A stretch of DNA of 64,000 nucleotides from Thalia democratica (lineage: Eukaryota): contig OZ241829.1 of the NCBI GenBank assembly GCA_965202585.1, forward strand, positions 1,178,001 through 1,242,000, in the 5' to 3' direction. A program made the position numbers and the translations under genes. Of this stretch, positions 1-64,000 are shown piece after piece; position 1 is the first letter of the stretch; every line of letters starts with the position of its first letter. The notes beneath the pieces were generated by a model, which saw only the letters and a list, made by a program, of their open reading frames with translations, was not told the origin of the DNA and searched no databases.

Positions 1-1187
1 TAAACTCTTTTATTTTTTCATTATAATAAAAAACGTAGTTCACAGAGTTCGTCACGTAATACGCGTTGGTGCAAGTATCAAAATACTGAGGTCTAAACCT
101 TGTAGTGTTTTCGTAATTACTGAAATTACAAAACTGATTGTTGTTGCTTTTTATTTCATAGTAGGTCCTGTCTGTAATGAACAACTGCTATTAAGAAACT
201 AAATCTGTATTATGTACAATTTAAGCTTAGTAAATATCAAAGCTAAACTTTCAAATTATTTGCTATCTAGATATATTTCAGTTTTTTTTATGTGGAAATG
301 TTAGACATAAAGAACAGGGGGTTTTAAAACAGTTATAGGAAAGTTATGTACCATATTAAGTATTTATTAAACTATATTTTATAACCCAAAAATTAAACGC
401 TGTTTGAAAATAAACTAAACAAATTTAGTCACTTTTTCCGCCTATAACTCTTAACTGATAGTTTATAACTCTTAAATTTTAAGCAAAATTTTAGTATTTT
501 CAATCTTATTTTGATAGAAATATAATAAAGGTTGTTTTCAAAACTATGTATGTTCGTTAGAAAACAGTTACTCATCAAATTAGTTTGTTATATTGTATCA
601 GCTAGGTTACAAAGTTTCAGTGCAGTTTTGTAAAGGAAAAATAAGTTGTGTTAGACAGAAACTTACAAGATTTTTTTTCGTTCGCATCTTTACTGTGAAC
701 CTGACAAGCAAACACCTGAAAAGTTGTTAGATATTAAGATTCAAACTTTTACTTACTTAAAAGTAACTTTCGACTAGAATTTTAAATACTTTGTTTAACT
801 TTTTTTTTATACAAAATATATTTTTGTTATTTCGTGTGTTACAACTTTTTATTTTTTACAAAGTTTAAGTATATCCATGTTTTTTTTATGAAGTTACAAA
901 ACATCTTGTTTTATTTAAACAGTTAATTAATTTAATTAACATTTTTATACTATTTTAATTTTTTTAAGGATAACTGGTGATTGCAAAATAAGTTAGTTTT
1001 AATTTTTTGATCGTTAATTTGAAGCAGAACGAAAGTTGTTTGAAAAATGTCTAAAGTAACTTTTTTTTCAACTTTTACTATACACTTAATTCTTTCGATA
1101 TGTAATTATTTTGTTTTCTTTTTCAAGAAAAACGTATAGAAACTATGGAAAACTTACAAGAATCAAGAAAGCTAGTAATTTCAACAT
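1..1187 (-). CDS. Partial spliced gene for a secreted or membrane protein, possibly ZP-N-like; 3' part lies beyond the window start
   Basis: Exons 1187-1158 (MLKLLAFLIL, donor GTAAGT), 715-667 (VFACQVHSKDANEKKS, acceptor ttttcag, donor GTAAGT, phase 1) and 171-<1 (acceptor cattacag; YRTYYEIKSNNNQFCNFSNYENTTRFRPQYFDTCTNAYYVTNSVNYVFYYNEKIKEF, open to the edge). Phases join, giving a signal peptide MLKLLAFLILVFA and N-glycosylation sequons NFS and NTT. An alternative phase-0 TAG/CAG acceptor exists at 187/184. Confidence 0.62.
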
Positions 1188-1192
1188 TTCAC

Positions 1193-3554
1193 CTAACAAA
1201 ACAAAGGTTTATTCCCAAACTGAATATTTAGTTAAAGCCTGTTTAAACGAAGTTTAGATTAAATTATTTAAAAACACACCTTTGCTCATAAGATCCGTTA
1301 AATAATTTAAGTAAAAATTTATTAAAACTACCAAAAGAAAAAAGAATGATAAATAAAGGTAGAGTTATATTTGAGTGATACAAACAGAAACTAAAAAAAA
1401 CAGTTAATGACATTATTGTAACGAGACAAACTATACAACTTGAACATAAAAAGTAATCATACATGTATAGAGAATTAAAAAAAAATAACCCAATGTAAAA
1501 AAGTCTTTTTTTATTTATTTTAAGATTAACAACTAGTTAATCCTAGAACACTGAAATTATATTCAAATAATGAATTGGTGACTATAACACTTAAGTTTAA
1601 TTTCAATATAAACCTTAACTGTTAGTTAAACTATGTTTCAATTTTAAATAAATATGTGTTTGTACTTTGTAACAAACCAAACTTTCAAACAAACCTTAAG
1701 CTAGCTTACTATAACTTTTATAACACAAACTTATGATAGGCGTCAAATTTATTTTGAAACTAAATATAAATGTGTCTGCTAAAGGTTTTATATGCATTAG
1801 TACTCGTAAAAAATATTTCTGCTCTAAAAATTTTATACTTTCTAAAAATACACATTGTAAAACTAATTTGAGCAATAATACTGATACAAGTTTTATTTTC
1901 GTAAATTGTTAAAAAAATTAACTAAAAATAAACAAATCGTTTGTTTGGTTTTGAAATGTTTTGTATTTACGCATATAAACAACTTGAAGTTATAGTGAGA
2001 CGCTATAAAAAGTCGTGTATCACTAGAAACACAAAAAATGTATTTAATATAAAAGTTGCTTGTAATGCTATGTACAATGTAACAAACAAATTTAATTAAA
2101 GCAAACATGATTAGTTGAATAAACTAGTTTTAAAAACATTTAAAACTTTTTGTAATATGTAACTGAAAAAATAATTTGTAAAAGTTGTAACATTTTCAAA
2201 AAGGTTGGCTAAAACAAAGGTTCACAAACTATTTATTGGAACAAGTTACTTATGATTTAAAAAAACTTAAATTTTTCGTTGCAAATTTTAAGCGTTTTTT
2301 CTTAAATTTTAAAAACGTTATAATACAAATAGTATTAAGAAATTAAGTAGCATAAATTTTTATATAATTTAAGTATAACAAAAGTATTTTTACCATTTTA
2401 GATTTAATCTTTAACAATTTGAACATATGCACCTATAAATTTTCTTATTAGGTTTAAAAATTAGTAGATAAATACGTGCAATTAAAAAAAGACTTTTTTG
2501 TTTTTACATATCGTGTACACAGTATAGAAGCTAGGCTTAAGATTTTAATTATTTTTATACTAAATAGTGTAAATAACTAATAATTAACTTATACTTAAAA
2601 ATTATTACAACAGTTTTTTGCTTTGTTTCTCCGATTTAAAAGCGCAATTGATTTTTGTAAAAAAGTTTTAAGGTTCTTTTAAACTTTTAATAGTTACATA
2701 AAACTTGCTTTTTAAAATATTTTAATACGTGTCTTTAGTATCGGAAATTTTAAAAACTTAAAAAAAACTAGGCACGTTTAACAAGTAAAAACAAGTGTAT
2801 AAAAGTTTGAAAAATATTGTTTTTTAGTTTTATTAGCTGAATTTTTGTCGTTCAATAAATGTTTTTCATCTTCGTTTTACATTTTTACAAAGTTAAATTT
2901 AAATTGTTAGCAAAAACTATAAAAACAAATTATAAAAACAAACTTAAACATTTAAAATTTCTAGTGCTAAATTTTTCATTTAAATATATCCATTTGCTAA
3001 TAGATTAAATAAATAAATCATGTTTTCAAAATTATTTTTATACACCAATAAACCATAACTAACTATTTTTTTTCAGTTACAATGTAAATACCTAATAACT
3101 ACTAGTATTATATTTAAAATCCGATCGTTAGTTTAGAAGTATATTGTTTGTAATCGAAAACTAAGTAAAGATAAAAGTTATATGTTATAACAATCAAGTA
3201 TACAAGTGTTGCAAAATTAAGTTTATTACCGCTATAACTTTTGTGAACAATAAAAAATGTTATGCACCCTGTTTTAAACGTATTCGTAATTTGAACATGT
3301 TCAATTGAAGACCATTTAGCAATAAATAGATTCAAAATAGTTTAGATATTTATTTTCAACGCATAAGTTTATAGAGCTGGTCTATGGCTTTTAAACACTT
3401 TTTAGTAACATGTTTAGTCATATTTTAAACATTTTTTGTTCTTTAAGTACAATTAATCTATCAACTTCATAGATAAGTAAAAACACTAGGTAATCATTTT
3501 ATTTATGTTTACAAATTCCGAAACAAAACAAACTCCCATTAAAAAGCACAATTC
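1193..3554. promoter_or_regulatory. Divergent intergenic region, candidate shared or bidirectional promoter
   Basis: Position only: it lies between the minus-strand ATG exon (acceptor at 1193-1194) and the plus-strand ATG at 3566. No specific elements identified. Confidence 0.3.
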
Positions 3555-3565
3555 ATGAAATCTTC

Positions 3566-3620
3566 ATGATATACAAGTTTCTCCAGTCAGCTGTAATTTT
3601 ATCTACAAGTTTCGCCTTAG
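3566..3620 (+). CDS. ZP gene exon 1 (signal peptide)
   Basis: MIYKFLQSAVILSTSFAL-G; phase-1 donor GTCATT (weak) matches the phase of exon 2. Confidence 0.7.
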
Positions 3621-6600
3621 GTCATTTGAGAAAAACTTATCAGTTGTAACGTGCTTTTAGTAAGCACATCACATGCTGTAGAATTGTATACGTTTCAATT
3701 GAAATTAAAGTGATGTTTATTGGAAAGTTATGTGAATGTAGAAAGTAAATGGTGCTTAAGGTTTTATCAAAATTTTTGTGTGTTTTATTTGTTTTGTTTT
3801 TTCGAATAGATTCTATAAAAGGTTAGTTTTGTAAATAATTATGTTTAGTTAAATTGTTATTTGTTTACGTTCTAATTTTTTTTATTACAACATATTTGTT
3901 GCTAAGACGTTTTTTTTTTACTTGTTTAAGTCTAAGTAAGTATATTTTTTAATATAATTTTAAGCCGTTGCTTAAGCTGTTGTGGTAATTATTAATAAGA
4001 TTTGAAAGTTGAGGTAAGTTAGAAAAGTCTTTAAAGTTTTATCTAAAGTATATTTTTACTAGTAATTTTATTTGCTGTAATGTAGTTTAGTAAAATTGAG
4101 ATTTTTATATTTGTTTATTTTGATGTATAAAAAACATTTATTTATCTAAGATATACAAAAGTTTAAAAAAAAAACTATCTGCTTATAAATTTAGATCATT
4201 TAGACAATTACAGAGTACGATTAGAATTAAAAAAATATAGCCGTTTGAGTTTATTGAAAAGCATTTACAATTTTATAACTTATTTTAATAAATTTGAAAC
4301 TTACACTAAAATTAAAATATTTTGTGGTTAAGATTTTGGTCAAAAGTGATATAAGTTTAACTTCAAAAAAGTATAAAACATAGTTTTGATATTTTTATCT
4401 TTTTTTAAACATTAATCAAGTATAACTTCATTTCTTTTTTAACTTTGAAAACTTTAAAATAAAAAACTGCTCACATTCCAAATAGAAAAAGTTAGTTTAG
4501 AATTGATTTTTAAGCTACACATCTGTTTTATTATTTAATATCCTTTATTCTAAATACTTATTTAGACTGTTTGACCATTTTTGAGCGCCAATTTCATTAT
4601 CATGTCCATTAAAGTACAATTGTAAATGCTCTAATTGTATTTATTAAAAGTTTAATGCTTAATTGAAAACTAATTCTTGTTAGAAGGTTTATTTACAACT
4701 TTTTAAAAAGCTCTGTATAATCATAATAGTTAAAAATGACAATTATAATAAAACAACTTATCATTAAGTTTTTGAGTAACTATAGTCACAAAACCTAAGA
4801 ATGCTTTTATTTGTCGGATTAACGAATCAGCTAGTTTACATTTATAAGACTCTGTATAACTAAAAGACTCAAATAAACATTTTTAAGTCAACTATTACAA
4901 ATTTGTAATCTCATTTTGAAAAGCATAGACTCAACTAGTAATAAATAGCTTATTATAAAACACAAACTGTCTTAATTTAACTGCTTTATTTAAAAAAAGA
5001 TAATATGTTATAATAATAGCTGATATGTTGGTATGGAGAAAAATATAAACTGTGTATTTTCTCAATTTTATTATTTCTTAATGTTTACTGTATTAAAATT
5101 GTTGAAGTATATAAACAACATAACTATACAATAGTGTTGACTACTTTTACTGTTAAAACTTTTAAATTAGTTTTTGCTTTGTAAAATAGTATCAGTAATT
5201 TAAAAAGTCTTTTACTTCTCAGGATAATCATTACACAATAATACTCTAAGTATTTTCATGATTAAAGTTTTTAGTTTTTGTTTTTCTTAAAAACTTACAC
5301 AAACACTTAAAATCAATACAATAGAAACATTTTTCTATCAGGAGAATGTGCCACCGACGAAATATGTGTGACGTGTAAACCGGAAACAATCGACGTAATA
5401 CTACCCTATGACGTCATAAAGAACTACGATAAGAATCCGTACCACAAACACTTCTTCTTCAGTAACAAGACAGGGGATTCCTGTGTGGCGCAACCCAGCG
5501 GATATAATGATTTCAAAATGAGTTTGATTTTAGACAGCGAAACTGATTGTGGTACTCTTAAACATGTTAGTTTTGTTGTCAAAAAACTTCAACTTGATTA
5601 TTTTTGCTTCTAATTATTTTTAAAGTAAAAAGTAAAACTTTAAGAACATGAGACAAGTTATTCTACTAGTTAATGTAATTCTACTAGTTCTGTTGTTAAT
5701 ACAAGTTTCTTTCAACCTCTTCTAATATTTTAGTGCAAAGATAGTCATTATTGCTAACTTGGTCTAGTATATTGGTTTATTAAACGACAAAAAATGCGCT
5801 TATAAAATTTGTTTTCTAAGGACATGGTATAAGAAAGAACCTTTCGGTTATCGGGTCGTACACAACGGATACCTTTTAATGTCTTGGCCTCCTACTTTAA
5901 AAAAGTAACTTTTTTCTGATTAATAACTTTTACAGACATCGGAAAAATTAAGAAAGTACGAAAACACAATATATTTCTATAGTACATTGAAAGATGAAAT
6001 TACTTTAATAAAAAATATAACTTGTTTGTACAATGGAGCTGAAAGTTTTGAGGTTATTTCTTCTCATAAATCGTGAGTTGAAACTTATATTTGAAGAATA
6101 TTATTGTAATTTTTGTTGTCTGTTTAATAGAATTGTTTTGAAACTGATTTTTAAAATTCAACTTCTAACTTATTTTCCGTCAATAACAATTGGTTATCAT
6201 TTAAGACTTTTATTATAAACAGTTTATAGTTTTTTTTAAATTTAAGTTAAATTTTTTATATGAATTTACATAATTTCACCATTTGTGTTATTTTTACATT
6301 TAATTTTGTTAAAGTTTTGCCCAAACATAATTTTTTACCAACTATTTAGTTACAATAAGTAAAGTAAGTTTTAAGAAACTTAAACTGTCTTTAACCTGTT
6401 AAATAGATTATACTGTTTTGTTTAGAATTTTGATAAAAATTGAAACATATTTGTTAGTTTTGTTTAGATCAATTTTATAATATTTTATCCTGTTTTTGAA
6501 TGATATTTAAGCTGTTATCTCCCTAGTAAATCATCCTAGTAAATTTATAGGTTGATTTAAGTTTTATTTACGCTCAGGTACTTAAGGTTAGATAATTCAA

Positions 6601-9600
6601 GCTATACTAAACGGTTCAAACCATTTATTATTACTTCATCAAACATCCTATGTAGAAATTTTATTCATAACCAAGCTATACAAGAACATATAAAAACTTT
6701 TTATTTTTTAAATTTGTTTAAAGTTAAAAAAACTGTATATAATGTGTAAACATATGTTTTAAAAAATAAATAGTGGTTTGTTCTTATAAACTTTACAATT
6801 TTTTGACGTCATTAACTTTTATTTACACGAAACTCAAGTAAAGTATTTATTTTAAATTAATCTAAATTGATAAAATCACAAGGTTCTACAAAAATTACGT
6901 ACATTTGTCCTATGATGTTTTTTTAATACTCAAAATATAAATAATGAAATATGTTTGTTACTTAAAAGTATCAAAATAGAACTGTAGTAAAGCTTAAAAT
7001 GTTTATTTACTTAATGTTTTAGAAAATGTTTAAAAATAATTGCTCGTGTGGCTACAAAATAACACTTTTTTTATTACTTTTAACAAAAATATTTTAAAAG
7101 GTTATTAACACTGTTTATAAACTTGTTTTTGGTTTATCATTTTTATAGTTACTATTTTTCAAATGAATGTTTAAAAAGTGATAAAGTTTTAGTTATAAAG
7201 TTATGTTTTGCTTAAACCAATAAATGATGAAACGTAAATAAATTAAAAATTTTTTAGAGATTTACAATACATAAGCAATAAACTTATTTATTACAGTTAA
7301 ATTTTTTAAATGTAGGATTTATGATAGTTTTATTTTAAGACTTGATTTGTTTCATATATAATGAATAACATAATTAATATGTTAATATCACAAGCCGTAT
7401 TTTAACAGAAATAAAGTTAAATAATAATTTTAAGCGATGTTTGTTTTTACAAAGATTTTCTTACTGTCAGGCAAAAAATTTAAATCTTAAAAGTTGTTAA
7501 AATCGTAAGCTTACATTTTATTTAATGTAAAGAAAGTCAATTTTCAATACAGTTCACATGAAACACGAGCTGGTCACAAAGCGTCTCTTCAGATTTTCAG
7601 GGGTCCGTTTTATTCAGACTTGACAAATATCAATCTCATGGCATTTCCATCTTTGAAAGCAAGTTTAAATTTTTACTAAAAAGAAAATTACAAATTTGCA
7701 TAAATAGTTGAACTATTGTGTGTTTAGTACATAAGTTTTCTTATTTTGTTTAAGTAACACAACTTTTTAAATTTTCAAATTTATGTTAGAAATTTCTTCA
7801 GTTTTGAAAAACACAACAAAAAGCATTAAATGTGTGTAAACAAAGTTGAAAATCTTAATAAATAATGTTGATTTTCATCTTTGTTCTTGGCAAAAATAAA
7901 GATTAAGTTTGTACAATTTTACGTGTTGGTAAGACTTACAGTATAATTTATATTAAGACATTTGTTTCAGTTACCAAAATAATATTTTTCTTAGTAACTT
8001 TGTAAAAAAAAGTAAAACCAGTTTATATATTTTTATACCTGTATTAAGTATTGTTTTTTATGTAAATACAGATGTGGTTTTTGTGCATGTATAAAGAAAG
8101 TTTAATTGTTGTTGTTACTAAAACTTGACAACTAAAATTAGTTTTAATGAGCTTGTTTACATGATTTACCAGTATTACTTTTATCAATAAGATATCGTTT
8201 TAAAAAACTTACTCATAAAAGTATTTGAACTATTTGTGTAAAATTAAATATGTAAAAGACTATATAATTTATAACAGTTTAGATATTTATATTTGTACTA
8301 AGTTAACTTTTGTTAAACTTTTGTAACATTTTAAACATTAATACATTTATCTATTTAAAAAACATACTTCCATAATACACTTTCTTACCTTAATTAGATT
8401 ATTTAGAATAGTTATATACACTAGTTATTTTTTACATTTATTTGACAGTGCTTTAAACTAAACACTAATATTAAAGTCTTATATATTTCTAACTTAATAG
8501 TGCTGATAAGAATTATTACGTGTACAAACTATAAATAAATAAAATATATCTAAAACAACATTGAAAAATTTCAGAACAAATTTCCAGCCTACGTTCAAAT
8601 TAAGTTCGAACCAAGACTGGATTTTGTAAACCAGATTAGAGTTGACAAATGTTATGCATCCAGTCCGTTTGAAAATCATACTTTCTTTGACAATAGGTAT
8701 GACTTCCTTGCTAAATTATCAATATTTTTTGCGGTTTTTGTTTTATGTTATTTGTAATTTAAGAACTTTAAAATCATAGTTAGTAGTTTTTGGTTAATAG
8801 TACCAGTTTAGTTTCATTCAATTTTTAGTTTTCTTCTAAAATGATAAAAATACTATGTTCAAATGGATAAACAATTTTCTAAGCTTTGATAATTAACAGT
8901 ATTTTAAAACTTGAATAGTTACCTAAGTAACGTATGTTTACTAGTACATTTTATTATACATAAGTTTAATTTTATGCATGGTACTAACTAAAAGACTTGC
9001 AATAACATTTACAAAAACCAGGTATATATATTTTACATAATAAATAAGTGTTTGCAGTACTACTTTTTTTTCATAGTAAGAGCATAATTTTAATTCTCTT
9101 AACTACAGCTATAAACCTTCTTTTTAAGTTTAATTCTAATAGCACACTTATTAAAGTACCTATTTTTTTTGTACTTTTTGTTCTTAAGTGTTAAACTGAT
9201 AATACAATTCAACGCAGTTTTAGCAAGCTTGTCAAAGATTTTAACGAAGTAATTTTAGTGATATCAGGAATATAAGCATACTAAGAACATAAATTAAAGA
9301 AGTTAAAAATCATTAGTTATCTATGCAATAAATTAATAAGTTAAAATATTTCCAGTTGCACCAGCGATAATGACGCAACAGTGGAACTTGTTGAGAATAT
9401 ACAGGATCACTACAGATGGAAATTTGACATGTTCAAGTTCAAGTATTACGTCACAAGAGTCAATTACATCACTTGTATCATGACGTCATGTGAAACCGCT
9501 GGAGAATGCGCTGAAACTATAGTAAGTTTTTATTGTTTAGAACAAACTTATATGCGCGTTATCCATTGGAATATTTTAGAACTATGATTAGAGTATGATT

Positions 9601-10754
9601 TTTTAAATACTTAAAAACTGATTATTTACATTCAAACAAGTCAAACCTGCTGAATCTTTTAAGTAAGTCTATCTTCAAACTCTAAGTTAAATAAACTTCT
9701 GTAAAAAAAAACTTTGAAGAAAAAAAAAACGAGTTAATATGGCATATAAATTTTGTAAAAATACTAATCCTTACAGAACAACCAAACGTGCTCAAACACG
9801 ACATCGTACCAACATTCAGATTTTCAACTTTCGTACGGACCCTACTTTCTGGATCTTACTGGGATTTTTAGCGAGGTGAAATCTCACAATGATGAGGAAA
9901 TTGCAGAGACTCTTGAATATAACAGAAACTTGAATTCAACTGAACAAGGTTGATTTTTTTACTCTGTTTAGTTAAAGTTTAGTTAAAGTTCTGATTTATC
10001 ATCATGTATGTAATGAAGTATATATAAGCCTAAGTGTTGCTTAAACAATGAAAAACTTGATTAAGTTTTTTTAAACTTTTTGATTGTAATGGGGACTTGT
10101 GTGTATAAATTTATAACGTTGTTTTTAAAATGGGCTTTTAGTCTTTAGCGTTGTAAGGACTGTTATATTTTGTATTAAAACTTGTATTCATAAAACTTGC
10201 TGGATAAGTTCTCAACAAGCATGTATTGAAAATAAAATTCTTCTTTCTTTTTAGACTGTAGAAATGTTACAAACTTACTTGAACATTTTATAGCCTAAAA
10301 ACATTTTCATCAATGAAAATAAAAATTCACTTTTTAACTCAAACAATTTACTGTAAGATGGCGCCCACTTGCGACAAGCAGCCATAGCGGCAGGGGTGGT
10401 GAGCGGGACCTTCTTCCTGGTTGCCATGGCAGCAATCGTGCACGTTGTCAGGCAGAAGTGTCACGTGGTATTCAGACCAAGCATCAGTTTCAAGGAGGAC
10501 AGAATCCAGCCTGGATTCGCGTTTGTACTGAGTTGGTTTTTGTATTTGATGTTTATATTTTTACATTTTGAATATCAGTTTGCAAAAATGTACCTTTTAA
10601 TTTGTTATAACTAACTTGATTTTCAGGTTATTTTTTGTATTATTTTGTATTTATTAAAACTCTATCATTTTCAGGATCTTCAAATGACGTTCCCCTTGTT
10701 GATTTCGAGAACGGAGACCCAAGCAATCAGAAAAACTATAATTCCTTAAACTAA
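3566..10754 (+). CDS. ZP (zona pellucida) module type I transmembrane protein, 9 exons, 411 aa
   Basis: Exons 3566-3620, 5342-5565, 5936-6072, 7553-7658, 8575-8696, 9356-9521, 9777-9948, 10358-10531 and 10675-10754 sum to 1236 nt with all phases compatible. Signal peptide MIYKFLQSAVILSTSFALG. ZP-N Cys1-4 (VTCKPETIDV, DSCVAQ, TDCGT, YENTIY..ITCLY). ZP-C motifs (AYVQIK, RVDKCYAS, DNSCTSD, WKFDMFKF, ITCIMTSC..GEC..QTC). EHP-like SYGPYFL, TM helix AAIAAGVVSGTFFLVAMAAIVHVV, tail ending NYNSLN*. The donor at 10532 is the least certain junction. Confidence 0.88.
5342..5565 (+). CDS. ZP gene exon 2 (ZP-N, Cys1-3)
   Basis: ttttctatcag acceptor; ECATDEICVTCKPETIDVILP...SCVAQ...DCGTLKH; donor GTTAGT; overlaps track ORF 5368-5613. 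Confidence 0.9.
5936..6072 (+). CDS. ZP gene exon 3 (ZP-N end)
   Basis: ttttacag acceptor; TSEKLRKYENTIYFYSTLKDEITLIKNITCLYNGAESFEVISSHK; donor GTGAGT, phase 2. Confidence 0.85.
7553..7658 (+). CDS. ZP gene exon 4 (linker and ZP-C start)
   Basis: aatacag acceptor; SHETRAGHKASLQIFRGPFYSDLTNINLMAFPSLK; ends at a GC donor (AAA|GCAAGT). Confidence 0.82.
8575..8696 (+). CDS. ZP gene exon 5 (ZP-C)
   Basis: atttcag acceptor; NKFPAYVQIKFEPRLDFVNQIRVDKCYASSPFENHTFFDN; donor GTATGA, phase 2. Confidence 0.88.
9356..9521 (+). CDS. ZP gene exon 6 (ZP-C)
   Basis: tttccag acceptor; CTSDNDATVELVENIQDHYRWKFDMFKFKYYVTRVNYITCIMTSCETAGECAETI; donor GTAAGT. Confidence 0.9.
9777..9948 (+). CDS. ZP gene exon 7 (last ZP Cys, EHP, stalk)
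   Basis: ccttacag acceptor; NNQTCSNTTSYQHSDFQLSYGPYFLDLTG...NSTEQ; donor GTTGAT, phase 1. Confidence 0.82.
10358..10531 (+). CDS. ZP gene exon 8 (transmembrane helix)
   Basis: GAHLRQAAIAAGVVSGTFFLVAMAAIVHVVRQK...; GC-rich island; the donor GTTGGT was chosen for phase compatibility. Confidence 0.8.
10675..10754 (+). CDS. ZP gene exon 9 (cytoplasmic tail and stop)
   Basis: cattttcag acceptor; SSNDVPLVDFENGDPSNQKNYNSLN*. The phase-0 frame is also open for 24 codons, so the frame is not proven. Confidence 0.65.
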
Positions 10755-10870
10755 TTAGTTTTCACTTTTTAAAGAATTATTGTTTTTGTTTTTAAAAGTT
10801 TCAACTAGAAAAATTTCAAAATCACAGCATTTTATTAAACTGAATCATAAACTTTTTGTTCAAAATTTTA

Positions 10871-10876
10871 AATAAA
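10871..10876 (+). terminator. Candidate polyadenylation signal of the ZP gene
   Basis: First AATAAA I noticed after the stop codon (about 117 nt downstream); the hexamer is common in this AT-rich DNA. Confidence 0.3.
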
Positions 10877-12802
10877 CAAAGCTAACACAAGTTTTTGAAT
10901 TTTATACAAGTTTTAAAATGTTTTTGATCTGTTAGAGATATTTCATGTAAAAAACAGATTAATTTATTTTTGAAAGTTATATATTTTATTTTTGTGTCAA
11001 TGTTTCAAAAAATAATCAATTAAGCTAGTTATTTTTTAACTGATATAATAAATGTATTCGTGTTTTAATGATATATGTAGCTAAAATAAAACAGAACTAT
11101 GTAATTATAAAATAACAAAGTGAGTTATTTGCATAAGTTTCAACCGTCTTATTTTGCTACAAGAAAGTAACTTGTCATAAAAAAACGAACCATTGAATTT
11201 AGAAGGCTTATATTATTTTTAAGATTAGATCTTCAAAAATAAGTTGTAATTACTTATTGAAAAAAACTGCACAAGTAATATAAAATACGTAGCAAGAAGA
11301 GGAAAATTTTTAATTTTTTGAGACTAACTCCAGTTGTTGAGTTTTAAGTTATAATTTGTATATCAGTGATGATTGGTTCATCTTAAAATATCATACAAAC
11401 AATAATAAATACATGACAAGAAATGAACAAAAGTATTTATTAAAAGGGTCAAACAAAAAAAAAAGCAGAATACTTTATATTGACTAATACAGTTTTTGTT
11501 TTCAAGTATTATAAACTTGTTTGTTGCTAAATTTTAATTAACCTTTGTCACTGTAAATAGTAAACTTGTATTTTTTTTCCTACATAAAAAAAACTACATA
11601 GTTGGAAATTTTCTGTTTTTTTCACGTAGGTATATTTTCTCTTATAAACAAGATTAAGAAGCTAAACTTTAATTTTTTTGTCAAAAAGACTGTACTGCAT
11701 TTAAATACTTAGAACTCGAAGTAGCGTGAATGCAAAAATCTTTAATAACATCATTAAATTAAAAATAACTTTTTTACCAAAAGTATTGGTTTTAAAAAGT
11801 ATTTATTTTAAAACAAGTATTAGTCAAAAATTTGAAGGCCAAGAAGCCAAAGTCGTTTTAAGTATATTTTTGCAATAATTTTTTGTAGTAGAAACTTCAT
11901 TGTCGGTTTTGATATTTTGTTTTTGGACAATATTTATGATTAAATTCTTTAAAGACGATGCTTGATTTTAACTTGTTATTTAAATCAACTTAGGTAAAAA
12001 ACGATTGCCTTAATAAACATCGAAAATTTTCAGTACATTTGAAAACCTCACAAACTCTAGTAGTGGTTTCAGAGTTAGTGATTACACTTTTTTTTGGTTT
12101 AAATAACTATAAAAATTTACATGTTTTTAAACTTTATATTTCTAAACAACAGAAACTTTCTTTAAAATAGGTTCCTAAACGTGTCTTTAGGAGTTTTAAA
12201 ATTAATGAAAACTAAACATTGACGACAGTTTAAGATTATTTAAGTAACTTTTTAGTAATTAGTTTTGGTAGATAGCTTAGTTTTGTCAAAAAAGTTTTTT
12301 GCATATTTGCTGTATCAAATTTATAGTTAATAAGAACATTGGGTAGAATTTAATTATAACTAATTAAACTTCATAAAGGTGTATAAACTGTTTGCGAAAA
12401 TTTACTTATTGTACAACTTACAAACTAAACGACCTTTTTTGACTAATGTCTTCAAAAACTGGATTTATAATAATATGTTTATTGAGTGACTGCAGCTTTA
12501 AAGATAAAAAATGATTTTTATCAAATCCAATTGGTTTAAAAATCTAAAATTTATCGAACCCGTAAAAGTATTAATGTTGTAGTTAATTTTTTTATCTATA
12601 TTTTTACTATTTCGCATACTTCAAGATTTTTCCAACGATACTTTGCAAGATTTGCATGAGCTTGTAATAATAGATTGTGTGTTTTCGGGGCCACTTTTTA
12701 ATTAATACTATAAACCACGAATTAAACATTTTTAAGCTATAGAGGTGTTTTTTTTAACATAATTTCTATTTTGTGAAATTTGTAGCGTTGTTTATTATTT
12801 TA

Positions 12803-13035
12803 GGTCTTCACGGTGTGTACGAAGAGATTGGGGTAAACAAAATGAGGGGTAAAGAGATTGTAGAGGTGCCAAAATTAATTTTGAGTTTTACATAACATAC
12901 TCCGGAATTTATGGTTTGGAGCAAAAAAAGGTCTTAAGTACATTTCATGGGAAATTCGAGATAGATATTCTGGAGAGCAAAAAAGTCAGTTATATGCTTG
13001 GGGTGCACATATTTTATTTAAACTTAGTGTGCACA
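12803..13035. repeat. Degenerate repeat fragment sharing the GAGCAAAAAAAGGTCTT module with the hAT-like MITE family
   Basis: GC-rich island with two copies of (ga)gagcaaaaaa(a)(g)gtc and agatattc, as in the elements at 16725 and 60383; termini not identified. Confidence 0.45.
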
Positions 13036-13101
13036 CATTTCAGTTAGCGTGAAGCAGCTAAAGAATTTTATCAGAAATCATAAATAGTTATATGATTATA
13101 T

Positions 13102-13200
13102 CAGGGGTCGGCAGCCTTTTGCAAGCAAAGATAACTTTTACTAGTAAAATTTCTTACAGTAGTCAAAAAACTATGTTATACCACAAAGGTTAATAAACCA
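13102..13200 (+). mobile_element. Solo hAT-like TIR fragment
   Basis: CAGGGGTCGGCAGCC resembles the CAGGGGTCGGCAAAC class of hAT TIRs; no matching right end found and the end coordinate is approximate. Confidence 0.35.
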
Positions 13201-14138
13201 GAAACTACTATTAGTTGGTAAGTATCGATTTAAGAGTCTAGTTTTCATTACAAAGTTGTCATTAAAAAAAGGTATGTTTTTAAGTGAAAATTTCTTTAAG
13301 TGCCGCAGTCTATATGATAAGTTGTCTGTATTTTAGATACTAAAGTATGTTGTAATAAACTTTAAGTATTTTTCATTACATTACTAAAAAATATCAGCAA
13401 AAAGTTATTGTTTATAAAAATTTTTAAATCATTTTTCTCTTAAATGTCGTATAAACCTTGCTACAGGTTATTTTGATAATTTAATTTATAAAAAATATTA
13501 CGAATTTTAACAAGAATATTAAGGATGAAAAATAGACAAGAAACAAGATTTAACAAAAATTTAAACAAAATTAGAAAGTAGTCAATTAGAGCTTAATTAT
13601 TATGAAAATGCATAAAAATAGTCTAAATTAAGAAAATTAAATAAAAAGTACCAAAAATGCTTCGAATATATTTCAGTAATAAAGAAAAAAAAGTACGATT
13701 TTATATTTTGAATTTTTTTATAGTAGAAGTTATATATGAAGCTTTTATCAAATGTTATGGAATAAGTTTTTGATTTAAATAATCAAAATCACAATATTTA
13801 AAAAGTAAACATTAGTTAGTCAGAAAGTCTTCTTGAAACAAATACCAAAACCTTTTAAATAAGGCTGAAGTAAAAAAAAGGTAAAAAAGATATTTTGACA
13901 AAAACTTCATAAAAGAAAGTTATTATAAAAACTAAATAACTTATAAAAAAATTAGTCATATTTGCTATTTTATCGCTGTTAAAAAAGCAAACCAAAAAAA
14001 AAAATCAGCCACAAAACTAAATAATTTATAAAAAAGTGTAGCCCTTATAAAATTGTCTATATACTAGTTTGCAACAATCGCTTGTAAACTTTATCCGCTA
14101 GACGTAGCTAGCAAGCTGTAAAATATTCCAATCAGTTG

Positions 14139-14228
14139 TTATCTGTTGGCCCTGGCTCTATTCAGTCTTTTTTCGAGATGGTTGATTTGTAGCTCGTTTT
14201 CTTCAATTCGATCAAGAGCTGTTCTCAG
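14139..14228 (-). CDS. LRRFIP2: LRRFIP last coding exon
   Basis: attcaaacag acceptor; [29 protein letters not shown]. Confidence 0.93.
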   Translation of the reverse strand: MRTALDRIEENELQINHLEKRLNRARANR

Positions 14229-17200
14229 CTGTTTGAATAAAATAAATTTACAAAAAATCTTACAAAATGTAAAAGTTAAAAAAAAATATATGAAAGCACA
14301 CAGTAAGATTAACTACTAAAGACTTATTCAATAAGTTATACTAATTTCGAGTTTAGTTCAAGCTTTAAAAAATGCTGGTCATGTAATACTTAAAAAAAAA
14401 ACACTTTATCAAAGACTGTATGACAAGCTTAGTATTACAATAGTTTTTCAATGTTATTTATTTTTTTAGTAAAATATTTATTTTTAATTACATCTCTCTG
14501 AAGTCTTCTCTTTTCAGCACGCATTTCATCTTCATTTTTTTCGAGATTTTCACAAATTTGTTTGTTTCTTGCTAATTGCACCTCACATCTTGACAACTAT
14601 ATCAAATTATTATAATTTAAAATCAGTGATAAAAAACTCCACATTTGATAACTAACTTTCATAGCATAACACTGAGTTAGTGGTATCATTTGATGTACTA
14701 AAACAATCTCCTAGTGTGTTTTGTTTGAAATCAAACATTGATTCATATAAAAAAAGTAAGATACTGTATAAAACGTTCAGATGCAGGGTTGCCACTCTTT
14801 GAGTGAGAAAACAATCCAGAAGAACCAAAACTGCCCCGAGTTATCCTGAGTTTTTTCAAATTTTCAAAAAATTAATAAATTCAAGTCCTTAAACAGATTT
14901 GGATATAAAATAATAAAATATTAAAGCTGAATGAATCAAATCTGATTTAAAGTATATAAATAAGCTGTCCTGAAATTAAAAAAAAAACTTTTCCGAGTCA
15001 GCCTGAATGTGAGACAACCCTGCATACCCCAATTATTATTTGAGTTGCCATTCTTTTAGTTATTGGTCTGAATTTCTGGGTAGCCTTGAAAATTGCTAAA
15101 AAACAAAAATTTCTGTAACAAAAAAAAAAACAGTATAAAGCTTTTAATTAATTATATGCCTCTTATTTTTTGTATATAGTTTTTCTTAGAAATTGCTACA
15201 TTAGGTGCAAGAAAAACAACACTAAAAAAGATTAAAAGTTTAGTTCAAATTTAGGGAATGATATAATTGATAAACTATGTTTTAGACTATTTTTATTCAA
15301 TTTTAAATTTAAATAAATAAGCTAGCTTCAAGGAGTGGCAATTCTGTATCGTGTAAATTAAAAACCTTGAAGTTTATAACAGTTTCATTTTCATAACACT
15401 TAAAGCAACAATACAAATAATTAAAGTTAACATAACTGAGTTTTAATTCTAAAATAAGATATATTTTAAATTAGATATAAATGTATTAATTTGTTTTTAG
15501 AATGTAGATTGTTGTATATATAAAAAATAAACTAACACTGGTTTGTAGAACATGTTGGGTTTGTTCGCAATTTTGTAACTTTATTTTGTATTCACCAATT
15601 GTTTTATTTGCTTCGCCTGTTTGTAAAAATCACACATATTAGTAAGTATTTACAATTTCAAGTCAAAAAATTTAGACAAAAATTAGCTTTTTATTCAAAA
15701 CAGGGTTTCTCAAAGTTTTGCAAAACGACCCTTTAAAAAAATTAAAAAGCTATGACACCCTCTAAGTAGTTCACAAAAAACTAATCTTAAACACGCCGAA
15801 GCCCAATTATTTTGCTCTTCAGAACATCTAGTGTAAGCTTCAAATTATGGCTTTAAGCCCCCTCCCCTATTTAGGCCCCTTTATTAATCACGCCACACCC
15901 CCTTGGCAGCTTATGGTCCCCTAAATTTCTGAAACGAACCATTTTGGGAAACTCTGATATAGACTTTATACAGTTGAATGTACGCTTTTGAAGTTTTAAA
16001 AATTTAAAACAGAAAATGGCTTTTGATTTTATCTAACATGAAAAATCAACAATTGCTTTGTAAAACCCTTCACACCAACTTATATGGCCGTATTTAAATT
16101 ATACTAAGACAAAGTTATACAGAATATGTGTACAAAATACGTTTGAAAATGTACTATTAAAACATAAAACAAAAAAAAATAAATTGCTTGTTTCAAAAAG
16201 TATCAACAGATAATACTGAAAAGTAACAGCATTGCAGTGAACAATTTATAACAAATATACAGTTTGACTTCTTAAAAAACAACTACTAAAAATTTGAATA
16301 AAAACATTCGCTAGTCAACAGTAAAGAGCACACTCAATTTATTTTAAATTATAATTTAAATCCTATCAAGTAATCCTGTTAATAAACAGCGTGAAAATTC
16401 TGTTTATAAGACATTTTCAAAGTCATTTTTGTTACGTAAAACTTATTTTATTAAAAAGTTTAAAAAGATAAATTTATATTTTGAACCTCATACAATTTAC
16501 TTACAAAAACATCAAAAAGTTTACTATCTTTAAAATAGCAAATCAAATTGTTAAATACTTTTTTACTTACAACTGTACAAAAAGTATATCTGAATTCTTT
16601 TACTTAATGATATAACTAAAAATACACTAAATAATTTATTCCAAAAAAAAAACAACCTACTACTCTGCATTGATTCAAATACTAATAAGCTAATGATGTG
16701 CTGAATAATTTAACAAATGTATAACAGGGTTTCCCAAACAGGACCCCTTGGGGTCCATCACAGAATTTTAGGGGGCCATGAGCAGTAAAGGGGCCACAGG
16801 GGGCATGAGGTCATAAATTGAAACTTATCTCAGATATTCTGGATTTGATGAAGAAGAGCAAAAAAAAGGTTTTAGGTGTTTTTAATTGTAATTTTTTGAG
16901 AAATCTTTTAGGAGGGGGCCTTTTGAAAAAGTTTGTGAAACCATAATGTATAAACATTGAAAGTTTCTCCATTAATTAAAACACTAATAAACTAATAATG
17001 TATCAATTAATTTTACAATAACTTATAAACATCAAAAGTTTCAAACTAACGCTGAATTTCGATAATTTCCATTTCAATTTGATGTTCATTTTTACCTCCA
17101 TTCACCAAAAGTTCACTTCTTTCTTTTTCATTCAAGTCTCTTCTCAGTTGTTTTATCTGTTTATATAATTATTGACATTAATTTATTGTGAAAAAAATAA

Positions 17201-20200
17201 TTTTAATGTTTATTCAACATACACTTTAAATTAATTTACTCTGTCTGTCACGTCGATATACAATTTTAGAATAAAATTAGTTGCTAAAATTTTTTAATTA
17301 TATATAATATTATTTTCATACTTTTGGGTTCTTTTGAGAAAAGATTTAGCTGTTTTTAATGGTAGCAAAGTAAACATATTTATTTGCTTTAATTTTAATA
17401 CAACTAAAAATAATTGATACTTACTTTGTGATAATAGCTTTTGCAAAAATTTAGTTTAAACATTTTTTCGCAGTTTAACATTATAGGTTGCTTTTATAAT
17501 TTTGCAAATTTTTGCTTAAGAAAACGCAATTACAAAAAATCTGGGAAAATAAGTAAAAAATTTTTTAATTAAGTTTGATTTGTTGCTTTTTTAATATAAA
17601 TTTATTGCCAATATAATCAATTCTGTGGTAACAATACTTCAAATTAACAATGTACTATATCATGTTACATTTAAACTTTATCACAAGTTTTGTTTTAGGT
17701 TAGATAATGAACTCTCAAATTGTTTTTATAAAGTGTTTTGTTAAACTAAGTGCGGCAGATTTTAACATTAAACATTTTTATACAACTTTACTGATAAAGT
17801 GATTTATTTTTGATTACTATATTAAATTTCAATGACAATTTAAAAAATTCCATACGAGTATGTTTCACATACTATTATTTAATTATTTAAAAACACAATT
17901 ATGTTTAATACTAAGGTAAAACTTTACATACTTTTTAATAGTATAAAGTAAAATAATGTAAGCTAATAAATATTTTTTTTATAATTTCTTGCGTTAAAGT
18001 AAAAAAAAAACTTAATTAAAACAAACAAACTTGATCAATTAGATTGTCTTTTTCTTTTGCAATATTCTGTAAACGTTCATCTGTTTATTAAATTTTTAAT
18101 GTTTAGTCATATGTAAGTATTCTATAGCATGATTTTATTTTTAAAAACTGTAAATAATTTAAAAATAAAGTTGATTTAGCAAAACACTTGAAACTTACAA
18201 AACTATTTTGGTAGAGTTTTTAAAAGAATTTTAACATCCTGAAAATAATTTAAAATTAATCATACTTTATTACCTTTTTAATAAAACAAAAAAAAAATGT
18301 TAATCAGTTTTTAATTATACTTGGCTTCTTAAAAAAAAAAAATATTACGAGCACATATGATAATAAAGTGACAGCTTAAAAAAACATTTAACATTTTTAT
18401 ATAAAAAGTTATAAATTAGAATAATAAACACTCACAACGACCTGTGGTTTTCAAGTGAAAAATAATTCTAAAATACTTAATATTAATAATTTACACCTTT
18501 TTAGCCCATCTAAAGCCCTTTGAATATTTTTCAACAATTTTTCACGCCATTTACAGTTATAATAACCACAATTTAATTAATACGATACTTTCAAAAAAAA
18601 CATTATTGAAATGCATCTCAACAATAATTTTTACCTAAAGAACCATCTCCAGCGTGTTCTAGCATTTTGGAAACTTTATATTGTTTTATAATATTTATTA
18701 CTATTCAACACAAACCTAATGGTCCATCACCAGCGTGTTCCAACAGTCTAGCAGCTTTGTGGTTGACAATAGCGTACGTGGTCCTCTCCGATAATTCCTG
18801 ACTGTTCTGATTGTTTTCCTGAGCATTTTCATTTTCCTCAGTTATTTCGTCCTGTCCTATCATCTTGATTCCTTGTTGCTGTTTTGAGTTTGTTCACTAC
18901 TGTTTAATTATGATTATAACTTTGGTCCACAGGTATACTTTGTAATAAATAAGTTTTTAAGCCATCTACTTAAAAAGTATTTTAATGTTTAATACATCTT
19001 TTGAAAAACTTTCATCATAACTGTTTGTGTAAGGTTTTTTTGTATATATTTTTCGGTTGCAATTTTTCATTTTCTTGGGCATCCAATTTTCAATTCAATA
19101 TTTCAAGTTGGCATTAAAAATAAAAACTCCCTTTAAATAAGATAAGACATATAAAAAAACAAAAAAATGAGACTTAAAAATGAAAAGCAAACGTCAAATT
19201 TTATATTTTTGTTGTGTCTGGTGCATTTATAGCATTATGACGACATACTGACATTATCATGTGTGAAAATTCAGATGAGAAATAAAACGTTGTCTGGAAA
19301 TTTATTGAGTTTATGTCAACATGTAATAACAATATGGTTTTCAAAATCAACATGTTTTATTAAAAAAAAGGAGAGTGCATAGTCTTTCATTTTAATAAAT
19401 GTTAAAAATTAATTCATACATGAGATTAAGCTAAATTATGTAAAAAAATATCTTAGTTAAAATTTGATTGAATTTAAATGTATTTATTTAATACTATATA
19501 ACCTCTTAAATTTTTTTTGTTAATGACAAAATGTTTTATAGAAAAAATATTCGATATACATAGTAATTTCAGCTATAACTTGAGCTAAATTATTTGAGAA
19601 CAATTAATACTAATTGAATATTTAACACAATGTTATATGTGCACAGCAAAAAGTCTTAGGATGAAACTATAAGCAATGAATATAAAGCAACTTAGTTAAC
19701 GTACTGAAAAAAAAATTCAAAAAATAATTAATGTAGAGACTTCTATTTGTATACGAATCATTTTTAATTTCATTATATGCTTAAGTTTTAAGACTAATAA
19801 ACTTACTTCTAAAAATAAAACAAATTAAAAAACAACGTTAAAGGTAATTGATCTAATTTAAATTTTCTAAACTAAATAAGAATTTTTAAAAACTTTTAAA
19901 AATTTACAAAAAAACGTTAAAAAATTAAATTAAACGCTCGGAAGAAATTGATTAAACAAATTTCAAACAAATTCGTTCTGTTTTACTTGTGACGTAAAAA
20001 AGAAATATCGAAGTTTTGAAAATGAAAACTTTTTCGCTTTGATGTTTTTGTGAAAAGTTGTGATATTTGAGATGTAATTTTTCACGCCAAGTTTTGTTTG
20101 TAGTGTGAAAACAAAACAACTTATATAATAGTTTGTTTCTTAAAAATCAAATATGAAGTGAAAACTTAATTTGTTTAACTTTTATAAATAGAATTTTTTA

Positions 20201-23200
20201 ATACACAGAAATAATATGTTTTTTTTTTCTATACAATTTTTTACAAAACTTTATACGTTTTAATGTGTTAAGACTATTTGGAGTTCAAGTTTAGAATTTA
20301 AACTTATTTTATTATTTTAAACTAATCATTTTTACTGAATTTTTTTAATTTAGATTTAATCCTACAACTGTCAATGATTTAAGCTTTTTATTGAAGAATG
20401 CATCTACATTTCTAAATATACTTTATTTACTACTTGTTCAACACTATGATACCAGTTTAACATTAAACTATTGTGAAACAGTAATATAATTACTGTTTAA
20501 CACACATTAAATTTGTTAAAAATTTGTATATATATAATAAACACCTGAATAATTTCGTCTCTTTGTTGAAGAGCATGTTTCAAATCAGCATTTCTTTTCC
20601 TCAATGTACCAACCATTCTCTTTTGTTTTTCTAATTCCTAAATTACATAAAATACAATTATCTAAAGTGAGTACTTAATAACTAAATAATCAAAAACCTT
20701 TTAAGGAATTTTTTTCAAATTATATTATAAAACATCAGTAGTAGTTTTGAGCGAATAATTTTATAAATATATTACATTGTATGATACAGTTTGATCGAAT
20801 TTATCTCATCAAAAAAAACATGTCTGTAATAAAACTCATAACTGTGTAAACTATTTCTATAATTTTAAATCTAAATAAACTATACAAATACGAAAAAACT
20901 AAAAAATTTCCCAGCATGACTATTTGGTAACAGAATTTACATTCAAACTAATTCACTTATTGTTTTGTTTCCCCAGAGAAATAACTTAAACAATTTTTAA
21001 TTTAAATTACCAAATTTATTACAAGAAAAATTATATTCAAATATAGTCACAACAAAAATAAAAGAGGAAAACACATACTTTGTATACTAAAACCAACTAA
21101 ATCTGATTTTAAGGTTAAAAACATAAGACATATAAATCTTTTAAATCAATAACGTAATGTTTTAAATGTAAAAAAGGTTATCAATAAACAAACGCGTGTG
21201 AAATAAAAGATAAGAACTATTTTTTATCATAACACCCTATGACAGATAATTGCTCAGAAAATTAAATTTTCATTTAATTTCAGGTGATTACATAGCCAAT
21301 TAAATATTCATTTACAATCGTAAACAATTTTATTGTATATCATATCAAAAAAGAATTAAAACATAAAGTTGTGGTACAATTTAATTGTTTGCTTATCCAA
21401 TTAATTTTAAAACATAATATTAAACTTTTAAGCTATGTATTACTGAACAGATCTTTTTTTGCTGTAAACTGATTGTATACTAACAAATAGTTTAAGAAAA
21501 AAATAAATTGAAAAAATCATGCGTTTTGCATTACCTGAATAGATTATAGTTTTTGTTTGGTAATAATGACACCTCATTAAAAAAAAATAAACTTCTGACT
21601 GTAAGTTGATAAAGTTAACTTATTTCAAAACCTTAAAATTAAAAAAAAATTGTTTGATAAGATAATATTTTAACAGCAAACAAATAAAACATTTTCAATA
21701 AATGTTTAAACTTCAGGCGTTAACTTTATAAATTTTACAACAACAAATAAAAAGCAGTAATAGTTCTAAAGAGAAAGTCATTTTAATTATCTTATTTTTA
21801 CATCACATATAAATTGTCGCAAAATAACCACATGTTGTTAACAAAAAATATAAAAATAAAAAATTATGTAGTACTATTTTCAGAGTTAAATATAAACAAA
21901 ACAATAAAACTATTGGAAATTAGATGTACAAAATTTTTATGTTTGAAAATATAGACTGTCTGAAAATAAATCTTATTTTTGCATAAATCCTGAAGTATAA
22001 TATATACTTTCACTTAAGAAATTTTGAGAATTTTAAAACAATCAAAATTGTTGAATAAAAATTGTTAAAATATTCAATTATGTGAAAATAAATTTTCCAA
22101 TACACACCATGTTTTGACAAGTTCAACAAAAAAACTTTTTATTAAAATCTTTGAGGTTTAGTATAATAACAGAATGAACAAATTAAAATTAAATTTATAT
22201 ATATTCAAGAAACATCACGTCTATGAGCTTTAAAAAATTTTAAATACACAAACTAAATACAAAAAAGGTTATATATAATTTTAAAAAATGTTGTATTTAT
22301 TGAATATAAAAATTTGAAATATTGATACAACTTAACAAATTACTATCACGTCTTACTAAAATACCAACACAAAATAAACCGATATTTTTTTAAGTTTACA
22401 CTGTATATTTATTGAGGACGTGTATAATGTAAAATTTAAACGTTTAGTATATTGATATAACAAAGTTGTGTTTGTACCAATACACAAACTGAAAAATAAA
22501 AATATGTTAACATAGGAAACAACAAAAAGAATTAAATTTCATTAACAGTAGTTTCAACACGTTTTTACATTATTAAAAAGTTTTTAGTATACAACGTATT
22601 TTTTCTTAAAGTTGAAAAAAAACTATGGAAGCGTTCAATCCAGGGTTGCCAAAGAACTTTTATAAATTATTTCCAGGTTTTCTTAATTTCTTTCAGATTT
22701 ACTTAAGTACAAGCTTTTTGGTTTACTTTTTGTTCAAAATTAGTTTAAGGTTAATAACTGTCTTTAATAGTATAACAACATTGAAAAATTACTGAAAAGC
22801 TACTTTAAATGTGTTTTTTAGTAAAAAAAATTTTAATGATAAAATAAATCATCTACATGACAATTTTTTTGTGTCTAATCAAAATTTTATTCTTCAAATG
22901 TAAAAATAGCTTAAAATTTCGTAGCTTAAAAATTTTTACTGATTTTAGTCTAAAATTCAAGTTTTTTTTTTCAGAACTCCTAAAATTACATGTTTTTCCA
23001 AGCTTTTTTTCCCTAAAATGTCAAATTCCAGGTTTTTCCAGGATTTCAGATTTTTTGGCAACTCTTTAAATTAACAATAATTACAAAATTTTTACTAAAA
23101 ATTTATACTGACAAAAAAAATTATTAATTAAAACTATTCTACCGTGTCTTTATAGTCGCTTCACGATTTTGGAAAAAGTTGGCACTTATGTATTTAATAA

Positions 23201-26200
23201 TTTTTCTTTTAAAATAAAGTGTTACAAGTAATTTTTATTGGAAATTTTCAAAGAATTTTAAATGAATTTATTGAAAGTTACAAAAATTCTTTATTAACTA
23301 GGATAATTAAGTACTATTTTAGACTAAAAAATGAAAATTATTATAAAATTAAAAAAAAAAAATTAACTATAGCATACATTTTTTTTGTTGAAAACATTTT
23401 TTAAAGTATATCAATTTTAGAAAAAATACTTAAACACAAAGCTTTAGAACTTAATTAATAAGAAAATTATAAGGAAATGAAGCTAAAGTTGTTTTAATTT
23501 AGAAAACTAAAACAACTTAGGGTTTTGATTATAGTGTGTTACATTATAGCTAACAAAATGTAGTTAGATGTCAAATTATAAAACATTAATAAAATAAAAA
23601 CTAACATGACATTTTTTCTTGTGTTCACTTTTTAGTAAGTACATTTCATCGTCATGCTCTTCAATAAAATCTTTTAATTGATTCACCTAAAAAAAAGATA
23701 AATTCACTTTTATTTATATTGTACACTTACAACGCTTTAAAACTAGGATTGTTATAATAAACTTTATTATTTTGGTAAAATTGTATTTATTCTTTTAACT
23801 TGATATACAAATTGGAATTTTATGTTTTTAAATGATTTATATCATAATAATATATTGACAAAACACTTATAAACAACACCACATAAAAGATTTAATTATT
23901 CATACTAACCATACGAACCACTTTAAATAACTTTGAATACATTTATTCTATATATATTATCATAAAACATAATTAATTACTTTTATAAAATAAATTTTTA
24001 TGATAAACAGATTTAACCTTCTATACTCACCACAAAAATCACCTAAGCTTATCTTATAAATATGAATAACTTTTACTATTTTAAATAACTATTATTTTTA
24101 TTTATTTTTTTATTGCTAACCATAAAAACCTCTTTAAATAATTTTGAATACATTTATTGTATATATGTATTATCGTAAAACTTAATTTATTATTCTAATA
24201 CATGAAATTTATACACTTAAAAAGTTTTAACTATCTATAATCATCACAAAACCACATAAGCTTATCTTGTAAATATGAAATACTTTTATTGTTTTTATTA
24301 ATTTTTTTTTATTAATTAGATAAACCTGATAAACAAGTTGCTGTTTCTCGTTGTCAAGAGAGGCGTTCTGCATCATTGATTTCTTATATTTATCCTCCAA
24401 TAAGGAAAGAGCTTCCTGTAAGAGTAAAATATTAGTTTACAAAAAAGTACTTGTTTAATTATTTTAACACTTCAATAATCTTTATTAGATAGCTACAAAT
24501 GCATAATTCTGTCTTTTACTTTTAATCATAAAAACTAAAAAATAATAACCCACTGTGGTTTGGTGTTTTTTATCCCTTAAAATTTATCTGATATAGTTTT
24601 TGGATGGTGTTTATATACTTAAAATCTTAGCTATTAATAAATATTTTTGTTGTGGAATACTTAAAATCTTATAGATTTAGTTAAGTTTACTGAAACATTT
24701 TTATTTATATAATTGTGTTTTTTAAATATAAAAAATATACTAAAAGTTAGAACAATAGAATAAATTACTTTATAATTAAAATTGAAATTTTAATCTTTAA
24801 TTTAGTATCATAGATACGGTTAGCTAAAAAATTTCATAATATTTTGTTTTGTTCAGTTTAAAATACAATGTAACATACCTAGAATATAGTATAATATTTA
24901 GTACTTACTACCAAACATATTTTTTATATTTTGCTGAGCTGGCAGTATTTTATACATTACAAAAATAAATTAATAATTTTTCAGCTTGAATAACGTAAAG
25001 TATACTAAAAATAACATGTTTTATTTTCATAAATCGTGTTTATTTAGACAACTAGATGAAAATTCTTACATAAGTAATAACATTACATTAAACTAAAAAT
25101 GCATTTAACTATACAAAACTTTACAAAAACATTTTTTTAATATTTAAAGTTATTATTTGACTAAAATAATAAAAACATCTTTAAAGGAAATATAATAAAA
25201 CTTATTTAGTTCATGGACAAACATTGTTTTTAAAGTTAAATAAAAAAAATTCTAAACAAACTTCTTTTTATATGCTTAATAATATTCAAACAGAATATGA
25301 AGTAAAAAACTCCCTTATTAAAAACTTACTATATTTTCACACATTGGAATATTGTGAGACTTATTAACTTATATATTGTTATTGAATTGATCTATTAAAC
25401 TTTTATATAACTTTTGTAAGTTCACATGAGAATATTATTTTTGAGGGAAAGTTTAAGAAATACTTTATATCACAATATTTAAAAAGATAATTTTATTTAT
25501 TAACAAACTGGACCTAACTTTCATTCAGAGTTTTAGGCAGATTTATTAATAACCAAATCGTTTCAGTTTAAACTTTGTTTATTTTTTTGAAATTTAATAT
25601 CAATATAATTAAATATAGTAAAAGTAAACATAAAAATTATTTATCATCATTAATATTATACAAGTAATTAAAATTAAAAAACTTAAAAAAAACAGTTATT
25701 TGTACTCAAATAAGATAATGAAAACTACAATTTTAATTTTTATGGTAGCAACTTTTTCTCTCAATAAAGTAAAATCAAATATAGCAGACGTCTATATATA
25801 GAAACGCGGAAATTCCACATTATATCAAAGTAAAACAATTAACAAACTTCTAAAAACTTCCCAGACAATACACGTGATTACAAAGCCGCCAAACCACCGA
25901 CTATACATTTGTGTTTTGAATTTATACAAAACTTATTTTATTTTTTGTGCAATATGTTATATAGTAACAAACACATAAAAGTTTAAAAAAAAGTCAGTGT
26001 AAACGACTACATCAAAAGCAAAAAAATTATTAAAAAAAAAAATTATTCCATAAATTTTGTAAATAATTAGTTTAGTTTGTCTTACATTAAAATTGTGCCA
26101 TTTTTTATTAAATTATGTTTTTAGCCTTTATACTTTGTAACTAGCATACAGCCCTAAAGGTAAGCGGTTGAATAGTGATATATGCATCTAGTTAAACAGT

Positions 26201-29200
26201 TATTTCAATTAACTTAAAAATCTATATATTATCTTACCAGACATTTATGTATTAGTGCCAGACCGCTTTACCAGTAGTGAATTCCATACTTATGTAAAAC
26301 AACAATTGATATACTTGAACTATTCTTCAGCCCAACGAAATTTTGTAAATAATGCTAATTTATGAAGATGGTATAATTTATGTTTTTCTATATTACTAAT
26401 AAATTAAATTACTTTTTGACAACTAACATAACAACTTAATATGTTATTTAATTTATATAAAGTAATGATAAATTTATGTGAAAAAAATATATGTCAGTGT
26501 TTCTTAGTCTTATGCACATGGTTAATACAGTTAAGTTGTAGACACTGTTTAAAAAAATCATTTTGATAACTACTTTCATACAGAAAATGTAAAAGCTTGA
26601 AAATCAAAGCGTAAAATTAATTATATTTTCAAAGAGTGTGTCTATTAATGGAATATAATAGCCGCAAACAATGTTTTATGCTTTAAAAACCTTTTACTAA
26701 TATTTGCTAATAGCTTTTAATATAAATTTACATAGAAACTTAAGTAAAGAAAACCTAAAAAAAATACTTAAAGATTTTTTGTAACAACTTACAACAATTT
26801 TTATAGGTTATACTTTTACAAATACAATAAACAAGTTTTAAAAAAATCAAAATACACTTTGTATCCAATTGCATAAGTCACTTATAATCGTAACCAGTTA
26901 AGATCAAGAAATCGTTTAACAATTTGAAAATAAATAATTAACATATCTACAGTACAGTACAGCAAACTGAATTAACATATTTAAGCTAATAGGCAAGACT
27001 ATGCAACGTAAAACAAATTAAAAAAATTATTAGGAAATTTTACAGACTATTGATTTAATTTTTAAATCAAAAGTAATAACAAAATAATAATAAAATATTT
27101 TATTTTAAATCAATTGATTCATTTTGGTACACAGTTTTATTTTTTTCTGCATTTTTTTTTTTTGGTTATAACAATTTAATATTTTAAAATAAAAATTAAT
27201 CAAACAAATTTTAAAACCCTTAAATGCTGAATAGTTATTTTGTAAAATTAGAAACTAATAACAAAAAAATTAGACGTTCCACATCAATATAACCTAGGAG
27301 TTTTTTTTTTTGAATAAACTGTTGTTTAAACAAGTATAAATTATTTAATACAGCAGAATTATACAATGACGTTTATATTACGAACAAAGCCGCAAAAAGC
27401 TCTCAACAAGAAAAACAAACTACACTTATATAACTTTGATTTGTGATTTAAAAATATAGTTTTGAAAATATATTGAGTAATTTAAGGGTTTTATTTAAGC
27501 TGGTCTAACATGAAGGTAACTTTTATATGACAAACTATTACGTTTGTATTCAACAAATTTAATGAAAACATTTTACTTGAAATTTTTTACTAAATTAAAA
27601 ATAAACAGCTTTATTTAATAACTATCAATATAATGTTTGAAGCAATAAGTTATGATATTTATTTGTGGTTTTATCTCAGTTTATCTTGTTCAGTTCTGTA
27701 CTTAAAACAAAAATACTTAAAACAACAATTTACAAAAGCTAATTACTTCTATAACATTTTATAATTTTACCAGTATATATTATATTAAAGTTAACATTTT
27801 TTGTTTGATTATTTAAATTAAACAACTACAATTAAAAATAAGTAAACAAAACATTAAAATAAAACAAATTAAAATTCCTAAGTCATTATAAAAATAACCA
27901 TAGTTAAATCATTTATTAATTTTAAAATGTTTAAGTTTTAAATTCTGCATTAACTTACTAAAAACAGTTTAACAATATTTCACGTAAAAACCTCCTGTTT
28001 TTATATGACGTGACATTATATTAAACGAATTTACTGAAATTGAAACAATAAATCTACTGTTTGTTTATCTACTGCGTCAAATTTTAAAATGTCAATGTAA
28101 ATCAAATAAAACTTTGTGACATTTAAAAACAATGCAAACGTTCAGTATTATAAAATTTTGTTTCTTTTTATTTGTAAACAACAATAGTTTGTATGTTAAC
28201 GATAAGTTGTTATGGACTTTATAAACGACATATAAATCTAAAAACAATTTTTTAATGTTGTTCTCTGTAAATACCGAAAAATTATATACCAAAACTATTT
28301 TTTAAATTTCTGTAAAAAATTAAAATCATAGCAAAATATTTTTGTAATTAACAAAACGAAACCACTTGTATTTTATAATAGTCAAATAGTTTTAAGTTAA
28401 TATCACAAATAGAGGATTAGGGATTATTTTATACATGTTGTTTATGAAAAACTTAAACTTTCAACTATTTTAAAGCTATAAATATATACTCATCAAAATT
28501 TACAAATATTATACTGGTTTTAGGAAATTATTTTTTATAATAGTAAAATAATGATATGTTAAATTCGTTATGTTAACACTAAAAAACAAAATAGTTCACC
28601 AAATGTAAAAATGTTATAAATATTCTAGAAAAGACAAGACCTTAGTTTGATCAAGAATTTTTAATATTCTTTTTGCCAAGCTGAAAACAAATTAAATATT
28701 AATGGAAATAACAACCATGTAAGAAATAAAAACAAGTCTGCCTTTTTAATGTTAAACAACAGTTTTTTTTTTGTGAAAATTTAAGAAAAATTATGGCAGA
28801 TATAAAAACATTGTAAATTTATAGTTTTTACAAAAACTATAAAACACAAAACCTTGACAATATAACCATGTTATATTGTAAAAACTATAAATAAAAGATC
28901 ATTGTGTATAATTTTATAAGCTTTTATAGTTTTAATAGACGCGTTAAAAGTAAAAACACCAATTATTATAAAAGTTAAATCTAAAATAAACAACTAGGAA
29001 CACTATAAATCATTTATATATTTGCTTTAGAAGATTTTAACTTGAAAAACAGCTTTTTTTTAAACCTTTAAACGTAAAACTTTGAACGTAAAAACGATTT
29101 TATTTTAAATCTGAAATTTATAAATAATTCAAAACCACTTTGCTCAGTTTTTCCATTATAAAAATTACTCACCGAGTTTGAATAAAAACACAATTAGTTT

Positions 29201-32200
29201 TCAATGACGTACTTTGATAAAATAAACTTAAACAAAGTATGAAGTTTTAGTTTTACATTGAAAGAAATTGTTGTATATTAATTTTAGTACTAAATTAATT
29301 AGTATTAGTATTGTCTCCGAAACAATTTTTGTTTTAAAGGAATACTCTTCAAATATACCTTATATTCATTTTAGTAACTCCCAATTTATATTTAAAAATA
29401 AACTTTTCTTTTAATTTTGGAATGATGCCGTTTCAATAGAAGAAATTTAAGTGTCATAAAACTAAAAATATAAACTTTACTTTTATTAGAAGCGATTGTT
29501 TCGTTGTATTCAAAACGTTAATATTTAAAATAACTAGCAGGTTATAGCTGTAAGTCAAATGTTTGAATGTGTAAGCAGTTTTTTAACTTTAACTAATTTT
29601 TAACACACATTTTTCAGCACTAAAAACAAATACAGTAGTAAAATGCAAAAGTGACATTATAAAAGGTCGTTTTATTATTTCAAGGTGTGTTTTCATAGTA
29701 CGTGGTAGATATTGTTTACATCTTTTATTTTACGTAAAGGTCAAGATCACACTTGAAAATTACTTACAAAAAATTAAAACATTTTATAAAATAACTAAGT
29801 TTATCAACATGAATAAAGAAAGTATTTAATTATTTTGTATAACAATAGCAATCATAAAGTTAACTGTTAAAATAATTAAGAAAACTGCGGCTAAGACTAA
29901 AGCTGTATAATAAAATTTCAGACGATATAATAATGACAACTATTAAATCTATCAGAAATTATAATTTAAACTTGATCTTTGAGTGTTTCATAACTTGAGG
30001 AACTCCAACAGATTAAAAACACTCCAAAAATCAATTCACACTTGCTAATTTAAACTTAAACTACTTAAAGATTATTTTACATGGGTAAGTTAACTTACTT
30101 TACAAATTTATTTTATTTTATTTAACTTTGTACAAGTTTTTAACCAACTACTAATATACACTTAAATATTTAAAAACTGCCAGCTCTAAGCTTAGTCTCA
30201 GATACTTCTTACCATTTTTAATTTTTTTTTACTTTTTAATATTTTTAAATACTTTTAAAAACAACCAACCCTGAGTTCGCTCTCTGTGGCATTGTCAGTG
30301 TTGATATTCGAGATGTTCCCGTCAATTTTGTAAGAATTTGAAGAACTGATTGAATGCTGGATTGATGATGTCGACTTTATTGAGCTCTGTTGTTAATTAT
30401 GAAATCATAATCTTTTATATCGTATTAAAACAGTATTTTTTAAAAGCTAGGTCAAAATGAATCTATACTTGTAATATACATAGATTGTTGCAAAAAAACA
30501 TATTTTTTTTCTGTATCTCATTAAAATGTTTTCTAAAGACGCTATGTCAATTTAAAGTTCATATAAACATTCTATTTGAATAAGATTTATTTTTGCACTG
30601 ACGAGGTCTTTGACCAAAACTTAGTTTGTAAAATAAATTATTGAAAGAATAATTTCATAAACATTAATAAAACAACTCTAAGCAACCGAAAACTGGTATT
30701 CTAAAGTAGCATCTGGCGAACTTGCGTTCAGTAATTTTGCTTTTAATAATTTATCGAGAGCTGAAGTTATAAAAAGTTTTGTGATGTCATTGGTTTTTTT
30801 CAAGGTAAAACCTCAAAATATTGCAAAATTTATTAATATTGTAAATTAAGTATTGAATATCGTGCAAAAAGCGCAAAATAAAAATATTTAGTAAATTGAA
30901 CGTAATATAAATATAATAAAGTGTAAATAACAAAGTTGTATATTATTAACAAAACAAATTTGAAGTAAATTTAATGTGTACGTAATTCATGTATTACACA
31001 TGTAAACATATGTACTGAACATGTATATTCCACTAAGTTGGATAAATTATTTTATAAATACAAAACAAGTTCAAAATGCTATAAGTAGTATTATAAAACG
31101 AAAATACCAAAACCTTAATTACAGTCACATTTCACTGCACACTACAGATAATGTATTGCATAAGTATTAAGAACAAATATAAAGAAACGAAAAAATAACA
31201 ACAAACTTCTGTAAGAAAAAACTATTTATTCATTTTGAAAAGAATGCAATAAGTACACAAAGCAAAGTAATTGTTTACTAATTTGTAAATATTTACTAAT
31301 AATCTGAAAGTTCAATGACAAATAACACAACATACATATCAATTAACTAGTTAAATATTTACGACATTTCAAAAGTATTCAATTTATTTTTGTTGAAATT
31401 TTCAACAAAACAAATAATTTTACATAAACAAAAACCATAACTTATTTAATCATAGATTTACAATTTTCTATTGACTCTCTTTTTATCAAAGAATTATAAT
31501 AAAATAAAAGTAATATTTGTTTGTAATAACAATGATGAAAAACATATTCATCACACCATTTGATTTTTCAAGCTTTGTACCAAATAATACTTTTAAGCTT
31601 TTCTTTCAAAAACCTAAGTACTCTGAAATTAATTATCAATGAGATCATATCTATATTATTTACTTAAAAAACTACAGTTTCACTTACTAAAATCTACTTA
31701 GTTGCTTAGTTTCTGACAACAATTTACTTACATTAGTATTTTATTTTGAACTTTATACTTGTGTACACTATTTTCAACAATGTGTAATAACTCTTAGTTC
31801 TATATTTTTAGTTATAACTAGTCTTATTTACATTTATGAACTTTCTATGTAACATAGTATGTTATTTCAAAACTTTTTAAAATTATTTGTTATCTAACTA
31901 TTGCGTACTTTATACTTTAAAGGTGGCAATTAAAGTTCTCAACTTGAATAAAATAAAAGGAGATTGATCAATAATAAATTTTAAATTTTAATTATTATTC
32001 TATTTGAATAAGAATTTAAACAACTGAAGATCTCGTCTTTAAACGAGTGAAAATTTTTTTTGTTTAATAAGATTTAAAATTTATTATTGATTAGTTATCT
32101 AACTATAACAAATATCTGAATTTAATCCAATTTTTATTAACTTTGGTAAAGTATTTGAAACTAACCATTTAACTTTACAAACAAACTCTTTTTAACAGCC

Positions 32201-35200
32201 CATTTTTAATCCTTTCTAGTTTCTTGTTTAATAATAATAAACATTTATATAATATATTCAATTACAAACTAACCCTCTGTTTAGCGGCCCACTTTTTACC
32301 CTTCCTAATTTCCTCCTCCCTCTTATTAGCCAGCATAAAACCCCTCATGACATTCAACATGTTCCTCCTCTCCTCCACAATTTCCTCCAACGCTTGCTCG
32401 TACCTCAACCGAGCTCTTATCAGCGACACTTTGTCTTTAGTGTCACATTCATCTGTAGAATTGTCGCTTGTGTCTTTTTCCACTGAAGTTTTGTCATCAA
32501 TGTGACTATTATCGCTTTCTGTGTCTATTTTTTCACCTTCCAAACCTTCTGTTGTGTCACCTGGTAAATTGACACCAGTTTTGCTAGGTGTCGAACTGTC
32601 TTCAGTGTGAAATTCTTTAGTGCTGTCCGGTGGGGTTTCAATCATGGGAGTCAGTCGTTCTTCTACAGCTTTCCGTGGTTGTTCTACAATTTCTTTACAA
32701 GTATCTGTTGCAACTGGACTTGGATCATTTTGAGCATCAGAACTGTTCAAGTTTGCCTCTGAATAGAAATCAATATTTGTGCAATCATTAACAACTTCAA
32801 CATTTTGTTGAAGCACAGTTGGTATAACTTTAGTGAAACCACCACTATTAGTTTCAACTTGAGACTGAATTTTAGAACTATTCATAGTTTCCACGCCGCT
32901 TAACATCTTAGTACTTTCAAGAGCTGTCTGCAAAGCCTTCTTCACGATATTTTCACTGTACATCTCGTATTCGTAATAAGACTGAACTCCTTTATCTTCA
33001 GTACAGCTAGAAGTTTGAACCGACTTCTCATCAGTGTTCCTGTGATTGCTCATAATCACTGCTGCTTCGTTCAAACCTTTCTTGATAATATCCTCTGCAA
33101 TCACTTCAACACTGGGCTTTCTAACAATTTCTTCAATAATTTCTTCAATAACGCACTTTACTTCAACCTCAGTTTCAAGTAACGCGTCCTTATACTCCGA
33201 ATCGCTGTCATCGAAATTATCGCTCAAAACGTAACTGTTGCTCACTGAACTCGAGCAACTGCTGTCAACAAACTCCTTGCTACTTCCAACCAGCAACCTG
33301 AACTCAGCGTCTGGAGTTGACTTGCAACTGACAAAATTGTTGCAAGTGTTGAAGCTGCCTTCGCTTGAATTACACTCTGCTGCTGCTACTACTTGTTGGT
33401 GGAAGCTCGGATTAATGTTTAACTTCATGTTCAAATTGTTTGCTGGGCAAACACCGGAGCCTATCTCCTTTGTTACGTCACAGTCGGGTGTGCTTTCGAA
33501 TTGCTTTATTGCGTCATCGAAGCATTGTGACAGCAACTTGTCAGCGAAATCAGAATATTTTTCAAATAAATGGTTTGTTTCAAAGGGGGATTTGTCCTGC
33601 AGGTCGCAGTTTGATGTGACATCACAATTCGGTTCGCTTTTGCAACTGGTGACGTCACAAAGAGCATCGGTGGACCAACACTCGCTGGGTGTCGCAAGAG
33701 AGGTGCGCATCAAGTTTTCTCCCAACTTGCAAACAGTGAACTTATTTTCTGTATTTTCTCCTACACCTTCACAAAAATCTTCATTGCTCGTATTTTCATC
33801 GGAACTTTTGCTTTTTTCTTCTGTTTCAACTTCTTCTAGTTTATTCAAAGACAAATTTTCTTCTGAATGGCTTTTATATTCGTGTAAACTTTCATCATTA
33901 GTTTTAACATCTTCTAACTTGCACACGGACATATTTTCATCTTTCGACAAATCTTTAGAAACTTGCTCAGTTTTAGGATCTTCATCAAAACTCCCATCAT
34001 TTCTAGTTTCTTTCAACAAGCTCAGAGATTCAGTTGGTGCGAAATTTTCAAAACTGTCATCAAGTTCCGCTTTCAGTTTGTCCAGGGAGTTCGAAAGACT
34101 TTTTATGGCTTGTTTTTCTTCCTCGTTCAAAGCTGAAGGTACTGGAATTTCCATTGGCAGAGTTTCTTTTACAGAGCTTTCAATTTGTGCATCACTCACA
34201 TCCTCAGGTAGATCTTGCACCTCATTCTCATCACCTTCAAGATCCAGTGTGTTCTCTTCGGTGTTGATATTACCACTCAGCAACGAATCTTCAGTGTATT
34301 CGGGAGTCTGCAACGAATTCAAAACTTCAGAATCATCACCCACATTCCGATACAACCCGAAAATATTTTGATCGCTCTCATGATCACACCCGATGACGTC
34401 ACCCTCACTCCTGCTCAGCTTCCTGCTTTTCTCACCCAAAACCTCCTGATTGCAACCCGTTTCCTCGACCAGGTTGTTCAAACTCCTGTTCCTGCTTATC
34501 CTGATCCTCCTCAAAAGCTCGTCCCGCTTCTGCTGCTCCACCCTGCCGAAGCTCTGGTTCCTCCTGATAGTTCGCAGGTTTCGTCTGGGGAATTCCCCGT
34601 AGGTGTGAAGCGACTGGGTGTCCTGCTTACTGTCGTGGTTCTTGTTGTTTTTCTTCTTTTTGTTGTTTTGTTTCAGTGACGAGCTGCTGTTGTGTCTGCT
34701 GTTCTCGTTTCCCATTTGTTACTTTTATTATAGCTGACGATATATTGAAATTTTTTAACTCTAGTTTTGTTTATATAACTTACGTTTTTGTTGGTGTTAT
34801 TTATATTGAACAACTAGGAGACCTTAATACGCTTTTATTTCCTTTTGTAACTTTTTATTTAGTTGACGTCGGCTTAACAAATCGCTAATAAAACATGCTC
34901 TGTTATAATACTTTTGTTCAAATTTCAGTAGAAGAACTAATGTGTAAGACATAAAAATATAAGAAAAAGTTTATTTTTATTAAAATGGAATAACTAGCTT
35001 ATAGATAAAAGCTTTGAGAGAAATAAAACTACAACTTTTTTAAAATTCTTCAGAAAAATATATATAAGTTATAATTATTCATAGTAATATATACACCTTA
35101 TATGTATTTTGATAAAATAAAGTTTTATTTTTATGCTCAAGGAAAATGTTAAAAATAAATATTTGTAAATTTAAGCTATATTTTACAAGTATTTTATTTT

Positions 35201-38200
35201 TAAAAGCTGTTATGTTCAACTTAGTTTAAACAATTGTTTGCTAAAGGTTCTAATTTGAATATCGTTTCTCACTATACTTTGAATTTAAATACTTTCAATG
35301 TGAGCACATTCCTTAATGAATAAAAAAATATTGTTTTTCGTAAACAAACAATTGTTAAATTTCCTTATTGAGGCAACTTTGCTGACACTACAGTTTTTTT
35401 TAATATTTACCTATTATGTTTATGTTTGAGCTTTTATAATATACTCAAATTATTTTAATACGTTAAACTATTTATCTTATTCAAGTAGTATAACCCATTA
35501 AAATGTGGTCAACAGTTATATACTAAATAGCTAAATTAAGTTCGACTAAAAGCACAAGTTTCAAATAAACTGTTTGAACAAGATGTTTCTAATTTGCTAC
35601 TGCCTGCTAGCCAGATGTTTTTTTTTTACTTTAAAAATTTAAAATACCTAACCAGCATAAACAACTGTTTGTTAAAATAACTATAAAATTAACTGACTTT
35701 AATTATACTCAAATAAAAAATTTTGGCTAAAATTTTCTGTAATGTTGCTATAAATTAGCTTTAAAACTAAAATGTTTAAAACAACTTAATAAAAACAGAT
35801 TAGTGTTTCAAATTACTAAAAGTTAAACTGACTCATCTTAATTACTAAACATTTACTGTGCTTAACTACCGTATATAATTACATTTAGTTATTGTTTGAA
35901 ATTCAATAATTTCAATTTAAACAGATAAATAGCGAAAATTTACTTAGTTAGTAACGATATAAAAAACACTTTAATTTTTGTTTTATATAAAAAACAGTAA
36001 CTATAAAACATATAAGTCAAACAATTACCTTGTATTATTATTATATTGTAAATATTGTACAAAATATATTATTTTCTTACACAAATTAGCATTGAGTGTA
36101 TGTTCTGCTTAATCTGATAAATAATGATATTTTTTTTACTTACAACTAAATACATTTTTTTTTTGTAAATACTTAAACTTAGAAAACAACTTCTTTGTTG
36201 TATATATCAACTAATCTTGTTGTACTTTACACAAATTAGCACACAAAGTATGTATTCAAACATTATCTTAACTTTAATATTATATAACTTACATTGGCTA
36301 AAATGTTTACTTATTCTTTATGTTTAAAAAATAAAAATAACCTAAATAAATGCAAAACTTACATATGAAAATAATACAAACTGTTATATTAACAAAAAAC
36401 CAAAAAAAATATTTTAACAAACCTCATCTTAAAACTAACTAATAAAATAATCGGAAATACAGCTTACCAAAAATTATTTAAACAATACTATCATAAAAAA
36501 GCTTAATAAAACCACAATAAACAATGGTAACAAAAAGTACTCATATTATACAGCACAAAGAAATTTATTTCAAATAAAACTCAAATGTAGCACTGTACAT
36601 AGGTAAGTGAAAAATCGTTCAAGCGCATCGGTGAAATGTTTGAATGCAGGAAAAAAGGAATGTTACTAGACAGCAATTATATATATTATTAACTTTGAGG
36701 GGTCAATAAGTTTTTCGCAATGTAATTTAATTTGCTTATCTTTCTAAACATACTTTTTTTACAAAAATTGAACACAAAACTTAAAAATAAGTACTAATAA
36801 CTAATGAAAACTAAAAATAAAAATCCATAACTTTTCAACCTAGATATAAAAATTATAAAACTTAATTTGTATTAATTACAATTCTTATTAAATATACAGC
36901 AATAAACTAAAATTTCAATAATAAATAAACTTTAACAAAAAATATGAAACTGAAGCTGTTAAGTATGATATATATTTTTATATTCTAATACCATTCTGAT
37001 TTTTGAAAACTTCCAACTATAATTATATTACTTTTAAATACATTAAAAAATACAATTATAAATAAGTTTTATCATAAATAATAAAACTTATGTGTAAAGT
37101 TTATTTTCACTTTTTATTTCTTCTTAGATATTACTTGCATAAAGATGTCCAAGCTAGCATAAACAACTTTTATATTCTAAAACTCAAACTAAATACCAAC
37201 TATTTTCTCATATAACTTAACTTTTCCAAACTAATCATATAAACTTTTTGAATATACTTTCCCTGACAACATGCTATAAAAATACGTCATTTCCTACGAC
37301 GTCACAATCACATTTTCGCTTAAAATTAAAATTTGAAAAATAACATACAGATTTAATTGTATTTAAGGTACTTCTTTCAAACACTGTATAAGATAAAGCT
37401 TTTATACTTTTATTTGTAAGTAAAAATTTTAAGAACAAAATATATTTTGGTGAATTTAAAATGGGTGCATTTTTCTAGCAAGTAAGAAAAAGTTTACTAC
37501 TTGAAGTGAAAATTATGTTGGATAAACTTCAAGAAAAAAAATTGCATTTGTTGGCATGAAGTTCTAGTCACAACATAAATAATTGATTTAAAAACTTAAA
37601 GCGTAGATTTTTCAATTATCTTATATTTCAAAAACTTTTCAATATAAACATCAGACTTTAAGCCAGTGGATACTCTGCTTTTCCCTTGCGATATTAAATA
37701 CATTAAACTTGATTCTGTTTGTGACTTATCCATGATGTTTTGGTGAATAAACACAAAAAGCTTTTCAAAATTTAGCTTATTTATCCAGACATGTTTATAA
37801 ACAAGAATAACACGAGTTTATATAAATTCAATTAAATTGAATAGATCAAGTTGATTATGGATTATTTATCATGCTTTGGTATTTGAATATAATATGTATT
37901 TTGAAATCAGCTTACTTATCAATTTTAAATGTTTGTAAACAAGTGACACAGGCAGAAATTTAAATAAATCAAATAAACCAAGTTAGTTGTGACGTTTCAT
38001 TCAGAGAAGTTTTATTTCGGAGAATTTGGTTTACAGTTTAAATTAAATACTTCAACTTGTGAGTTTTTCTCTTGAACTAAACTGTTCAAATTAAATCTTG
38101 AGAGTTAAATTGAACTCGCGAAAAAATACTTTTCAATAAAACTCGTTCAAGTGTTTATTTGAAAATTAGATTTTTAAGTACTTATTTGACTAGAAGAACT

Positions 38201-41200
38201 ATAATTTAACTTTTTAAATTTTCATATCAGAATGATTTATTGTCAGAAAAGTTAAAGTTTGTGAAAAGTGTTAAAACCGTTAATAGTTTTATATTTTTTA
38301 TTTGATGTTTAACTATCCAGATATTAACCTAATATAAATTCTGCGTAAGTTACTTATACAAATCTATATTTCTCAATAAGCAACAACGTTGCAAGGACTT
38401 TTTAAAAGTTCTGCAAATAAAATCTTGTGACTTTATTTTATCTAAAATGTCACACTTTTTAGTGTCAGCATTTACTTTATACTTAACATGTGCTTGTACT
38501 ACTAAGCATAACAAAAACAAATATATATTCAATCTAAACTAACAATACTGACGCATAAGGGGAAAATTTATTGAGTAAATTTATTCTTTGACTGAAAAGT
38601 GACAAAACTAATATGATAAACTTGATACTTAAAACTTTGTTTATCGTAAATATCAAACTCGATACTTAAAATTTGGTACTTAGAAATAATTATTTTTCAA
38701 GCACAGCACTCAATTTGCTTTCAAGTCTTAAACAAAAAATATTTTTTTTAAATGTGTTAAATAACATTTGTTTTAACTTTTTACTATTTTTAGATAAGAA
38801 CTAAATTTTTTTTGAACTTATAAACAAAACAAATTTGACTATCAGTAATAAGTTCAGTAAAAATTGGACTGAACTATTTTTCTGACAGAAAAAAACATAA
38901 ATAAAGCTTATATTTCTAAAGTAATAAATAGATTTATTTATCTTCAGCTTAAAAACCTCACTGAAACTATTTATAATATTGATATAAACTTGATTTCAAT
39001 ACTAAAGCAAACTCAAGCTAATAAAAAAACGTGATTTTTTTTTAATTTAGTTAATAATGTGCACACAAAACACCTTTTTTTCAACAACACTTGTTATAAC
39101 AAAAACAAACAAAGACAAGTATTTGTCGAGCTTTTTTTTCCAATTTTTTGTAGAAACGCGATGAATTATGAATTTTTTCATCGCAAATTTGTCTCATGTT
39201 TTATTTAAGATTTGGTTTAGTGAACCTCTCTGCTGACTTCTAGCGGATATTTTATTTCACATATTAATTGTTGTATTTTAATGTATTAAATAAGTTTGAT
39301 TAAGTTTATTGAGATTTATTTACACATAATTCTTTTTTAAATGAGATCAATAAAACATCGACGTCTCATATATCATACATAATTAGTATGACTATAAAAG
39401 TAAGGAATGCTTTACATTCTAATTATACAAATTTTAATGTTAAAAGCCTGTTTATATATACAAAACTTATTTGTAACTTTTCTATTGATGTCTTTAAAAT
39501 ACTTATGCAAATAGCATTGACGTAATATTTTAACGTATAATAAGAACAATAAATAAAATACACAGATATACATTTATAAAAAATCAAGTTCGTTAGACTA
39601 ATAAAACAATACTAATCTTACCATAATCCCTTTTGTGAAAGAAGTATTAACAAGTCCTCTTTTGAAAATAAAAAGAAAGTTACTCTAACAACTAAACAAC
39701 AACTATCAAGGAAATATAATCATCGATAGACACAACGTACAAATCAACAAGACTATACATAACTTCAAAATGCTAAGAAAAATTGTTTGTAAATTGTTTT
39801 TATTTTAAGCACGAACAAATTAGAAGACAATTACAAAAGTAAAATTACGTACTATCATTGGAGACACTGAACTATTTAAAGTTACTAATTCTTTTTTTTT
39901 TCAATCTTAGAATGTATACTATAAGCTAATTTTGTAAATTTAAAACTACTACTTGTTATTTTATATTAATATAATTATAGAAGCAAACAAACCGCTTTAG
40001 AAAGACTTGCAGTTTTTATTTCTGTAAATGTGTTCTGGTTTTCTTGACTCTAGAAAATTAATAATATTTAATAAGAAATTAGTACACTCAATTTAAATTA
40101 CAAAAAATATTTTATTTTTCAATCTCTTAATTAAAATCATATATAGTTTAGCTAAAAGATATTATTACTACTTTATGAACTAATTTTAATGATAAACAAT
40201 AATAAATTTACAAAGGCAATTTACTCAGATAGAAATAACTCATAAGTGGTTAGTAGTTAGTTCATGTGAAACTTAAGCCTTGTGTAAAAACAAAATAAAT
40301 TAAAATAAATTAATTAGAAACCAAAATAAAAGTGGTTTGAAAATTATTTTATCCAGGAATTTTAACATTCATTTCAATTGTGAAGATATTATCTAATCTA
40401 GTATTCTGAAAATAAGCAACAAAAAAAAAGTGGTGTATAAATATATTCTTTTTATATTAGAAGGGAATACAACTAATACAAGTGTATATAATAAATTACA
40501 ACAAATATTATCTATATCATAAAAAGTGAATTGGAAACATATTTAAAAATGTTCAAAATCGTTCCATTTTTAAGTAAACAAAAGAAAAATAAAAGCTTTA
40601 AAATACTATTTATTAGTATATTCTTCTGTTACTTAATAATACTTTTAAATTATTGTCAATGAATGTATGACCTAACTATCAAATATGTTATGTATCAAAG
40701 TTATTTTTTTCAAATTATAAAGACAGCTTAAATTAAAAAAGAGCTTGTAATAATATTTTAATTTAACTATGTAAAAAAACAATCAAAAACAACAAATTTA
40801 GAAAAAAATACAAAGGTGTTTCAAATCGATCTAAAAACACATATACAACAACACAAATACAACAACAAAAACTAGTTGTATAAAAAATAAGTTATTAAAA
40901 TCACATAAAACAAAAGTCAAAATTTTATTTTTGCCAAAAAAAAATAATTTTTTAGGTAGTTTTGTCAGTAATGAAAAACTCAGGTAGTAAATAAAAATCA
41001 ACAATAAAAAATAATTAAAAAATAATTAAAAAATAAAGGATTACATTAAAACAAACATAACACTAAGTGCTGTTATACAAAATACAATGTGCAAACCTTA
41101 AAAAGAAAAAAGGTAAATTAAAACAACAAAATGATAATTTTGTTGAATAAGATAAATTGTAACCAATAAAAATAAACAAAAACTTCTAATACAACATCAA

Positions 41201-44200
41201 CGCAAAGTGTAAAAGTGCATTTTTTACAAAAACAATCGTGTACAATGAATTTACAAATATTCTCACCTGAGTATGTTTAATCTCCACATAGTTAGAAAGA
41301 CAAGGAAAAATATGTTCGATTATACGACGTAACATTAATTATAATTACAAAAATGCTAGAAAAACTGCAATTTTAATACTTTTTGACTTAAGTAAAATCT
41401 AATAACGAATTATTGAAACATTTAATCATATTAGAAAGATTAAGGCATAGGGGGGAGGTCCGACATTTTTTTACTAAAAATGACATTGTATCTTATATGA
41501 AAGCTTAAAGTACAAACTACAATTCAGTTTTTATAGAATTAGAAAATATTATTTAACTTTGGAGATATTGTAATTTTTATCAAAAGCCTCCGATACAAAT
41601 GTATGGACCGCAAATTTTTCAACGTCAATTTTCTCAAAAATTTTAAAAATCACTAAAAATCTATCTTCTCCTTCATTTTTTGAGCTAGAGACCTCAAACT
41701 TTCAGGAAATGTTCCTTTTGTAATTTAGAAAACTTTGAATGTTGGAATTTTAAAAATATTTAAAATAAAAATTTTAGATAAAAAAAACAAAAAAATAGGT
41801 GGTTTTTTTTTAATAAAAAATTTATTTTTCAAAATTAAAAAAATTGCATTCAATCTTTTTAAAATTTTATAATACACTTTCTGTGAAAATTTGAAGAAGA
41901 TTGCTTTTAAATGAAAGAGGAGATAGATTTTTAGTGAAATGGTCTTTTTTCGCATTTTTAGTTTGCGCCTTCCATTAGGGACTTATTGAGGTCACCGACT
42001 TTGATCGCTCATATCTCAAAAAATACTTTGAGTTTTTTCAAGCGGTTAAAGATGACTGATAGCTCAGATAAAACTCTACAAAGTAAGATCAATTTGTAAA
42101 AATCAAGGTGGACCCCCCCTATGCCCTTAATCAGTTCTGGAAATTAAAATAACTATTTACAAAATAAAAAAAACTATTTAATTAGCTTAAAATAGTTTTT
42201 ATATATTTAACAAACTGTGATTCAGTAATTAAAACATGTTAGAAAACAGTTTTTTTTGAAATAAGTTAAAATTGCTAGATCAAACTAAGGTATAAAATGT
42301 TTTCATTACTTTTTAATTCTAAATGAAATTAAATCAGTTGACTTTGTTTTATCAAAAAACTAAAAATTAAGTATATTGAGAACTTACATAGAAATTTATT
42401 TCAAATGAGTTTTTGTATTATATATGGTTTTTTATATTTAGTCTATCATCTAAAAAACTGATAAGCTTAAAGCCTTTTTATACAATTTTATAAAACTAAT
42501 CCACTTTTTACTTAAAATAGTTATTATGTTAAACATTTCAATAACTTTTTATACTGAAACATTAAACTTATATCAAACAATCATATTAAAACAACGGTTA
42601 AGTATTAAGCAATGGAGAAAGTCACAATAGTGAGAACAACTTTTACATATAAACTAATACGAGTGGGATTAAAACTTTGTAAAGTTTCCAACAAACAATA
42701 AAATATAAAACAAAAGAGATTATTCATCAAAGAGTTTTATATGCTTGTAAAGGAAATAACTGCCGTTGTATTTTGCAAAATATTTTTTAGTTTTCATTCA
42801 GTAAACGACAATACACTTGAAAAAAATACGGTATAAATTTTTCACAAATAATCTTTTGTTTGGAAAAGAGTAAAAAATAGATAATTTAGATTAAAGAAAA
42901 CTTTTTACCTTCTATATCAACATTTAAGATCAATAATTTACCTTTATAACATATATTATAATACCATAATCTTCAATACACGTTGCAAAATACAAGAGCA
43001 AAAAAACTCTTAATTAAGAAAAATACAACTTATACTAAACAAATTACTTAGGATTCACCTAAAGCTTGAGTTAAAGCTAATATCATCAAACTCTTAATTT
43101 AAAAAACAGTTCAAATGTTCAACTTCGTTCTGGATAAAAAAATTTAAATAAAATCTAGATAAATGTAAATTGGTGTATTTAAAATAAAAATTACACATGG
43201 AATCAAGCATAAGTAAAGAAACAAATACCTGGATTTTTATATATTCAAAAGGCAATGCTAAAAATTTAAATGCAACACAATTTTAAAGTGATTAAAAACA
43301 AAAATAGTACTTAATTAACAAAACCAAAAGCATATAAACCATTTAAGAAAAAGTATCATAATTGAAAGATTAGATAAACCAAAAATTAACTCAGAAGCAT
43401 TAATCATGAAACTAAAATAAATCTATTAAGTGGTTTTTTTTTTAAACAAACCTGTCTTCTTTTAATTCTAAGCTAAAAATAAGTCAAAAGGAAAAGTTAA
43501 AAAATTATACAGAATTATCAAAAATAACTACTCAAAGGTATTAAACTAGGCATACTATAATATTTAGTGAGTAAACTAGTAAAAATTTAGTTTTGCATAT
43601 AATGAAAGCTTCCTTATTTAAAAAATGTAACGAGTTTTTTATATTAATTAGGATATCTTACTTATAACTTGTTATAAGTTTATGTTATTTAACTATGTAT
43701 TAATAAATTCGACAAAATATTATAAATTTATGACACTATACTAGATATGTTCATATTTTTAATAAAAAATAAACAAAATATTAAAGCAAGCAAATAAAGT
43801 ATGCTTTAGTTATATACATTTTAGTAAACATAATGTAAAAAAATAACTTACTGATAGTGTAGAATATTTCAGTGTTAGTAGGATAAAAACTATAATGTAA
43901 AAACAAACATAAATATTAAAATTTAGCTTATGTAAAATTTCCTGTAGAACAATTATAGGATAAAATTATGTTAAATTAAGTCAGTCCAACGGCAATTTAA
44001 AGATAAAAGTGGATTATATATGGAAAAAAGGTTTGTTGAAAAAAATTAAAACGTTAGTTTTTTAGTGTAACTTAAATACTAGTTGGGGTTTGTTTAAAAC
44101 TTTTTTTTTTAATAATTTTTTATAGCTTTTATTATATTCGGATATAAATACACTTAAGGTAAAATATTTTAACTTAAAAGTTGTCAAGTTGGCTCGGAAA

Positions 44201-47200
44201 ACATTTAAAATTTTGTTGATATAGCTAATTATTTATTTTTGTGGGAAATAACAACAATAAAAAATTGTTTTCATAAGTGGGCTTGAAAGAGTATTAAAAA
44301 CTCGTTTAAAATATAAATTTTGTGAAAAAATTTTATTTGGAGTTTTTACAATTGAAAACGAGCTTAATGGAAAAGTTTTTTAGTTTATATCATAATTGTT
44401 TGTGTTTTATACTTGTTCATGTAGATGTAACTATAAATTTTCAATAAATATTCTTTTTAAATGATAAATTGTCACACAAAAGCCACATAAAACTTATGTT
44501 AAAAATAGCAACAATTAATCAAAACTTATTTTAATGGCCACTTAAAAACCACTGGATAAAATTTCAGATTTTTTTTAATTCTCATTACAAAAGATTTCCA
44601 GACGTTACTTAGTGGGAAATTAATAATTAATTAGCTGGTGACATCAGGTTACTATGATACATCTGTCTTGTTGAGGATTTTAAAATAAATTTACCTTATG
44701 TAATAAATAATTTAATCTTTTATAAAAAACATGATGCTAGTTGAAAGATTAGCAGTCGGCTTATAGAACTAAGTGGAGAAAAAGTTTAAACATAATGTAT
44801 GTTTATGTTTAAATTTTAACTTAGTTCTGTATTAAAAGTAATTTTATTTATAAATTCCTATGATGCTCTTCAAAAACTAACAAAATCCTTATTTTAGATA
44901 CTAGAATAAACTGTTTATATTTACATAATATTTAGCTGAAAAACAAATAATATTATTTACTATTCACATGAACATACATGCAGTATTTGTTAATAAATAA
45001 CTGAATATATACAATTCTGTGAGTTTCAAAACCTACCATTAGCTATCACAAACTGTAAAATAACATTTTTTTAATTAAATAATTCAGCTATCTTAATTGT
45101 ACAAAAAGCTAGAGTATCAAAACATACAACAACATTACACAAGTAAAACATATACAATATTTTTTTTATTTTACAAGAAATATTTTGTTTGTGCTTTTGA
45201 TAAAAATATATGTAACATAATCATATTTATAATTTCTTGAACTAAAAGAAAATTTGACAATATTAAAATACAGGTAGAAGCTATAATTTTAATTAACATC
45301 AAAGACATATAAGAAAATATATTAAATAGTATAAATCTAAATCATGTAAACTAAATTAACTTAAGAAGATATAAACTTAAATTTATAAATAACCATAGTA
45401 AAATAGCATTTGGAAGCTAAATACATAAGGTGGAACTAAAGACAGCAAAAATCACAAAAATAAGCAAAAAAAAGTGTATAAACAAAAAATAAAATAAAAA
45501 CCACAACATTTATACTTACCTTCCTGTCAAACTGCAAAGTATATGTTTTTGTTAAAATTTATTTTAATATTATATGCTTTAAAATAAAGTAACTAATATT
45601 TGTCTATAAATATGTTGTTAATTTCTATGTACATTGTTTTTTGTCTTTTAAGGATGATACTCCTTTAAAAATAGAGTGAAAATATTTGTTATACTATATA
45701 AATTAATGATTAATATAAACTCATAAACTATATAATTAAAACTACTTGAACTTGTTAACTTTGTTACTTATGTGACGTAATAACTTTAACTAATAATTAT
45801 TGTGAGATTTTTGAAAATTAAAATATTTATAACACCTTAATTTTATAAAGACAACATACTATAAAAACTTAAAAGTATCTGTTCTTAAATTAAGCATTTC
45901 AAGAAAAATTGCATTTTTTATGACCAGAACAAAGTTTAAATGAGCATAAATTTCTACATATGTATAATTATCAAAACTAGTTATTTAAACCAACAAAATG
46001 TAGTTGATAAATTAAGTCAATGCTAATATATTTTATTTTTCTAGTTACAAAGTGAAAATTTGTACATAACAATTGCAACAATAATGTAATAATTATGTAA
46101 AAAGTAAGTATTAGGAATTTTTTAAAAGTGTTATAGTTAGTTAGTATAATTTTTACGTCAGACTTTAATATTTTTTTAAGCAGTATAGATAAAAGTTTTT
46201 GAGAAACTTTCTTAGTTTAACTTATATCTATGCAAAAGTTTAACTTATATAGATAAAATATTAAATCTAATATGTTGGTATCTAAGGGTTATATCTAAAA
46301 TTGATTTTTTTTCACTTGTAAACTTAAAATGATGTCAATATAAATTATAATGTTTTGTCTATAATAATTTAAGGTTTATAATTGCAAATTCTGTAAACTT
46401 AAAACTGAAATTACAGCTTTTAATGCTTTATAAACTATTTGAAATAAAATACACTTAAATTTGTAGCATCAAGCCATGGCATTAAGATACTGGTATTTAG
46501 TTGACGTCATACTAAAAATTCAGCTTTATAAAATATTTCAACACCCTAATTTACAGAAAACTTTGACTGCACTTTAATTTTTTTAAATGTCACATAGATT
46601 TTTATAATCTCTCTCTATAAAAAAAAATTGTGTACTTGCTTAAACATTCAAAGTGTGAGACGCTTTTTAAAATACTCAAAGCAAAAAATACACAAACATC
46701 TTTAATTCATTTTTATGCTTTAAAATACTGACAGGCTGTTTAAAAATTGACAGGCAAACATTGAAAATGCAGCAGAAACAAATATTTGTTTCAATATAAT
46801 AAATTTATATTATAGGTTTACAACATAAACTTTACGTTAACTGAGCTAAATATAAGTTAACTTACATTTTAACCTACTTACGCATAATTTATAACCCAAA
46901 TTACTTTGTTCAATCTTAAATATACAGTTTACCTCATATAATAGGTTCACTTTTTATAATAAATTTAAGAAAAATTTAAAAACTTTAATTTTGATATTAC
47001 AAACTAATAGTAAACATGAATTATTAGTCTAAGTATTATGTTCGAAATTTGTATTTGTATTACTTACTTTATGATTATGAAATTCTTCCCCTTAACTTAC
47101 ACACAGTAAACGAAATACAATGAGTTTGTATAAATACATCCATACTACGCAATATGAACGCATATTTTTCTATACAATGTATAATGTGTAGGAAAATACT

Positions 47201-50200
47201 ACTCAATATAATGAGTTCATATCAGTTGTCAAACAAGCATATAAAATACTAATGATAATAAATAGGGTATACAAACTATAATTTTTTCTTACGTTTTTTT
47301 ACTACATAATTTAAACGTACAAAAATCCCTCCCTAAACATACAGCATATAATTACGTCAAAATTCGGATTTTTATACAATATAATGTGTTTATACAAACT
47401 TGTATTTCAATACTATCATACCAGCTTATCCGGTATCAATTGCAAGGTTAAAACTGGTTTTTAAAAACGCTTAGAACCTAGTTATGTCAGTAATAACAAT
47501 TTGTTGTTTACAAAAAGACAATTTTTACATAAGTACATAATGTGACATAATATAATACAACTTATAAACAATGTAATTCAAACTATATATTTTTGAAAAA
47601 TATCATATTACAACAGATAGGCTTATTAAGCTTCAATTGTGAGATTAATTTTTTATAAGCTTCTTTACATTTGTAAGCTTTCAGTAGCATTACAAACATA
47701 TAAATCATATCTGAATAGACAAATCAAGTCTTCTTTACGAAGAATTGAAACAATTTTATCTAAGATTAACTACCAAGTAAGACATTCATACTTTGTTTAA
47801 CATTTTAATTTGTGATTTTTAAGAATTTGAAACTAATTTGCAATTCTAGAAGCTTTTATTTTAAAGAAACAAGTTTCCTATACTAGTTTTAATATCAAGA
47901 CATGATCAACAATATAATAAACAATATTTTCTATATTTTATTTGAAATCTTTTTGAGCTTACTAGTATACCACATTTGACTTGTAAGGATTACAATACAG
48001 TAAAAGTTTGTAAATGAAAGATGCATTTTCGATTTACGCATAATTTATTATGACTTGCAAAATGGTATAAAAGTTAAACTATGTAGCAATGTAAGTATTG
48101 TGATAAGCTCAAAATTTGAATAATAAACTAAATATATATCAAGAAAAACTTACAAGGAATTTTAATTGGTACTACGTTACAAAAAATTTAAATTAAACAT
48201 AATACTTTTACAAGATAAATAATTTAAAAAAAAAAAAGTTAATAGTTTAATAATTACAATTTGAATACTGTTTTTAAGCTTACATGAATAACCAGTTGGA
48301 AATTATAAAATAGTTTTATAAACGTGGGTACCCGATTAGTGTTTTTTTGTAGCAAAAAATATGATAAGTACATAAAGGTTTTTTTAAACAAACTATTTCA
48401 AGTTATTTAGTTCCAATTTAAGTAAAATATTTCTATTAGTATTTATATTATAAATAAACTAATTAACATAAAATCTAATTAGCGCTTTAACGTTTTTTGA
48501 TATAATAAAACTAAATCTTTAAAATACAACAACAGATATGTAATACAAAACTGTACAAGTGTACATACACAATGAACAGTTTTGTATCAACATTATAATG
48601 CTAAATACAATAATAATCTTAATCTAACTTTCTATTTTTTTATTACTAAAACATAATGTTTGTAAAATCGTGTAGGTATTAGTGCTACATTGTATCGTTC
48701 GAAATTAATGTCACGAATTTATCGATAATTTTCATTCAATCACGATAACATTTAAAATGACCTTATTAAAACTGCATTGGTCATTTTCAACACTGCATTT
48801 AAACTTAACTGTAGAAAAAAACGGACTTTAAAATTTTGTTGCCAATTTTTTTTTTGTGATAAAGTTTACAGAAATAAAACTTTAAAAGCTTATCAATGCC
48901 AACTGAACGATTTAATTAAGTTTTTTTTTTCTTTAAAAAGATTTTATAGTCTGCATATTAAGTCGAATGAAATATACATATTTTTTGATGTAAAAAACTT
49001 CATCAATGACATGATATCGTAATAGACTTTCGAGATACATTTTAATGCGGAAATCCTCTTATAAAACACTCAATCTACTTAAAATTATTGATTTATTGAG
49101 CAGTAAATATTTTATAAGTATCGGTATTTATTATGCACAACTTTGTTTTTGAATTCAGATTAAAAGCTTTTAGCATATGAGTATAATAAATGACTTGAAA
49201 AAAACCTATTAAATTTAATTAAAAACCGTTAAATTATAAAATTCAGTTATATATTTGATATAAAATTTTTATCTAGGTTTAATTCAAAATTTACAAACTT
49301 TTTAGCTAAAAAAAAACTTCTAAAATAAAGCTTTATACATTAAACACTTATTGCAAATAAAACTATTTTTGTTCTAAAAGTAACTTCTTCGACCTATTGT
49401 ATCACAAATTGTTTAAATTTTTCAGTAATTTTTACGCTTTTGGACACAACCCAAAAGTAATGACTTAAATTCAGAAATAGTTTAACATTTATTCCTAAAG
49501 TCACAAAATTTGTGACGCTAAGTAATTTATGACAGTAGAGTAGTGTAACATAAAAAAAAGGAATTTATAAAACTAGAAAATTTATCAATTTAAAATACGA
49601 GCAGCAATTTTAGAATCAAAACTTAAATAGTAGAGCTCAGTATAGATAAGTTTGCTAATGGAAAACAAACTTTTAAAGATTTAATTAAATTTCACTTTCT
49701 TTTTTATTATCTAATTTTTCTAAACCCATTCAAGGTACAAGTTTTTGTGATAAATTTTTCACAACAACAGCAGAAATTCTTAGTGTTTTGTCTGAAGTAA
49801 TCACAAGATGATGTAATAATAAAATGAGAAATGTTTCTTGTAATTTGAACACATTTTGCCATGGGCAGTTTCATATAAAGGTTTAATAATTTTTACACAA
49901 AACTTGAAATTATGTCAAATTTATTGCTGTTAAAAATATTTAATTGCATGTAATTATATAAACTCGTAGTAATAAGAAAACATTTTCAAACTAAATGTAT
50001 AAATTTAGTGTATTTTTTTTCACAAAAATAAATTATAAAGTATTATCAATAATAAGAAATGTTTAAACATATAAACTTTCACGTTTTAATTTACAACTTA
50101 ATCGTGTTTCTTTTCAGCAAACAAAAAATCATACTTTCAAAACAAGATAATGTCAGTTTTGTTTTAAATACGTGTAAGAACATGAACAAGCATAAATTTA

Positions 50201-53200
50201 CAATGAAAAGTCATAATATTGTAAAAAGCAATTTATTCTGGAACTAACATCTGAAGAATTGTGAACTTTTTGCTAAGTCAAAAGAACATTCATAGTTCAT
50301 AGTTGTTAACTATGATAAAAATATATATTATTATTTAGTAGATACTTTAAGGGTTATTGATTTTTTTTTCTGATTAGATTTAAATTATTTTGTCTGAAAA
50401 TAGATTAACCGTCTGAACTTTGAGCATTGTAACTATTGCAGATAAATAACATAAATATTTTTTGTCTACAAGTATAACTTGTATATAATACTTTAGTTGT
50501 TTATAAAACAACATTGATTAATGCAATTTAAATATGGACAAAAACTTCTTTTCATTATAACTATTTATCAAGTGTAAAAATAAACACATAAATTTTTCAA
50601 CGTGACCTATGTATAAAAAAATGTCGTAAAATGTTTAAACAGTCACAAAGTAAGAAAAATAAACATAATTTTTATTGATTTATGTATGTGCATTATTTAT
50701 GTATATTGACTTAAGAATTGTTGGAAAGCAAATAGATAAAAGGTATAAGCAAAAAAGAGTATTTTTAAATTTACAAGCCAGACTTAGTACATGAAAACTT
50801 ATTTAAATAAACACAACATAAATATTTTATGTTTTTTTTAATTATTTTTACAGTATCATAATTAAATGACAAAAATTTATTTCAATTATCAAACATTCAC
50901 AACAGTCCTAAAACAAACTATTAAAAGATATGAAACAAAAAAGAATGATAGTAAAATGTATACTAAGTGCAGTCTAATAAAATACTCTTTTTTTTAACTC
51001 CCGAAATTTTAAGTACATTAACTGGATATATTTTTATTTAAAACTTTATTTCATTTCAAAAACACAAAAATCAAACAGTGTATAAATCACGAGTTTGTAT
51101 TTATTATTTTATAACAAAATTGTGAAAAATTTACAACCAGCACATAAAAATTCCTTAGCTGATAATTAAATTAAGAATGTTTAAATCTTTAAAATGATGT
51201 CAAAAGTTTAACACACACATAAAGCTCCTTTATCACGTAAGTAAAAGTAAACAAAACAACAAATTGTTGAAATCAAAAGCAACTTTTATTTGTACAACAT
51301 CTCCAATACAAAGGTGTTCAAATATTTCAAAACAAAGATATCATTTATCTCAGCTTTCGAAAGGAGAGTGCTTAAACAAACAAAAACATTTGGTTGCTAG
51401 TTTAAAACTCTTATCATCTTTGTATTTATGTATCATTTATAGTATTATTTGCTTTTATAAAACTGTTTGAAACTTTAAAATAAGTTATTTATCTCAAAAG
51501 GCTGTTCATAAAGTAAATACTAAGTAAACATTATATTAAGTAATTCGTTACCATTAAAGTTTTAAATGATACTAAAAAATTATTTAGGACCTTAAAATTT
51601 TGAAACCTAAATAAAGTTGTTGTATAAATAAAGCCGATTTTTAAAAGTTTTGTTTAATGAAAATTATTTATTTAAAATCTAATAGTTATAAACTTTTTTT
51701 CTAGTTTTTATAACTACTGCAACATTACATTCATGTTTGTTTCATTAATTAACTTTACTTGCAAATAAAACTACTAACTTAAACGTTTTGTAAATGACTA
51801 TCCTTATCTATATTTTTAAACAATGTTACAAAAGTAAAGGTATTTATATATGGATTAAACTTTATGATTAAGCAAAATGTTGAATAAATATTTGATGGTG
51901 ATAAAATCTAACAACGCTGATAAATTATAAAATTTGAAAAGTATTGTAAAGTATGAAACTTGAGCAAAAAAAGTAATTAAAGTAAAGTATTAGTTTTTTA
52001 TTTAAAACTACTAAAAGAACTTGATAGTACTCCAAACAATATAACTATAAAATAAAAACCTTGTAAATTTTTTTGAAATATAATTTTGATATGTATAGTA
52101 TTAAGATAAAACAAAAAAGAATCACAAAAAAACAATTTACATATTACAATATTGTTACTGTAAACTACTAAAAGTAAAAAAAAAGTTTAAAATACAAAGA
52201 ACTTTTAATAAAAACACTTGATCACCTTTAAATGCACTCACTTATAGTATTTCTTAAAGGTAACTTAAATTTTTCCAATACTTTATGACCTAGCTAATGA
52301 AATCAAAAGTAGTTTGTGGTACCATAATGAAGTGTAATGTAGCAATTTTAAATTTGTGCTTAAAATTAAATCTCCTATTTTTAAGAACTTAAAAATATTG
52401 TGAAAGCAGTTATTTATTATTTTTGTCAGATTTAACAAAATATTTAAAATATTTGCATATAAATAAAACATACATATGAAAAACTAAATAATCTTTTAAG
52501 TAATTCAAAAACGTTTTATAAATTTAATCTATATTCAAACATCCTGAAAAAAATCAAAATGTTACTAATTACTTCATAAAAATTTTACTATTTACATATA
52601 ATTTATCATACAAGTTATTTCTATTTTTACTGAAAATTTAAAGATTTTGTTGGTTAAGGAATTAATTAAATTTAAATCAACGTTTGATTTTATTAAAAAT
52701 ATCTAAATTAAAAATAAATTCTTTAAAATAATAGCATAATGGTTGTTATTTCAAAAATAACAAAGCAAGCTTTTATAGATATGCAAGTTACTAAAATAAA
52801 AGTACTGAATAAAATAAATTGAAGCTCTCAAATATTAAAAGATTTATACAGAAATTAATTCATAAAGAATTTTACACTGTTGTATTATCCTTTTTTTTTT
52901 TGAGTTATTTTTTATATAATTGATAATTTTGATGAAGACTAATCAAATAAAATTCCTAAAGTCCTAAATTAAACTTGAAGTACTTTTTTATTCCAACACT
53001 TGAAAACCACAAAAGCATTTAATTGAAAAAAATTTAATAAGTTTTAAGCTGTTATTTTATTTTTACATACTTGTATCTAAAAACTTGTAAAATAAAAGTG
53101 AACAAATTTACTTCAAAAGAAAACTTTGTATAACACTACTAACCTATATTATTTTTTTAATTTAAACTTCTTTATTAATGACTGATTTAAATTGTTTTTC

Positions 53201-55913
53201 TCAAAACTAATTAATAAATACCGTGGGAGTTAAAATATTTTTCAAACAAGCTTAATTTAAATAGCACTAATGAGGCTTAATATATAGATTATTGCCTGAT
53301 AAATAAATTTTATTAAGTTTTGTTTTGTTTCAAAATTGAATAAGACATCTGTATTCATAAGTTAGTCGAAACAATTTGAAAAGTAAGCTTACAAATTGAA
53401 ACAATTAACCAACTTTTGTTTGTCATGTGGCTGAATTTAGTAGCATACAAAAATATATAAATCACTTTTTAAGTTCAATAAAAACTATATCAAAATTATT
53501 AATGAGGATAAGAACTAAACTTAATCTTAAAGCAAAAAGTTTTAATAATATAAAATACTATTTAAAAATATTTTTAAAGTTAATTCTAACCTTATAATTC
53601 CACAAAAAAGTAAACTTTCTTAACAGAGATTCTAAAATATCTTGGAACATTCTACTTTTCATCAATTTTTTATGCGCTTATCACACAAATATACAACTTA
53701 TAAAAGGTTTGTGAGCGTTTATAAAGTATAAAAATTGAAAATAAATAAACAATATAGAATTTTGACTCCCTAGTTTATATACTAAATTTCTTATAAGTTT
53801 ATCCTTACAATAAAAGCCTTTGTATTAATAAACTTAAATTTTTGAATAACATACAATAAAAAATATCAGAACTTTAATACACATCAATTAAATCATTTTT
53901 GTTTTAGGAAGTATTATATTACATTTTACTTTATGCCATGTAGATATACAAGTATTTACTACAATCTATTAGCAAATAACTGAGTTTCGCTTTTTACATA
54001 TTATAAAAAAAATTAACAAGACTTATATATCTAATTAGCGCTAATAATTCCATAAATAACACATTAGATATTTAAAAATAGTAGTTTTAGAAAGTAATAA
54101 ACATCATATTCTTAGAAAATAAATATAAATCATATTTACTACATAGTAATTGTATTGATAAAAATAAACGGACTAGTAACATCAAACTAGTGCTGATGAA
54201 TTGGAAAAGAAACATTCAACTACTTAATATGAACAATAACTAATAAACTTTTAAGAATCTATCATTTTTCGTTGTATTTTTCTTTTGACGGTTAGTTTAA
54301 ACGTTCAAGCATACTACCTATTTACTATCAATAAACTACTTAATAATACTACACAATAAGATTGGTATTCTGCACTTTAATATACTTACATTGTATTACC
54401 AATAATAAACAACAAACTCTTACGGTTGCCTTTTAAAAATGCAATATGATTACTGTATATGTTTTAGTATATGTTCTAGATACAACATAATATAACCTTG
54501 TCAAGATTATATTTCATTTTGTATACATAATTCTGTCATATACTACAATACTACATTTTATCATTATTATTTATTTATTACCTCTCTCTGTTGTCTTTCC
54601 AACTCCCTCATTCTGATTTCTCTTGCTTCAATTCGCGCTGCTCTTTTCATTGCAAGTCGCGCTTCGGCCTGTGTGTAATAAATAACGTTATATTAATTTA
54701 ATTAACTTTTACTTATATTAGGTGTACTAACTTATTAATGTTATTTATTAATTTATTATGTAACTCTTGCTGCACGTTTGATTGCAAGTCATGCTTCAGC
54801 ATGAGTTAAATAATATACTTCAATAACAGTTTTGAAAAATGATAGCAACAAAATGTGAAAAAATGCAATCTTTCTTGATAATGAGTTTAAACATACTGAA
54901 TTAGTTCCACAACTATATACATATATATCTATCAAATTAAAATAAATACCTTAAGAAACTATTTAGAGTTTTTTAACAGTAAAACTACAGTCCAAAAAAT
55001 ATGTTCACAAACTTATATTGTTATCAAACATACAACTTGTTTTTTATAATTTACCTAGACTTAAGACAAGCTAGTAGTATATTGTACTACTAATAAATTT
55101 TTTTTAAAGTGAACAAAATTATAAATATAGTCTTAAACTTTTTTAAACATTTAAATCTTTGCTAAGCTGCACCTAACTTTTACCAGATAAAACAAATTTT
55201 TCATGAAACCAAGCTGTCAATAATTGTGAAACTTGTACTAAATTTAAGCAAAATATATAAAAAAAACATATTGTGTAGAATATCTTCATTTAAAAAGTAA
55301 GGATGACCCACCTTAAAAAAAATTCCAATAAAAAATATTAAATATACTTTAATTGAGTGCAAATTAATGTACTTTATGTTTTAACTGACCAACATATCAT
55401 GAACATTTTATTCAAAATTAAAAACATTTTGATAATTTTTAAGTTCAAAATTATACCTGTGTTACAAAAACAATTTGACCATCTTTATAAGAATAAGGTT
55501 TTTAAACATTATTTAATAAAATATTCATCTTTTTAACTGAATTCAGGCTACTTCGATAAACTACTTGTCAAAATTAAACCAGTAAACAGTGTATATGTTC
55601 TAAGCTGTAAACAAGTAAACAACCTTTGAACTTAAACGCATTTTAGTAAACAAGTCAAAGCCAAAAAGTAAAAAAAAAACTAATACATCACAATTAGAAC
55701 AAAAAACTTTGATTATCACTTCAACATAATTTATCACTTAATAAGATTATAAAGTTTATACCAAAAGCCTTTGTGAAAAACAATAGACAATACCCAAATA
55801 AATTTTCAATTAATATTAATATTTTATACCTCTTTAGCAATCTGATTGAGGGTTTCATCCTCCATATTCTGAGGTCTTCCACTCCTACGTTTTGGATTGT
55901 GGCGTGTTGACAT
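14139..55913 (-). CDS. LRRFIP2: LRRFIP1/2 orthologue (leucine-rich repeat flightless-interacting protein); canonical isoform about 385 aa
   Basis: Exons 55913-55830, 54668-54582, 45531-45520 (microexon), 30386-30270, 24415-24326, 23686-23606, 20637-20545, 18878-18716, 18080-18031, 17156-17051, 15616-15537, 14596-14492 and 14228-14139 sum to 1158 nt in frame. Recognisable LRRFIP blocks: [11 protein letters not shown]|[29 protein letters not shown]; [26 protein letters not shown]; [10 protein letters not shown]; [24 protein letters not shown]...HLEKRL. The symbol reflects closest remembered similarity; this is probably the single co-orthologue of LRRFIP1 and LRRFIP2. Confidence 0.95.
14492..14596 (-). 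CDS. LRRFIP2: LRRFIP exon
   Basis: [35 protein letters not shown]; AG/GT flanks, phase 0-0. Confidence 0.93.
14784..15022. mobile_element. MITE with CAGGGTTG TIRs
   Basis: CAGGGTTGCCAC at 14784 and GACAACCCTG ending at 15022 (the inverted match extends to ATG/CAT flanks); no TSD recognised. Confidence 0.65.
15537..15616 (-). CDS. LRRFIP2: LRRFIP exon
   Basis: (R)[26 protein letters not shown]; phase 1-0; donor GTTAGT. Confidence 0.92.
15701..15956 (-). mobile_element. hAT-like MITE family 1, inverted copy
   Basis: TIRs CAGGGTTTCTCAAA and TTTGGGAAACTCTG; internal gctcttc..acatctagtgtaagcttcaaattatg is the reverse complement of the core in the 16725 and 60383 copies; TSD not preserved. Confidence 0.75.
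16725..16945 (+). mobile_element. hAT-like MITE family 1 with 8-bp TSD
   Basis: Left TIR CAGGGTTTCCCAAAC, decayed right TIR GTTTGTGAAACCATA, perfect 8-bp flanking direct repeat ATGTATAA (16717-16724 and 16946-16953). An 8-bp TSD is typical of hAT. Confidence 0.85.
17051..17156 (-). CDS. LRRFIP2: LRRFIP exon
   Basis: [35 protein letters not shown](R); phase 0-1; donor GTTAGT. Confidence 0.9.
18031..18080 (-). CDS. LRRFIP2: LRRFIP exon
   Basis: (D)[16 protein letters not shown]; phase 1-0. Confidence 0.9.
18635..18673 (-). CDS. Candidate duplicated 39-nt LRRFIP exon
   Basis: (V)[12 protein letters not shown] with donor G|GTAAAA; paralogous to the last 13 codons of the exon ending at 18716 and separated from it by 42 nt. 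Confidence 0.5.
18716..18878 (-). CDS. LRRFIP2: LRRFIP exon
   Basis: [11 protein letters not shown]...[20 protein letters not shown]; phase 0-1. Confidence 0.92.
20545..20637 (-). CDS. LRRFIP2: LRRFIP exon
   Basis: [31 protein letters not shown]; phase 0-0. Confidence 0.92.
22641..23066 (+). mobile_element. MITE family 2 (CAGGGTTGCCA TIR)
   Basis: CAGGGTTGCCAAA and TTTGGCAACTCTT ends; subterminal TCCAGGTTTTTCCAGGA and internal blocks shared with the 60108-60803 copy. Confidence 0.78.
23606..23686 (-). CDS. LRRFIP2: LRRFIP exon
   Basis: [27 protein letters not shown]; phase 0-0; donor GTTAGT. Confidence 0.9.
23905..24314. repeat. Diverged direct tandem duplication, 2 units of about 200-210 bp, intronic
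   Basis: Units start with CTAACCATA at 23905 and 24116 and share ctttaaataa.tttgaatacatttatt and taagcttatctt.taaatatgaa. Confidence 0.85.
24326..24415 (-). CDS. LRRFIP2: LRRFIP exon
   Basis: [30 protein letters not shown]; phase 0-0. Confidence 0.94.
30270..30386 (-). CDS. LRRFIP2: LRRFIP exon (Ser-rich; first exon common to all proposed N-termini)
   Basis: [39 protein letters not shown]; phase 0-0; donor GTTGGT; the SELR end matches LRRFIP2. Confidence 0.85.
30585..30638 (+). ncRNA. Minimal type I hammerhead ribozyme motif with G12>A substitution (Penelope-type relic)
   Basis: ATTTATTTTTGCA-CTGACGA-GGTC/TTT/GACC-AAAA-C(TTA)G-TT-TGTAAAATAAAT: stem I, CUGANGA core, 4-bp stem II, 2-bp stem III, GUU cleavage triplet; the conserved GAAA reads AAAA. 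Confidence 0.62.
32274..34715 (-). CDS. Giant alternative first coding exon of LRRFIP (814 codons; acidic, disordered, N-myristoylation motif)
   Basis: Track ORF 32262-34715. It starts MGNENS with an in-frame TAA just upstream. A phase-0 donor (CAG AGG|GTTAGT) at 32273, three codons before the ORF stop, matches the phase-0 acceptor at 30386. It lies inside the LRRFIP locus on the same strand. Coding status is clear; attachment to LRRFIP is inferred. Confidence 0.8.
41267..41335 (-). CDS. Candidate short alternative first coding exon of LRRFIP
   Basis: ATG-initiated, 23 open codons [23 protein letters not shown], ending at a strong phase-0 donor CAG|GTGAGA; CpG-containing island within AT-rich intron. 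Confidence 0.5.
41444..42126. mobile_element. Non-autonomous DNA transposon with TTAA target site, Kolobok-like
   Basis: TTAA|GGCATAGGGGGGAGGTCC and GGACCCCCCCTATGCCC|TTAA. TTAA TSDs with purine-start termini fit Kolobok better than piggyBac (CCC start). Internal inverted repeat CTAAAAATCTATCTTCTCC / GAGGAGATAGATTTTTAG. Confidence 0.8.
45520..45531 (-). CDS. Candidate 12-nt LRRFIP microexon (FDRK)
   Basis: catatactttgcag|TTTGACAGGAAG|gtaagt; phase 0-0; gives QQRE-FDRK-S, resembling QQKE-LDEKS of LRRFIP2 as I recall it. Confidence 0.6.
54582..54668 (-). CDS. LRRFIP2: LRRFIP exon 2 (conserved N-terminal helix)
   Basis: [29 protein letters not shown]; canonical AG/GT flanks; phase 0-0. Confidence 0.96.
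54762..54800 (-). pseudogene. Dead partial duplicate of LRRFIP exon 2
   Basis: gct gaa gca tga ctt gca atc aaa cgt gca gca aga gtt = [12 protein letters not shown] versus [13 protein letters not shown]; no AG acceptor; premature TGA. Confidence 0.75.
55830..55913 (-). CDS. LRRFIP2: LRRFIP canonical first coding exon
   Basis: [28 protein letters not shown]; donor GAG|GTATAA, phase 0. Confidence 0.93.
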
Positions 55914-57279
55914 TTTATGTTAAAAAGCTTAAAACTTTTGTGAACAATTTGTTATCCTTAAGAAGTTATGTTTAAGTGTTTATTAAATTAACAGATAAAA
56001 CTTAGCTTGAAAAGTTTAGTGATGATAAAATTTTATACAACTTAACTTTTCATAATTTTTAAAACAGTACAGATACTTTTAATTACATTTTATTTCATAC
56101 TTTTTCAATTTAATATGTTATAATTGTATTTATATATTATAATATAATATATTTAAATTATGTTTATATATATATATATATCTATAATTTATCTTAAAGT
56201 TTTGAAAATAAGTTTATTTTCTTTTTCTCTTTTTGTGTGTCCTGTTTAAGTGGCTCAGGTTTTGATGCCTGAGTCCAACATTGCACAATAAACAACATAA
56301 CAATCATAAGAGAAAATCAGGTTTCTTAAGGGCAAAGGGGAGTAAACTTGATCTTATTCTTGAGTTTTAAATATGCTACAAGTTGATTTTTACAGATGTT
56401 TATACTCAAACAAATTTTTGAGATACAACCAGTCAAAGTTGGAGAGTACAATAGAGTCCTTGAAGGAGGAGCAAACTAACAAAAACTATTTAACTAAAAT
56501 TCTATCTCCTCCTACGTTTTTTGAAAAAAAAAACATAAATTTTAAAGTAATGATTCTTGCAATGATTTTTTTTAAATTTCAAAACAAAATCTTTACAGCC
56601 AATACTTAAAATGTTTTTACTTTTTTGTTTATTATTTTAATGTGTTTTTAGTTAGAAACTTAACAATTCCTATAAGAGATATTTTTCCAGAAGTGTGACA
56701 AATCTTGTTAGCTCAAAATTAAATGACATCACTTTTGCACGTTAGGTCACTTTGACATTTTGAATATGCACAATAAATTAAATATGAGGTGTAGCTTGGT
56801 AGAATCTCTAAATAGTCACATGAAAATCACCACTTACATGAAAATCAAGAAACTACTGGTTCAAAATATTCAAACGTTACTAATCATTTAAAAAACATAT
56901 GATAATTATTACAATATTACACTTTTAACTATTAACATTTTAAACAAGTTGATAAACTTATACTAGTTTTGTTATAAATTATCTAGTTTTAAATTTACAT
57001 TTTGGGACTTTATGTTGAGGTCTTAAGGTAATAGTTATTAGCTAAAAAAGACTAATTGAGCAAAAGTTACAATCCATAAAAACATTTAACTATACAAAAA
57101 AAGGTACTCTTTGAAAAGGGCAAACATGTCACTTAAACTTAACATAAAAATGATTTATAAGTACATTAATTCATAACCTTTGTTTAAACTGTTGCTAACT
57201 TTGTTTTATCTGTTGCAGTTTTTTATTTGTTGTTATACTTTAGAAACTTTTATTAAGTTCTTAACTTTTATGTTATAAT

Positions 57280-57521
57280 CAGGGTGGCTACTTAACCTGG
57301 AATCCTGGAATATAATGGAATAACCTGGATTTTGAAAATTCTTGCAATTAAAAATAGGAAATACTTAGAATTTGATACCTAATCAAACTTTCATTACTTT
57401 ACATGTAAAAATATTATAAAATTCAAGATTTTTCCAGGATTTTAGTGATTTTAATCAAAGTTCCAAGTTTTGAAAGTTATTTTTACTAAATTGTCAAAAT
57501 CCAGGACTTTTGGCAACTCTG
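57280..57521 (-). mobile_element. MITE related to family 2, inverted
   Basis: Ends CAGGGTGGCTA and TGGCAACTCTG; subterminal AACCTGGAATCCTGGAA is the reverse complement of the family-2 TCCAGG repeats. Confidence 0.6.
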
Positions 57522-57527
57522 AAAAAC

Positions 57528-58001
57528 GGCAACAGGTCAAACATGCACAAAGACACTTTTGCACAAAAGGTCATTTTTGCACAAAAGTAAAAATAAAAAT
57601 ATATATATATTGAAAAAAAAAGATAAATTAAAAAAGAAAAAAAAAAAAAAGTTGACAACCAAGGGTAAGGGTTAGGGGTATAGTGATTACCTAAAACAAA
57701 AATAACTAATAAAAAACTTTAATGAAAAAACTAGAAAATATTAAAACAAACTAACTAGTTAAAAAAAAAAGAAAAAAAGCTTTTGACCAAGGGTAAGGAT
57801 AGGCTAGGGGTGACAGTGATAGTAAAAATAAAATAAAATAAAGTTTTAAAATAAATAAATAAATTAAAATTAAAAAATTTTAACCAGTGCAAAAGTGTCT
57901 TTGTGCATAAATGACCCTTTGTGCAAAAATGTCTTTGTGATTTTTCATACAAAGTTGTCTTTGTGCAAAAGTGTCCCTTTGTGTACATTTAACACCTACC
58001 C
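57528..58001. mobile_element. MULE/foldback-like non-autonomous element, copy 1, 9-bp TSD
   Basis: Perfect 9-bp TSD CTGAAAAAC (57519-57527 and 58002-58010); inverted subterminal arrays of GCACAAAGACACTTTT-like units; internal GGGTAAGGGTTAGGGGT motifs. Confidence 0.82.
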
Positions 58002-58025
58002 CTGAAAAACAGACTTGACAAATAT

Positions 58026-58622
58026 GGGAACCAGTCAAATATGCACAAATATACAATTTTGCACATAAAGATATTTTTGCAGAAAAAAATTTGCACAAAG
58101 ACGTTTTTGCACTTTTACACAAAAGTAAAAAACTTAATTAAATTATAACAGTAAAAAACAATACATTTAAAAAATAATAATAATAAAAATACCGACTGAG
58201 GGTAAAGGTTAAAGGTAACAGTGATAGTAAAAATAAATAACAAAAAATATAATTAACTAAATAATATTCTAAAAAAAAAACAACAAAAAAAAAAAATAAT
58301 ATATTAAATTATTTAAAAAAAGTTACCAACCTAGGGTAAGGGTTAGGGGTAACAGAAATAAAAAAAAAAACCTTATAAAAATTATTAATCAAAAAAAAAA
58401 AGGATTTTTTTTAAATAAATAAAAAATTATAAAAAAAAATAATTACCCTTTGAGGGTAAGGGTTAGGGGTAATAGTGAATGTAAAAAAAATATGAAAAGT
58501 TAAATAAATAAAAAAGTTTAAAAAATTTCAACCAGTGCAAAAGTGTCTTTGTGAAAAATTGACTGTTTGTGCAAAAGTGTCTTTGTGTAAAAGTGTTCCT
58601 TTGTGGTTATTAGACCCTACCC
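58026..58622. mobile_element. MULE/foldback-like non-autonomous element, copy 2, 9-bp TSD
   Basis: TSD GACAAATAT / AACAAATAT (58017-58025 and 58623-58631, one mismatch); same inverted arrays; three internal GGGTAAGGGTTAGGGGT-type units. Confidence 0.82.
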
Positions 58623-58639
58623 AACAAATATATGTGATT

Positions 58640-59063
58640 TTTAAGGTTAAGTTTCAAATGGTTGTAAAATTGTTAATACATTTAATTAGAACAATAAAAA
58701 CAACAAGTTCACAACTGTACATTAGGATTTTTATAAAAAGTGTGACCTTTAAGTTTTCAGTTGAAAAGTGCTTTACTTGTGGCAATTTTCTCAAAAACAC
58801 CATACAGGTGTTGTTTTAGAAAATCAAAAATAAGCTTTATGTTGGTTTTACAGAATCAGCTTAAATTTTGCACAAGGTGTTTTTTTTTGAAAATTACCAA
58901 TGTAAAAAATTCCAGCTGAAGACGTCACATTTTTTACAAGCACTCTACTGGAAATTTAACAACATGTCTGCAAATCTTGAAGAGATTTTATAAAAAAATT
59001 ATAGGCTTAAGTGCTTGATCCAGTCTGACTTTTTCCAGTGAAAAAACAACAATAGCCACCCTG
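58640..59063. mobile_element. Decayed palindromic MITE-like element
   Basis: Inverted arms at about 58741-58800 and 58875-58928 (TGTGAC..TTCAG.TG.AA..AATTTTC..AAAAACACC); right end TAGCCACCCTG followed by TA; left end unresolved. Confidence 0.45.
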
Positions 59064-60107
59064 TATATTACTTAATAACTAATTCAATAACTATGACTCA
59101 ACTAAAAATATTCAAAATTGTAAAATATCAACAAACTATATTTTTATATAAATTGGGTTAAAATTTAGATAATTAACACATTATCTTCAATTGTATATTT
59201 ACAATTATTCATAAATATGCAATAAATGTGTAGTAAATTTGTAAAAAAAGGTTTTTAACAAGAACTGCAATCTAGCTGTCATCGATTGAAAACTATATCA
59301 AATTTTGCTTACAATTAAAATACCATAGTGTATAAAGCTTAATAAGTAAAATAATATAATAAGTATAATAAAGTATTAACTTACCAAAAAATAATCAACT
59401 TTTAAAGTATTTCAGTTTTTGAAGTGGTCAAACTAAAAACTAGTCCTTTTTTATGTAAAAAAAACTTGTCAAGTATTACATTTAGCAAACTAGTTTAATA
59501 ACTTATTTGGGTAAAACTGTTAGTGGTAAGACTCTGTTATAATGTAGTTTACAAAAACTATATAACTAGATTTACGTCATAATTTAACAACAATACACAG
59601 AAGCTGTCAAATTTTACTATTTTAGCTGAAATTTCTCAATTTAGACCTACTTATACTGACATTTTCCTATAGTAAGCAATTTTGGCTACCAGGGGTGTAG
59701 TAATTTGGTGTTTAACTAGTAATGAGGCAATATCTAGAAAATAAGAGTTTTTATTTTTCATCTTCTGCCAAGGGGGCATTTATGAGAACAATTTTTGACA
59801 ACCTTTATTGGGGCACTCAGTTGGTCTTATAATCAGATGAAACAACATAACATACTAGATAATTTGTAGTTGTGTAGCTTATAAATAATAGAACTCATTG
59901 TTACATTTTTTCATTTTTCAACTTCAAACTATTTAAAATGAATCTTTCCCTAAAAATATCATAAAACTTTCAGTTTTCAGAACTTGAATTGTTGTGTAAC
60001 TGTTGCAGATATATTTAACATTTTCAATCTCACTTATTGTTTAATCTTTATGATAACCTTAACTACACCACCACTGATACATTCAATTAAAGACAATTTC
60101 CTCTCAC

Positions 60108-60803
60108 CAGGCTTGCCAAATGTTTTTGGAAAATTTTCTCCAAGTTTTCAAAATTCTATACAGGTTTTTAAAATTACATGTTTTAGTGTCTACTTTTAGT
60201 TTAAATTTTAATCAAGTTAAACATAAAAAACTGTGTTAAACAGCATAGCAACATCAAAAAGATATCTCAAAATTTTTGAAAATGTGCTTTTTAGTAAAAA
60301 AAAACTTTTGATGAGGATAGAAAATGTTTAACTATATGATAGATTTTAGTGTCAAATTAAAATTTTACTACTAAACATGTAACCTTGGGGGCCATGACAG
60401 ATACTCAGGGGGCCATGAAGTAAAGGAGCCACAGGGGGCCATGAGGTCATAATTTGAAACTTACACTAGATATTCTTGAGTTGCAGATGAAGAGCATACA
60501 AAAAAAAAGTTATAATGATAGTGATAGAAACTTAGACTAGATGTTCTCGAGTTGCAGATGAAGAGCAAAAAAAAAGTCTTAAGTTTTTCAATGGTACTTT
60601 TTGAGTAATCTTGTTGAAGGGGGCCATGACTTTTTAAATTTCTTAAAAGGGGGCAAAAAAAGTTTGGGAAACCCTGATGTAACAGTTGTTCAAAACTCCA
60701 GGTTTTTTTAAAAATTTCCAAAGTTCCAGGTTTTTCCTGGATTATTTTTAGCCTGAATTTTAAATTCTAGGTTTTCCAGGATTCAAAGTTTTTTGCAACC
60801 CTA
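60108..60803 (+). mobile_element. MITE family 2 copy carrying a nested family 1 insertion
   Basis: CAGGCTTGCCAAA and TTTTGCAACCCTA ends; TCTCAC direct repeat on both flanks; interior colinear with 22641-23066 apart from the insert. Confidence 0.75.
60383..60676 (+). mobile_element. hAT-like MITE family 1, nested, left TIR deleted
   Basis: Intact right TIR GTTTGGGAAACCCTG; flanked on both sides by ATGTAAC; interior matches the 16725 copy and has an internal duplication of gaaactta.actagat.ttct.gagttgcagatgaagagca. Confidence 0.8.
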
Positions 60804-62099
60804 TCTCACTGATAAATTTATTTACCTCTTTGCAAACAGTAATTAAGCCTTTAAAACCTTAAATTGTATTATAAAATGAATTCACATCTTTATAAAATCT
60901 ACTCAAGAGCAAACAAGATTAATTTTAACTTTTTTGAAATTCAGAATTTTTCACGCATTTTTAAAGAAACTTTCAAAAGCCATAAAAATGAAAACAAAAC
61001 TTTAAAATGTAATAAAATGAATTCAAAATTTTAAAGTTTTTACTGGAAAAAAACTGACACTTAGGAGTTTTTAAGTATTTTTTCAAGTATTATGTCATTT
61101 TGCCACTTGTTACAAAAAAATACTGAATTAGCCTGGTTTAGCCTAATGCGCACAATCCCTATAAAACAACTCATCAAACTTCTAAAGCTTTCATAAAGTT
61201 AATATATATATATAATTATATAATTATTTATTCTCCTTGAAATAGACACATCTAACTTAATTTCTAACAATCAAAAAGAAAGTATTAAAAAAAGGTTTGT
61301 TAAAAGACTATTAAATTAATTGGACTTATAACTACTTAATATTTCATAGATATTCAAAATAATTTTAGTATAAATTAAATCTTAATTTATTTAAAACATC
61401 TAAAATCATATAAACTTAATTAATTTTATTCGTTTTTAGATTAAATATATTCAATGAGAATTTATAATCTAATAAAGAATAAGTAACAAATTTAAGTTGC
61501 ATAAGCACAATTATTGTTTTTAATTATTAATAATTAAACTAAATACACTAGTGGATTAAACTGTAGTAAGTTAACATTTTTGAATAGCTGATAGCTTGTT
61601 TATCCTAGTCGCCCAAACTTTTAACACGAAAGTGACTTTTACAGCACTTATATGTCAAAAACCAGGGATATTTATTGATAAATGGTTGTTTATTGAACTA
61701 TAAAAAACAGCTGGTGTATCAAAAAAACTTTTTTTTATCGACCTTACACCACGGATACAGTTTAGTGTACTTTTAAATTTAGTATTCTTTTTATTCAATG
61801 TATAATTAACAAAAAACCGTATTTGACCTGCATTTTTTAATATATTGTAACTTACTTGACTTTGTTGGATATCGAGTCGCACACAACGGGAACGAATAGG
61901 ATACCTTTAACTTCTTGTAAAAAAATTTATTTTCATTATTAATAATTTGATAAAAGAATTTAGTTGTGAATTGTTTTATAAATCTTTTTTATTAACTAAT
62001 TTATTAAAGTCTGTTTTTAGCTTAAAACTACATTGCTGGCCAAAGTACATAGGCTTAAAAAAACAGTTTTTTATAAATTAGAAACTGTGCTTTATTAAA

Positions 62100-63700
62100 A
62101 CCAAATTTACTGACAATAATGCATTAGTTACTTTAAGGACCACAAGGAAAACTTTCCTTATAACCTAAAATACAGACTCCTAAATCCAGCAAAATCAAGT
62201 ATTGGAGTAAACAGTAAAAATATTTTAGACAAATTGTTTTCTAAAATTAAAGAAAAGACTAAATTGCAACAATGGAAAAAGACCGGTAATATTATAACAT
62301 GGTTTAAAAAAATCACCAACAAAAGTAGTTACACGTTTACAAAATTTAATATAAAGGAATTCTATCCAAGTATATCAAAAAACCTGTTACTGAAATCTAT
62401 CGAATTTGCAAAAAAATACACAAAATAACCAACTCAGATATAGAAATTATACTGCACTCTTGTAAGACAGTTCTTATACATGACAACGAAGTTTGGATCA
62501 AAAAGAATGCAAAAGAAGACTTATTCGACGTGCCAATAGGAAGTTACCATGGCGCTGAAGATTGCGAGTTAATCGGTTTGTTCCTATTAAACAACCGAAC
62601 CAATTTTTCTCTAAAGAAAACTTCGGGTTATACCGCGATGATGGACTTTTGTTAATTAAAGAACGTTCAAAAAGAATCATAGAAAAGACAAGAAAGGATA
62701 CCAAAGCAGTTTTTTCAGAACAAAACTTAAAAATTAAGATTGAATTAGACAGCAGCAAGATAGACTTTCTGGATATTTCACTTGATTTTCAAAATGATAT
62801 ATACCATCCCCACAGAAAATCTAACGCAAAAGAAAAATACATAAATATAAACTCTAATCACCTACCAAACGTCAAAAGAAAACTACCTAATTGATACAAA
62901 ATATATTATCTGCTCTATCAAAAAACAATTTTATTTTTAACAAATACGAAGAACCGTAAGAGGAAGCGTTAAAAAACAATCGCTTTAATAAGGTTCAAGA
63001 ATACTCAAACCAAAAAGATGACATAGCCGGTAAAAAAAGAAAAACAAGAAGAAAAAAGAATTCTATACTACAACCCTCCATTTAGCTCAACTTTAAAAAC
63101 CAAATTGGGAAAAGAATTTCTAAAGTTAGTAGACAAACAATTCCCTAAAAACGGAACACTCAATAAAATTCTGAACAGAAATACAATCAAAATTAGTTAC
63201 TCATGTATGCACAGCATAGAATCCGAAATTAGCAAATGAAATCTTAAAGTCATAGAGGAAAGCAAAAACCAGAAGAAAAATAAAACAACTTGCAATTGCA
63301 GAGTTAAAACATCATGCCCAGTGGAAGGTAAATTCCTTTCCAGAAGTGTTATACAAAGCCACGGTAACACACAATAACAAAGAACACCATAATATTGGAT
63401 CCACCGCAAGAAACTTTAAAACAAGATACAACGAGCATATGCATAGCTTCAAAAACAAAAATCTGAGAGAATCGACGAAACTTAGCTCTTTCATTCAGGC
63501 CGCCAAATTCAGTAAAGAAATGATTAAGAAAAACGTCAAGTGGAAGATAATGCATAAAATTAATCAAAGCAAACCGAGCAAAATTTGCTCCCTGTGCAAT
63601 GTAGAAAGAATGGAAATAGCATTTGCGGACAAAAAATCATCCCTCAACTCCAGAACTGAGTTAATTGGCAAATGCAGACACTTCGCTAAATTTTATTTAA
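62100..63700 (+). mobile_element. Decayed, 5'-truncated Penelope-like retroelement (RT plus GIY-YIG endonuclease), Naiad-type
   Basis: Across about six frameshifts and several stops: TL(K)DHKENF..RLLNPAKS, WFK, FNIKEFYPSIS (D>N), FDVPIGSYHGAEDCELIGL, GLYRDDG (62631), DFLDI, SNH, YYNPPFS, ISYSCM, CNCRVKTSCPVEGKF (CxCx5Cx5C with last C>F), LYKATV..NIGST..FKTRYNEH, CSLCNVE, LNSRTELIGKCRH. End coordinates are approximate. Confidence 0.9.
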
Positions 63701-64000
63701 AATCATATCATTGCCATGTCCGTATTTACAAGTTTGATAAGTATGTTACATTCGTGCTTGCATTTTTATTTTTATTGTATAATTCTTGTGTTTGTGTTTT
63801 CTAGTTATTTATTTATCTATTTAGTTTTTCACCCAATAAGTTTTTCTACATAATTGGCCATTAAGCATTTTGGAATCTTTTGTTAATTTAGCAAGCTCAT
63901 TTAATTTAATCAGTTTTAATAAGAATATAATAAGTGTTGATTTGTAGCATCCAATAGTAGTATATATGGCTTTGTCTGTCGTACTTTACAGAGTTTTAGG

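Follow-up and report, generated by a model that had tools for sequence, protein, structure and literature searches.

The window analysed here, a 64,000-nucleotide stretch of Thalia democratica DNA, carries on its minus strand an open reading frame (ORF) of 817 codons that lies inside an intron of another gene. This raises the question of whether the giant ORF is a gene in its own right, or whether it supplies an alternative beginning to the protein encoded by the gene around it. The frame runs from an ATG at 34715 to a TAA at 32264-32262, as given by a list of ORFs and read base by base, and its codons just before the ATG are TAA (34721-34719) and CAA. Two features define its extent:

32274..34715, minus strand: coding part of the putative giant exon, 814 codons, beginning with the ATG (34715) and closing with AGG (32276-32274); single copy, with two metatranscriptome relatives
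34719..34721, minus strand: in-frame TAA, two codons 5′ of the ATG, which closes the frame to any upstream exon (base reading)

The base composition of the ORF sets it apart from its surroundings. It forms a G+C island of 37-42% against a window background of 20-26%, with introns at 22% G+C. Because 817 codons remain open, and do so as a G+C island in DNA this rich in A+T, the frame cannot be a product of chance. The encoded polypeptide is acidic (pI 4.55), with a net charge of +7 over residues 1-50, +6 over residues 51-100, and -9 to -16 per 50 residues over residues 101-200. RRNQS is found at residues 51-55, RKLS at 98-101 and a Ser-rich run at 10-13. The ORF itself, its MGNENS start, the KKKKNNK, RRNQS and RKLS motifs and the acidic body had all been described in a first-pass annotation of this DNA, and each can be read in the sequence.

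Database comparisons indicate that the giant ORF is under selection as protein. It is single-copy in the 802-Mb assembly, and phmmer, run in full against 1.84 billion representative proteins, returned only two relatives. One (P0001, 103 aa) is 85% identical to ORF residues 289-390, and the other (P0002, 180 aa) is 71% identical to residues 451-613. Both carry the source label 'merc' and ERR run names, which place them in a marine metatranscriptome catalogue. They differ from the giant ORF by substitutions and whole-codon gaps, with conserved blocks alternating with variable ones, and they cover neither end of the exon. On the basis of these 85% and 71% identical fragments, their codon-wise gaps and their metatranscriptome origin, the giant ORF is a real, selected coding sequence that a close relative transcribes and keeps as protein. 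By the same comparisons it is restricted to its lineage.

Transcript collections bear on the ORF in a similar way. Two marine RNA runs contain 5-6% of the sampled words of the giant exon, and a run of 47 million letters from the same organism contains 78% of them. For DNA sequencing of an 802-Mb genome the latter would be too small, and thus it is probably a transcriptome. No contigs encoding P0001, P0002 or the giant ORF are on record. Metagenome contigs, in collections unlikely to hold this animal, yielded no match either to a protein scan or to the exact 24-nt pattern of the 32274/30386 junction discussed below.

Beyond the two relatives, the phmmer search found no annotated protein in any organism that resembles the giant ORF. 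Thus, the isoform that the first-pass annotation could not place in other animals is not already annotated in sequenced relatives. Pfam gave no match to the ORF, LRRFIP included, a sequence search of the PDB gave nothing significant, and ESM Atlas feature searches with the whole ORF and with residues 500-625 gave no usable match. A word-based homologue search with the whole ORF also returned none; low-complexity words probably swamped its candidates, and the full phmmer search supersedes it.

The surrounding gene is identified as LRRFIP by Pfam matches to PF09738 that are colinear on the minus strand. Positions 1-29 of the profile match at 54668-54582 (E 4e-10, 39.9 bits) and positions 92-119 match at 24415-24326 (E 1e-7, 32 bits). 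Weaker colinear matches fall at 20637-20545 (positions 147-177, E 0.024) and at 15614-15537 (positions 279-297). The gene thus matches the family profile above its curated cut-off and in order along its length, and a scan of the whole genome with PF09738 returns the same two exons (54668-54582 and 24415-24326). The matches lie on either side of the giant ORF and on the same strand. The earlier assignment of the host to LRRFIP stands. The gene model is as follows, with a slash marking the boundary of exon and intron:

55830..55913, minus strand: canonical LRRFIP first coding exon, which starts Met-Ser-Thr-Arg, ends ...NQIAKE and has the donor GAG/GTATAA (gene model)
54582..54668, minus strand: canonical exon of the N-terminal helix, both ends in phase 0 (Pfam LRRFIP positions 1-29)
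30270..30386, minus strand: first common exon (39 codons, rich in Ser), both ends in phase 0; putative acceptor for splicing from the giant exon (splice sites)
24326..24415, minus strand: LRRFIP exon (Pfam positions 92-119)
23606..23686, minus strand: LRRFIP exon with the donor CAT/GTTAGT (gene model)
20545..20637, minus strand: LRRFIP exon (Pfam positions 147-177)
18716..18878, minus strand: LRRFIP exon, end phase 1 (gene model)
18031..18080, minus strand: LRRFIP exon (gene model)
17096..17156, minus strand: LRRFIP exon, short form; a second donor, C/GTTAGT, 45 nt further on gives a longer form (gene model)
15537..15616, minus strand: LRRFIP exon with the donor AGT/GTTAGT (Pfam positions 279-297)
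14492..14596, minus strand: LRRFIP exon (gene model)
14139..14228, minus strand: last coding exon, stop codon included (gene model)

The ten exons from 30386 onward were all placed with splice sites, and the first four of them (beginning at 30386, 24415, 23686 and 20637) are in phase 0 at both ends. The exon at 30386-30270, which lies between acag/ and /gttggt, is open in frame 0 only. In the region 17051-17156 (minus strand), the donors G/GTAAAA and C/GTTAGT, 45 nt apart, are both in phase 1, and either keeps the frame. The giant ORF lies in a 24-kb intron of this gene, on the same strand, 19.9 kb from the helix exon 54668-54582 and 1.9 kb from the exon 30386-30270.

Several further properties of LRRFIP splicing signals were noted in this gene. 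Seven of its twelve donors (30269, 24325, 23605, 18715, 18030, 15536 and 32273) have T at intron position +3, in the hexamers GTTAGT, GTTTGT, GTTGGT and GTTTAT; most animals prefer A or G at this position. Its acceptors are mostly A-rich (aaacag/), not pyrimidine-rich. At 18635-18715 (minus strand), the tail of the exon ending at 18716 recurs ∼40 nt downstream and is followed by its own gtaaaa donor, which looks like a duplicated alternative exon end.

The link between the giant ORF and LRRFIP is suggested by the 3′ end of the ORF, which reads ...CAG AGG / GTT AGT TTG TAA, with AGG ending at 32274. The sites concerned are:

32268..32273, minus strand: phase-0 donor GTTAGT, directly following AGG and three codons short of the stop (splice matrices)
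32262..32264, minus strand: TAA, met only if the donor is unused; reading on to it adds Val-Ser-Leu (base reading)

The phase-0 GTTAGT proposed earlier as a donor is therefore present in the sequence, at 32273-32268. Its quality depends somewhat on the matrix used. With a generic animal donor matrix it is 3rd among 171 GT sites in and around the ORF, and with a matrix made from the 11 other donors of the gene it is 2nd among 146. On this gene-specific scale it scores 7.4, compared with a leave-one-out median of ∼6 for true donors. An earlier matrix made from ten donors ranked it just 13th, with 13 of 146 sites scoring as well. GTTAGT is the commonest donor hexamer of the LRRFIP gene: it also closes the exons ending at 23606 and 15537 and, in its long form, the exon at 17156. 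Within the 2.45 kb of the ORF, the pattern GT[ATG]AGT is found just twice. We estimate a chance of ∼1.5% that a site among the top two or three would lie in the last four codons, and of ∼0.5% that it would also have the right phase. Because the donors of this gene are degenerate, the argument from rank appears moderate, not strong.

Joining 32274 to 30386 in silico fits in phase 0 and yields a single open frame that continues through ten LRRFIP exons to the stop. If the exon at 17156 is taken in its short form, the joined frame comprises 2442 + 930 nt = 3372 nt and encodes 1123 aa. The longer form of that exon adds 45 nt, giving 2442 + 975 nt = 3417 nt and reproducing the 1138-aa product predicted in the first-pass annotation. 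In a structural model, the terminal helix of the giant ORF (residues 755-813) extends to the last residue of the giant exon; the canonical helix likewise reaches the end of the exon that encodes it. Taken together, the site, its phase and the continuous frame make it fairly probable that the giant exon is spliced to LRRFIP at 30386.

The 5′ end of the giant ORF constrains the possibilities further. Because of the TAA two codons before its ATG, the giant ORF must be either a separate gene or a first coding exon, and the helix exon 54668-54582 cannot be read into it. Joined to 34734/34733, the helix exon would read CTA TAA next. The upstream stop had been taken as making the ORF a first coding exon; the stop itself is there, but a separate gene would fit the closed frame too.

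We consider it somewhat better than an even prospect, judging from the sequence, that the giant ORF serves LRRFIP as an alternative first coding exon. The closed frame means that such an isoform would need its own 5′ end. Its transcript would start just upstream of 34715, either from a promoter of its own or by spliced-leader trans-splicing at the following site:

34733..34734, minus strand: candidate acceptor tcgtcag/CT, 18 nt before the ATG, for cis-splicing of a non-coding leader exon or for trans-splicing (score 3.98)

The score of this acceptor is within the range of the real acceptors of the gene, which gives it weak support. The sole promoter-like feature is TATAAATA, ∼85 nt upstream of the giant ORF, and it is unremarkable in A+T-rich DNA. 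If the animal is a tunicate, we infer that trans-splicing at this acceptor is a serious alternative to a separate promoter; a search for a GH6 domain as a tunicate marker, which carries little information when run exon by exon, returned nothing. Translation would then begin at MGNENS, and the donor at 32273 would be joined to the acceptor at 30386. In the resulting product of 1123-1138 aa, the canonical head of 57 residues, which is encoded by two exons and ends in the basic helix, would be swapped for 814 residues. The new head would begin with a basic tip that is probably N-myristoylated and close with a basic helix; between the two would lie ∼650 acidic residues, for the most part disordered, among which a few helices are conserved. 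Downstream, the Ser-rich linker would stay as it is, and so would the LRRFIP coiled coil, such that the Flightless-I-binding coiled coil might be held at a membrane or at the partners of the conserved helices. That the donor is used, where translation starts, the lipid and the localisation are all predictions for this isoform.

The main rival account holds that the giant ORF is a nested, same-strand, single-exon gene within the LRRFIP intron, whose mRNA ends after the TAA at 32262 and in which GTTAGT is a chance occurrence or goes unused. Its product would be an acidic protein of 817 aa with a lipid and polybasic tip, laid out like MARCKS, AKAP12 and AKAP200. This account needs no extra assumption, as the ORF is whole, from an ATG in a good context to a stop of its own, and it lacks similarity to LRRFIP both in Pfam and in a BLASTP comparison with the helix exon. 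Under a loose matrix, sites resembling donors are not rare, the A+T-rich flanks are full of poly(A) signals, and a stop soon past the coding end is expected anyway in DNA of 22% G+C. However, a nested gene leaves the donor exactly at the coding end, in a phase that fits the host gene, as a coincidence. Its own poly(A) site on the same strand would also truncate host transcripts, and its terminal helix would carry an odd Val-Ser-Leu tail. We regard a nested gene as possible, though unlikely; in that case the result would be just a new orphan acidic protein.

The donor at 32273 could instead be joined to a private downstream exon, giving a separate protein that shares just its DNA with LRRFIP. 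The patch at 30661-30766 is an example, as it is a 38% G+C island in the 1.9-kb intron with an acceptor-like ttcag/, from which phase 0 reads five codons and then a stop (TAG). Nonetheless, the patch is short and without coding signal, no relative or read speaks in its favour, and the host gene offers an acceptor of a proven type at 30386, all of which make a private exon quite improbable. By a gene-specific matrix, the best acceptor-like site in the region is ttcagag/GC at 32756, in phase 0, which speaks for a reading in which the last 161 codons form an internal cassette of the canonical isoform, inserted between the helix exon and 30386. We give this idea hardly any credence, since the matrix barely splits true sites from background (leave-one-out scores -0.4 to 14), and the conserved 5′ two-thirds of the ORF would be left unexplained.

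If the giant ORF is the first coding exon of an LRRFIP isoform, the properties of its head become central to what that isoform might do. Five features are relevant:

34695..34715, minus strand: MGNENSR, an N-myristoylation-type start with Gly2, Asn3, Ser6 and no Pro at position 7 (pattern match); the ATG has A at -3 and G at +4
34641..34661, minus strand: polybasic patch KKKKNNK, residues 19-25; residues 1-100 have a net charge of +13 (charge count)
33126..33161, minus strand: second helix fitting the RII-docking pattern, not kept in P0002 (pattern only)
32922..32957, minus strand: amphipathic helix fitting the RII-docking pattern, present in P0002 with one Ile-to-Phe change (pattern only)
32277..32453, minus strand: predicted long helix, residues 755-813, reaching the splice site (AlphaFold2 model, pLDDT 66-80)

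GNENSR fits the N-myristoylation pattern G-{EDRKHPFYW}-x-x-[STAGCN]-{P} (PROSITE PS00008), and judged by this motif the tip of the giant exon is probably N-myristoylated. As in an electrostatic switch, a polybasic cluster lies near the putative lipid site and a phosphorylatable Ser is available (RKLS at 98). The canonical LRRFIP head of this animal begins Met-Ser, and thus is without the lipid motif. The membrane-tethered scaffold envisaged in the first-pass annotation is a reading built on a predicted splice and a predicted start.

The remainder of the head is less sharply defined. A single-sequence AlphaFold2 model of the giant ORF has a mean pLDDT of 46 and consists mostly of low-confidence helices and coil, with the helix at 755-813 as its best part. 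The giant-exon isoform would lack the helix of PF09738 positions 1-29 and have an unrelated basic helix instead. The proposal of a terminal helix descended from a copy of the canonical one was dropped, as BLASTP of the last 67 residues against the helix exon produced no alignment. Matches to the RII-docking 12-mer number two in the giant ORF, compared with 0.41 expected by shuffling (P = 0.07). A predicted complex of residues 572-612 with two SPA17-like RIIa domains from the same genome scored 0.11 against a mark of 0.34, a value that favours neither docking nor its absence; the true PKA-RII-like docking domain of the genome (L007) is split by an intron. Elsewhere in the genome, locus L006 (G000:C7:6582855-6582965) encodes a complete RIIa docking domain in one exon, which is presumably most like that of the sperm protein SPA17.

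The overall layout of the head recalls known membrane anchors. MARCKS, AKAP12 (gravin/SSeCKS) and Drosophila AKAP200 are myristoyl-electrostatic anchors with long acidic disordered bodies. The giant ORF has in common with them a Met-Gly start, Ser6, a Lys-rich patch within 25 residues, a long acidic low-complexity body and short amphipathic helices. However, Pfam, phmmer and PDB searches found no sequence similarity to them, and none of the three has an LRRFIP coiled coil at its end.

LRRFIP proteins connect Flightless-I, Dishevelled and MyD88 with signalling and with the actin cytoskeleton, and are regarded as cytosolic. The T. democratica gene resembles LRRFIP1 and LRRFIP2 (PF09738) in its basic N-terminal helix exon, Ser-rich linker, coiled coil and colinear Pfam matches. 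It also has a run of phase-0 exons that suits mix-and-match splicing, and known LRRFIP genes have many splice forms and several 5′ ends. It differs in that the putative alternative head has 814 residues, is acidic and is unrelated to anything annotated. In vertebrate LRRFIP1 a large acidic exon lies at the 3′ end, and some vertebrate LRRFIP heads start Met-Gly-Thr and might fit the lipid pattern too. No paper found in the literature connects LRRFIP with myristoylation, with a giant exon at the 5′ end or with isoforms in tunicates. In fly, a single LRRFIP gene, CG8578, encodes a protein that binds Flightless-I (bioRxiv 10.64898/2026.06.02.729301). In shrimp, three different LRRFIP 5′ ends have been cloned (PMC3585381). 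The earlier description of an isoform switch unlike that of other animals thus applies to the putative giant acidic head, which is new, but not to the switch itself, as alternative 5′ ends are ordinary in LRRFIP (PMC3585381). The novelty lies in the size and content of the giant exon.

An isoform with a lipid-anchored acidic head of 90 kDa would, if it exists, put the LRRFIP coiled coil at membranes, and a conserved scaffold would have gained a new address by way of one large, fast-evolving exon. A more ambitious picture, which we offer tentatively and regard as doubtful, is that in this pelagic chordate relative one gene yields two LRRFIP scaffolds, a cytosolic form and a membrane form, the latter with a lineage-specific head of 814 residues that is lipid-anchored through its myristoyl-polybasic tip and bears a conserved RII-type docking helix. 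Kinase anchoring would then meet Flightless-I binding in a single protein, whose transcript is perhaps trans-spliced within the intron.

Other parts of the window contain additional sequences of note. A neighbouring gene on the plus strand, at 5300-10620, has an exon at 9345-9584 that encodes a ZP-C domain (Pfam E 6.5e-5) and a G+C-rich exon at 10357-10611 with a stretch resembling a membrane span. One short G+C-rich sequence (its translation reads ...SWPPVAPLL.GP...) is present in two introns, at 16685-16830 and 60330-60480 (minus strand), and is probably a dispersed repeat. At 62350-63801 on the plus strand are three overlapping open frames of 100-180 aa that have no Pfam match. One of them includes a Cys-rich stretch followed by a ...IGSTARNFKTRYNEH... 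motif, which recalls the GIY-YIG nuclease modules of mobile elements.
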